DNA of 64,000 nt from assembly GCA_024679065.1 (NCBI GenBank), contig JAGIQG010000012.1:66030001-66094000 (forward strand), read 5' to 3'. A program made the position numbers and the translations under genes. Each line of letters begins with the position of its first letter. Within the stretch, counting starts at the first letter, position 1. Of the stretch, positions 1 to 64,000 are shown piece after piece. This stretch comes from Sphyrna mokarran (Eukaryota). A model generated the notes under the pieces. The model made no database searches and had not been told where the DNA came from. It worked only from the letters and a program-made list of their open reading frames with translations.

Positions 1-16
1 GAGAGTACTTGCCTGG

Positions 17-305
17 GGTGGCACAGTGGGTAGCACTGCTGCCTCACAGCGCCAAGGACCCAAGTTTGATTCTTGGCTTGGATCACTGTCCACATGGGGA
101 CTTTACACCTTCACCCCAAGTCTTTGTGGGTTTCTTCCAGGTGTGTTGGTTTCCTCCCACAGTCCTAAGATGTACAGGTTAGATGGATTGGCCATGCTAA
201 ATTCTGCCTCAGTGTACCCTAACAGGTGACGGAGTACGGCAATTTTCATAGTAACCTCGTTGCAGTGTTAATGTAAGCCTACTTGTGATGCTAATAAATA
301 AAGTT
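17..305 (+). mobile_element. tRNA-derived V-SINE/HE1-type SINE
   Basis: A-box-like GGTGGCACAGTGGGTAGCAC head, GGTTTCCTCCCACAGTCC core, AAGCCTACTTGTGA..AATAAATAAA tail; several homologous copies in the window. Confidence 0.85.
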
Positions 306-860
306 TGAAAACTATTATGACTAGTCTCTATCAAACCAAAATCCTAATCAGTTTAGTAATTTGCTTTCAGTTCCATGAGCTTCAACTTGAACTGACAGAA
401 ACTTTGTCAAAGGTTGCCTTGAAATCTACAAAAATAACATCCTTAAATTTTCTCTTCTCTCCTAACTTAATCATGTATTGGAGAAAAAAAAATCTATTGT
501 ATTTGTTGGGCCTTAACTGGCCATTACAGATCCATGCTGTCTCTTTGATCAGCTGAACGTTTTCACGTTGTTAACAAGCCTGTAATTCTTTGGTTTTCCT
601 CTGTAATCTTTACTTAAATGGCAGAGTGGCATGTGCAGTTTTCCAATTTGAAAGGCCAGATCCAAAATCATGAGAAGTTTGTATATGCCTTCACCATAGA
701 CAATGTTTTCACTTTTTAAAACCTTGGAGTGGAAACATGTCTGGTTCTGGGGATTTTCTACTCTTTGCTACCATTATTTTCACTATTACTGTCACCTTAT
801 TTTCATTTTTCAGTGATCTCATTTTGAATTTTTTTGTGTCCCTGCTCCTGATTTGTTGAC
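306..860 (-). mobile_element. old CR1-like LINE RT fragment
   Basis: The reverse strand resembles decayed CR1 ORF2 (aaaatccccagaaccagac..., ...gatgttatttttgtagatttcaaggcaacctttgacaaag, i.e. the DV+FLDF.KAFDKV motif); heavily mutated. Confidence 0.55.
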
Positions 861-2286
861 TTGGAATATCTGGCATGCTCAAAATGCAGGCGATTAAGAA
901 CTGTAGCTAATCTTTGTACACTTTAAATAGAGATGTACATTACAAACATTGACTTCCTAAGCCAATACAAATGAATCCCCAATTAACGCCTGCCACCTGC
1001 ATACAATTATACAGTTAATAATTACAATCTATTACAGTTAACGGATTTCTTTCTTGCTAAATAAAAAATTAGAGTGAATGTGTGTAACCAAAATTTCAAA
1101 ACAAATTAAATCAAATGTCTCCATATGCTGCACAAAACCCTGCACAGCAAGGCATCCTCCCTAAAAATTTTGACAATAGGCACTTCCTTTTGCAAAACAA
1201 TTTGACAGTTGATGACTTGCATCCACCCATTTAATTTTAGATATTTCCTTTCCCGCCAATATTTGTCACAAATCAGCAAGGTCAGTTTGTAACCTTTCTT
1301 GCTCATGTATTTCATACAGTGTGCATTATCACAATAGGAATGGTTATATCATAGCATTCAATTAGTATATACTATTGCCCAGAATTGGAGACTTCACTCT
1401 AACATCGGTAACATCCATTTGTTGTTTCAAACAATCAGCCTTTCATTAAGTTTCTAAGTCCGACCAGTATCTTTTCCTACATGCCCCACAATTATTGGAT
1501 CCTTCCATTCGTTGGAGCTTTCTACAATATATGTCACTCCAATAGCCACGCTGAGCAATTGGTCTTTGGATGTGATAATACCCTGATGGAGGCAGTTGCA
1601 GATCCACTGTCTTCCAAAAATATTTGCTGTATCACACTTCATGTCAAATTTAATTTGTGCCTGTCAAAAGAAGGTTTACTCAACAGCATAGGTACCTCTC
1701 TGGAGAACCGCATTCATATTTAGAAAATGGCTTCCCCTGGGGATTTTAAATGGATTTAGGACATATTTTCATGGCCTCAATGTTTCCATCAAAACCTTAA
1801 AGCAAGTATTCCTTGAATATTTCTTATCTCTCTGATAATCCTCAATACTTAGTGAATGAAGATAATGTTCAAATGTCTGCCCCACATACTGTTGAAGTGC
1901 AAGTACTATCATGTATTGCACAGTTAAATGACTGACATGTTTAATTTGTTTGGATTCATCACTTTCTTCACCCTCTGCCTCAGAGTTCGTCACGTATCAT
2001 TTTGGGAACCTTGCGTTTTTGCTTTGGGCTGCTCATTGTATTTGAGATAACACTGCAAAAATGTATTAACTGTTGTTTCATGTTTACATTCAGCCATTGT
2101 TTTTATTCAAATGTTGTCTTCTGCTGTAATAGTCGACCTCATTCTGCCTGCCTTTAATCCTTCTATTGGATTGACACCTATGTCGATTTTGTACCACTTC
2201 TAAATCTAGCAATCAAGTCTTCTACTCTGTCTCACCATGGCATATCTTGTGTTTGGTGAAGGCTGAAGGAAATTAGTGTTCTCAGG

Positions 2287-3763
2287 TTACGTCTTTACGT
2301 TTTACGTTTTTTACATTTTCGTCGTTGGTTACGGGTATGGTGCCGGAAGACTGGAGGATAGCGAATGTGGTCCCATTGTTCAAGAAGGGGAAGAGAAACT
2401 TTCCGGGGAATTATAGGCTGGTGAGTCTTCTGTTGTGGGCAAAGTATTGGAGAGAATTATTAGGAATAGGATTTATAGTTATTTAGAGAGAAATGAATTG
2501 ATTGGGGATAGTCAGCATGGTTTTGTGAAGGGTAGGTCGTGCCTTACTAACCTTACTGAGTTTTTTGAAAAAGTGACCAAAGAGGTGGATGGGGGTAAGG
2601 CGGTTGATGTGGTATATATGGACTTTAGTAAGGCGTTCGATAAGGTGGCCCATGGAAGCTTCTGCAGAAAATGCAGATGTATGGGATTGAGGGTGATTTA
2701 GCTAATTGGATTAGGAATTGGCTAGCAGATAGAAGACAGAGGGTGGTGGTTGATGGGAGATATTCATCGTGGAGTTCGGTTACAAGTGGTGTACCTCAGG
2801 GATCTGTTTTGGGGCCCCTGCTGTTTGTAATTTTTATAAATGATCTGGATGAGGGTATTGAAGGATGGATTAGTAAATTTGCGGATGACACCAAAGTCGG
2901 AGGAGTGGTAGATAGTGAAGAGGGGTGTTATAGTTTGCAGAGAGACTTGGACAAGTTGCAGAGCTGGGCCGAGAGGTGGCAAATGGAGTTTAATGTGGAA
3001 AAGTGTGAGGTAATTCACTTTGGCAGGAATAACAAGTGTGTAGAGTATAGGGCTAATGGTAGGACTCTTAATAGTGTTGATGAACAGAGGGATCTTGGTG
3101 TATATGTGCATAGATCCCTGAAAGTTGGCAATCAAGTTGATAAGGTTGTTAAGAAGGCATACGGAGTCTTAGCTTTTATTGGTAGGGGGATTGAATTTCG
3201 GAGCCGCAACGTCATGTTGCAACTGTACAAAACTCTAGTGCGGCCGCACTTGGAGTATTGTGTGCAGTTCTGGTCCCCACATTATAAGAAAGATGTGGAG
3301 ACATTGGAGAGGGTACAGAGGAGGTTTACCAGGATGTTGCCTGGTTTGGAAGGCAGGTCTTATGAAGAGAGGCTGAGAGATTTGAGGTTGTTTTCGTTAG
3401 AAAGAAGGCGGGTAAGAGGAGACCTTATTGAGACATATAAGATGATTAGAGGTTTAGATAGGGTGGGCAGTGATATCCTTTTTCCTAGGATGGAGAAAGC
3501 TAGCATGAGGGGACATAGCTTTAAATTAAGGGGTGGTGGTTTTAGGACAGATGTCAGAGGTACCCAGAGGGTGGTAAGGGTATGGAATGCCTTGCCTGCG
3601 TCAGTTGTAGATGCGCCAAATTTGGTGGCGTTTAAGAGGTTAGTAGATAAGTTTATGGATGAAAGGGGAATGGTTCAGGTTAGAGGGTCACTGCTTGTTC
3701 CTAATTGGTCGGCACAACATTGAAGGCCGAAGGGCCTGTTCTGCGCCGTAATGTTCTATGTTC
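2287..3763 (+). mobile_element. young 5'-truncated CR1 LINE (RT domain + 3'UTR)
   Basis: ORFs 2435-2701 and 2671-3723 (SQHGFVKGRSCLTNL, YMDFSKAFDKV, GVPQGSVLGP, KFADDTK) joined by one frameshift; GGCCGAAGGGCC stem and GTTCTATGTTC tail; TCAGG duplication at 2282-2286 and 3762-3766. Confidence 0.95.
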
Positions 3764-4063
3764 AGGAATTGTTTTAATCTGACCATGATCCAAAAGGATA
3801 TTCTCTAAAAACCAACATTTGTTGGAAACAATTACTTGTCAATATGCAAACACCTTAGCATAATTAATATTGATTGAGGGATCCCACATTGAGTTGATGG
3901 AATCTATTCTATGGATAGCCACCTGTTTTCTAAAAGCTATCAGAACCTAACCATATCTGTTGGGCATTTAGCAGTTCATCTTTGTAGCAAATTTAATCCA
4001 AGAACGCTAATGGACATTCCTAACCTAAATCACTGATGGATATCCATCTCACAAGACACTTTT

Positions 4064-4240
4064 GGTAGGATTTTCCATGCAACTCATGGCCTCCTGTTCG
4101 CTAGTGATCCCGTTTTTCTGGTCCAGTTGTTAAAGCAGTTTCCCATTGAATGCACCTTGCCACCGAGAAATCTGTAACAGAACTGCACTGTTGGCAGACT
4201 AGAAGATCTCGCTGATGTCAGCAACTGAAAAATTCTGGCC
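4064..4240. mobile_element. MITE-like element inserted in the copia gag
   Basis: Imperfect terminal inverted repeats GGTAGGATTTTCC / GAAAAATTCTGGCC, TTTT on both flanks; the gag-like sequence resumes on either side. Confidence 0.6.
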
Positions 4241-4789
4241 TTTTCTTATCATTTACATATTAGAAGCGACAATGTCAAAGCCTTACCTTGTTTCATCTTT
4301 GATAAGGACATGTAGCCACTTTTTCCACTGGTGTGGTTCAGGTGTTATCTATATGCTAATTGTGTTTAATTGCATGCAGATGGTAGGACATTTTACTGAG
4401 TTTTCTACAAAGAGGCACTTTATAGAAACTGTGATATGGTTGAGTTAGATCTATGCTTGTAATATTTAACTCCACAAATAAATTTACGACTGAGTAGTGC
4501 TATGGCTATCTGAAAAAAGGACGTTAGACTCTATAAGCATCGGAGGGCAAGTATACCCTGACAGTTTGCACTTGCCTTCTGTTATTTTCCACAATAGTAC
4601 TCGGATTTTTCTTCATTTCCAAGCGTCCTCTTTAGGTATCCATTCTTTGTTAACATATTGTATGACAGAAAGCCAGCTTGCGAAGGATAAAACTGAAGCC
4701 AATCTTTACACATTTTTATAAGCATTTATTTAGAGGTGTACGTTCCAAACCTGCACCTCCAAACACAACAATCGCAGTTTTTGTCTCTT

Positions 4790-4915
4790 GCTATTTATAA
4801 AAGCATTTGGTTTACTAATGTCCTTTAGAGGAGGAAATCTGCTGTCCTTACTTGGTTTGGCCTACATTGGTTGATTCTCAACTTGCACCCCCCGCCCCAT
4901 TCAGATAAATACAAT
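4790..4915 (+). mobile_element. fragment of the tRNA-headed SINE/LINE 5' body (same family as 36002-36354 and 23602-23873)
   Basis: TGGTTTACTAATGTCCTTTAGAGGAGGAAATCTGCTGTCCTTAC matches the reverse complement of 23660-23706. Confidence 0.7.
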
Positions 4916-7759
4916 TAATATAGAATTGAAATTTTACTTCCTCTGTTGTAAATCATTCATTGATGAAGTCAACATACACAGCTTTCAAGAGTCCCAGATT
5001 GATCCCTTCCCCTAATGTAAAAGATTCTTTGAATTATTTTGATATCTGCACGTTGATTAATTAAAAGAAAATGATATTTGACCATTTTTTTAAATTTGAT
5101 CTTGTTTGATCAAAATTCAACACGTGGTCAACGAAGGGTCATTTTCATAACTTAATTTCACAAGGAAATATATGATCTTTCCATAGTTCAAGATCTACAT
5201 TGGGTTCTCACATTTTTGAAAGATTTAAATTTTATCTCTCAATTTTAAAATACAAGTTTAGCCAATTTTGACTTTATGTTGTCACCCAAATTTCATGTCT
5301 ATTCTGAGTCTGTAAGCTTTAAAGTAAATATTATGAAGTGGATCGCATGTCTCAGCCTAGACACTGTACATCAGACAAAGAAAATATGAAAGCTTGTTGC
5401 TTCTAGCTCTTTGTTATTTAATTTAACTGTCATTTCTTTCCCATAACTGCTTTTCACCACTGTTAGTTGAAGGCACATCTGTTCCTATGCTTGTCAGAAT
5501 TATAAAATGTTAAAAAGAGAAGCAGCACTTAACTCGAACATTTGATAAATCTGTTCTTTTTTTAAAGAAACTGAATCGTAAAGTATATTAAATAGGAGGA
5601 AATGAATTGCCAAATGTCAGGAAAATGTTGGTTTGTGGTTACTTTGATTTATTAGATGTTCAACTAAAATTCTGCATTTAAATTGTTTTTTTATTATTAT
5701 TGTGACAAGGACTAAGAACAAAATCGCCTATAACGGGTAGGAATTTGTCCAGGGAAGGAAGGAAATGTCAGTCAAATAAAACAGAGCTGGAAGCAATGAA
5801 TGTTAAATGTTTTCTTCAGTCTGACGTGTAGAATCTGTGTTTAGCAATGCGATGTATTTTGAAATGCACACTTAAACCACTATTGGTTAACTCTCTCTTA
5901 CCTGTTGCATTGGTAGGGTCACAATGTTTCACGTCTGCGACTTAACTGTGCTTCATTGTGGCAATCTCAAACCTCTACTTGTTCAGAAAATAAATATTTT
6001 CACACCTGGTCGATTGTAACTTGAGTTGCATTATTATCATGAGCACATTTAATCCTTCTGATTTACGGCATTAGATTTTGCACAAAATCGTGTTACTGGT
6101 TTATTATTTCCAATATTAAATAATGAATTGTTCATCACTCCAACAACAGTGCTGAAACTTTTTGATCTTTAGGTTGCAAAATGCCAAACACCTTTTGAAA
6201 TGGCATTGTTTTTCAAAACACAGGCTGCTTGTTGTTTGAATATCTTACTGGTTGTTTATAGGGATTTGTCTGAAATTTACAATTATGTTGTAGCTCCCTG
6301 GACTTCTAAATTAGCTATTAGCTTTGGAAAGTGCCCAAATTTGAGGTGTTCAACTTTGTCCTACCTGAGGCAGATCACCTACCTACTCTCTTCGAGAGGA
6401 AAATGATGTGGCAGAAATTAAATCTGTTGAGGGAAGGAAAAAGTTAATTGTGTTTTATGCCAGAAGAATTGCAGATTTTGCAAATAATAAAAAAAAAATG
6501 AATTTGACAGAATAGCCTGAAGTTTCAACTGTGTAGCCTGTTTGATTCAAATGTGTTACTTGTGACATGGTTGTCATAAGGATTACCTAATCTCTTGGCA
6601 CCAGTATGTTTTCAGGAAAAATTGCACTTAATCAGATGTGCTTTATTGTTGTACCAGTATGCTGCTTGTGTGCTAACTCTCAATCTCAACTTGCTCCCAT
6701 TACTGTCACAAAAATCCTAATTTTGTTGTATGTTACTGAGGTTACACATGGACAAAAAAAATCCAAAATTTGGAAAGGGACATCCTAACCAAGTGTTTTT
6801 CGAAATTCATGTGCTCCTGTGGAAGTTTTGCATGTCCAACTTTTCAGATTTTTTGTGACAGCAATGAATGATTTGTGCATTTTGAAAATAAATTCAGGAT
6901 TAGGGTCACTAAAATGTTAGCTATTGATTGAATAAAATGGTAATTTGCTTGGCAGTTTTGAGTGTTTATTAGCAAGAATGAGCCAGCATGGTCATCCTTG
7001 ATTGAGAAGCAGTTGGCTTTTAATTGTTCTGGTTGGCTGATTCCTGAGGGTCAATAGGATCAGCTGAGAAGGATTGAAGAATTCAAGTATTAGTACGAGG
7101 TGGTGAAATGAGACTGTTACAAATTATAGGAAGCAAGCATCACAATAAAATGTAAAATGGATATGGAATACTGAACTTCCATACTTTCACCCTCAGGTAT
7201 GATTTGACAATTTTTCATAAGTCTGGCCTTGTTGCCAGTTTGTCTAAAAATTAATTTAAATTAATCAAAAAAGGGTTTAAATAGTGTATGGTTAGAAGAA
7301 TAACAATTGCATGATAATCATCAGAACTAGTGGTAATTTTATGGTTTTAAAAAAATTTCATAATCAGTGTATTACACTTCTGCACAAATACTATACTCTG
7401 AAATGTTGGAAATTACATCAGTAAAATTGTAACTTTGAGAAATTACTGTGAAATAATTGAATTTAACCTCTCAAATTAAACAACAGAAAATGTGAAGTAA
7501 TTTTAATGGATTTTTCTCTTTCCTAAAGGTGGGATTGATGCTCGGGCTTTGAATTAAAGCATTTCAGATCTGAGATATTTGTCTGCCAAGCATTGCAGTT
7601 GACCCTTTTCACCATTCCGATTTGTTCATGTTCATATTGTTGCTGTAGAAATAATTTGTGTGCATTATGAAGCTGTCTGGATTTTTTTTGTTTACAAGGT
7701 CTTAAATAGAATTTAATTGACTGGCATCTGTTTTGAACAAGCTTTGGGTCTGAGAAAAG

Positions 7760-9320
7760 GTCATTTTTTTTATTCCCTCTCAGACAGTGATTAGTAATCC
7801 TGCATCTGTTCTGTAGCTGTAGTTATGAGCGTCATTATCGAGAGAGGTTACTGACTTAATTGTTTGTGTACTGCTAATTAGCAGCAGTTTTTCATTAAGT
7901 GGAGAAGTTCTTTCCAAATAAACTATCATGCCATTAGTTTTAGATTAAGTGGAACTGCTGAGCGACATCTGAGTGTAAATATAACTGCAGCTAAAAAATA
8001 TGTTCTTAACATGATGTGACCACCATTCAGAAAATAAGATTTGCCTTGAAATTTAAAGATACTGGCTCCTGGCGTAAAATTATGATAGAACTTGATGAGC
8101 CTTTTTTCAATGAGAGAATAATAAATGAAACAATGAAAGCATATCTAGGTTGATTTATGTCAAACTATTTTTCAGCAAAATGTCAGTGGTAAAAAAGCAG
8201 AACTTTGCTTTATAAATTGCTTTCTTTTTTTTTTAGGAACTGCATTGCACTGTGAAGAGTATGCAAAACATGGTTTTAAAGATTTAAAATGTGCAATGTT
8301 TAAAATGTTTGAATCCAAGGCATAAATGCCTGAATAACCTCATTGTCTTCAATCAAAACAAAAACACCTCTTGTTATTATGAAAAATGTCCAGAAAAGTA
8401 GCTTTAAATTTACTGTTATTTTTAGGTATATAGGTTGTTAATAATGTTCCCTGAATGATCCTGCTTTTGTTTAATTACAAGACCAATCTGACAAATAATC
8501 TTTAGACTGTAAAACAGCTTTGCAAGCATGTGCTGGTTTACCTTAAATTTTTTCTCTGTTCCAATTCCTGCCACACACACAAAAAATGTGTACATAAAAA
8601 AAATTGAATATGGAGTTGTTCTAGGGCAAAATAGGAAAAGTGGTGTGACTTTAATTTAGAGTGACTTAGCCCCACATATACATTTGTGCTCAAAGGGAAA
8701 TCACTTTGGATTATCAGCACTGTAGCACACTGCATAAAATATTGAAGGCTACTTTACTTTCTAAAGGTGGCACTCCAGGCTAGAAGAGCTTTGAGCAAAT
8801 TTTAAATTTACAAATAACTGACAGAGGTAGCTGATGAGCTGTGAACAGCATATGCTGCCTTACTTCGAAGATGTCGCATTAGCTGACATGTCCTTTCTTA
8901 ATAACAGAGTTATTGCATTTGCCTCTGATGTGATTTAAGAGGAAGGGGAGCATTATTGCAATGTTGGGAGTGAGCTGTAAAGTTTTGTTGTGTTTGAACC
9001 CATCTTTCAAGTTAAATTGAAAATAGCATGTAAATTCAAAGGACAGCTTCGTTAATTGTTTTACTTTTTTTGCACTGAGATTATTTTTCTCTCTTTTCGC
9101 AGTGAGTGACAGGAAGTTAGAGGTGAAATATTTAAAGGAGCTAGATTCAGATCTGTCTCAATAGTTGAAGCTGCTAACATTGCTGTTCTAACAGTAGCTA
9201 ATTATTAGAGAGAACATTTGTTTGTAAGATGACAGTTAAAGCTGGTCTAGATTGGGCAGTGGCTGTCAATAGCAGCTATATGTTCTCCTGACCTGTTGAT
9301 TTGCAATGGTGATTTTGAAA
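7760..9320. promoter_or_regulatory. candidate conserved non-coding elements (intron upstream of exon ~12)
   Basis: No recognisable TE; high-complexity blocks rich in TAATTA/TGACAG/TGATT motifs; conservation not tested. Confidence 0.35.
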
Positions 9321-10139
9321 TTGTATGATTATCATCCAGAATCAAAACATTTATTCAGCTCAGGAAAGGGTATTCTTCCTCTTCTGCTCCTTCTTCCAAA
9401 ATATATCAGTTATATAGAAGGGGGATCTTGTGGAGAATATATAGTAGTTATTTATCCCAAACTGTTAGTTTCTCACTGATAGACAAAATCAGTAGTAATT
9501 TGAGTTGATGATCCAGCAAATGCAATTTTAATCTCCAAGATAGTAATTTGAACTGAAAAATTACCTGACCTAACCTCATCCACTCAGAGATCCGATCATC
9601 CCCACCCCACACTTCCATATATCATCCCAAATATTCTTTTCAATAATTGTGGGATTATAACCTGCACGACATACTGGAAGCCCATTTCATGAGCCGATTA
9701 TTTGCAGTGAAGGAACGCAACACTTCCCATTCCGCACTTCGTTTGAACCTTGTCCTTTTGTGATGATTTAATTATGGTGATAGTCCAGAGTTAGTGATTC
9801 TACGCCGTTTTTCAAATATCTCCACATTTTACTTAGCTGTCTGTCTTCTTTCAAGACTTCAAAATGGTCACATCTCAAAAGTCCATCCTCTGATTCTACA
9901 GATTAGCTATTTAGCCTTGCTTTCAAAACTTGTGTATCCCTGACTAGAACTAGGTGTGGTCCTCAAGACAAGACCTGAAAATAGCACTCAACAGTTGACT
10001 TTCTTCAAATTAGTCTCTAATGGAGTGATTTCTTTTGTTCTGAATGCTGTCCACAGTCATTATTTTGCTAAGTACCAAACATATTTCTGTGACGCTGTTT
10101 AACTTCATCTTTAATTTTAGAATTGATTTCACGTGAAAC

Positions 10140-10355
10140 ATTAAACCAAGGACAATTTCTGTATTTTGGTGGCTGTAGAACATTCTGTGGCCTTTTCCCA
10201 AAAATAGCAATGAAGATCTCCTGGTGTCCCAGTTGATTTTGCTCAATTGGCAACATCAAAATTGATTATCTGCTTGTTTATCTCATTGTTTTTGGGACCT
10301 TGCAACGTGCAAATTGGCTATCTCCTCTGCTCATACTGTGGTAGTGATTCCACTT
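10140..10355 (+). mobile_element. old DeuSINE-like (SacSINE1/AmnSINE-type) fragment
   Basis: CTCCTGGTGTCC...GATTATCTG..TCATTG..TGGGACCTTGC..GTGCAAATTGGCT resembles the Deu core as recalled. Confidence 0.5.
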
Positions 10356-10815
10356 GCTTTGCTGAAGAGAGATGTCTTGCCAAAGCTTTGTGTTGCACTA
10401 CCTAGAACAAATGTAAGAATACAAAATTTCAAGTGATCACAACAGATTATTTTACAGGAGAAAAACGTGTTGATTTGTGGGCAAGTCAGCTCTGAATGGC
10501 GGATGTGTTGCCATGGAAAAAGCAACTGTGTTGTTGTGAACAATATAGTGCCATTAAAAACTCAGGATGATGTTGTACCTTAGTATTTCTCAAGAAGATA
10601 GATAGGGAAATATATTTAAGTGGAAATTCCACATGTGCATTCACTGTTAAATAAAATATTGACATATTGCTCAATTTTATCAAAACTTTTTTGTATTGCA
10701 CTCATCAGGGCAAATGCAAGAATACAAATTTCAAGGGAAGGTATAACTTTATACCACATGAAAAGAGGGTGCTCATTTTATTGGCAAGTAAATACGTTGA
10801 TGTGCAGAATGCACC
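10356..10815 (-). mobile_element. two tandem Penelope-type pLTR relics with decayed hammerhead motifs
   Basis: 10356-10530 and 10655-10815 are homologous to each other and to 27505-27670; the second reads gccCTGATGAgtgcaatacAAAAAAGTTTTgat on the minus strand. Confidence 0.6.
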
Positions 10816-10915
10816 AGTTGTTGGTAGCTGTCAGTTAATTGCCAAGCATTATTTGAAATTTAAACCAGGCAGCTTCACTCTTGACATATATTGATAAATA
10901 ACTATTAACTTACAG

Positions 10916-11034
10916 GGACTATAGAAGTGCTGAAAGCCATGCAGAATTTAGGAGTAGAACCTGATGTGGAAACATACGCAAACTATGTGCAGTCATCATT
11001 TGATAATGTCGAGGTAGCTCGTACCCAACTTGAG
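10916..11034 (+). CDS. LRPPRC: LRPPRC exon (~12), 119 nt
   Basis: tacag|GG...GAG|gtatgt; encodes (G)[39 protein letters not shown], a PPR-like motif (GVEPD..TY). Confidence 0.93.
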
Positions 11035-14000
11035 GTATGTATTGACATCTAATACTGACAAATTCCATTTATATAGCATCTCCGAGGTAGTAAAGCATCT
11101 GGAGATTGTGACAAATACAATAAATTTACTTTATATAAGCTTGCTGCCATTGAAATTGCAGACCACTAGGGTCAAGAGCCAGAGGACACCAATTTTGAGG
11201 TAATTGGCAAAAGAAGCAGTAGAGACATGAGAAAACCTTTACACAATGAGTGATTGGAATCTGACATGTGCTGTATGTGATTGTTTTGAAATTTGATAAT
11301 TATCTGTATGAAGAAATTTGCAGAGCTACCAGGAAAATGAGATTAACTGAGTAGTTCTTGCAGGTAATTGGCACGAATAGGATGAACTAAAGGGCTACTT
11401 TCTTCTGTAATGTAACCATTCTGTGATTCCATGACAAAATGGTTTTGATCCCTAAATAAACCAACAGAAACATTTTAAGAATTGAATAAGAATCAAAATT
11501 AACAATATGTATTGAATTCTTTTTATCATTGGATATGTTTCTGAATCACTTAAATTTGTTTCATTCACTTCATGTGCAGCTATTTGCCTTAATTGTTGTA
11601 GTTTTTTTCATTTTCACTAAGGTTGTATGCATTAAATTTCACTGCTGGTTCTAAAAGCTTATAGCTGGAGAAAGGATTTGGTTCAAAATGCTGGAAAATC
11701 TCAGCAGTTCATCATGACTCAAAGTTGGCTCTGTTCTCTCCACAGATGCTGTCAAACCTGCTGAGATTTTCCCGCATTTTCTGTTTTTATTTAAGATTCC
11801 AGCGTCCACGTTTTTTTTTGCCTTATTAAAGGATTTGTTTTTGAATAGATAGATATCCATTGCATAAACTTTGCAAATTTGCAAGCCTTTTTTTTATTAA
11901 CTTTTTTCAGTAACGTGGTAGCTCTAATTAATGGGTCAACAAAAGCTTAACATTACCAGTTTAAAGAAAAGAAAAACTCATTAATCCGATTGCTTTGTCT
12001 GTAAAGGAAAACGGATGTCTGGTCAATACGATTGGGTTTTACGCCTCTGAACTCAGAACAGAAGCTTTAAATGGACATATGGACAAGGTTTATTCTATGT
12101 GTAAGTACTGTAATGTCCAGCACAACTACCTTTTTTAATCAGACTTTTTAAACATGTTACAAATATTGTGATATATAGTGAGTTTGATTTGGCTATTTTA
12201 TAAAAAGTATTGATCTTGAACATGAGATGAAGATTTCCTTAGAGGTACTCCTGCTCAGCTGAGATTTCCTCTGCATGTCTGGTGAAGTTACGATGTAGAG
12301 ATGCCGGTGCTGGACTGGGGTAAACTCAGTAAGAGGTCTGACAACATCAATTTTAAATCCAACTGATTTATTTGATAGTAGACTTGCTAGCTTTCAGCCT
12401 TTGTAGCCTTTGTCAGGCGAATGATGAAGGCTACAAAGGCTGAAAGCTAGCAAGTCTACTTTCAAATAAATCGGTTGGATTTAAAATTGGTGTTGTCAGA
12501 CCTCTTACTAGTGAAGTTACAACAGTAGAGCAGCAGGAGAAAAATGCACCCTCTAGGATTTTGCTACTTGTTATGATGCAAGTAATAAAATAATCAAAAA
12601 CACAGAACTGGTACTGACATTTTATTTGACTGTGATGTATTAGCTTGTGAATATAACTTGGAACTTTTAATAAAAAAAAAGACTGATCGGTTGATTAAAA
12701 TTACACCATAAAAATATGTAGCATTTTTAAAAAATTGACAAGGAATCTGATGTATTTGATATTATAATCTACATATGAGAGTCAAACTATGCCAATGCAG
12801 GTTCATGATATTTTTCTAATAGTATCTATGGAAGTTGCTATACAGCTGCTGCTTTTCTAATATGCTGCTGGGCTTACAATGCAGTTTGTGCCCTTATCAC
12901 CTTATCAACAACAGTATGAAGATGGATGAATAGAATATTCTCCTATTATAATTTCTTCATTGAAAATAAAATAGCACATTCTGAAATGAATTTGATGTTG
13001 ACTGTTTTAAATTTGTTATTTTGCTGAATCTGTGGTTTACACTTCTCCCTTGGCAGTGTCATCGCCGACAAATCCTGCAGTGGATTTAAGTAGTTTCAGA
13101 GGCAGTCTTATTTTAGGATTTAAAAGGTAAGTTGTTTGTATACGTTATTTCAGAAAAAAACTCTAGCATTTGTACAAATGTTTTACAGTTGAGGAGTCCA
13201 TTAATACTATTATTGATTTGATTGATTTGGTTACATTGAAGTAATGGGACTGTGTAAATACTTGCTTTGCAATCAAATATTCCACCAATTACTTAGCAGA
13301 AATTGTTTCTATTAGGGCCCCATCTGTAGCAAAACCAACATTGACTGACTACTGAAATGTGCTTTTTACATTTACCTAGCAATTACAATACCACGCTCCA
13401 GTGAAGCACGCGTATTTTAAATTTCATATTTTTAAATGTTGTTTGGTCAATCATTCAGGTATTCTAAATGGTGCAACCTCTGGCATGGCTGCTTTTTGTA
13501 TTTTCTATAGTAATATGTTAACATGTTAATGACAACTCCGATTCATTTAGTCTGAATTTCTTTATTCACTAATATATATATCTCTGCTACCCATCTAATG
13601 AATTTTGGATCAAAGATTTCTGTGCTTGATGGCATTCTTGCTGTATCAACTCAGTCTTCCATAGAATAGGCTCTGAATAACTCAGGCCAGGTGTATGCAG
13701 CAATGAAGTTGAATGTTTGTTCTGGTGAACTGAATTGCATGTTGGTTTCTTGGTAATTTGATAACTCTTAAGTGAAATGTCTCTGCCATAAAGGCAAGTG
13801 GCCCAGTGACTAGCACTGCTGCCTCATGGTTTGATTTTCAGCTTGGATCATTGTCAGTGCAGAATCACCATGTTCTCCCCGTGTCTGTGGGTTTCCTCCC
13901 ACATGTCCAAAAGGCGTGTTGGTTAGGTGCATTGGCCATGCCTAATTCTCCCTCAGTGTACCCGAACAGGCTCTGATGTGTGGTGACTAGAGGAATTTCA

Positions 14001-17000
14001 CAGTAACTTCACTGAAATGTTAATGTAAACCTATTTATGTACTAATAAATAAAACTTTAAGCAGGGAGGATTTAGAACTCACAGAATTGACCTGTGTGTC
14101 AGCTTACATATCAGACAATTATCACTAAGCAATGAAGAAAGGGACACATGTAGATCATTGGGATCATCCAAGGTGGTGATATGAAGCAATAAGAGAATAA
14201 TTGTTGAGATGTTCCATAGTGTATCTGGAACATCTCAAACAATCAGTTGTGTGTGGTGCCATTGAGCTGGACACAGAGCAGAGGTAGGTGGTGTGATTAA
14301 CAATAACAAAGACTGAAGAGAGGTTGAAGAGTATTAATTAATCATTATCACAATCACAGAGAAAGTAATTTGTGACTACCTAGAGTTATTGTGACGTGTA
14401 AGTGGCAAAAATGAAATTGGAGGCATTCCAATAGAGCTGAGAGAGAGAGAGAGAAATGGATTTGAGATTTGAAGGTGGAGGGGAAAGTAAGGTTGGAGGA
14501 GTTGATGATTTTCAAGAACAGAGGGGTGGAGGGTAGAGACCTGAAAAGTGAGATGACATAAGTGATTGATTCCAGCTCTGGAACGTTTTAGAAGAACTCA
14601 GACATGGGAATGGTTACATGCCAGATCTCTGGAGAATGATCAGGAATTAGAACTCTGGGCAATTTTTCTTTTCTCCACTGTAGCATTGCGGCATCCAGAT
14701 CAACTGTACATATTCCCATTGACATTCGTTCACTCAACATGTATTTGGGTTTTCATGGTGTCAGGAGACTATGCCTCTTTATTTTTGAAAACATAATTTT
14801 TCAGCTCACTGGAAGTTTTACTATTTGAAATGAAACAGAATAAATTGTGTAAAAGTGCCAGGCCACATTCCAAGGTGAAGGTGAGAAACAAATCACCCTG
14901 AGGGGGTGATCACTCTTAAAGTGTGAAGAGAAATACGTTTCCTATAATTCAGGCACCCATTGAAACTGTCTTAATGTAAAACACTGCATATTTGAAGGAA
15001 TGGCAATAACAAATAGCTGCACCCAAAACCACCTCAAAATACACTAAGCTGCACAGTTGCAAGGGAAGATTGCAGTTGGCACAGGAATTGTCAAGAAAGT
15101 CTTCAGGGGAGAAACAGGCTGAGGGCTGCTCCCTCCTTTTTGAGAATAGTGTCTTACCAGGCTCAAGAAACCAACTCTATTTGAAACTTACCAATGGTAA
15201 AGCGATCTCATAAGTAGAAGATCGTCTACATCTGACTGCATCCAAAAAAACAGTTCACCCAAATTGGTCACAGCTTCAAAACTTGCATCTCAAGGACAGT
15301 CAAAAGACACTTAATCATGTATTATTTTACCTTTTTTTTGGTTGGACTCTAACTCCCCTTTGTGTGTGTGTGATTGGCTTGCTCAGAGGTTAAATAGCTA
15401 ACTGCATTCTGGTTTGGAAAAGGACGTATGTCCATGGAAAAGAAGCTTCAAACTTGGTTGTAGCCAACCAAGGAAGTGGAACACAGTGGAGCTGGTTCAC
15501 CCTTTCTTACTTAGTAAGAACAATGGCAAATTTTATAGGCCAGGACAAGTACAAAATAGTAGCAGTGATTTCCCACTAAGTTTAAATTGAAAACATGCTA
15601 TGCTTGTTATATTTAATTTTATGCCCGTACTCTGAGATTATAGGAAATGATTATAAGATAAGACAGCTTGCCTTTTTTGAGTTATTACCTATAAACAGCT
15701 GCACAGCTATCTTGCATGCAGTCATCAACATAACGTGCATTTAATTTAATGTCAGAATTTTGCCTTTGCGAATGTTTGTCTTGGTTTTGTTGTGCTCATG
15801 CTGTATCTGATTAGCCCTTTCTCACACTGTTGAATGCCAAGTAATTCCATTTAATTTTAAAACTGAAGCCCAAAAAATGTGATTTATAATCATCTGTGAT
15901 GCAAATGAGAATGAACCAGATTTTAACTCTTAACAATTGAAGTGCATGCACCTTTTGGTAAGGGTTCTGTAAAAGTTCATGGTCATGTCAGCTGTCCCTC
16001 AATTCAAGGATGATATCCCGAGTTGAGAGTTTCTGCCGTGGATCTTCATGTGACCGAGCAGGTTGACTTTCACCTACATGTGGGCAGAATGACTCCCCCT
16101 CCTTTGCAGATTGCAGAATTTATTTCCTTATTTATCCTTCTCTGCTCCTAAATTGAACATTAATACCAGTCTTTTACCAGTAAAAGGGTCTTTCATTTTA
16201 GTTCCTGGAAATTTTTTGGGAATGTATTTTCAACTGCATATTTATGAAAAACATTTTAGGGGTGTGAATTTGCATTTTCCTTGTGTTTGCTGGGACTCCA
16301 GAGTTGTGACCAAAACTTGCATTTGGGTCAACTTGATGATTTAATTAAAATGGAAAGGAAGAATAGTAGGAACTGCAGGTGCACCAGCTGACACGAATTT
16401 GAGCAGTTTGAAAACAACTGGTTAGTAAAAGTCTGCATTTCACTATTTACTAATAGATTAACAATTCGTTGTGTAAAGCTGCTGGTGAGGGAAATTGAAA
16501 TAATAAGGAAAAATGTCTGACGTAACAGATTCTGGGAATGCAGAAGGGAGTCCACCCTATGCAATCTTTGTTCCCACTGCCTTTCATCATCTAATCACTT
16601 GTTCATACAGTACAGACCCAGTCTGCTGCTTAGTATTGTTCACCCTGCCCCTCATCAAATTGATACTATTCTTGTCTTCCAGGCTAGCCTGTGCCGTATG
16701 GCTCTCATTCTCTTGCCCCAATGCTGATGGTGTCGATCATCAGTCAGCTACAAGCCATTTTCATGAATACAAAATTAACCAAGTAGTTTAGAAGAGGAGA
16801 CGTATTTTGATTATTTTGGTGACAGAACCCAACGTGATTTTTGACTTTGATCCAGCAAAGTTTTGATAAAGATAAAGCTGGACAATGTAGCGAAAGTTCG
16901 GAATTGAATACTTTGTTTCAAAGAACTTGTATTTCTACTTTTTTTTAAAAACGCTTTTAGATTGCTCTACACTTCATGTAAAACTCAGGTTATCAAGATT

Positions 17001-20000
17001 AATTGAAATATGATTCTTTATGTTCTGCTGCCCCCTGCAGGTCTAAAGACATTGATTTCCTCGCCAAGGTAAGTGCTAACAAATAAATTCCCTTGGCTGC
17101 ATTACAGCAGTGTACGCTTTAAATATCAATTTCTTGTTTTCATCTTTGAAATGTGTAAAATTTTAAGAGACATTAAAAGCCTTTTCTGCATGTAAATTTT
17201 CTTCTGCCTTTTAATAAGTCATTGACTCTTGTTATGAAAAGGTGTACTATTTAAATGGATTGCTTGTAACCCTTTGGTACTTTCTTCTGTAATTAATTTA
17301 AAACTGACATGCACCAAAACATTATTTTAAGCATTGTCTTTTTAAAAACATTGCCATTAACTCAGTATTAGGATGGCCAAATATATTTTTGTTAGTAAGG
17401 AAGTGCCTGTCCTTGGAAGATGTTCACATTTTGTTGGGTTTTATTTTCGAAAGCAAGTTTAGCTATTGAGCTTGTTCTGTGAGCATTTTACAGATGAAAT
17501 GCCACAATATACTGTTGATTAATACCTTTATAGAAAAGTGCTTTGTTATTTTGAGGATACAATTTCAAATACTGCTTGTTCTTGTGTTCCTCTATCACCT
17601 ACAATATATTATTATTTTTTCTTCTCAGATAACGGAATTGTTGTACAAAGATGAACGTTATTGTCAGAATCCACCAGGACCGTCTGGTAGTGTTTCAATT
17701 TCCTTGATTGTAACTCGTCCACAAATCCGTTCTATCTAATGATGGGGCTCGAAGGATTACAGGAGTAACACTGATTGCTTTTTTTTTAAAGTGAAATTTT
17801 TAAAGTGTGTGGTCAGAAAAGCTTCAAGTATCTTTTCGCTCCATTGAGTTTTCTTATTAATCAAAAAGTTCAGTTGCTTTTGTATTGGTAGCTTTTTGAT
17901 AATCTTAATTTTAAATAAGAAATTGATGGGTTTACTGAGAAGCAATAAGTGTTTGTGCCAAATATTGATGATGCAGTTATGATATATTGGAAGTATGTTC
18001 CTGTGCATCATGAGTTTTTTTGTCTTCTATTTAGCATTCTTTGCACTGAATTGTTTTGTCGTGTATGCTACTAAAGCATCACAATCCACATGCCTCATTG
18101 ATTGTTGCCATTTTCGACACTCGAACCTGAGCTTTTATAAATGATTTGTGTAAGATTAATCTTGATAATGCAACAATCTCAATTTGTGGCATGATTATCT
18201 TTTTATTTCCTTTCTTGCAGAAGCTGTTGGCTATTTTCTTTATAACTTGATTGACAGCATGAGTGACTCTGAGGTGCAGGCCAAGGAGGAGCATTTGAGA
18301 CAATACTTCCATCAGTTGAACAAGATGGTACCATTTCATTCTAGCCACATAATGCATGTCACATATGACATGTATCTATTATTCTTAAAAATGCTACTTT
18401 TAAGTACACGATATCTCATTTAATGACCTGGCTGGAATTGTATAAATAAATTACATTTCAAGTTATTCAGTTACAGAATTTCCACACATTTCTTTCAGTA
18501 GCATTTAATTTAAACTTATGTTTCTTGCAGGATATAGTAATCCCAGCAACTATCTACAGAGGAATTAGAAATTTGTTGGATGCTTACCATGTCCCTGAGT
18601 TGATCAAGGTAGTTTATGATAGTCTTATCTTTTCCTTCATGTACGCATTTTTTTTCTACCAGTGATGTGCTATCAAGTACTGATATTGTACAGTTTTACA
18701 TATCTTTCCAAACTTGTATTCTACATAGTGGATCAGGAAACAATGGCTGAATAAGTTAGTGCACCACAGGACTGGTCACTGATTAAAGAAAGGATTTGGT
18801 TTATTGTGATGTCCCTTGTGGTGAATAGCTTGTGTCCAATCCCTATCTTCGTTTATCGTTGAAGAGCAGATCCTTGACAGTCTTCTGACATATATGAACC
18901 CAAAGAAGTGACACAATTTTTGAGAGAAGGCAACAAATTAGGAATGGAAGAGAGGCAGAATCGCCACTTCTTACATTTAATCACCTTAAAGTCCACTTTG
19001 TCCTTGGCTAGACTGTTGTGTAGACTAGGTTTCTGCATTACTTCTGATACTACTGTTGTGAAAAATGAGGTTCATATACTTGACATGGGTCCATCCTGAA
19101 AGGCACTCAGCTGGTATAAATAATGTAAAAATGTCCTTTTGTATACGGAACAAATCTGGCTAACATAGTGGCTCTTAAATTCCAAATCAACCCAACCTGA
19201 CAGCCGAAAGTTATTAACCCACCTGAACTAATGCCTGTGTCTCTATGCATTTATGAAATGTTTGATATCTCGGACCAGCCTGGTAATTAGGACTGACATA
19301 GTAACATTTTTTTTCAGCAATGAAGAGTATAATAATTTTTGAAAACAGTTTTCTCTCTCCTGATAATGGACTTACTTTGCGTTAAGTATATGGTCATAAT
19401 TAGTTTCAGGGCCAATCAGAACAATATGTAGCTCTCCTGTGTCACCTAAGAACTGTACTTCATCTAAAACCTAATGTTTTAATATTGCTGATTTTGAAGG
19501 CTTTTGAGGTGGCATTACTTGAATCCTATGTACCAATATCCAGTCAGTATTATTATTCCTGGATCAATAACCAGGCTTCTCCCAGATGCTGTGGTTATTT
19601 TTTTACTTATTTTTATGGGGTCCGGACATTGCTGGCTAGGCCGACGTTTATTGTCTGTCTTTAATTGCCATTGAGGAAGTGACGATGAGCTGACTTCTTG
19701 AACTGCTGGAGGCCATGTGATGTAGGTACACCTCCTGTGCCGTTAGGAAGTGTGTTCCTGGATTTTGACCCAGAGGCAGTGAAGGAACAGTAATATATTT
19801 CCAAGTCAGGATAGTGAAAACTTAGAGGGGAACTTACAGGTGGTGGTGTTCCCATGTATCTGTTGTTCTTGCTCTAGATGGTAGCAGTTCATGCATTTGG
19901 AAACTGCTGCCAAAGGAATCCTAGTGAGTTCCTGCAATACATCTTGTAGATGGTACACGCTGCTGCTGCTGAGGGCAGTACGGTGACACAATGGTTAGTA

Positions 20001-23000
20001 CTGCTGCCTCTCAGCAGCAGAGACCAGCTTGTGTCACTGTCTGTATAGAATTTGCACATGCTCTACATGTTTGAGTTTCCTCTGGGTGCTCCAATTTCCT
20101 CCCACAGTCTGAAAGATGTGCTGATGACGTGCTTTGGCCATGTTAAATTCTCCTCAGGGTATCCGAACAGGCACCGGAGTGTGGCGACTATGGGATTTTC
20201 ACAATAACTGCTTGCAGTGTTAATGTAATTGTACTTATTATTAAATAAGTAAACTTAATAAACTGGTGATGGAAGAGGTGCCAGTTAAGCAACTGCTTTG
20301 TCCTGGGTGATGTTGACCTTGAGTGTTTTCAAAGCTGTGCTTTTCCAGGCAAGTAGAGAGTGTTCCATCAGATTTCTGATTTTTGTGAATGTCAGGGGGC
20401 AATGGTTAGATTCTCTCTCATTAGAGGTGGTTGTTGCCTAACACTTGTGAGGTGCGAATGCTGATTACCACTTGTTGGACTGAGCCTGGATATTGTCTAG
20501 ATCTTACTGCATTTGGATATGGACTGCTGGAGCATCTGAGAAATGACACGTGGTGCTAAGCATTGTGCAGCTATCAGTGAACATTCCCACTTCTGATCAT
20601 TTGATAGAAGGAAGGTCATTGAAGCAGCTGAAGATGGTTTGCTCAAGGACACTACCCTGAGAAACTCCTGAAGTGATGTCCTGGAACTGAGATGGTTGGC
20701 CCATAATCATCGCAACCGTCTTCCTTTCTGCTAGGTATGACTCTGGCCAGTGGAGAGTTTTCTGCCTAATTTCCATTGACTCCACTTTTGCCAGGGCTCC
20801 TTGCTGCCACACTTGGTGAAATGCTGCCTTGATGTCATGCACAGCCACTTGTGCTCCAACCTCTGGAATTTAGCTCCTTTTATCCATGTTTGAATCAAAG
20901 CTGTAATAATGTCAGGAGCTGAATGACCCTGGCAGAATTCCAAATGTCAGTGAACAAGTTATTGTTAAATAAATGCCACTTGATGACACTGTTGGTGACA
21001 CTGATCCCTTCCAGCACTTTACCGATGATCAAGAGTAAACTGAGATGTAATTGGATAGTTGGGTTTGTTCTTTTTGTGGACTGGACATACTCGGGCAATT
21101 TTGCAATTGCCAAATAGATGCCAGTGTTATAACTCTTTTGGAATAGCTTAGCATGTCCTGGAGTACTTTTGCTGGGAAATTGCCTTCGCAGTATCCAGTG
21201 CATTCAGTTGTTTTTTGGAATGAATCAAATTGACTGAAGACTGACACCTGTGATGCTAAGAACTGCCAGAGGAGGCTGAAATGACTGAAGATCATTGTGA
21301 ATGCTTCAGCTTTATCTTCTGCACAGATGAGCTAGGCACCTCCATCTTTCAGGTGAGGGATTTGTGGAGCCTCCCCCTCCTTTGAGTTGTTTAATTGTCC
21401 ACCACCATTCATGACTGGATGTGGCAGGACTGCACAGCTTAGGTCTGATCCATTGTTTATGGAATCGCTTGGCTCTATATATTACTTGTTCCTTATAGCA
21501 GTCCTGTAGCTTCACCAGGCTAGCACCCCATGTTTAGGTATGCATGGTGTTGCTCCTGCATTCTTTAGACCAGGGTTGATCCTCTAGCTTAGTAGTAATG
21601 GTGCAGTGGGGACTATGCCAGGCCATGAGGTTACAGATTGTGATAGAGTTCAATTCTGCTACTGCTGATGGCCCACAATACCTTATGGATGCCCAGTGTT
21701 GAGTTGATAGATCTGTTTGAAATCTATACCATTTAGTATGCTGGTAGTGTTTCACTAAGTGTGAAGATGGAACTTTGTCAGTACAGGGACTGTGTTAACA
21801 TAGAACATTACAGCGCAGAACAGGCCCTTCGGCCTTCGATGTTGCGCCGACCAATTCGGAACAAGCAGTGACCCTCTAACCTAAACCATTCCCCTTTCAT
21901 CCATGTTGTGGTCACTCTTACTGATTGCTGTCATGGACAGCTGCATCTGAAGCAGGTAAATTGGTGAGGGTGAAGTCAAGTATGTTTTTTTCCTCTGTTA
22001 CTGGTTCCCACATTATTTTCCAGACAGATGTAGCAGTTATGCCCTTTAGGATTTTGATCTGTAGAGATGCTACCAAGCCACTCCTGCTGATGAACAAGCC
22101 CCTATCAAGAGTAATTCTGCACCCTTGCCACCCTCAGTGTTTCCTCCAAGTGATGTTCAACATGGAGGGAATAGCGATTCATCAGCTGGAGGGAGTCAGG
22201 TGGGTGATGATGTGATGTGGTTGTCAGCTGAAGGTTCCTGGAATTCATGGAGTCGAAAGTCAATGTTGAGGACTCTCAACACAACTCCCTTCCAACTGTA
22301 TGCTGCTCTGCAGAGTATATCCAGCTGGTGGGACAGGACACATCAGTGATGGTGGTAGTGGTATCTGAGACATTGTCTGTAAGACATGATTCCACAAGTA
22401 TAATAATGTCATGCTGTTGCTTGACTAGTTTATGAGACAGCTGTCCCAATTTTGGCATAAGTTCCCAGATGTTAGTAAGGAGGACTTTGACGGGGCTGGA
22501 ATTGTTGTTTTTGGTACCTAGCTCAATCCCTGCTGGTCCATTTTGTGACAATACTGTGGTATTGTTGCTATATTTTGTATTTAAGGTGGGATTGCTTTGA
22601 GACAGTGTTTTGTTACAAGAGTTGATTTGGCTGGTAAATGCTGCAGATGCTAAGAATGCAGGCTGATAATTGATTTTAGCTAGGAATGTGTTACTTTGGA
22701 TGAATCTTTGGTTTATTTAGATTCTCCTGAGGTTTGAGTAGCATTTTAATTAAGTTAATTGACAGAGATGGTCATGCAATTAATAGGAGGAGCTAAGCTT
22801 GCAGGAAGGAAAGTGTTTCAGTTTCATTTTTAAATTCCAGCAGTTGCTGCTGGGCTGCCAGAGGAAAGCAGTGCCTTTCTCTCTTGCTCTCATTCTCTCA
22901 CTCTCCTATGCCCCCAGCGGTGTTCTGAAAGTTTCACGCCTCGCTTCTTCCTTCCCTCCTCTCCCCTTCCCTCCCTTCCTCCAGAAGTGTTCTGAAAGTT

Positions 23001-26000
23001 TCAAGGTAGGGAAATGTTTCCTTGATTGGAATTCATAGTGATAAGTTAGCAATTCAGACTTGCATCTTATCGTGTTTGAGCATTGTTCAATTGTTAAAGG
23101 TTAAGCTCATTCACTTGTTATAACTTAACTATATTGTTAATAAAGTTTGTTCTAATAAAAACTTTCTGCGTGTCAAGATCATGCCTGGAGTGAAACACCT
23201 TATCCTCACATGGTGCCAAAATTGAAAATTGTTGGGGACTCATTTGACTTCATAATATACATTGGAGCTTCTGAACAGTCTGGCTTAATTCCTTATTGGC
23301 TTTCTCGCAATTTGATACAACTGACTGGCTTAAGTTTATTTATCAGTGTCACAAGGAGGCTTACTTTAACACTGCAATGAAGTTACTGTGAAAATCCTCT
23401 AGTCACCATACTCCGCCTGTTCAGAGACACTGAAGGAGAATTTAGCATGACCTAACCAGCATACCTTCCAGACCATAGGAGGAATCGGAGCACCTGGGGG
23501 AAACCCATGCAGATATGGGGAGAATGTGTAAACTCTGCACAGACGATGATCCAACCCAAGAATTGAACCCAGGTCCCTGTGAGGCAGCAGTGTTAACCAG
23601 TTGGGCATTTAAGAGTCAACCTCATTCCTGTGAGGCTGGGATCATATGTAGGCTCGACCAGATGAGGACAGCAGATGTCCTTCTCTAGTAGACATTAGTG
23701 AACTAGGTGTCCTTTTTTTCTTGGTGACAATTGACAATGGTTTCATGGTCATCAATACACTTTTAATTGAGTTCAAGTTCTACCATCTGCTGTGGTCTGA
23801 TTCCAACTGGGCACTATCATGGATCTCTAGATTACTAGTCCAGTGACAATACTATTGCAGCACTGCCTCCCCCAATTTCCCTCTTGGAAGAGGCAGGATG
23901 AAGTTAATAATAAATAGCATCCAAAACAAGAGCCATCACTTGCATCAGTGTTGACTTGGAGATTTCCTTTTGCTGGGAGGAACCAGTGAGATGAGAAATT
24001 TGAGTAAAATTACTGTACAGCTCCTTGGGTGAATCTTTCCTTTACTCTTCCGAATTGACTTAAAAGTTCCACAAATAAGGATGCCTGAACTTTGAAGAAA
24101 TTTAAAATCAAATTTTGAAATGTATTACTCTTTATAATGGCATTCAAACCCCATTCCCCTACATGCCCCCCCTTTTCACTCTATGCCAGCATGTACAATC
24201 GAATGAAAAGCATCAAATTCTTAAGTTTCTAAATATAATAACTGTTATTTTTCAGGATGTCATTCATTTGGTGAATGAACAGGATAAGCTGACTGCTGCT
24301 GACCTCCCAAAAGTGAGTTAAGAAGTTTAGATTGAAAATGAAGCTTTTTTAAAAAAAAAGCATGTTCGGTTGTAAATTAAAGTCTGGTTTAATTAGAATG
24401 TTAGTCCAACAGAGTAATGAGGCCAATTTATTCATGCAGAGTGCAGTTATTCTTAGGTAGATCATCAACTAGCCTGAAGGTGCCTGGTGTTATGTTACTT
24501 TTCATTTGTCTGAGCATATTCAACTCAGTTTGTTTGTCTGTGCATTTTGTATGTGTTTTCATTCTCCCCTTCCTTGTCCTGACTGTAATGCCTGAAACTC
24601 TGATGCCTAAGATGCTTGTAGCTAGTTACCAAAACTACCAGAGATAATGCAGGTGTTACAGCGTCTCTGATTTATGTTCTAAAGTGGATGACACTACACG
24701 CTTCGTTTAGGATACAAATTGTGAACCAAACAAGTTGCCACTTTGGGTATCTTGATATTTTCCAGAGAAAATGCCTAATCGCTTTTTTGTGGGGATTTGA
24801 TGCCTTCGATGTATTGTCCCAAAGAAAACACTTCTTTATTAACTAGACAATGTGTACTGTTGCCTCAAATATATGGATATATAAGCAGTTTTATATTTCT
24901 TGCCCACTGAATTAAAATACAGATGTTGGGGTGGTGAATGTGTTTTGTTTTTGCAACACCGATATAGCATCTCTATCATGATAGAACGTCCCAAAGCACT
25001 TCCGTAACAAAGCAAAATACCATATAATAATGAGCCACATCAGGAGATATTAGGTCAGATGACCAAAAGCTTAGCCAAAAAGGTAGAAGTAGGGAAGCAG
25101 GTGGAGACCACTGAAATTGGAAATCTCAAGAGGACATAAATAACTGAGGATTGTAAGGTCAGGAATACCAGAGCAGGGAGGATTTCAAAACAAGGATGAG
25201 AATGTTCAAATCAAGACTGTGTGATTAAGAGCCAGTGCAGATCAGTTGGCATAGCACAGGAGCAGATGTTTTAAATTGCATGAATTTTATAGAAAATGTA
25301 ATATGGGAGACCAGCAAGGAGCGTTTTGGAATCAAACTTTGAGGTGATTAAGGCATGAAGAAATGTTTCTGCAACAGATGAGCTGACCCGGGCAAAGTTG
25401 AATGATGTTGCAGAGGTGTCAGTTGGTTGTTTTAATATTAGCATGAATCTGAGATCAGAAGCTCACCTCTGGGTCAACTGTGACACGAATGTTATGAACA
25501 GGCTTTTTAAATCTGTGTTGCCAGGAATAGGAATAGAATGGATAGCTATAGAACAGAGTTTGGAGATTGAAAGTGATGAGTCTTCCTGTTGTCTAGTTTA
25601 AAAAAAAAGTTGGGGTTTAATTAAGGATTCAAATTATTTATTGTAACATAAATTACTATTTTTTAATGTTAAAAGAAGTCCCTAACGTGCATGAGTTTGT
25701 TTTATAGGGATCTGAGGCAAAAATTGCTGCTCTAGAAACAAAATTGGCAGAACTAAAAATGGAGAACAAGCCTATTGGAGAGACGTTGAAGCAACTGATC
25801 CTATTGCTTTGTGGGACTGAGGTAAGAATGGTAATTTCTTATGACCGGATGAGGAGTTGAATGGCTCCCCTCTTGGTCTTATCATTTGAATGCAACAGGT
25901 TTTTTGCTTATACAAGTTATACTTGCCAATTCAGTGAGTACTCAATGAAGTATCAATAGAGTACGTTTTCTTGCGAAAAAGGGTTTGTTTTATAAATCGA

Positions 26001-29000
26001 TCAAAACAAAATAATAGAATATGTACTGACATTCTCACTCATGCCCACGCTGATGCTTTCAAAGTTCTCTGATACAAATGCTACAATAGTTTGACCAAAT
26101 TAGAGTCCACAAGAAAGGAAAAGAGAATGCAATCTGTGGTTTGGTGATTTGACTAGCATCCAGCTGAATTCAATGGTCTGTGCTTCTAATGTAAAGATGT
26201 AAATGGCTAAGTTGATAGTTATTCAGGAGAATGTCATGCTCTGTCCATCTCTTCTAAGAAATCTTTGCCTGCAGCATTGCTGGGCAATTACAATTAGCAA
26301 CCAAGCTTGAAGTTTATCAAGTGAATTCAAGAAAAAAAAGAAGGCACGAGGACTCCAACTACATTTGTCTTCATCAGCTGTGTTTCCTCAGTTCTCTGAG
26401 AAAATCTCTGCTTACAGCATTCAAAAGGTTGGCTTGCCTGTGACTGCCCTCTCCAAATGACCAGTACTTTAAACTTGGTTGTGTATTCCCAGGTAAGGTT
26501 TGGGAATTTCCCTTCTTAACCAGGTTTCCTTTAATTATATTTAATGGTTTGTCTCATAGATAAGGAGTAGGAGGAGTAGGCTGCTCTGCCATTCAATAAG
26601 ATCATGGCTGAAAAATCAAAAATTGGAACCTCAACTCCACATTCTTACCTACCTGCGCCTCCTACCCTGATAACCTTTCATGCCCTTATTAATGAAGAAT
26701 CCATTTAATGCTCTCAAAAATAGTCAAAGACACCGCTTCTATTGCTTTTTAAGGAAGAGTTTTCCAGGGACACTCAATCCTCAGAAATTTCTCGCCCATT
26801 CGGTGTTAAATGAGGAACGCCTCCTTTTTGAACAATCCCCAATTGTTTGGGTATCATGGCTTTGGCTAATGAAATAGGAAATATGGTTCATTTGTACTCC
26901 CCTGAGGATATTGTCTTTGGGTCTTTGCAGACATATGTACTTAATTTCAATGGGTTTGAAATGTGCAGTAATACAAAGTAAATAACCATCTTGACTGTTA
27001 GTTCAAGTCACTTTAGTCTGTTTTATAATGAAATCTTTTTAAATAATGATGCCATGTCAAGTGCACTCTTCCTGAAGGCAGATCCTGGCTCATTTCTGTT
27101 GATGCTCCATCTTGAGTTTTCTTGTAAGTTTTTGACAGTGGTGGTTTGCCAAGGACAGGTCAAGCTTTTTGTCGACTCAATTGGTCAAGGCATTGCCACG
27201 GGACAAACTAGGAATAGCGAGCATGCAGATCAGAGTAGCACCATAAGCCTATGTTTGATTCTTATTCGAGCTGGGATAGGCTTAGGCCCTGCTTCCTTGA
27301 CCTGTCCTTGGCAAGCCACCACTGTCAAAAACTTACAAGAAAACTCAAGATGGAGCATCAACAGAAATGAGCCAGGATCTGCTTTCAGGAAGAGCGCACA
27401 TGACATGGCATTATTATTTAAAACAATTTCATTATAAAACAGACTAAAGTGACTTGAACTAACAGTCAAGATGGTTATTTACTTTGTATTACTGTTCATT
27501 GGTGTATTCTCTGTGGCAATGCCTGTCCCAATCAGAGTCTACTTGCCAACCAATCAGCATTTTAATATGCATTATAAATTATTTTTCCTTTTACAACTGG
27601 CATTCTCAGAAATCTGTTGCTGAGTAGAAGACGAAAAGCTTTGACAGCATATCTCTTTTCAACAATACTGAAGTTCTGTTCCACCAAACCACTATTTCTG
27701 TATCATTCTATCCAAGTTCATTTCTTAGGATAGTAGGATGGTTAATGAAAGCAGTATTGTGGTAATCTGTGTTGGTCATTGAAGGATTGGTTGAGGCAAG
27801 GCAATTGGAAAAATTGGGTAAATATTTGAATCAGAGGAAGACAGTTTTGATGAGAAAGCAGGGCAGTGTGTAAAATAGAGGAAATGGATTTGGATTGCCA
27901 AATCTATTCAGAGATCTGATGAATCATTGCACTACTAACTACTGCAGTGCATTCCACTGAATTCTTTCTGGAACCAATCTTGGAAGTGCATCAACATGTT
28001 GGACTATGGAGTTTTGAATGATATCCCAGATCCTTGATAGAAAGCTACTGATTTAAAATGTACAACTCTAGGTCATTGCCAAGTGGAAACCAGGTGTTTT
28101 CTCATAGGAAAATAAATTTTAAAAAAATGCTAAGTTCGCAATGTATTGAACTATAATTTTCTATGAACTATGTTGATGGTTTGCAATAATCCTCATTTCC
28201 TCTCACTGGGCAGTAAGAGGCAAAGCATTGAATGGGCTGCTCTGACAATGTTGAATAAAAACCTGGAGATATTGGAGTAAAAGCTCTGCTGAGGGCCATA
28301 TACGAAGTGCATGTCACAAGCAGACTTTGGGCCGTATAATGATTGTACCGGTGAAGGAGGTAATGAAATGCCAGCTCACAGTTTTTCTCTTTGGAGTTCA
28401 TCACAAGCTTCTTCAAAATCCTTAAATCACATAGACTTCTCTATTCCCTTTTAATTCAATTTGTAAGATGGATCAAGTGGAACTTTGGAAATCCAGGCTG
28501 ACTGCCCTCATTCAATTTCTTATTCTCCAGAGGCTTAATAATTTCATTGTAGACTCCAGTAGTGTACAAACGTGTGAAATAAGATTAACCAGTGTATAAT
28601 TCTAAGCTTAATCCTGTTTACTTTGAGTTGCTTCTGCCATCTTCCAGTGTTTTGACATGATTTTTCTTTCCAAATAACTTTTGCCATATTTTGGTCTCCT
28701 TTTAGATACTTTACATTCTGATTTTTTGACATCAATGTTTGATCTTTATTTCATATATTTGGAAGCATTTATATACAGAGGGCATCACACTTAGTTTTAT
28801 TGATGCATTGATGACCAACACCAATTTAACAATATAAATCTGATCTGCACCTGTAGCATCCAAGTTCTGAAATGATGTTAAGCTGCTTTTGAAATGTTTT
28901 CAAAGAGTCTAGGATGTATTGGTGGCACAGTGGTTAGTACTGCTGCCTCTCAGTGTCAGAGACCTGGGTTCAGTTCCTGGTTTGCGGCACAGTCTGGCCA

Positions 29001-32000
29001 AGTCTGCACCTTCTCCCCGTGTCTGTGTGGGTTTCTTCCGGGTGCTCCGGTTTCCTCCCACTGTCTGAAAGATGCAGTGGTTAGATGCATTGGCCATATT
29101 AAATTCTCCTTCAATATACCCAAACAGACGTCAGAGTGTAGTGACTAAAGGATTTTCATAGTTACTTCATTGCAGTGTTAATATAAGCCTGGTTGTGACT
29201 AATAAATAAACTTTAAAAGATTCATTTTCCTTTTGATTTTTGAATCGGTTTTAGAAAGTCATACTTTTCTATTCCAAAAAGATAAAGCCGTTTCTTCTCA
29301 AATCCCTATTCATAGAGAAGCCCAGAAAACATCTTGCCCTATTTGCAAAAAAAAATGACTAAAAATGTTATAATTCCAATCGGAAACCAGTTGATCATTC
29401 TTTTTGCTTAGGCCCTTGTTCAAGCCAGGGGAGAATGCAATCTTACATCTTAAACATTCATTGTGTGCAAATACAAGATACGTTGCAGCAACTCACCAAA
29501 CCTCTTGTGATGGTATTTTCCAAACCTGCAATCACTACTTAACACAAGGATAGTAGGTGGAAATACCACCATCTGCAAGTTCCCCAAGTCACATTCCATC
29601 CTGACTTGGAAACGTATCACTGTTCCTTTTCTGTTACTGGGTCAAATACCTGGAATTCTATTCCTAATAGCACTGTTGGTGTCCATCTGTTCTGCTTGTC
29701 ACCAGAGCTCTCCACTCACCTACAAAGGGGCAAACCCTGAAAACTAGTGGGTTTACTATCAAATAAACTTGTTGAACTTTAACCTGGTGTTGTGAGACTT
29801 CTTACAGTGTACACCTACACCAGATGGACTTGCAGTGGATCAAGAAGCCAGCTCGCTAGCACCTTCTTGACAGCAATTAGGAATGGGCAATAAATACTGG
29901 CCTAGCCAGTGACGCCTGCATTTCACAAATGAGTATTATTGAAAAAAGGTTTGCACAAAGCCATTTCATCAAAAAGTAAAGCGCTAAATACTCTTTATTG
30001 GTTAAAGTCACAATGTTGGTTACACAGATACTCCATACCATGAGAGCAATAGAATTATCTGGACTGTTCTTCTCAGAGCAGATAAGGTTAAGAAATGATC
30101 CATTGACTTTTCCAAACTAATGAGAGTTTCTGATGGAGAAAAATTATTCCCTGTGGTAATTGGATCAGTAACGAAAAACAGTAGACTCAACATTATTGGG
30201 AAAAGATTTGTAAGAGTGATGCAACTTTTTTCCAACTTGAGTTGCAGTGAACTGGAGCACAACTGGAAAACTGGTGGAAGCTAATTCCTTAAATAATTTT
30301 AAAAAGGAATTGGACTGGTGCATGATGATGAGGAACTCAAAAGGTTTTGGATAAAAAGCAGGAATATCTGAGAAAGCATGGCTGCTTTTTCTAGGAGCCA
30401 GCACAAGCACACCGTGTCAAATAGTTGCCTCCTGGGTAGCAAATCATTACGAGATAAACATATTTTAAAAATTGAAGGTTATACAGGCAATGTAGTATAT
30501 CACTGAATAAACTTTGAACATTAACTACAGCAGTGATCAGGGAGTTTGATGTTGCAAATTGGTGGGATTGTGTTGAGTAATTGTTTGCACGGCTGAAAAT
30601 TTAATTTTGAATTCTCTTTGCTTTGAATAGCTGGTTTCTTGAATAGCTGATGCTTGTGTGTGTGATTAACAACAGTCAGAACTTCTGTGGTTCTCCACCC
30701 CTGGACCCCTTTTCTGATCTTAATTTCTTCTAATGTTAACTGATCTTTGTCTGCAGTTGGCTGATACACCCTCATTGACCAGCTCACATTTCTTCCTTTT
30801 AACTCATTGTTCTTCCAGACTGTACCTGGTAAAGGCACTTTTCAAGATCAATCTTATAGAAGAAAGCGAGCCTGAATGAGCAAATAGAAACTGATAGTTT
30901 CATAAAGCCAAAAAGAGACAGCTTTGTTCCCCATAGCCAAATATCCATTACTACTTCTCCTGACGAACGATTAATAAACTAACAGAAGAATGTGCAATCT
31001 TGCACATTTGTTTTCATTTTAAAGACAGGGCTCTCTTCAATCATTCACTTAATTAGAGTGAATGACATTGTTGCCAGAAGACCTCATTGACCATCTACAA
31101 ATTTTCCCTCACAGCCTATAAATGTGGGATCTTGTGGTTGCTGTTGAGTTGCTGGAACAGGGATTTCCTCCGGAAAATCAGTTTGTGTCTATTTGATTTT
31201 AAGAACCATATACTTAGTAATTTTGCATTTCTTGAATATTTTTTCCTGCCCAATGGAAAGAAACAGGTGTTCAGTTTCCTCCTGGATGCTTTCCTCCATG
31301 TCTTGGGCCAGGCATTTCCAGTTATTGGTAGGGATGTTGTATTTCTGGAAGGTGGCTTTGAGGGTGTCCTTGAAGCATTTCTTTGCCCTCTGGGGCTCGT
31401 GTACAGTGCCAAAGTTCCAAATGGAGCGTTTGGTTTGGAAGTCTTGTGTCAGGCGAGCGATGTGGTTCACCCAGCGGAGCTGATCAAGTGTAGTCGATGC
31501 TTCGGTGTTGGCCTGAGAAAGAACATTTGCAGGATTTAGTGCAGACAATGCTGATGACACTTTGCCTGGTGTATGTTTTCTGAACCATATAGGATGACAG
31601 GTGTCTATATTGTTCTGTAGACCATGAGTTTGGTGCTGGATCTTCAGACACTCTTCTTCAGGCAGTCGATCACTGTGCTGGAACACTGAAGGCAGTGTTG
31701 AACCTCATCATCGATGTTTCTTCGTGGTGGCTGTAGGCTCCCAAGGTATGGAAAATGGACCATATTGTCCAAAATCACATTGAGATTTTGATATCATAGG
31801 GACAGTGTTGTGTGACAGGGTAGGTTGGTAGAGGACCTTTGTCTTAGATGGATGTTTAGTGTAAGGCCCATGTTGTTGTACACCTCAGTGAAGGTGTTGA
31901 TAATGACCTGGAGCTCCGTCTTAGTGCTTGCAGAGATGCAAACATTGAATTACAGCAAGCAGATAATGACAGAGGATGAGACAGCCTGTGTTCGTGTGCC

Positions 32001-35000
32001 TGCAAGCGGTGGAGGTTGAACATATTCTTGTTTGTGCTGTGGGTTTAACTCCATTCAAGCGAGGGGCTTGCTGAGGCTGACATGGAGCATTGTCACAAGG
32101 AAGATCAAGAAAAGTGTTGTTGTGATGACACTGCCTTGCTGACTTCAGTCCAGAAAATGTGAATAAAGTCCATGATGAATAGTTGGTTAGGATCCATGTT
32201 GTCGTGGAGCAGGCAAAGGATGGGGACAAATCTTTGGGGCCAGCTGAAACAGGAGGCATTCCATAACCCCTCATGATTGACTATTGAAGGCTTTTGTGAG
32301 GTCAATGAAGGCAATGTACAAGGGTTGTTGGTGTTCCTTGCACATTTTAATTACCATGCAGTGAAGATCCATGTTCATTGCGCCTCATAGCAGGTACAAT
32401 TAATATTGCAGCTCTGGGAAGAGCTCTTAAGCTGCAACACGGTGGTGATTTATGGAAGCCTCTTGTAGTGACCTTCCCTGTGACCAACTGTAGGGAAATT
32501 CCACTGGGGTTATTGCAGTCAGATTTCTCTCCTTAAAGGTGGGTCACCATTACAGCATCTCTGAAATATCCTAGCATGTTCTCTTTCTTTCAACTAATGG
32601 AAATGAGGTTATCTATTCATATAATTGTGTCTCTCTACCTGTTTTAGTGCTTTTGCACTTCAGATGCCATGTTATCGTTCAGTTGTCAAAAGGCCCTTTG
32701 TACCTCATGCTGAGATGGTGATGACAGATGGATGTAGTGGAGACCACGTCTATTGAATTCTGAGTCTCTGTTAAGGAGGTCGTTGAAGTGCTCCTCCAAA
32801 AGTCTCTCCTTGGATTAATGCCTCTCCATTTTTAGCCAGAAGTGGAATGGGGCCTTGAGTGGTTAGGCTATAGATGGTCTTGACTATGCAGAGAAGCCTT
32901 ATGCATTAATGTTGACAGCTAACAATCATCTATGATTTTTGCATCCAACATCTTTTCTTTGGGTCATGGGTTTTTTTTTGCTGAACTTAACCATCAGCCA
33001 TCAGTAGAACTTGAGGCCTTGAGTTGGGTTGTTCTTTCAGGTTCACAATAGGCTGATCTTCTGGTCATTCTCTGAAAGTGGGATAAAACTTAGAGTGCCT
33101 GTGTGACCTTCGATCAAATGTAGTAGTCTGAAAGTTTGACATTGTTATTCATCACAGTTCTAGCCTAATGGCCAAACCTCATCTGCTTTGCAATGGAGAA
33201 ATAGACAAAGAAAACCAGCTGTATCCGTTATTTTGTGCCTGGAAACCCAGTGCGGATTGTAGGTGGGAGCATGCAGCTACAAACTGTTCAGTCTGACCGC
33301 ATATAAACTGGTGACTTTGGGAAGGTAACCTTGAGTGTTAAAGTTAAGAAACGTTTGTTTGGCAGTTTGTTGATGGAAATGTAGCATCTATTAATACTAA
33401 GTCCAAGCATGCAATTCACACAAAATCTTCAGCTTTAGGAAGTGCCAGGCACCCAAGCGTTTATCATTCCAACAGAGGAAAACCATTGCACAATTTTCTA
33501 AATAAAAGACAAATTAAAAATGTGCAAAGTTATTTATATTTTATTCTTCCAGGGAAAGCTAAAGATAGGTGAAATCCTTGATGAAAAATACTTTATGCTC
33601 TATAAATCAATTATTGGGGTACACGTTCCACATCTCATTTTGTCAAGTTCTTTACTGTCTTGGTCAATTGGAATTGTAATCCCCAGTACCTGTTGTATGG
33701 TGATTATAAAACATGGGGGAAGGAGGTTTGAAGGAATGTTGGCCTTTCTGTTATGAAACTTGGAAACCTAAATTGCCATGTACTTCAACCCAAAGCAGAA
33801 AGAAGTTTGAGAATCAAGTGTGTGTGTGACATGTTTCTAGGCGAGCATGCGTCCAGCAATAGACCATACGATGGCTTTATAAATTACTTAGCTATAGTCC
33901 CATTTGTGTTTTTTTAATGACATTATTGTGCTTCAAAAGATGAAAATACAGTTAAAACCATGTATTGAAGTATCCAGTAAAGACTTGTCACAAGCTATTT
34001 GGAAGGTCATGAAATAAAGGAGCTGTAGTGAAGCACATATTAATATGTTCACACACACACACACGTACCACCCCCCACCGCCAAAGCAGGTACACCTGTT
34101 GACATTTAATTGGAAGCAGTAATGCTTATGAAAATAACTAACTGCAGTGGAAATTGTTTCTTTTAGAGCCTAATTGCTTTCTGTCAATGCATCCATTGCG
34201 GGGAGGGTATCTTGAAATGAATTTGTTCTCCATAATTATAGATGCCATAAAACTACAGAGAGACTGAGAGTCTAAAGCATTTTAGCTCAAAAATAATCTG
34301 ATTTTTGTGGTCATTGACCTCAAAGAAAGCTACCTACAAAAAATGGCAATCTCTCATGGAGTATAGTTCTTGTTTCCTGATGTCAAATTGAGTCTGGTGT
34401 CAAGTAAAGGTGTCCAGCAACACTTGTATCATCAAGCAGTCAATTGCATGGAAATATTCTTGCAGGCAGCAAACCAGTTAATTAAAATGCTCTGAATATT
34501 TCACTTATTAACATTTTAGAGTAAAATAAACGATTGGGTCACTCACGTGAGATTAAAGTAGAAGCAAAAAAAATATAAAATTTTGATATTCCACAAATTT
34601 GTTTTCGGGGCTGGTGATTTGTTTAGTAATTATGAATTTGGTACTTTATTTGTTCCATACAAATTCTTTTATTATTGTTGCAAGTAGGCTTACATTAACA
34701 CCACAATGAAGTTATTGCAAAAATCCCTTAGTCGCTACTGGTGCCTGTTCGGGTACATTGAGGGAGAATTTAGCATGATCAGAGGACCTAACCAACATGT
34801 CTTTTGGATTGTGGGAGGAAATTGGTGCGCCCGGAGGAAACCCAAGCAGACATGGAGAGAACATGCAGGCTGCGCACAGATACTGAGCCAAGCTGGGAAT
34901 TTAATCTGGTTCCCTGGCGCTGTGAGGCAGCAGTGCTAACCACGGTGCAAGAAGCAATGACTACGTCCCGATAAGAGAGAATCTCGCTATCTTCACTTTA

Positions 35001-38000
35001 CTTTCAATGGAATTAGCATTTCTGGATCTTCTAAAATCACCATTACTGTTCACCAGGAACTGAACTGGACTAGTCATATACATACTAAGGCTCCATCAAC
35101 TACACTTCCCAAAGTCACACACCATCCTAACTTGTAACTGTACTATCATTCCTTCACTGTTGCTGTGTCAAAATCCTGGAACTGAGATTATCTTTATTGT
35201 CTTAACAGCACTGTGGGTGTACATACATTACATTTACTGCAGTAGTTTGAGAAGGTAGCTCAGCACCACCTTCCCAAGGGAGACTTAGGGGCGTGTAATA
35301 AATGCTGGTTGAACTAGCAGCATCTGTGTCCTATGACCGAATAAAGAAAAACACTAATACCTCTTTCAACAAGAGTGTAACTTTTTCTAAGGTTTGCAGT
35401 GCAAAGCTAGAGTTGTTTCTCCTTGGAGAGAAGTGAAGATTCGATAGAGGAATACAGGATAATGACAGATAAAATGTTCCTAATAGTTGACAGTACAAGG
35501 ACTAGTGCAGTCAGATTTAAAGTTTTGGGCATCAATTTGGGGGTTGAGAGGAAGAACTTTTCTATACAGCAAATAGTGCAGAGTAATGACTTGGAACTAG
35601 CTGCCAACAAGGATGGTGGAAGACAAGGTTATTAATCATTTCAAAAGGATACTGGATAGGCTATTGAGAGAAATAAACTTGTAGGGTTAGTGGCATAGAT
35701 TGGATGATTGGGACTAACTGAATTATTCTCAAAGCTGACTTGAACTAAATAGGCTGAATGGCCTCCTCCTGTGCCATAATGATTGAGCAGCTCTTGCTAG
35801 TTCAGTGATTACTATTTGATTGCAATCTGCGGATACTTCAAACGCACCCTCTTGGAAACTGAGAGTAACTTCCAGATTTGTGTGTTTAACTGCACATATG
35901 TTGACTTCAGAAATTGCTGTGGATTCTGAAGAGCAAATGCTATGTTTCACTATTATTATCACTGCAAAGTATTAGTCAATGTTTAATCTCATTTTTTTTC
36001 TTGATTCGTTCATGGAATATTGCAGGCAAAGCCACTTTGCTCATTCCTAATTGCCCTTGAACTGAACATTTCAGATGCTAGTTAAGAATCGACCACATTG
36101 CTGTGGGCCTGGAGTTGCATGTAGACCAGATTAGGGTAGGAAACCTGCCGTTTTTGCCCAAAGAACGCTAATGAACCAGATGGGCCTTTTATGACAATTG
36201 AAGATAGGTTAATGGTTACCATTGCTGGCCTAGCTTTATGTTACAGATTTATTAAGTCCACCTTGGTAGTGTTTGAACCCATGTTCCCATTAGTCTAGGC
36301 CTCTGGAATTACTTGTCCAATGATGATATCACTATCACTATCGCCATCTCCCTCTAGTTGGTTTATTAGCTGCAATTGTTTTCAAAGTTTCATGCTTTAG
36401 TTGTAAATCTTCAGTGGGTTATAATGTCATTCTCCATGTAATTCTCTATATGAAGGAAAAATTATGAAGAACAGTGTTATGTCAAAGTTTATTACTCTTT
36501 TCCAGTGTATTTTGTAATTTGCAGTACTTGAAAGCATGTTTTCTATAATGATTAATGTCAGTGTAAGTGGTATCATGTTTATTTTTGAAGTCATAACTAT
36601 GTCTCATCCATCTTTTAGAAGTGTACACTAAATTGCGAGGAGCTCCCTTTTTACAAAGCAATAGAAGTGGAAACACAATATGCATGCACTATTTCCTTTT
36701 AACATTTTGTTTAATTTTATGATCAGTTTTCCAACCTCTGTTGTGATCATATGAACTTTGACAACGGACATTGGCAGGGTATTCAAAAAGGTTATTGGGA
36801 TTGTATTGCCAGGCGTAATATTTGAGCTAAATCTAATATTTCCCCACCCTACATCACTTTCCTAGCTAATATACTCTGTCAGAGAGTCGGTGCAGATTCG
36901 ATCGCCAAATGGTCTCCTCTGCACTGTTGGGATTCTGTGAAAATGTTCCCATGTACATTCGAGGTAATATAACTGGTTAAGTGCAGCTATATAAGAAATT
37001 GAGACATAGTCACAAGTTAATAGAATGATGTATATTTCATGTTCATTTATTTTGTTGTATTTAAACTGAAGAAGGAAAATGTTTTTCAGGAAATGCAATA
37101 TTCTGTTCATTGCAATGAGGGCCATAATTTAATTTTACTAAAAGTACATTAGAAGTATATTTATGTATTCAATTACTCAATACTTGTTCCAATAATTAGT
37201 ATTTGATATTTTCTGGCTGCTTAATTTCTTTTGAAAAGAAAATCTTCTGTTTTGCCAGTCATATTTTATCTTTAAAAACGTGATGTGAATCCATCTGCAT
37301 AATAATTAAAGGTATTAAATAGTAACAAAAACAGTCAAGGTTCCAGTGAGAGAGGAAATCTTAGACTTATTTTATATGGGCAATGCTATCTTCAGAAGAA
37401 CCACTTTCGTTCTCTTTCTAGAATATGCAAAAAGCCCTTGAAGTGAAAGCTCAGTATGAATCGGACATGGCTATCGGTGGCTATGCTGCACTAATAAATC
37501 TTTGCTGTCGACACGATAATGCAGAAGAGGCAATGAACCTGAAACAAGAAGTGTAAGTACACTAGTGCAGAAATATGTCAGGTTAATTTATGCTGATATA
37601 AGGACCTTCCTGAATTAAACAGGTAGAAATCTTTAGATTCCCTTCATAAAATCTTAATCAGGGCCTGTACCATGGATAAATTAAAAGTGAGAGTTGCTGC
37701 ACATTGATTTTTATGTAGCATGAAGTTGAGCGTTGTATTTTTGCAACATTTTGATGTACTAAATAAAACTCTGCTCAGTTGTGAAAAACTAACCTTGTCC
37801 TCCCTGTTCTGAAATTTAAGGGACCGTAAAGATTCGTCTGTTGCCCTTGACACAAATAAGTACTTGGCACTAGTGAGAGTCCTAGCCAAGCATGGTAAAT
37901 TAGAAGGTAAGCTGTCTGCTTGTGTAAACTAATTAGTTTTTTTTAAATCACAATTAAGCATTTACTGTAAAGTAAATGAGAATGTGACTTTATTTTGATG

Positions 38001-41000
38001 GTCTATACCATGCCTTCAAAGGTTATATTAGCATGGTGTGTGATAATTTTCATGTGAATTCACATAAAAATGCTGGACAGTGCAGGCCATTACAGTAGTT
38101 ATAATGGCTTGGCAAGCTTGTCATTTATATTTTGCACAGCTCAGTGCATTTGCTTTTTTTTTTTTGCAGCTCTTTTTATTAACATAGCCATTCAAAGTTT
38201 GAGGAACATGACTTGTGGCATAGATTGCCTACTGTGCCTACACTAATGGTTTTTATTTTTGTTTTAGTATGGTAATGCATAATAACTTGAATGCAAAGTT
38301 GCATGACATTTATAAAACAGTCTGAATATGCTATTTGGAAATAAATGTTCAGTTCAATTTCAGAATTATATTTGGAACTTATTAAAACATTTGAAATAAT
38401 TCACTTAGCTGGATTAGTTGCTAAAAGCCACAATGCTTGCTTTTGTTGAAATATGAGAATGGACTAGATCTATTCCATAAGGAGAACTAATTTGTTCAGA
38501 TTATCAAACCTTATTTTTTTAATGTAGACTGTTAGAAAGCTTTCCCTCGCTAAGACTGGATAATTAGTATCGGCTCTGCAAACAGGCTGTATCGGTATCA
38601 AGCCATTAGTCTAGATGTAAATACAGTGTAAACACATCTTAATTATCTGGCCTCGTGACAAACCATCTGCTAGAGAAACAATAGTGTGATTTAGCAGATG
38701 TTATCATTGAAGGATAAAAGCATCCATTTAGTGAGATTGTGCAGCTACAGGGCAGGCTGTGCAGGGTTATACAGTGCAGAGTGGGCACACAGATACTGCC
38801 TATAATTTGTAGTCACAGTAGCAGAGAAATGATAAAATCATGCCATTGTGGTATATAATTGTAGTCTCGCATAGATATACAAGTAGTAATTAACTTGAAA
38901 TCTGCATTATACTCCAGAATTTGCATTCTTGCTTAGTTAAAATGCCATTTAAAAAAAAAAGCCAGTTTGTTTTTCTCTTGAATAAATTTTAGCTGGGAAC
39001 CTTTGGTGTTTTGCATTGTAGAAGCTATTCTCATCCTAAAGGAGATGAAAGAGAAAGGGATTGTTCAAAGAGAGACCACCGCCACTTCGTTCTTCCATAT
39101 CCTGAATGCTGTAGCAATGAAGGGAGAAGCAGACACAGTGAAACAGCTACATGAATCCATTGTGAATTTGGGGTTGGCCAAGCCTACTGCCAACCTGTGT
39201 TCACCACTGATTGGAGTCCATCTTGATCAGTAAGTTGAAAATACAAAGATCAACATTTCCTCATAGCAATCAACTTATTGTTCTGCTGAGCAAAAGATTC
39301 TCCACTGTTGTAATGTTGTGCACGCTTATTTTACAAAATTTTTCAAGGAAAACTTAATTGGCTTAGTATAGATTAATGTATGTTTTTCAGTTATTAGCTA
39401 AGCATAGAGTTTGGAACATCTGGTGAAAAATTTGTCTGTCGAGATATATTTCAGCAAACATTTTGACATAACTGCACATTAAAGATGACAATTAGAATTT
39501 TTGAAAGATATTATGCAGCAATGTGAAAGATCAATAGCAAGGCAATGAATTTTATTTTCAAAATGTAGAGCTTAAGATGGGGAATTATTTCCAAGTAATG
39601 GGTCATTCAATTCAGTTGTAACCTCATATTCTAGGTTTCCTGGCTTTATTGCAAATAAGCAAATCTTATGTAAATATCTCCCTGTACTTGTGGTCAGAAG
39701 TAATTAATCCCATGATATTGGAACTTGCATTCAACTATTTCTTAATTTTTAAATCTGAGCTGTAACATCAATTGTAACGTTGTAAACTAGAACTATTTGA
39801 TCGCCTTACACTTCAATTCCACTGTCACCAACTCTTCCTCTCCATTGCCTCTGTTGACCCAGATTCTATCTGTGCTGCAAGCCTCCTTGTCTTGGATGAG
39901 GTATAAAATTCTTCAGCTAAATATTTGGAAAATCATGGTTTACAGCCATGACAAACTGTGACTTCACTACCAACTCCATCACTGCCTCCTCACTCCCCTT
40001 ACTTGTCACCACCACCACCACACCATCACTACTTTGGCTTGAACCAGACTGTTCACAACCTCAAGATCTACTTTGGCCCTGAGATGAGTATGCAGTTTCC
40101 ATCGGACAAGTGCCTATTCCTTTGCTTGTGTCCTATACCAAACAGCTCATTCTTGCCCCAGTGCCTCATGATTGAAATATAAGGACAATTTTAATCCATA
40201 TTTGTATAAACTTCTCCAACTTGATAGTATTTCTTTTCCTCTGACTCTAGCGACTTTTACAACTGTACCATTGGCTGCTGTGCCTTCAATTGTTTCTGTC
40301 TTATTTTTTGCCTTATTTTCATGATTCTGTTTCCTTATTCTCATTTTAAGATCCTTCCTTTAAGATATTTTGACCAAACCGTTGCTCGTTCCAGTTAATT
40401 TTTGTTTGGCTTAGATTTATTTTTTTCCTCATCTCTAAGTGCCTTGGCACTTTTTTCTACATTTTTATATACACACGGACGCAAACACTTTGGTTGTAAT
40501 AAAATTGTCTCAAAAGTTGTCGTTGAATTCTGTCTATTTATGTCTGTGTTTCAAAACGAGGGCAGAGCTCTATAAAAGTGGAGAAAAGCTGTTCTGACGC
40601 CACCTGATCTTTGATCTCTAGGTTGTTCCAGTGTTCATTTTCTTAATTTTTTTTAATTGTACAAAATTTATCACTATTGTAGAAGCTGTAGACTAAACAT
40701 GCTGATGTCTATTGTTAATTTCCCCAATATTTGAAAAAGTTGTTGAAGTTGGAAGAGCATGCAAACATACAAAATAGGAGCATACAAAATTCAGCTGTGC
40801 CATTCAGTAGGATCATGGCGACCTGTTCTTGTTCAAGTTCCACATTGCCATCTACTCCTAATAACCTTTGATTCCTTTATGTAACAAGAATTTGCCTACC
40901 TCCTCAGCCGTAAAAATACTCCATTACCCTGCTTCCAATGCCTTCAGAGGTAAAGAGTTGCCCCTTTAATCCTTCCTGTTAAAACAATGCCTCTAGTTCT

Positions 41001-44000
41001 AAAATTATCCACAAGAGGAAACACCTTTTCCATCTCCACCGTGTCAAGACAATTCAGGATCACACGTACTTTAATCAGGATGCCCCTCACTCTTTTGACT
41101 TCCAGTGGAAGCAAGGCCAACTTGTCCAACCTTCCTTGATAAGACAAACTGTTCATTCCAGGTATCAGTCTGAACTATCTCCAATGCATTTCCATCATTC
41201 CTTAAATAGAGGCCAAAACTGTGCACACTGTTTGCGATGTGGTCTCATTAATACATCCTTACTTTTATGTTCTATTTCTCCTGTAACAAACGATAGCATC
41301 CCATTTGTTGCCTTGATTACGTCTGTATCTGCATACTAGCTTTTTGTGATTAGTGCACTCAAATACCTAGATCCCCTGCACCTTGGAATTCTGCAGTCAT
41401 TCTCTGTTGAAATGTGTATTTTATTATCTGTAAGCTACTGTGATGTGTCAAAGACTTTACAAGCAGCAATCATACACGTAGAAGATAACATTTTATTACA
41501 ATTTTAGATGCACAATGTCTTGCTTTAAATCTTTTGTAATAGACAAGGGTGAATTTTTCATTTGTGTTATAACCTTACATTGTCGCTGTAGAATGTTTAT
41601 TTGAAGTGGGATTTGATCTGATCAGTTGACCGTAAAAACTCTAGTAACCATTCGGAAATGAATATTTTGGATTTTTTTATCCCGCTTCTATTTGAATATG
41701 TATTTAAAGGATGACAGCTTATGATGACATCAGGGAAGCTAACTTGTGCATTACTAGGTCTTGCAGTGCTGAACAGTCAAATTTACATATACAATTGAAA
41801 TGACATGATCGTTGAACCACTCTGCATTAATGACAGTATCCACTGACGTTAATTCAACTTCTTTGCATACTGCGAGATTTAGTATCTCCTCAAGATGGTT
41901 CCCCTTGTGTCGTCATCAACATGCCAATTTTTACTTTAACTTGCACAGATGTGCACTAGTAGACACATGCTTTTAATTTTTTGAGGATTGTTGATGAAAT
42001 GTTACTAAGCCTAAGTGAGCTGTGCTGTACAAAATGGACAGTTTTTTTGTTTCTAATGATGGATGTAACATTTTTCTTCAGCAGTAGTCTTAGTCATTGC
42101 CTTTTGCCCATGGAACAAGACTTTCAGTAATGGCAGCAGAAAGGAATGAGTTACAGATTGATAATCAACATCAATCTGTTGGAAGGACAAATCCAATGTG
42201 CATTTTCACAAATTTTTGGCAAGCATCCTGCAGGAATAAACCACAACTATATGTAAATCAGTTCAACAATATGCCAAATGCATTCTGATCTGTTTTCTTT
42301 ACAATTTACCTCCATTTTACATATTATGGTGCTACCTCACTTTTGTACTTAAGATTGGCCAGTTATGTTTATGTGGGAGTTTAAGAATTGTGTTGTGAGA
42401 CTATTCATACATCAATGCTATCACAACAAACCTGATCCTATCCTTTACATCAGAGTTTGCTGGATAGAAATCATCAGCTGAAGATTTGATTATTTTCTCA
42501 CTGGCCAACTCATGAGTACACTATCGTTCTCTCTGACTAACAGTGTGAACTGAAAATTGAACTAGACATGTTCTACTCAATATCATTCAATTCTGTAAGC
42601 AGGCACACTTAGTAACATTTCATCAGGATTGCATTTTCTAATGAATAGGACTTCTGTTGTGAGAGCCTTGCTTGGAGTGGTACAGAACTGAACATACAAA
42701 TGTGGTACTGAGTCAGAAACAGGTGTTTTGTAAATTGGGAGGGGGGGAAATTTGACATACATTGTGGCAATGTGGAGGAAATGTTCAGGATTACTGCTCA
42801 CCTCTGTGTTCTCGGAGTGTTCAGTGCATACAAAGTGCAGAGGTGTTCCATTCTTCAGTTCAGGCATTCCTGTCCTTAATTAGCTTTTCAGATTGTCAAG
42901 CTTGTCAGCTCAGCACTTCAGGAGCATGATTGAAGTGTCAATTCAGAATGTAAACAATTGAGCTTGCTCTGTTCTATGAGGTATACTGAGTAAAATTATC
43001 GTGCCATTCAAGGTATTGTTTTGAGAATGGGGCTTTATATTTAAGTAGCTGCTAATGAAATATTTTGATGGGGGAGGGGTGGGGAGCGAGTCAATGCATA
43101 GATAAAAAATAAAAGGGACACCAGCTTCTCCCAAATGAACACAACTATCAGCTACAACTAATTAAGAACGAAGTGTTATTGTAAATATCTTGTTGTGATG
43201 TTTAGCAGGGCTGACAGATATAAAATGCATTAATAGCTGCAGACATGGTCTCCTCTATCCACTTTGCATATTTTGACCGGAGGCAGCTATTCTTAAGAAC
43301 AAAGCATTTCAAACTGAAAGTATTTGATCTCCAAGGTTTAAATTTTCTAATATTTATTCTAGCAAGTCACAGCACAAAAATGAAAAAGTTTGTTGTCTGA
43401 AGCTTGTTCCTTCCCCTCCCCACCCCACCCCCGTTTCAAACTGCATTCTAATGATAGTGAAGACTTCAGTGTAGCTTGCCTTATTTTTTAAACTCTTTTT
43501 TTTGCAATTATGAATTTAGCATCACCAGCGCTGAAGGACAAAAGTAGTTCATTTGCTTTGCGGAGACAGGACACTGATAAGATGATTTTTCGTCAAGGAT
43601 CATTGGGTTGTAATTAAGTTGCATTCATGGCTATTGCATTTTGAAGGATGATTGGTAAATGACAGGCTTCATGTGCTTAGCATGGACAGCGTTAGCAATT
43701 TTTTCTGTCCCTGTCAGAAAATCCTGTTGAGGCTGATAATGTAAATGCAGCATATTATTCCGAACAAAAGAGCAGGGAAATGAGCTATCTTGTCTAGTCA
43801 TTCAGTTGTTTAACAGTGACTTCCAGTTAGACTTAATTGGTTGGAAAGCACTTGACATGTGAAGTTACAGCTATTTCNNNNNNNNNNNNNNNNNNNNNNN
43901 NNNNNNNNNNNNNNNNNNNNNNNNNNNNNNNNNNNNNNNNNNNNNNNNNNNNNNNNNNNNNNNNNNNNNNNNNNNNNNNNNNNNNNNNNNNNNNNNNNNN

Positions 44001-47000
44001 NNNNNNNNNNNNNNNNNNNNNNAACAGAGAAACATTTAGCTCAGTAAAGAGCCAGTCCTTTAAATGTATGATTGTGCAAAGCTGATTGTACCATGTAGAA
44101 TTGATTTCCCTGTACACTAACATCTGGTTTAGATTTGCAGATTGGGATTTGTTACACAAGTGTCTTTTTTTGGCTTCCAGTCTTTTTTTCTCTCTTCCAC
44201 CCTGCCTCCCATCCCATTTTATTTTGCTCCTTTCTCTGAGGTTTTCAGATTCAAAAGACGAGCTTTTCAATCAGTAAGCCTGCCATGAATTGCCACTTAA
44301 GTGAAGCTTTTAACATAACGTTACCACACTACATGGCAATTAAAATCAACAGTCCACAATGTTTTCTTACATTATATAAAAGTGAACTGTCTCTTGCTCT
44401 ACCATTGTAAAGTTCTTCTTCACTAAGCAAATGGGGGCTAAGCTGTTGAATAGCAGCTGTAAGCTTTTCACGGCAGTGCTTCATTGTTTGTCTAGTCTGT
44501 TGCTTTTATTTAGTTGCACCATCTATTCACAGATAAAAAATTAACCTATAATTTTGTCTTCATACAAAATGACAAAAATTTGAATGTCTCAGTAGGGTTC
44601 CACTCACTGTACTGTAAACATGGCTTGGGAAGGGTATAAGGTACATATCTATCATGTGAAGCCCCGTTTACACGGAAGAATAGCACTGTGTTTAGATTGT
44701 AATGATCCAATTTAGTTATTTCATTTTAGTACTTGAGACTTTTTTTTATTTTGCAGTGTTCAGTGGGTTGCCTGAACAAATGTTTAATGACAACATAGCC
44801 TGCTCTTTAAATGAAATAGAGGCAGTAAGTTTTATAGTTTTATTTTGTGATTTTCGTTAGCTGTTCTCATGCAGCCAAGAGGGTAAGAGAATCTAGATCT
44901 TGTTGGGCGGTGGAGCGGGGAGAGATGGTGATGGTAGTGGTAGCTTTGGCTACTCATTAGTAATGAAACCCATAAACACTTTCAGGATTTTATTACAAAT
45001 AGTCAGAAGAGGCAGTTTTCACCCAGGATTCTTCATGGTCACCAGCAACTACATATGAGTGATGACTGGTAAAGACAAACAACAACTGGTACACTATATT
45101 AATAATTTCTTCACTCTTAGACCCTTGCTTTGAGGCAGTAACTAAAAGCCTTTCCTCTGTTTACAATTCAAGAATGCACTCATTATTTTCTCCATCTGGA
45201 TAAGCAAATTGGGGAAAAAACTGCAGATTTGGTTTTGGGAAAACAGACTTAGATGTTGGGCATTTCTGTGTCACTTGAACTGTCAGATTATGAAAGAAAG
45301 ACTGGTTTAAAAAAAAATTGAAATAATTTTTCAAAAATACATGCGATTATGCTCTAAACACTTGTTCTTGGAGCTGTAATGCAGCCTTATGGTATAGGGC
45401 ACCCACGTTGCATAAAAGTTTTTTAAAATTATATAACGCAGTGAGTCATAAAACTTAATTCAGTCGCGATCCTCCAGCATTGTAAGTCGGACACAATGGC
45501 TTAAGTACTTGCAGAAACTCCAAACTTAAATTACTGCTTTCAATTTGTTGTTAGAGATTATATACTGAATAGTTTGTATTTGCTACTGTTACTGGGAGAG
45601 GCAGTTTGATTCAAGTTGAAAAGCAATGAAGCAGATAGTGATTTGAGGACTGACTATTAGTGGATTCACATGATGAGTAATATAACAGTCAAGGGTTTTA
45701 CTTGGAAATACAGCTGTCGATTCAAAGTGAATTATTTAGGTATGTTTTTATTTAAAAAATGGAATGAGTGGAATTATTCTGCAATATGCCCTACAACCCT
45801 TTTGCTTTTTTTTAATCATTACATTGTTGTATAACTTTTGCACCTTGTACGAGTAACGTTAAGTTCATTTTAATGATTATCTCCATGTCCATAGATTGCC
45901 TGCCTGGCATGATTTTATTTATGTATGTACCACTTCTTTCTTTAATGCAGCATCAGAAAGAATGAATCTTTTTTCAACCTTTCCATGAATTCCAATGTCT
46001 TGCCTCGATTCCATTTTCTAGTCCAGTTACCTACTTATGTTTATTATGTTCTAAATATTCTGTGTCTGTTTGTATGCCAGAAGATACAAATTGTAAATCA
46101 GAAATGGGGGATAACTGAGTACTAATAAGAGTAAGGAACTTGGTAATTAATATCAAGCAAAGTTTTTGGACTAGAAGCAAGCAAATATCTAGGACTTATT
46201 GGCCTACATCCTCGTGTTATAATAGAGGTTGCTGTAGAGTTAATGGATGAACTATTTATGATTTTCCAAAATTCTCCAGATTTTAGAAAGATGCCAGCAG
46301 AATCTAAGTTTGTGAATGTAACACTGCTATTCACGCAAGGCAAGAGAGAGAAAACCAGGAACTGCAGGCCAATGAGCCATTTGTAACTTGTAGTGTTGGT
46401 AAAGAGGAACCGGAACCAGTAATTTATTTGGATTTCCAAAAGACTTTTGATGTCACCTAAAGGGCTCATGGAGTTGGGGATGCTGTATCAGCATGAATAG
46501 AGGATTTGTTCATAAATAGAAGTGAATAGGACATTTTCAAATGGGCAGACTGTAACTTGTGTTGCAAAGATCAGTGTTGGGACCTCAGCTGTTTACAATT
46601 CATGATAATTATTTAACTGAAGAGCACGAGCTTGATGTATCTAGGTTTGCTGGTGATATAATGCTAGATGGGAATGTAAACTGAGAGGAGGGCACAAAGG
46701 ATTGAGTGGGCAACAAGTTCATAGATGGGAATGTAGTATGGGAAACTGAAGTTATTCACTTCAGTAATAAGGACAAAAAATATATTTTTAATTAGATCTG
46801 AAACTTGCAAATGTTGGCATTTGGGGAAACTTGGGTTCACTCTACCAGAATATCAAATATTAACATAAAGGTCCAGAAGGCAATTTGGCAGGTAAACTAA
46901 ATTGCATGTTGGCCCTTATTTCAAGGTAAGGCTTTGATGAAATCACACCTGGAGTACTGCATGTAGTTTCAATCTCCATATCCAAGGAAGAATTATAATT

Positions 47001-50000
47001 TGCCTTGTAAGCAACACAGTTAAGATTCACTAGATTGGTTTCTATATTGAGAGAGTTGTCCTATGATAAGAGGCTGGGAAAATTGGGCCTAGATTCTCTG
47101 GAGCTTAGAAGAATAAGAGGCAATCACATTGAAACTTAGAAGATTTTGAAGGGCTTGATACGGTTAAATTGAGCAATGTTTCTCTGGGAGATCTAAAACA
47201 CGGGGACACAGCCTCAGGGTAAGGAATTGACCATTATTCAAGGCTGAAATTTTTGATTTCTTGGGGGAATCAAAAAGTGTGAGGAGCTGATAGGAAAAGG
47301 AAGTTGAGACAGAAGATCAACATTGATGGTTTTGAATGTCAAAGTTAGCTCAAGGGACTATATGTTCTATTTCTGCCTCTGTTTCTTATTTTCTCATATT
47401 CTTAATCATTATCCCTGCCTTTATTGATCAGCATTCACTGTTGTGTCACAACATGTCAATTTAAACTCCTCATTCTCAAATTACACACTAGCTTCACCTC
47501 AGTTATCCTTGTAACCTCCTCCAGCTTCATATCTCCTCTTGCATTCTTGGTTCCTTGCTTTTAGCACGCATCCTGCCACATTCAGATGGCAGAGTTATCA
47601 GCTGCCTCGACCAAATCTGTCTTCCGAAGCCGATCACTCCTCTTTCTGAAGCCTATAATTTTGGTCGAATTTTCAGTCACCCTTCCTAATCTCCTTTCGT
47701 GGCGTAGCGTCCATATCAAATTGTGAAGCCCTGTGAGATTAATGCACATTGTGATCTGTTGAGCAGAGATGTTTATTCCACTCATCCCCAAATGTATTCT
47801 GCTTTTAAGATTTTCAATATCTATCTATAGCAGAGGATTTTATTGGGGTTATTGCAACAAGGTTTGCAGTTTTATTCTGAAATTAACACAACACATTTCT
47901 CAACTGCATGTTTCCATCTAAAAGTTATAAAGAATGTGTGATATTTGTGCAGTACATATTTAGGTATTTATTTCTATCATGGATATGTGGCTGGTGACGC
48001 TAAAACTCGTAGGAAGCAATCTTACCATTTCATCCCAATGGGCAGGACAAACTGGTAAGATCATAAGGGAGCCAAGGAATCAGGTTTGTCTGATTTCTCA
48101 CCTTCTCTGTTTTTACCAACACCTGATATCCAGTGAGAAGCAAGGCTGATTGTGACATTTAAATGCTAGGGGCAGCATTCTGCAACACTGGTGATGAGGG
48201 GAGCTACTGCCATTCTGCAAGAGCTGCTTGGGGGCTGGTGTGGATCCGCTGCCACGCTGAAACAGTGATAGGAGAGGTGAAATTCTGCTGTAGTCAGACA
48301 GGGATGGGGAGTGTTGGTTGGTGAGAGGAGAGTGACAGATCTCTCTTAGCCCACAGATTTGCACTTGCACAATGGTGCCCTCTGCTGCTGTCAGCTAGCT
48401 TTCAGGTGACATAGGCTCTACCCACTTCCCTCTGCTGGCAGAAACCACCCGACATAATCGGATAAGTTATCCAAAAAGGGCACATCTGTTTCCCCCATCC
48501 CCATTGTTTTTAAAGTTTCTGTTTATCTGCGCATGTTCAGAATTAAGTTTGAGGTTTACTGATTTCAGGAGCATGCTGATCATATTTGCTTTTGCAAAGT
48601 GGTTCTTAAAACTTGATTTATTAAATATTTAGTGCTACTTAAATTTTCAACTGTGTTGTGATTGGAGAATGTTATATGAGGTAAACTATCCATTTTTTCT
48701 AATTTTATGGGTGGGTGGACATTGGGCTACTTTTTATTGCTGTTGTCAATTTCTGTTCACAGTTGGGAAGAATACAGTAATTCATTCTCAATTGAGTGAT
48801 CCATTGCAGGTAGTAGCTTATTCAATGATCAGTAGTACCATTACTACTCAGCACGTGTTGTGGTGTCAACCAACTACATTATATTGATGGCTACTACCTC
48901 TGTTGCCCTCTGGCTTCAAAATCCATTAGCCTTATTTAAAGAAAATTGTGCTCAACTTTCCACTGTAAGGAGTAAATGAAATTAAAATGAAGATTCAGGC
49001 AATTAAAGCATTGCTTAGTGAAACTATTGCAAGTAGAATAGGATTTAATTCTACAGGATTTTTGAGAAGGGAGTTGGGACTATACATGGCATGGGGTTTA
49101 TGCATAGGGTTTATCAGCACTAAATTCCCCAGTGTCATTTCAGTTTTATTGGAGGTAGTCAGGCTAGGTCCTTCTCCATAGTGAGAAAAAGATGGTATTA
49201 AGAAAAAGCATCAATGTGCTGTCCAATGCCAAATCAGGAGAATGATTACAGAAAACCTTGTGAACTTGTTGCTGGTTTCTCTTGGTAATAGAAGTGGGCA
49301 TGTCACTAAAAAGGAAAAAGGAACATGATTTTTCTGAATTGGGTAGTTTAATAGTGAGGTATTTGATATTCCGATTGCCCTAACCTTGCTTTTACACACA
49401 TGTAATGTGCATGAATTTCATGAACAAAATTTTATATTTCAGTAAGTCAAACATGTTTTAAAACCTTTCTTTCATTTGACTCGCTCTGGAAGTAATTTTC
49501 TAATATATTACTGAGGTGTTTTGTTTTCTATTTCAGGGGGAATCTATCTTCTGCACTGGATGCAATTATTGACTGTCACAAGAAATATGGTCAGATGCCT
49601 AGGCTTCATGATGTTTTGTGCAAGTTGGTTGAGCAGGGCGACACTGATCTCTTACAGAAAGGTAATTGATGGAGGATATGCTATGAAAGCAAACCAAGAT
49701 ATGTATTTTTTTGTACTCTCACCAGATTTCCCCTCTTCTCATTCCAGTTGAATTTGTATCATAACACCTAAATTATTCTGTGTCCTTCGAAAGAAAACCT
49801 GTGAAATGTTCCCTGTGATAAATTATTAGATTAATTTTGATGTGAGTTTACTGTACGTTAGTCTGGAAACTGACTTCAGTATTGTTCATTTATGAATTCA
49901 AAACTGGGATGAAGCTTTCCATACTTTATTTGCAACTTTGTGATGGGTAAATAGAAAATTATTTTGTAGACACAGTTGTATAGAATATTTCTTGATACGT

Positions 50001-53000
50001 GTTTTAGGTGTAAAGTACTTTACCCCCACAATCTCCTTTTAGCTTTTTCTTGTTTTAGTTTTGTCTTCCAATATTTTAGTGTTGTCTTCCATTCTTAAGC
50101 AGAATAGTGAGATCGCTAATGCTCATTTTGCTGCTCTGTACATGATGCAGTGGCAGCTGTGTAAACTTGTCTGATGTTGAATGTTATTTCTTCAAATTTG
50201 TTCTCTGCCATGTTTCATTTATCTGGTGAATTTGTTGCTTCTCAAGATTGTTCCAGCATGGGGCCTCAAGTTTCTGTGGCAGAAAATTTTCCTTTATCTT
50301 AAATCAGTACTAGGAAGTGTCCAGCTGCTGCTATATTATCTGAAAGACATTTGTGAACAGTTTCTAATAGAACTGAGAAGTTTCACATTGGAACTAAAAA
50401 AAACCTAGAAATTGGATGTGCTGGACATCATATGTTCTAGTATCACAAAGAAAGAAGATTCACATCTTTTTAGAGTCTTGGCAAATATTTTGGGAACATG
50501 CAAGTGCTTAATTTTCAAAGCACTTAAGTGCAGTGACCACTCTGTCAGAAAAAGGCTTGTTTTTTGGGTGAAAACCTGAAGATTATTTGTAATATCAAAT
50601 TATTTAGTGAGTATGCAAACAGCTCAGTGGAGAAATTCAGTTGGGGTTGCAGTATTTTAATGACTTTATGTATGGATGGCTGCTAAGAATGTTGAATTTG
50701 TTATTGGAAAAGTGGAGAATCTGAGATGACCTAAAAAGTAGTTTTCAAAATAATGGAAATTGAGGATTAATCCAGACAAATTATTCCCCCAACCAAACCT
50801 AGGGAATAATTGACACATGCAACACATAATTGCAGGAGGTATTAATTTTTGGGACCAACTAGAGTCTTTTCCTTTCCTGGGATGCTTGTGTTTTAATCCT
50901 GTGGAATATGTAACTGGGGAAGACGATCGAAATAGGTTGTATAAATGGATCTGGATGCAATTAAACATGATCCTGCAGAGAAATTGAGGATGATGGATGA
51001 AAAAAAAGTTGAATCAGCTTGTTAGGACAAAGCATATTTTTCCACTCCTGTAATTTCCATTCTTAAAAGGACCCTCCCCCATCCCAATGTCTACATTGTG
51101 ATTGTCTAAAAGTTGTGTCGAATTATATTTTTCTTCTTTTCTAGCGCTCTCTCAAACAAAGATGATAGGTGGAAGCTTATGAATTGTGCAATACGTAAAA
51201 TGTGGCTTTTTGATGGCATTGTTGGAATGAAATGTGATAAAGATTTGATTTTAGTTTTAACTATCGTTGAATACATGGTTTTAACATTTTCTCTTTTGCC
51301 TGCAGCTATGGATTTTGTAAACCAGGAGCGAGGTGAAATGACAATGCTGTATGACCTTTTTTTCGCTTTTCTTCAGAGTGGGAAATACAAAGAGGCCAGA
51401 AAAATTATCGAGGTGAGACTTCATCCTATTATGCTGTTCACACAACCATTTTAGTTTGAACAATGAGCGTCAATTAATATTCTGAACCTAAAATGAGTAT
51501 TAGTCTAATTCTGACTGATGCAATTTAGTCCACAAATTGAATAATGTTAACCTTATTAGCGGTGATAAGTATAGAATTTCTTCTTTTGATGTCTGCACGG
51601 TACTGCAATAAGAATTACAACCATTGTTTTTGATACATGTTATTCAAATTTAAATATTTTTCTAACTCTGCTTGATTGAGTTGTTCCTTTTATGCCAAAT
51701 ATTATGTTTGCGTTTTAAACTTGTGATTGTGGAACAATTAAATTAAACTGCCAGTCCTGGGTGTATAAAGTTCTTAATCCCCTTTACTGATCAATTCTTT
51801 TGTTGTGCTTAAAAGCAGTGGAATTTAATTTGCTGCAGACAGTGGGTGAATCTGGTCAGATTTACTGTAGGGCATGTCTGGGAGCAAATAATCAGCCAGT
51901 CTGCTGCAGCATCATATTAAATTCAACTTTTCCTTCCTGTAATTCCTTAAGCAGCTTATGATCAGCCAAAGGTGACTGATCACTCAACTAAATTTTGCAT
52001 ACTCTATCTGGTCTTGATTAAAATCTTTTCTAGCAATATAAAGGGATAAGTTGGAGCAAAACTGTAGCTTGTCCAGCTTTTACCATTGTTTCTTTGGGTT
52101 GCTGACATCAGTAGATATTTTGATCTAAAGTAATCTTGTTGGAACTTTGATTTTTGTTTATTAATTGTCTCCTTTAATTTTCCTCATAATGCATATAAAT
52201 GAAACAAGGGAACCATCATCATTATTTTTATAGCATATTGTTATCTTGCTGCAAGACTTCCTATGAAGACATGGGAACGGCAGTAGAGCACTAAACTCTT
52301 TCCAAGGTTGTTCTGCCATTCGGTTAGATTGTAGCACAAAACTCCATGTACCAATCTTTGTTCTTATCTGTTAATGTTTTCCCCAACAAAAATCTACTGA
52401 TGTTGATCTTGAAAAGTTGACCCAGCATCTGCAGCTTTTTGAGCAGAGCTCTAGATTTCCTCTACCATTTGTATAAAAAGTACCTCATTTTCACTCTTAA
52501 ATGCTATTGCTCTAATTTTAAAGTTACGTCTGGATTCCACTTCAGAGGAAATCGTTTCTCGGTATGCTTGCATGCAAATCCCTCGACATTTTTAAATACC
52601 TCGATTTGGTCCATCTTAAGCCAATAATTATAGATTTTGATCTCCTGATTCTTGATCCTGACTGCAGAGATTGTTTGTTTGAATTTTTTGAGATGTAAGT
52701 AAACTCATGGATCTCTGGTGAAGGAAGAAACTTGAGGCAATAACCTGAGAGCATAGTATATTACAGTTTATTGGCTCAAGTATTTTTCCATACTCGTTTA
52801 CCAAGTGACAACATTGCAGGATCCCTCTCTACTGATGTAATGCACATTTGAGGCTTCAAGAGACAGTATTAACGTTCTTCCAGCCTTTACTGAGGAAACA
52901 GACAGCATGGTGGCCAATCATAAAGAAACCAAATGGCCCCATCACCACCATAACCTCAAGTCACTTTGTGCTTTTGATGATCTTTTACTAATCTGAACAA

Positions 53001-56000
53001 TATGCTTTCATTTTTAGTTTTCTTTCTCTTTAAGAAATTTATTGCATCAGTATGTTTTGCAAGACTAAACCATTGATGCCGATCTTCAAACCTATCTAGA
53101 AATCCTATCCATAATCAAGTTCCTTGTTGTTAAATGTTATGATATTGATCATATAGTTTATATAAATTTCACTCCAATTTTTTTGAAGATGTGCAAATTA
53201 GCAAATAAGAGAAAATAAGCTGTTCAAAAAAATACTGCAAATATACATCAGGCCATTTAGATTCTGTGCAAAGGTAGGAGCATATTGCGATATTTCAGCA
53301 GTGTCCTCATCAGAAAACAATACTAGTTTGCAACCTGTTCCAATCAAAAACTGGCAAGACCGACAAGCTTTTGAAGAGACGCATTAATCAAGTCTACAGA
53401 AAGTATTTTGGAACTAAAGCAAAAGGTTTTCTCCTTTTTAAAAATCCTTATATTGTGTTCTGAAGCACCATAAGGATAACATAGTAAGCAATTAGAACAT
53501 AGAACATAGAACATTACAGCACAGAACAGGCCCTTCGGCCTTCGATGTTGTGCCGACCAAAATAAAAAGCAATGCCCCTCCAAACTAAACCATTCCCTTC
53601 TCTTCCATATACTTATCAATTAACCTCTTAAACGCCACCAAACTTGGCGCATCTACAACAGCTGCAGGCAGGGCATTCCACTCCCTAATCACTCTTTGAG
53701 TAAAGAACCTACCTCTGATATCCGTCCTATAACTCATACCCCTTAATTTAAAGCTGTGTCCCCTCGTGCTAGCTTTCTCCATCCTAGGAAAAAGGCTATC
53801 ACTGTCCACCCTATCTAAACCTCTAATCATCTTATATGCTTCAATAAGATCCCCTCTTAGCCGCCTCCTTTCTAACGAAAATTAACTGGCCAAGAATTAA
53901 GGTGATGTGTTTCCTGGAACTGGCTTCTTGGGGAAATAGTGGAAGCAATCTATTTTGACTCAATCAAATTGAAATTAAATAGAGTTATTGGAAAATATGT
54001 ATATTTGGGATACAGTATGAGCTATGCTTGGGAGGTACAGGCGAAAGTTCTGTAGCACTACAGGTGTCCTTGCCCCATGTCTGGGTCTGTTGTTGACTTA
54101 TTGTGATTATTAGTCAACAATCCCATTATAACTGTGCAGTGTGATGACTAGAATGATAATCGATGAACTGGAGCTAGATGAATTTTGGCCCGTTTTTGTC
54201 TGAGAGTTCCTGTGATGAACGTTCTTTAACTTGCTGATGCCATGATTTTAGACATGTAGCAAACTACCCTTTTAATTATTTTAAATTACCCTTTTAATTA
54301 CCCTTTTCTTTTTAAAAAAGAAACTTGCACCATAACACATGATGTTTTGAAGCAAGTGAAAGCAAAATTTTCAACAGCATTAAACCAGAAGGTCATGTTG
54401 CACCAAAGAAGTTATTTTCAGTTCATTGTATTCCATGCAGCTATGCAACAATACCCACATGAAACAAGAGATATACCCTTGAAATAAAACATCCTAACAA
54501 AGCTGCTTTTAACTTGGGAAGACTAACCATCATTAGTTTTACTGTCAGATTGTTGATGAAATAAACTAATTAGAGAGAAAAATAACAAGTCTTGATGGTG
54601 CAAATTGTAGCAGTGAAGAATATGTCTTCATAGCATATAATGTATCAAATGTTTCCCTGTTGCATTGCTCATTGCAGATGATATCAATTGAAGCAACTTA
54701 AAAAATTCAACTGAGCGTCGGAAATGAGACGAGTTCTCTTAAGTTATTTAAGATTAGGATTCAAAGGGGCAAAGGACCTCCCAACAATAGATTAAAAGGT
54801 CAAAGCAAAGTGGAAATGGGTTGTATTAAGCAAATGTGAGAGAAAGAGATTGAAAAACAAGGAGTGGGAGAGAGAAGTTATCAATAGAACTTGAAATTAA
54901 GTGAAATCTGCAACACAGTGAAGAAAATGAATATGAATAGGAAGACAAATAGAATAGTAGACATAAAATATAATAATCACCCAGTTAGTTACTGAATCAT
55001 AGGATAGTGGTCCTTAATAAGTTAGAAAGGCCTGTTGACTGATAGGTATGTGCTGACAAATTATATGATTTCTTGCAATGCTTGGACCTAGAAAATAAAT
55101 TTTGTTATTGAATATTTTTATTTGCTATAATAATCAAGCATCCAAGACCAGCAGTGAGGTTGTTTCGTTGATCCCTGGTATAGTTGTTCCCTTATGTTTC
55201 ATTTTTTCTCAGATCCTTACTTTATGTATGAGAAGCTGTTGGATGGTCATGATGCACTATTTCATGAAACATGCAGACAGGATGGAACAATAAGAAATGT
55301 TGACTTGGAATGACATAGTTCTCCAACAAAAAATCAATCAGTCATAGACTGAGGCTAAAATCCTAATCTAACAAGTATGAACTTAGTTCAGCTCCAACTT
55401 GGACAAAAAAGAGCTTGCCCGACTCAAATAAAAATGTGCGTTAACAGATGTACAGTGAAATTGCAGTTTGTATGGTGTTGTGGATGCATTTAATAGCATG
55501 CATTATTTGGTGTTAGTTTTACAAAACCTGCAAGACTTTGAATGTATTTAATCTGCAATACAAGAATGATCATGCCTGTGGATTTGCTGTATAGCTATGC
55601 AATCACATTCCCCTTCTGCAAAGAATTGCACTTCAACTTGGCAGATAAGAAAATGGGTGCCGAGGACCTCTGGGGAAAATATTCCAATTTAGTGTTAATG
55701 TCGACTAGGCTATAATAATTTTTTTTTCAACGGGGTTTGTGACTGTTTAGTTTTGAATCCCTAATGGATTTTTGAATAAAAGGAAATGAGTAGATGAGAA
55801 AGATGTAATGGTGTGAATTGAAAGTGCCCTAATCAATGGAAGATATGTTGTTACTCAAGTCATGTTTAGAAAAACTAATGTATGATGTCAGACTCCCTGC
55901 CACAAGAGGTATAATTTAAACTACAAAATTCTGTAAGATGAATGTTTTATGTCATTGTCACTAGAGTTTATAAGGTGCCTTGGCTGGTAAAGCACTACTT

Positions 56001-59000
56001 AGTCTTTGAGCAATAAGCTGTAAATGTAGAACATCCATGAGGTTAGGAGATTTAGTTAAGCTGACCTAGATGTTCTTTTGAGGATTGAGTCTTATTGTAA
56101 GTGAAAACTGTTCTCAATATCAGATGAAACTGAAGGATATCTGCATTTATTGCTTAGCTGTCCTTGAAATGACAGGCACATCAATCAAGTCTAAACACAG
56201 GAGATTTAATACATTTCATGTTGTGGATTTGTGTTGTTGAGATCCATGTCATTTGGATAAGTGAAGATATTGAAAGTTGTAATCAAATGTACTATTTGTT
56301 CTGCACCTACAATCAAACTCTTTTGTTTAATTTTTGGGATTCAGGGATGTTTAATATTTCATTTCAAGCTATATTTTTTATGTAAGCTTACTTACTTGCT
56401 AAAGTTGGCATGAAAATTTATCTGCTCTGTCAACCTCAATATAGGAAAAATGAACTTGAGAACTTGAGAGTATTACCAAATTTATTTGATTTTTAGAACA
56501 TTGGGAGAGTTACTTTGTTTATTTAAATCCTTATAAATTAAAAAAAGGAAGCTCAGCACATCATTCTGGTAAATGTAATATTTAAATACATTTTAAGAGG
56601 ATATTTATGAACCTTGTTATATATAAACTATGAACTGCATAGCAGAAGCTTCCTTTCTTGTGAAATGAATTTGTAGAAAGTCCATATTAAACTATTCCTA
56701 TAATAACCTGAACTAACATGGTTGTATTAAGTGCCTTGAATATAAAGACTAAGTCAAAAACGGCTTACAGAACAGGCATAAAAATATTTGATAATTCATG
56801 CTAATTGTGGCACAGCAAACTGGTTGTGATTAGTGTGTTTTTTTTAAATTGTAGTTTTGAATTGTAGACAAATTAAATGCTGTTTTACCATAGTTACGAA
56901 TTATATTTTCAGTAATTCTATATATAAAAAGTGATCATCTCACGCAGGTGTTAAAGCTCACTCATTCTAAGAAATGTATTAATTTTGTCCAAGTGCCTTT
57001 TACAAATCTAACCTTTTTTCTGTTGTCCTTCCTACAGACGCCTGGCTTAAGAGCCCGTCCAGGGAGGCTTCAGTGGTTTGCAGATAAATGCACAGCCATG
57101 AATCAAGTAAGTTGGCTGTGTGGTTTCTCAATTAGAATCGACGCTGAGGGAATGTTCCCCTCGGGAGGTGGGAAGGGGGGGAATTTAAAATGAGGGGTCA
57201 CAGTTTCAGAATAAGGTGTCTCCCTTTTCAGACTGAGAGCAGGAAAAAGTTCTTCTCTGAGGGCATTAGTCTTTGGAATTTCCTTCAACAGAGTGCAGTG
57301 TAGGCTGGGTCATTGAGTATGTTCAAGACTGAGTTGAGCAAATGTTCAATTAACATGGGAATCACTTGTTGTGAGGGACAGGTGGGGAAGTGGAGTTGAG
57401 GCTGCAATCAGATCAGCCATGATCTAGTCGAATGGTGGAGCAAGCTTGATGGGCCAAATGGCTTACTCCTATTTCTTACGCTCCTGTGACCTTATAAAAG
57501 AAAGTTGGTATTGGGGAGGGAAAAAGAGGAGAATGGTTTCATCTGCAAGCGTGTTTCTAATCCAATCAAATAATCTAAATAGTAAAATAAGGCTGTGCAT
57601 TCCTTCTAAGATTGATTATAATTAGACTGTTTTGGAACAGTCTTATTTTTCATATTCACAAAACCTGTCCATTAAGAACTTTGTTTCATTCTGAAATATT
57701 TTCCTAATTTGCTTCAGATTGAGGCACTTGAGAACATGGTGGAAATGACCCAGAAGCTATTCGAATGTGACCGGGATCAGATGTACTATTATCTTCTGAA
57801 GCTTTTCAGTGAGTGAACTTTTGATTGGATACTAAGCTTGAAAATTATACATAAAATACTGTGCCCAAAGTATAGTGCATGTTTTTTAAGTATTCAAGCA
57901 CAACATAGGTTAATTGCAATCTGAAATGATAATTTTTCAGAGTAGGTAAGACTGACGACAGCATTCAAGCTCTTGAACATTGGAGTGAGCTAAAATGTGT
58001 AATTATAATGTATTTTTTGACAACTGACAGTTGGTTCATCCCAGTATAAATCTAATGCTTTCTTTTCTGCCCCCCTTGGGTGAAGTGGGTGGGGTAGAAG
58101 GCAAGAATTGGCAGCTGATTGTTACTGATCTTTCAGTACCTAGTAGTCGCCAATCTGTTAAATTCCAAAGTCAGATTTGTTGTTAAGTTTTTATTTAAAA
58201 ATTGTTGCATGTTCATGTAACATGCAGCTATGAATCTAGAATCAATTTCCTTTCAAAGATCATTCTTCTGCAGGCTCTTCCAGCAGTTAGCTTTATGCTA
58301 AGTGGCATGTGTACGTTGTGTGCAATCTGTGAGCATTGCAATTACTGTTACACAGCTGTAGTCTGCATGCTGCGTGTTTACTGTTGGGAAACTAGTAAGA
58401 ATAAATCTCCTATGAACAGTTTCTAAGCAGTTTCTGAAGCCATTTTCCAGTCTTACAATCTGTCGAACTTTGTGATGTTTCCTTTGCAGGTAATTTGTTC
58501 GGAAGTGTCAATAATCAGTGCATTAGTCACAAATTGAACAAAATTTATTATGTCAACACTTCATATACAGTTCATAAGTTTTTGCAAATTACCTTGTGTA
58601 TTTTTGCACTCCTCCAATTATGGCTTCTTGTCTAGTCTTGATTTTAATTGCATCACTAACGGCCTTCAGGCCATAAGCTCTGAAATTCCTTCCCTAAATC
58701 TCGCTGCATTACCACACCTCTTCTCGTTTAAGAGGCTTCATAAAACTAATTGGTCAAGATTTGATCATCTATTCTAATATTACCTACTGCGCTTTAGTGT
58801 CAGATTTTGGTTGATAATTCTCATGTGAAATGCCTTGTGACTTAACTATGTCAAAGATGGCTTTTATTACAAATGCAACTTGTTGAAGAACAGACATAAA
58901 ATGTAGTTTTTTTTTACTCAAGAGTTTACGATAGGGATGTGAATAAAGAAGATGAGGTAATTATAATGGATACTGCAAAGGCTGGCTTTTTGGTGTTTCC

Positions 59001-61457
59001 CTGACACAAATATAGTTTGGTCTCTGCTATGTTAACTGATTTTTGATGGAGTCACCAGTTAACTGAACTATAGTCAGGAGAAATAAGCTGGAATTCTCAC
59101 TCCTGCTCGCTATTCCTCAGCTATGAAAAGTGCAATTATGAATCTGAATGTAGACCAGTTAAAATTCAGTTTGATTTCTGCTCCATTCCCTTCATCTTTT
59201 CCATATTTAAATACCTTGATATTCGCAGTCCAGATGCAATTTGATAAATAATCAGCTTTCCAGAGTCAGTTTTTTTAATATCAGACATTTCACCCTTATT
59301 TTTGGAAATACTTTTTACTTATTATCAAATTGCAAACTGTAAAGCAATTTGGGAAGTACAGTTGGTGGGAGCATATGCGTTTCTGTGCAGTACAAACTCA
59401 GCAGCTGAGAGGTGCAAATCTGAGGCTTGATAGCATCGCACTGGCATGAAAGCACAATTACAGCCTGACAAGCTTCAATGTGAAACGAGGTTGCATAAGC
59501 AGTTTCCATAACAAATGTGGGCATAGCAATTTATAATGGAAAACAATGTTTTAATAACTTGCTAGTCAGTTAGTGTAGTGTTGCATGTGGAAATCTGGAT
59601 CAAGTGCAGTACTCAGATTAAACAGGGAGGAGGATAATTGTGCCAAACCCAAGGTAGGACTGATATGATTTGAGAAAGGACAGAAATCGTATGATGGATT
59701 ATTGGGAGGAGTTACAAGCAATTGAAAATGTTTGCGGGAAGGGGAAATGGGATTTGGGCCACAAACGAGACCTGCGCTAAGGAACAGGTAGGTAGAGAAA
59801 ATTGAAGGTCACAGGAGGTGCAAAAACAAGGGAGAAAGAGAAAGAGACTACACAAATTGAATTCTGACATTACTGAGTTGCACAGAAAAGCATGGTGCAT
59901 GAGTCAGAGAAGACATTTGGTGGGATATAATTCAAGGGATGTCAGTTGTCTTTTTAATATTAACCTATTGGCTGAAGTATAATTTTGCAGGCTAATTAAG
60001 TCCTGCAACAATTATGCATGGCACAGGATATTCTCTTTATTATAATTTTGACTTGTGGATAGTGAATGAGTTCTGAAACTTTTTTCATGTATAATTAATG
60101 ATATTTTGGAGAATATTAACTGTCAAAGCATACTGCATTGAGAATTGAAGTTGCATAATCCCACTCTTGACTGGAGGAAAGTCTCCCATATCTCTGGCTG
60201 TTAAAAGACCAAAGAGAAAACTGATTTCTGCAGGGTCAATCTGTATCCACTTGGACATGAGCCAACAACACAAATCTGCCTTTAATTTGTTTTCCAGAAG
60301 GCTACAAAGGTTAGGTGGTATGGAAACTGAAAATGTCACAAGAAGCCTGACAGATGGTGCTTAGTATGGGGGTGGCCTCTGTTTATTGCATTTAACATTC
60401 AATGTACTTTTACTGTGGAAGTTCTCTTTGATATCACCGAGTACCAAATGAAAAGCCTTGCCTTTGCAAGGAAATTTCTATTGATTCATATATAAAAATA
60501 TAATGGGAATTTATTTGTTCCTGTTACCATTTTTATCTTTAGTGTTCTTCTCTTTCAAAGATTTATGTCGTCATTTGGTGTCTCAAGTCCATTCTAATGT
60601 TTTTCATGACTTGAATCACCTGGTCTATGCCTTCTCTCAAAACTATTCAATTGGTGCTTTACCGCAATCAACTTTTCTAATTGAAGGTTAGAATTCAATT
60701 AGAAAATTGAATTTTCTCTTAGAAAGAAGAAGGTTGAGTTGTGACTTGATAGCAGCCTTTAAAATTATGAAAGGATCTGATAGATTGGAAACAGAGAGAA
60801 TGGTCCAGATCTTCTGTGTAACAGCAATGATAGGTGGATTGCTGTAGCAGTTGAAAATTCCCTGCGCTGCTGCACAATTTGACTTTCATGGATTTTAACA
60901 CTGCCTCTGCTTTTGTATTCTCCAGAAACAAGGCTGTGTCTACTGTGGTGCCATCTTTATAACCTGTATATCTATATTGCAAAGTCCCTCCAAAATCTTG
61001 TTATTTACATTGCTTTATTTTCCTATCCTTAATGTAAAATGCATCACTTCACATCTCTCTGCACTGGACCTCAACAACTACCTTGCTAATCTTATTAGCT
61101 CCTTCAGTCTTTCATAACCCAAGTCACACGTGGCTTGCTGTTCCCAAAATTTGATGTCATCAAACTATATTATTCCTTCAGTTCCCAATGCAGATCGTTT
61201 AAGAGTCATAAATACATGGGCTCAGGATGGAACTTCACTCCTTATACATTTTATTCCAAGTGACCCCAAAATTATTTTCTTTTGTGTCTCAAATGAACAT
61301 CTTGATTTAAACAGAGGAAAATAATGACTGGCGGAAAGCTGATGCAACATGGACCAAAATGCAGGAGGAAAATGTGATACCTCGAGAGAGGACACTTCGA
61401 TTACTTGCTGAAATCCTCAAGACCAATGGCCAGGAGATTCCATTTGAAGTTCCTGAG
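10916..61457 (+). CDS. LRPPRC: LRPPRC, internal part (17 exons, ~human exons 12-28), 1685 nt spliced, open frame
   Basis: All introns are GT-AG and the phases chain without a stop. The translation includes [104 protein letters not shown] and [23 protein letters not shown], which match human LRPPRC as recalled. Confidence 0.97.
11160..11433 (+). mobile_element. CR1 3' fragment
   Basis: AGAGGACAC..GGTAATTGGCAAAAGAAG ORF2 end and CATTCTGTGATTCCATG tail. Confidence 0.7.
11686..11822. mobile_element. palindromic Penelope-derived short repeat
   Basis: Inverted arms AAATGCTGGAAAATCTCAGCAG (11687-11708) and CTGCTGAGATTTTCCCGCATTT (11758-11779); related to 53225-53320. Confidence 0.6.
12007..12100 (+). 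CDS. LRPPRC: LRPPRC exon (~13), 94 nt
   Basis: gtaaag|GAA...ATGT|gtaagt; [31 protein letters not shown]. Confidence 0.92.
12292..12510. mobile_element. palindromic Penelope-type pLTR insertion with 10-bp target-site duplication
   Basis: 83-bp inverted arms 12328-12410 and 12427-12509 (3 mismatches); GTGAAGTTAC at 12282-12291 and 12511-12520; hammerhead-like cores at the centre. Confidence 0.8.
13057..13126 (+). CDS. LRPPRC: LRPPRC exon (~14), 70 nt
   Basis: tggcag|TG...AAAAG|gtaagt; (L)[22 protein letters not shown](R). Confidence 0.92.
13793..14058 (+). mobile_element. V-SINE/HE1-type SINE
   Basis: Homologous to 17-305. Confidence 0.8.
14846..15522 (+). mobile_element. probable solo LTR
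   Basis: TG...AACA ends, TATA-like cctataa at 14941, internal GT tract; no clear TSD. Confidence 0.4.
15975..16095 (-). mobile_element. RTE-like 3' end fragment
   Basis: CTGTCCCTCAATTCAAGGATGA resembles the reverse complement of RTE 3' ends as recalled. Confidence 0.4.
17041..17068 (+). CDS. LRPPRC: LRPPRC micro-exon (~15), 28 nt
   Basis: ctgcag|GTCT...AAG|gtaagt; (R)SKDIDFLAK; bridges phase 2 to phase 0 as required. Confidence 0.88.
17629..17686 (+). CDS. LRPPRC: LRPPRC exon (~16), 58 nt
   Basis: ctcag|ATA...TCTG|gtagtg; [19 protein letters not shown]. Confidence 0.94.
18221..18327 (+). CDS. LRPPRC: LRPPRC exon (~17), 107 nt
   Basis: ttgcag|AAG...ATG|gtacca; (E)[35 protein letters not shown]. 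Confidence 0.96.
18531..18608 (+). CDS. LRPPRC: LRPPRC exon (~18), 78 nt
   Basis: ttgcag|GAT...AAG|gtagtt; [26 protein letters not shown]. Confidence 0.95.
19973..20263 (+). mobile_element. V-SINE/HE1-type SINE nested in the LINE
   Basis: Homologous to 17-305. Confidence 0.85.
21797..21904 (-). mobile_element. 108-bp 3' stub of the young CR1 subfamily, nested in the LINE
   Basis: Near-identical to the reverse complement of 3655-3762. Confidence 0.92.
22544..23277 (+). mobile_element. probable solo LTR nested in the LINE 5' region
   Basis: TGTGACA...CTGAACA termini, AATAAA at ~23139 and ~23154; LINE-like sequence on both sides; no clear TSD. Confidence 0.55.
23331..23600 (-). mobile_element. 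V-SINE/HE1-type SINE nested in the LINE 5' region
   Basis: Reverse-complement homolog of 17-305. Confidence 0.85.
24256..24312 (+). CDS. LRPPRC: LRPPRC exon (~19), 57 nt
   Basis: tttcag|GAT...AAA|gtgagt; [19 protein letters not shown] (phase 0-0; human DAHLLVE.. region). Confidence 0.85.
24950..25600 (-). mobile_element. old L2-like LINE 3' fragment
   Basis: ATATAGC...CGTCCCAAAGCACTT..GACCAAAAGCTT resembles an L2 tail on the minus strand. Confidence 0.5.
25708..25821 (+). CDS. LRPPRC: LRPPRC exon (~20), 114 nt
   Basis: ttatag|GGA...GAG|gtaaga; [38 protein letters not shown]. Confidence 0.93.
26555..26860 (-). mobile_element. CR1 3' fragment
   Basis: GGAGTAGG..CTCTGCCATTCAATAAGATCATGGCTGA, reverse of a CR1 3'UTR; homologous to 40765-41410 and 57130-57490. 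Confidence 0.7.
26966..27494. repeat. 199-bp inverted repeat, 131-bp spacer
   Basis: Arms 26966-27164 and 27296-27494, 7 mismatches counted, no indels. Confidence 0.95.
27495..27700 (+). mobile_element. Penelope-type pLTR relic with decayed hammerhead
   Basis: ctgt-TGCTGA-gt-agaag-ac-GAA-AAGCTT-T-gacag at 27614-27647; homologous to both 10.4 and 10.7 kb copies. Confidence 0.6.
28921..29214 (+). mobile_element. V-SINE/HE1-type SINE
   Basis: Homologous to 17-305; A- and B-box-like motifs present. Confidence 0.88.
29470..29945 (+). mobile_element. 3' fragment of the 19596-23873 LINE family, interrupted by a Penelope-type pLTR piece (29682-29808)
   Basis: Matches the reverse complement of 19620-19955; the insert AAATAAACTTGTTGAACTTTAACCTGGTGTTGTGAGACTTCTTAC is homologous to 12463-12508. 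Confidence 0.8.
30030..30455 (+). mobile_element. CR1 3' fragment (old)
   Basis: Decayed ORF2 end and 3'UTR similar to other CR1 ends in the window. Confidence 0.55.
31255..33060 (-). mobile_element. decayed RTE-clade LINE
   Basis: ORF 31189-31686 gives [11 protein letters not shown]...[28 protein letters not shown], typical of an RTE C-terminus; upstream RT relics (YLGS, AFIDLTK.F, GISL....GK). Confidence 0.8.
34665..34947 (-). mobile_element. V-SINE/HE1-type SINE
   Basis: Reverse-complement homolog of 28921-29214. Confidence 0.85.
35040..35350 (+). mobile_element. 3' fragment of the 19596-23873 LINE family
   Basis: Homologous to 29575-29935. Confidence 0.75.
35395..35785 (+). mobile_element. 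CR1 3' fragment
   Basis: L.LFSLE.-like ORF2 end and GGCTGAATGGCCTCCT 3'UTR stem. Confidence 0.7.
36002..36354 (-). mobile_element. tRNA-headed SINE sharing both ends with the 19596-23873 LINE
   Basis: 36070-36354 is collinear with 23602-23873; 36002-36060 is collinear with the LINE 3' end at 19605-19675. Confidence 0.75.
37422..37552 (+). CDS. LRPPRC: LRPPRC exon (~21), 131 nt
   Basis: ttctag|AAT...AAGT|gtaagt; [43 protein letters not shown](V). Confidence 0.96.
37821..37906 (+). CDS. LRPPRC: LRPPRC exon (~22), 86 nt
   Basis: tttaag|GGAC...GAAG|gtaagc; [28 protein letters not shown]. Confidence 0.95.
39022..39229 (+). CDS. LRPPRC: LRPPRC exon (~23), 208 nt
   Basis: ttgtag|AAG...GATCA|gtaagt; (E)[68 protein letters not shown](Q). 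Confidence 0.96.
39790..40465 (+). mobile_element. old L2-like fragments
   Basis: CAGCTAAATATT.GGAAAA, GAACCAGACTGTTCACAACCT and TTTGACCAA..AAGTGCCTTGG L2-like motifs. Confidence 0.5.
40765..41410 (-). mobile_element. CR1 3' fragment
   Basis: ORF 40944-41156 [31 protein letters not shown]...RTRG. Confidence 0.8.
41640..44900. promoter_or_regulatory. candidate conserved non-coding element cluster (intron ~23)
   Basis: >3 kb with no recognisable TE in an otherwise TE-dense gene; homeobox-type motifs; conservation not tested. Confidence 0.35.
43878..44022. other. assembly gap (145 N)
   Basis: Run of N. Confidence 1.
46130..47400 (+). mobile_element. decayed CR1 RT + 3'UTR
   Basis: [22 protein letters not shown] (FADD) and HLEYC relics. 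Confidence 0.8.
49537..49661 (+). CDS. LRPPRC: LRPPRC exon (~24), 125 nt
   Basis: tttcag|GGGG...AAAG|gtaatt; [41 protein letters not shown]. Confidence 0.95.
51306..51412 (+). CDS. LRPPRC: LRPPRC exon (~25), 107 nt
   Basis: ctgcag|CT...GAG|gtgaga; (A)[35 protein letters not shown]. Confidence 0.96.
52265..52620 (-). mobile_element. old CR1 3' fragment
   Basis: Similar to 61575-61950 and 26555-26860. Confidence 0.5.
53494..53880 (-). mobile_element. young CR1 3' fragment, sister subfamily of 2287-3763
   Basis: ORF 53585-53830 [31 protein letters not shown]...; (AGAACAT)3 tail; possible AATTA TSD. Confidence 0.93.
57038..57106 (+). CDS. LRPPRC: LRPPRC exon (~26), 69 nt
   Basis: ctacag|ACG...CAA|gtaagt; [23 protein letters not shown]. 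Confidence 0.95.
57130..57490 (+). mobile_element. CR1 3' fragment beginning ~25 nt after an exon donor
   Basis: AGGGGTCACAGTTTCAGAATAAGG..CAGATCAGCCATGATCT..GGGCCAAATGGCTTACTCCT. Confidence 0.8.
57718..57808 (+). CDS. LRPPRC: LRPPRC exon (~27), 91 nt
   Basis: cttcag|ATT...TTCA|gtgagt; [30 protein letters not shown]. Confidence 0.96.
61315..61457 (+). CDS. LRPPRC: LRPPRC exon (~28), 143 nt
   Basis: aaacag|AG...GAG|gtactt; (K)[47 protein letters not shown]. Confidence 0.96.
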
Positions 61458-61574
61458 GTACTTATTTTTAACCAAAAATGATTTAATTTGCATTCCTTAA
61501 ATTTTAATGAAAGCATAATCAAAATATACAGTTGTTATTGAATTTCTACTTAATACCCTACTTCACAAATTTAT

Positions 61575-62640
61575 GTAAGGACAAGTATAGATCATTCAGC
61601 TGCTTCAGCTTGTTCTGCTCTTCAACTAGCTCATGGCTGATCTGTACTTCATCTGCTTGCTTTTCTTCCATGATTCCTTGATACCTTTTGCCTGAAAGAG
61701 TCTGATCTCAACCATGAATATTTTAATTGGCTCAGGACTCAGCAACCCAAAGAGGATTGGAGAGGGGTGGGTGCGATCCCAATTTTTCAGTTCCCTTTGT
61801 GGGGAAAAATGCTTCATCATTGCAATCCTAAATTGTCTATATCTAGTTTGAAGAGCTATCTTGTTCTGGATTCCTCCAGCAAATGAGAGAATTTCTCTTT
61901 ATCTACCTAAACAAATCCCTTCATCTTTTAAAGTACTTTGATATCAATATCTCTCAATCTTACAAATTCAAGGAAAGGAAGACAAATTGATGCAACCTGT
62001 CCTCATAATTTAGCCCTGTAAGTCTGAAACTAATTCCAATCAATCTGCATTTGTACTCCTTTCAAAATTAATGTATCTTTCTTGAGGTTTAGAGCCCAAA
62101 CTGAATTTAGTATTTCAAATGGGGTCTGACAATGGTTGCCTACAACTCAAGCATCACTTCCTTACTTTGGAATTCCATTTCTTGAGATGAAGGCCACCAA
62201 GCCAATAACCTCTCTGATTACAGCTTATGCACTAGATTTTTTTTATTTGTGATAATAGACACCTAAATACTTTTCTTCCTACATAGACGTTTGTCTCATA
62301 CTATTAAAGAAATGCTCTGACTTGCCTTTCCCACATCAGAAAGGGATAACCTATTTCCCTACATTTTTCTCCATCTACCCTAGTTTTGTCCATTTACTTG
62401 CTCCTTTTTTCCCTTTATAATTTCTTCTTCCCATTGACAGTATTTATCAGAAGTCAGGAAGCAGCATGTCATCTACCAGTATAGATAAGAAATTCTATTC
62501 CTTCAACTCTTCTGAGTATTCCAGTGATGATGTCCCAATGCAGATTCCTACTGAACCCACTTGTCACATTTCACCAACTAGAGAAGATATCTTTCACTCT
62601 TTTTATTGGTACACTACCTCCTAATCAATTACCGAGCCAA
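61575..62640 (-). mobile_element. decayed CR1 fragment
   Basis: CATGGCTGATCTG 3'UTR motif followed by decayed ORF2 on the minus strand. Confidence 0.6.
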
Positions 62641-63011
62641 TATAACTTACGTTTGCAGTTCAAATGTCAATGTGGAAACTACTGAAAGCTGACTGTTCGC
62701 AAACAGCGACTTGCAAAAATGAATGAAACCTTCATATAAAATCAACTTTATCTGCTTAAGCACAAAGAATTGGGATGATTGCATAACTTGAAAATGCTAC
62801 AGAGCCATGAGGCTTCTCTCACTACTTTGCTGAAATATTGGTGACTGCCTTCAGCTGCAGAGACATTTGGACTCTGAAATCCTGTCCCTAAACCTCTATA
62901 CCACTTATAAACTTGAGGTCATCCAAAACTCTGCTGACCGTGTCCTAAATCATATTAAGACCTGTTCACTGATCACCACTATGCTTACTGACCTAAGCTG
63001 GTTCCTAGATC

Positions 63012-63293
63012 TTAGAATCCTTACAGTGCAGAAGGAAACTATTCAGCTCATTAAGTCTGCACCAACAACAATCCCACTCAGACTCTTTCCCTGTAACCCC
63101 ATGTATTTATCCTGTTAATCCCCCTGACACTGGGGGACAATTTAACATGGCCGATCAACGTCATGCACACATCTTTGGACTGTGGGAGGAAACCCATGCA
63201 AGCATAGGAAGAATATGCAAACTCTACACAGACAATCTCCAAGATTGGAATTGAACCTGGGTCTCGGGTGTTGTGAGGCAACAGTGCTCACCA
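63012..63293 (-). mobile_element. HE1-type SINE with CR1(HER1)-like tail, inserted in an L2-like fragment (62880-63830, +)
   Basis: Same head and core as the other SINEs but the tail reads TTAGAATCCTTACAGTGCAGAAGG on +; flanking ATCCAAAACTCTGCTG and CTCCTTGAAACC..AAGCTTTTGG L2-like motifs. Confidence 0.75.
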
Positions 63294-64000
63294 GTCCTGG
63301 TTAAGCAGTTTTTCAATTTTAAAATTCTTATTATTGTTTTCAAATCTTGGTTTCACTGCTTCCTATCTTTGTAATTTAATTTATGCCCATAATCTTCTGA
63401 GATATCCATTTTTCTCTAATTTTGGTGTCTTTGCGTTCTCAATTTTAATGATTCTGCCATTGACTGACCATAGTCATCTGTTGACAGGCAAGAATTTGTA
63501 AATGAATGAAACTTCTGTATAAAATTGCAATCTTACCTGTCTTAGGCAGTGGTACTGAAATTGTTACATAAATTTTGAAAGCCTTCCCCATTTTCTTCAC
63601 CGAAACATGGATGGCTATGCCTTCAGCTGCCAAGGTCTTAAACTCTGAAGTTCCCTCTCTAACTCTGTCCATACCTCGAACTTCCTTTCCTCCTTTAAAG
63701 TGCTCCTTGAAACCTAACTCAAATCAAGCTTTTGGCCATTTACCCAATATCATCTAATGTGGCTCAGTGTCAATTTTTACCTGATAATGTTCGTATGTTA
63801 AAAGTGCTTTTTTAATGTAGCTTTTTATAGGCTATAACGAATGTTAAAGTAGATTGCTGCCAGTATCTGAGCAGCATTGCTGGAGTCATCTGCACTAGCT
63901 GTCAGTTAGCAGCATGTGTGCGATTAAAGTCAAAACAAGAAGATAAAATGTCTTTAAAACACAATGCCTAACCTAGAGAATAAGAAAAGGCCATCCGGTC

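Follow-up and report, generated by a model that had tools for sequence, protein, structure and literature searches.

Regarding the LINEs of sharks and rays, the closest described system is elasmobranch Zenon (CarCar, HypSab, RhiTyp and ScyCan Zenon-1, and SquAca Zenon-1 to -3; PMC13343379, 2026), whose members are 2.9-3.3 kb in length, contain no ORF1 and terminate in an A tail, as does the element described here. Copies with an intact ORF2 have been published for the stingray (3/612) and the whale shark (1/1419) (PMC13343379 supplement). The main text of PMC13343379 contains 0 matches for tRNA, promoter or polymerase III; therefore, the head, the Pol III signature and the derivation of SINEs are not discussed there. 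Lepidopteran Zenon, together with its deletion derivative Persaeus, is likewise a LINE that spawns abundant short elements composed of its 5' and 3' ends (PMC6740152). Persaeus lacks both a Pol III promoter and any homology to tRNA (PMC6740152), whereas here both the parent and its derivatives are tRNA-headed. Among the short repeats of sharks, SacSINE1 and the Deu-SINEs (PMC5499810, PMC2746220, PMC7245038) also carry a tRNA head, and SacSINE1 is set apart by its description as a 463-bp element that has a Deu domain and ends in an L2 tail. Bipartite LINE-derived SINEs, for example Bov-tA (RTE, Vingi; PMC5786205), are built from the 5' part and the 3' part of a LINE, as are the SINEs here; in the Bov-tA type, the tRNA head was added afterwards to a deleted LINE, whereas here the autonomous element is already headed. 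Searches of the open-access literature turned up no account of a shark LINE that carries a tRNA head or is transcribed by Pol III. BovB, an autonomous LINE of a clade different from Zenon, reportedly carries SINE pieces at an end; neither transcription by Pol III nor purging of T runs is known to have been claimed for it.

Structure of the Zenon copy

In a 64,000-nucleotide stretch of Sphyrna mokarran DNA (contig JAGIQG010000012.1, positions 66,030,001 to 66,094,000; hereafter the window), positions 19596..23873 of the minus strand are a dead full-length copy of an elasmobranch Zenon LINE, interrupted by four nested insertions. All parts described in a sequence-only reading of this locus were located where it had placed them on the minus strand, and its judgment that the copy is dead agrees with the stops and frameshifts in the ORF. 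With the four insertions removed, the copy is colinear with positions 2-3292 of the family reconstruction (blastn, 73-83% identity per piece).

The minus-strand unit begins with a tRNA-like head (23789..23873), which starts with GGGGGAGGCAGTG at 23873 and contains a decayed A box (about 23862-23851), an anticodon-like arm CTGGA-CTAGTAA-TCTAG (23843-23827) and a B-box-like GTTGGAATC (23807-23799). The first part of the 5' UTR body (23601..23788), which is 95% identical between the old and young reconstructions and is not a Deu domain, is followed by an unrelated SINE (23331..23600, minus strand) that has several family members in the window and at whose insertion site the host element has lost about 15 nt. 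The end of the body, at 23319, is the commonest SINE breakpoint and lies with the first part of the linker in 23278..23330. A solo-LTR-like insertion bounded by TG...CA (22544..23277, minus strand) separates it from the second part of the linker (22489..22543, minus strand), which in the family codes for an Arg-rich extension that shares the reading frame of the endonuclease (EN) and has no in-frame ATG.

The APE endonuclease (21905..22488, minus strand) starts with KVLLTNIW at 22488, contains stops and frameshifts, and is assigned by Pfam PF14529 on a sister copy. It is followed by a plus-strand insertion (21797..21904), a younger repeat represented by its 108-nt end, with further occurrences at 3655-3763 and 53503-53608. 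The second ORF part (20264..21796, minus strand), comprising a linker and the broken reverse transcriptase (RT; Pfam RVT_1 on sister copies), reads MFTDS in place of the family MFADD and shows a gap of ~180 nt at 20386/20385, which is a single gap in the alignment with the reconstruction. Another unrelated SINE (19973..20263, plus strand), of the same family as 17-305 and 28921-29198, precedes the C-terminal region (19661..19972, minus strand; stop codon at 19663-19661). The 3' UTR (19596..19660, minus strand), which is common to the derived SINEs, contains AATAAA, a predicted stem-loop and an A-rich tail (about 19615-19597). Three of the four nested insertions have relatives elsewhere within the window.

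Family identity and subfamilies

The family is an elasmobranch Zenon LINE of 3.3 kb with a single EN-RT ORF, abundant in sharks and rays. Its membership in Zenon follows from the match to the seven published consensuses of five sharks and rays, all of which start with this head and keep its boxes with variants (PMC13343379 supplement). Visual comparison and exact short motifs show the first 400 nt, covering head, body and linker, to be the same, with no sequence difference that would separate the element here from the published members. The absence of an ORF1, which had been regarded as unusual in the sequence-only reading, is universal among Zenon elements (PMC13343379). The claim of a single EN-RT ORF behind a tRNA-like head was borne out by the family reconstruction, in which the head is followed by a 220-nt body, then by a single endonuclease-reverse transcriptase ORF and finally by an A-rich tail. 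In the young reconstruction, the EN begins at position 430 and 934 codons are open from its start; EN and RT domains are detected by Pfam in sister copies, and no intact copy was seen here.

A quick RT tree, containing no row labelled Zenon, placed the element in a clade apart from the CR1-type copy of this genome (SH-aLRT 98). The best protein matches include moth, brine shrimp, beetle and lancelet proteins; a word-indexed protein search gave only 4 distant matches, a metagenome scan gave 3 distant loci, and a viral scan gave no match. A profile of the head found nothing below E 1 in 80 invertebrate-type LINE loci.

Copies fall into an old and a young subfamily, which are 93% identical and not independent of each other. 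Head type tracks ORF type across 77 copies, themselves not independent (rho 0.58, p 3e-8); head and ORF co-evolved through the two subfamilies. The ORF was under purifying selection in the source lineage (dN/dS 0.21 between old and young, with CpG codons left out), and changes in the body are rarer than synonymous changes (10/220 vs 79/565, p 8e-5). The linker has too few changes to single out a reading frame under selection. Of 25 3' ends, most are A-rich after GAAT. Target-site duplications enclosing head plus tail, which the sequence-only reading had proposed to look for, were not found: none flanks the window copy, and the 25 ends, from copies 10-25% decayed, score like 600 mismatched pairings save two, one of which lies in a tandem repeat.

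The tRNA-like head and its junction

Both subfamily reconstructions contain an A box and a B box. ARAGORN called the head of the older reconstruction as an 88-nt tRNA-Thr(agt) at its default threshold and that of the young one at a 90% threshold; neither ARAGORN nor Rfam detected the decayed head of the window copy, and Rfam found no tRNA in 20 better-preserved copies. The proposed tRNA-Thr(AGT) is a candidate donor: it agrees with the ARAGORN call on the older head, but the younger subfamily does not have AGT in the anticodon-like loop, and among 20 isotypes of tRNA taken from this genome, Leu(AAG) gives the best alignment (z 7.0-7.6).

For the junction, 39 other copies were picked by endonuclease sequence alone and their 5' extent was then scored. 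The same tRNA-like head is reached by 19 of them, 14 of which begin within positions 1-13, while 12 end in the 220-nt body and 8 in the linker or EN; this split includes a hand correction for two chained neighboring SINEs, the script having given 21/11/7. No alternative 5' end occurs among the 39. Near-exact matches to the junction extend into the EN in 22 of 30 cases, and 3 of 29 copies selected by RT reach the head, the rest stopping earlier inside the element. A one-off event at this locus, in which a SINE landed by chance just ahead of a LINE lacking its 5' part, is extremely improbable; the window is crowded with nested repeats, and one such SINE-LINE adjacency does exist, at locus L101, but 31/39 of the EN-selected copies extend into the body or head found here. 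Moreover, 18 truncated copies show no other 5' end or ORF1 and have no other upstream sequence in common where they break off. As the identical join recurs in contigs of four other organisms and in the seven published consensuses, the chance explanation is refuted, and the join of head to EN is a feature of the family, as had been suggested.

Derived SINEs

The abundant SINEs here are the two ends of the LINE joined together, giving an element of about 393 nt with a Zenon tail. Their junctions recur at no fewer than four breakpoints (318>3221, about 290>3228, 338>3221 and 341-344>3151-3155), and SINE junctions are in excess (621 vs 30). The SINEs with this head thus look like deletion products of the LINE. 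The direction implied by the earlier term "SINE-LINE chimera" was accordingly not borne out, and by motif the body matches 0/3 SINE domains (Deu, Meta and UCON3). A tree of 62 heads, with little resolution, shows LINE and SINE heads mixed together. Identity of the body with the Deu domain or SacSINE1 was rejected (1/4 short Deu motifs of PMC7245038 Fig. S4, allowing up to one mismatch), and 0/3 short motifs of the Meta or UCON3 domains were found in it; a Deu-motif match is present elsewhere, at locus L167.

T-run avoidance and the transcribing polymerase

TTTT is absent from the 3.29-kb sense strand of both reconstructions, and T3 runs number 5 and 7 vs 22-23 expected, with normal A and G runs. 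When amino acids are held fixed, 3 T3 runs are seen vs 24 expected and 0 T4 runs vs 5.3 expected; TTVTT is observed 0 times vs 4.4 expected. A synonymous-site context test revealed 0/26 xTT codons before T vs 45/171 (p 0.0009), and 2/24 vs 34/175 in the old reconstruction, which is not significant (p 0.26). Across 79 related LINE ORFs, only 25-38% identical to the element and including no headless close relative, T4 is present in every one and T3 observed/expected is at least 0.68 (median 1.02), compared with 0.16 in the element. Eight long ORF pieces of younger LINEs (CR1) in this genome show no T-run depletion. Raw copies (160 pieces, 196 kb) contain 0.94 T4 per kb; simulated decay gives 0.95 from the reconstruction and 2.35 from a shuffled one. 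Depletion does not extend to pyrimidine tracts, AATAAA motifs, GT-rich tracts or splice donors. Taken by itself, the absence of T4 does not reach significance when compared with dinucleotide shuffles (P 0.09 and 0.15), a null under which C3 and G3 runs are mildly low too. The element is T-poor (20%), and the sole control of like composition (L284) contains a single T4 and leans weakly in the same direction. The T-run depletion is T-specific and strand-specific, and acts at synonymous sites of the ORF.

As a tRNA-like promoter is combined with a coding strand free of Pol III stop signals, the LINE is probably transcribed by Pol III from the internal A and B boxes of its head, and is likely a protein-coding element made by this polymerase. 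Pol III may read the element from end to end, its oligo-T terminators having been removed by selection. The RNA, being uncapped, would be translated without an in-frame AUG: none precedes the endonuclease in the reconstructions, and the body has no unusually stable, IRES-like fold (z -0.4 to -0.8). Target-primed reverse transcription is established for LINEs; here, the protein would bind the 3' tail and insert a copy by this reaction. The internal promoter would stay with full-length copies, and loss of any internal segment would yield a ready-made SINE, later outnumbering its parent.

Against Pol III stands the fact that its RNA is uncapped, and AATAAA occurs twice in the tail, as in a Pol II unit. 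LINEs are taken as Pol II transcripts (PMC5786205), and the element could be one of these, its head captured as a Pol II promoter or kept through exchange with SINEs, and T-runs avoided for other reasons, for example composition or the stability of the RNA. Translation is easier from a capped RNA, the AATAAA motifs (positions 3243 and 3285) are accompanied by a poly-A tail, and the same SINE junction is found with old and young heads (13/30 typed), which points to exchange. This explanation is nevertheless unlikely, as the depletion is specific to T and to one strand, lies at synonymous sites of the ORF, a part that the SINEs do not have, and is missing from the 79 related ORFs, and Pol II hazards are not depleted. 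Alternatively, Pol III may supply the template RNA while protein is provided in trans from capped Pol II read-through of other copies. Such a division of labor accounts for T-run avoidance, dispenses with translation of uncapped RNA and fits both the excess of SINE junctions and the many internally deleted copies. It is quite improbable, since the strong purifying selection seen on the ORF between the subfamilies is more easily maintained under cis preference, and the capped transcript would likewise lack an in-frame AUG. For the complete scenario built on Pol III, namely a 3.3-kb autonomous element transcribed end to end, purged of terminators synonymously, translated without cap or AUG, kept across sharks and rays and repeatedly giving birth to SINEs by deletion, the chances appear evenly balanced on the sequence evidence.

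Under the current division, LINEs are taken as Pol II transcripts and SINEs as Pol III transcripts. If Pol III transcription is true, this division would be broken by an autonomous element whose promoter is an internal tRNA-type one and whose ORF is free of terminators; the element would represent a natural case of protein made from Pol III RNA and a one-step route to SINE birth.

Family Identity and Architecture

The LINE that occupies the minus strand of the window from 23873 to 19596 belongs to a known family with a surprising and unremarked architecture, being a tRNA-headed, single-ORF Zenon LINE. Its best profile-search matches (moth, brine shrimp, beetle and lancelet, plus 3–4 kb contigs; ~30–41% identity) were grouped apart from the CR1-type copy of the Sphyrna mokarran genome in a quick tree. 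Zenon LINEs have been reported in five elasmobranchs, all lacking ORF1 and ending in a poly-A tail, and the supplement of that report provides seven elasmobranch consensuses of 2886–3314 nt (PMC13343379). As all seven begin with the same head, body and linker, the family is already on record as elasmobranch Zenon. These parts are absent from the first 400 characters of the three rows for hagfish and coelacanth in the same supplement. The main text of PMC13343379 contains zero matches for tRNA, promoter or polymerase III, and the head is unremarked there. No description of a tRNA-headed or Pol III shark LINE was found in a search of published papers.

The majority reconstruction of the family, built from genome copies in an older and a younger subfamily version, is 3.29 kb long. 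It comprises the tRNA-like head (positions 1–95), a body (up to 318), a linker (up to 429) and an ORF of 934 codons from 430, stop-free after CpG correction; the stop codon near 3234 is followed by a short 3′ UTR and an A tail. APE endonuclease (EN) and reverse transcriptase (RT) were detected in natural pieces by Pfam. The ORF frame is open for ~45 codons further upstream, where it is Arg-rich and without ATG, and the sole conserved linker ATG sits in a different frame. Comparable basic extensions are found in several homologous proteins.

All the parts described by the sequence-only reading, which had proposed a tRNA-like head and a ~250-nt body running almost at once into EN, with no room for ORF1, were located in the window. 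The insertion-free copy is colinear with positions 2 to 3292 of the reconstruction by alignment and is assigned to the older subfamily (ORF identity 83% to the older vs. 80% to the younger). It is dead: it has stops and frameshifts, lacks ~180 nt and carries a damaged RT motif. Its head was undetected by ARAGORN and by an Rfam search. Three of its four insertions have relatives at other sites in the window. The insertion at 22544–23277 (734 nt) is solo-LTR-like, with TG...CA ends, a GA-rich middle and possibly a decayed 4-nt duplication; one end also matches locus L009. Other stretches of this Zenon family, or of the SINEs related to it, lie at 29472–29935, 35112–35308, 36067–36216 and 4804–4867. 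The window also holds a MITE-like inverted repeat at 26960–27500 (205-nt arms, 96% complementary, 131 nt between) and a near-perfect palindrome at 12328–12509 (88-nt arms, 94%, 6-nt spacer).

The Head–EN Junction

A genome search by the EN piece alone gave 3216 candidates, 40 of which were scored, and 8 kb was taken around 39 non-window places. Mapped on the majority reconstruction, 19 of the 39 copies extend into the tRNA-like head, with 14 starting within positions 1–13; the 5′ break lies inside the body in 12, and the start falls in the linker or EN in 8. The automatic split was 21/11/7, and two loci were reassigned by hand owing to a separate adjacent SINE chained on. The junction proposed from a single copy is therefore repeated across the genome. 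For 18 of the 20 copies that stop short of the head, the upstream flanks have no sequence in common at the break, so no alternative 5′ end or ORF1 is apparent. Among RT-selected copies, 3 of 29 reach the head and the remainder end earlier within the element. A 33-nt body–linker pattern has 30 matches in the genome (control, 0), of which 22 continue into EN and five are short derivatives. Allowing at most one mismatch, it matches none of the 39 EN-selected loci, so that the family should be far larger than both samples. Body, linker and EN are also spanned by contigs of four other organisms. Enclosing target-site duplications, for which the sequence-only reading had proposed to look, were found at none of 25 ends. 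One full-length copy, L106, has its final 360 nt inverted relative to the remainder, and loci L107 and L129 (G000 C971) carry a tandem array of a short 3′-region piece (positions 3131–3186, ~72-nt period).

Origin of the Head and Body

The tRNA-Thr(AGT) origin first proposed is one candidate: the older-subfamily head was called as tRNA-Thr(agt) of 88 nt by ARAGORN at its default threshold, but both heads aligned best with Leu(AAG) among 20 isotypes from this genome, a sample outside which canonical Ser and most Leu isotypes fall. The younger head was accepted by ARAGORN at 90%, with a different loop. Identification of the body as a Deu domain was rejected, as only one of the four short Deu motifs given in PMC7245038 is present, and the related SINE is accordingly kept apart from SacSINE1, which is described as 463 bp long and ending in an L2 tail (PMC5499810, PMC2746220). 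The three Meta or UCON3 motifs looked for in the body are all absent.

Derived SINEs

SINE-size derivatives arose repeatedly. Position 318 is joined to 3221 in 621 near-exact matches, vs. 30 matches to the LINE junction; further recurrent joins are at about 290>3228, 338>3221 and 341–344>3151–3155, and 18 single joins represent larger deletion products. A similar lepidopteran Zenon derivative is described without a tRNA head or Pol III promoter, unlike the shark SINEs (PMC6740152), and in the account of PMC5786205 heads were joined to already deleted LINEs afterwards. Some short derivatives retain 20–26 nt of LINE-specific linker, which shows that the LINE was their source. At the main join the reverse direction could apply, with an older SINE donating its front end to the LINE.

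Which Polymerase

T runs have been purged from the element. Pol III terminates at four or more T, and no T4 run occurs in the 3.29 kb of either reconstruction. T3 runs number 5 and 7 in the two reconstructions vs. 22–23 expected, or 3 vs. 24 expected with amino acids held fixed; A runs occur at the expected number, and interrupted T runs are also missing. In the younger ORF, codons ending in TT before T amount to 0/26 vs. 45/171 (p 0.0009), and the same test in the older ORF was not significant. No depletion of pyrimidine tracts, AATAAA, GT-rich tracts or splice donors was found. The controls were 80 loci of related LINEs, drawn from genome bins and lying in DNA of invertebrate type; 79 have a long ORF. 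T3 observed/expected in these 79 ORFs has a median of 1.02 and a minimum of 0.68, vs. 0.16 in elasmobranch Zenon, and T4 is present in all 79. Many of the prokaryote genome bins (L283–L362) contain eukaryote-type LINE ORFs, likely from host DNA. The control ORFs of L284 and L353 have a single T4 run each and 5′ ends without the head (L284 stops at the contig end); a younger CR1-type LINE with a stop-free ORF of 898 codons (L046:1992–4685) also served as a control.

The element is probably transcribed by Pol III, with the protein translated from that same RNA. The T-run deficit is seen in both the reconstructions and raw genome copies, where it agrees with a decay simulation at rates of the analyst's choice, and is not shared by the 79 control ORFs. 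However, T4 absence by itself is not significant under dinucleotide shuffles, and a weak similar trend is seen in the closest T-poor control. AATAAA in the tail also speaks against Pol III; Pol II transcription is nevertheless unlikely given the deficit. Translation of such an RNA is without explanation, and the body has no unusual fold; provision of the protein in trans to a Pol III transcript appears slightly less likely still than Pol II transcription.

History of the Head and ORF

A second pattern with 59 genome matches revealed the older subfamily. The head and ORF have co-evolved over a long time: older heads are paired with older ORFs (rho 0.58, 77 copies), the ORF dN/dS between the older and younger reconstructions is 0.21, and the body is less changed than synonymous sites between them (p 8e-5). 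Taken together, this pairing and constraint show that the head was carried by a functional, evolving autonomous lineage.
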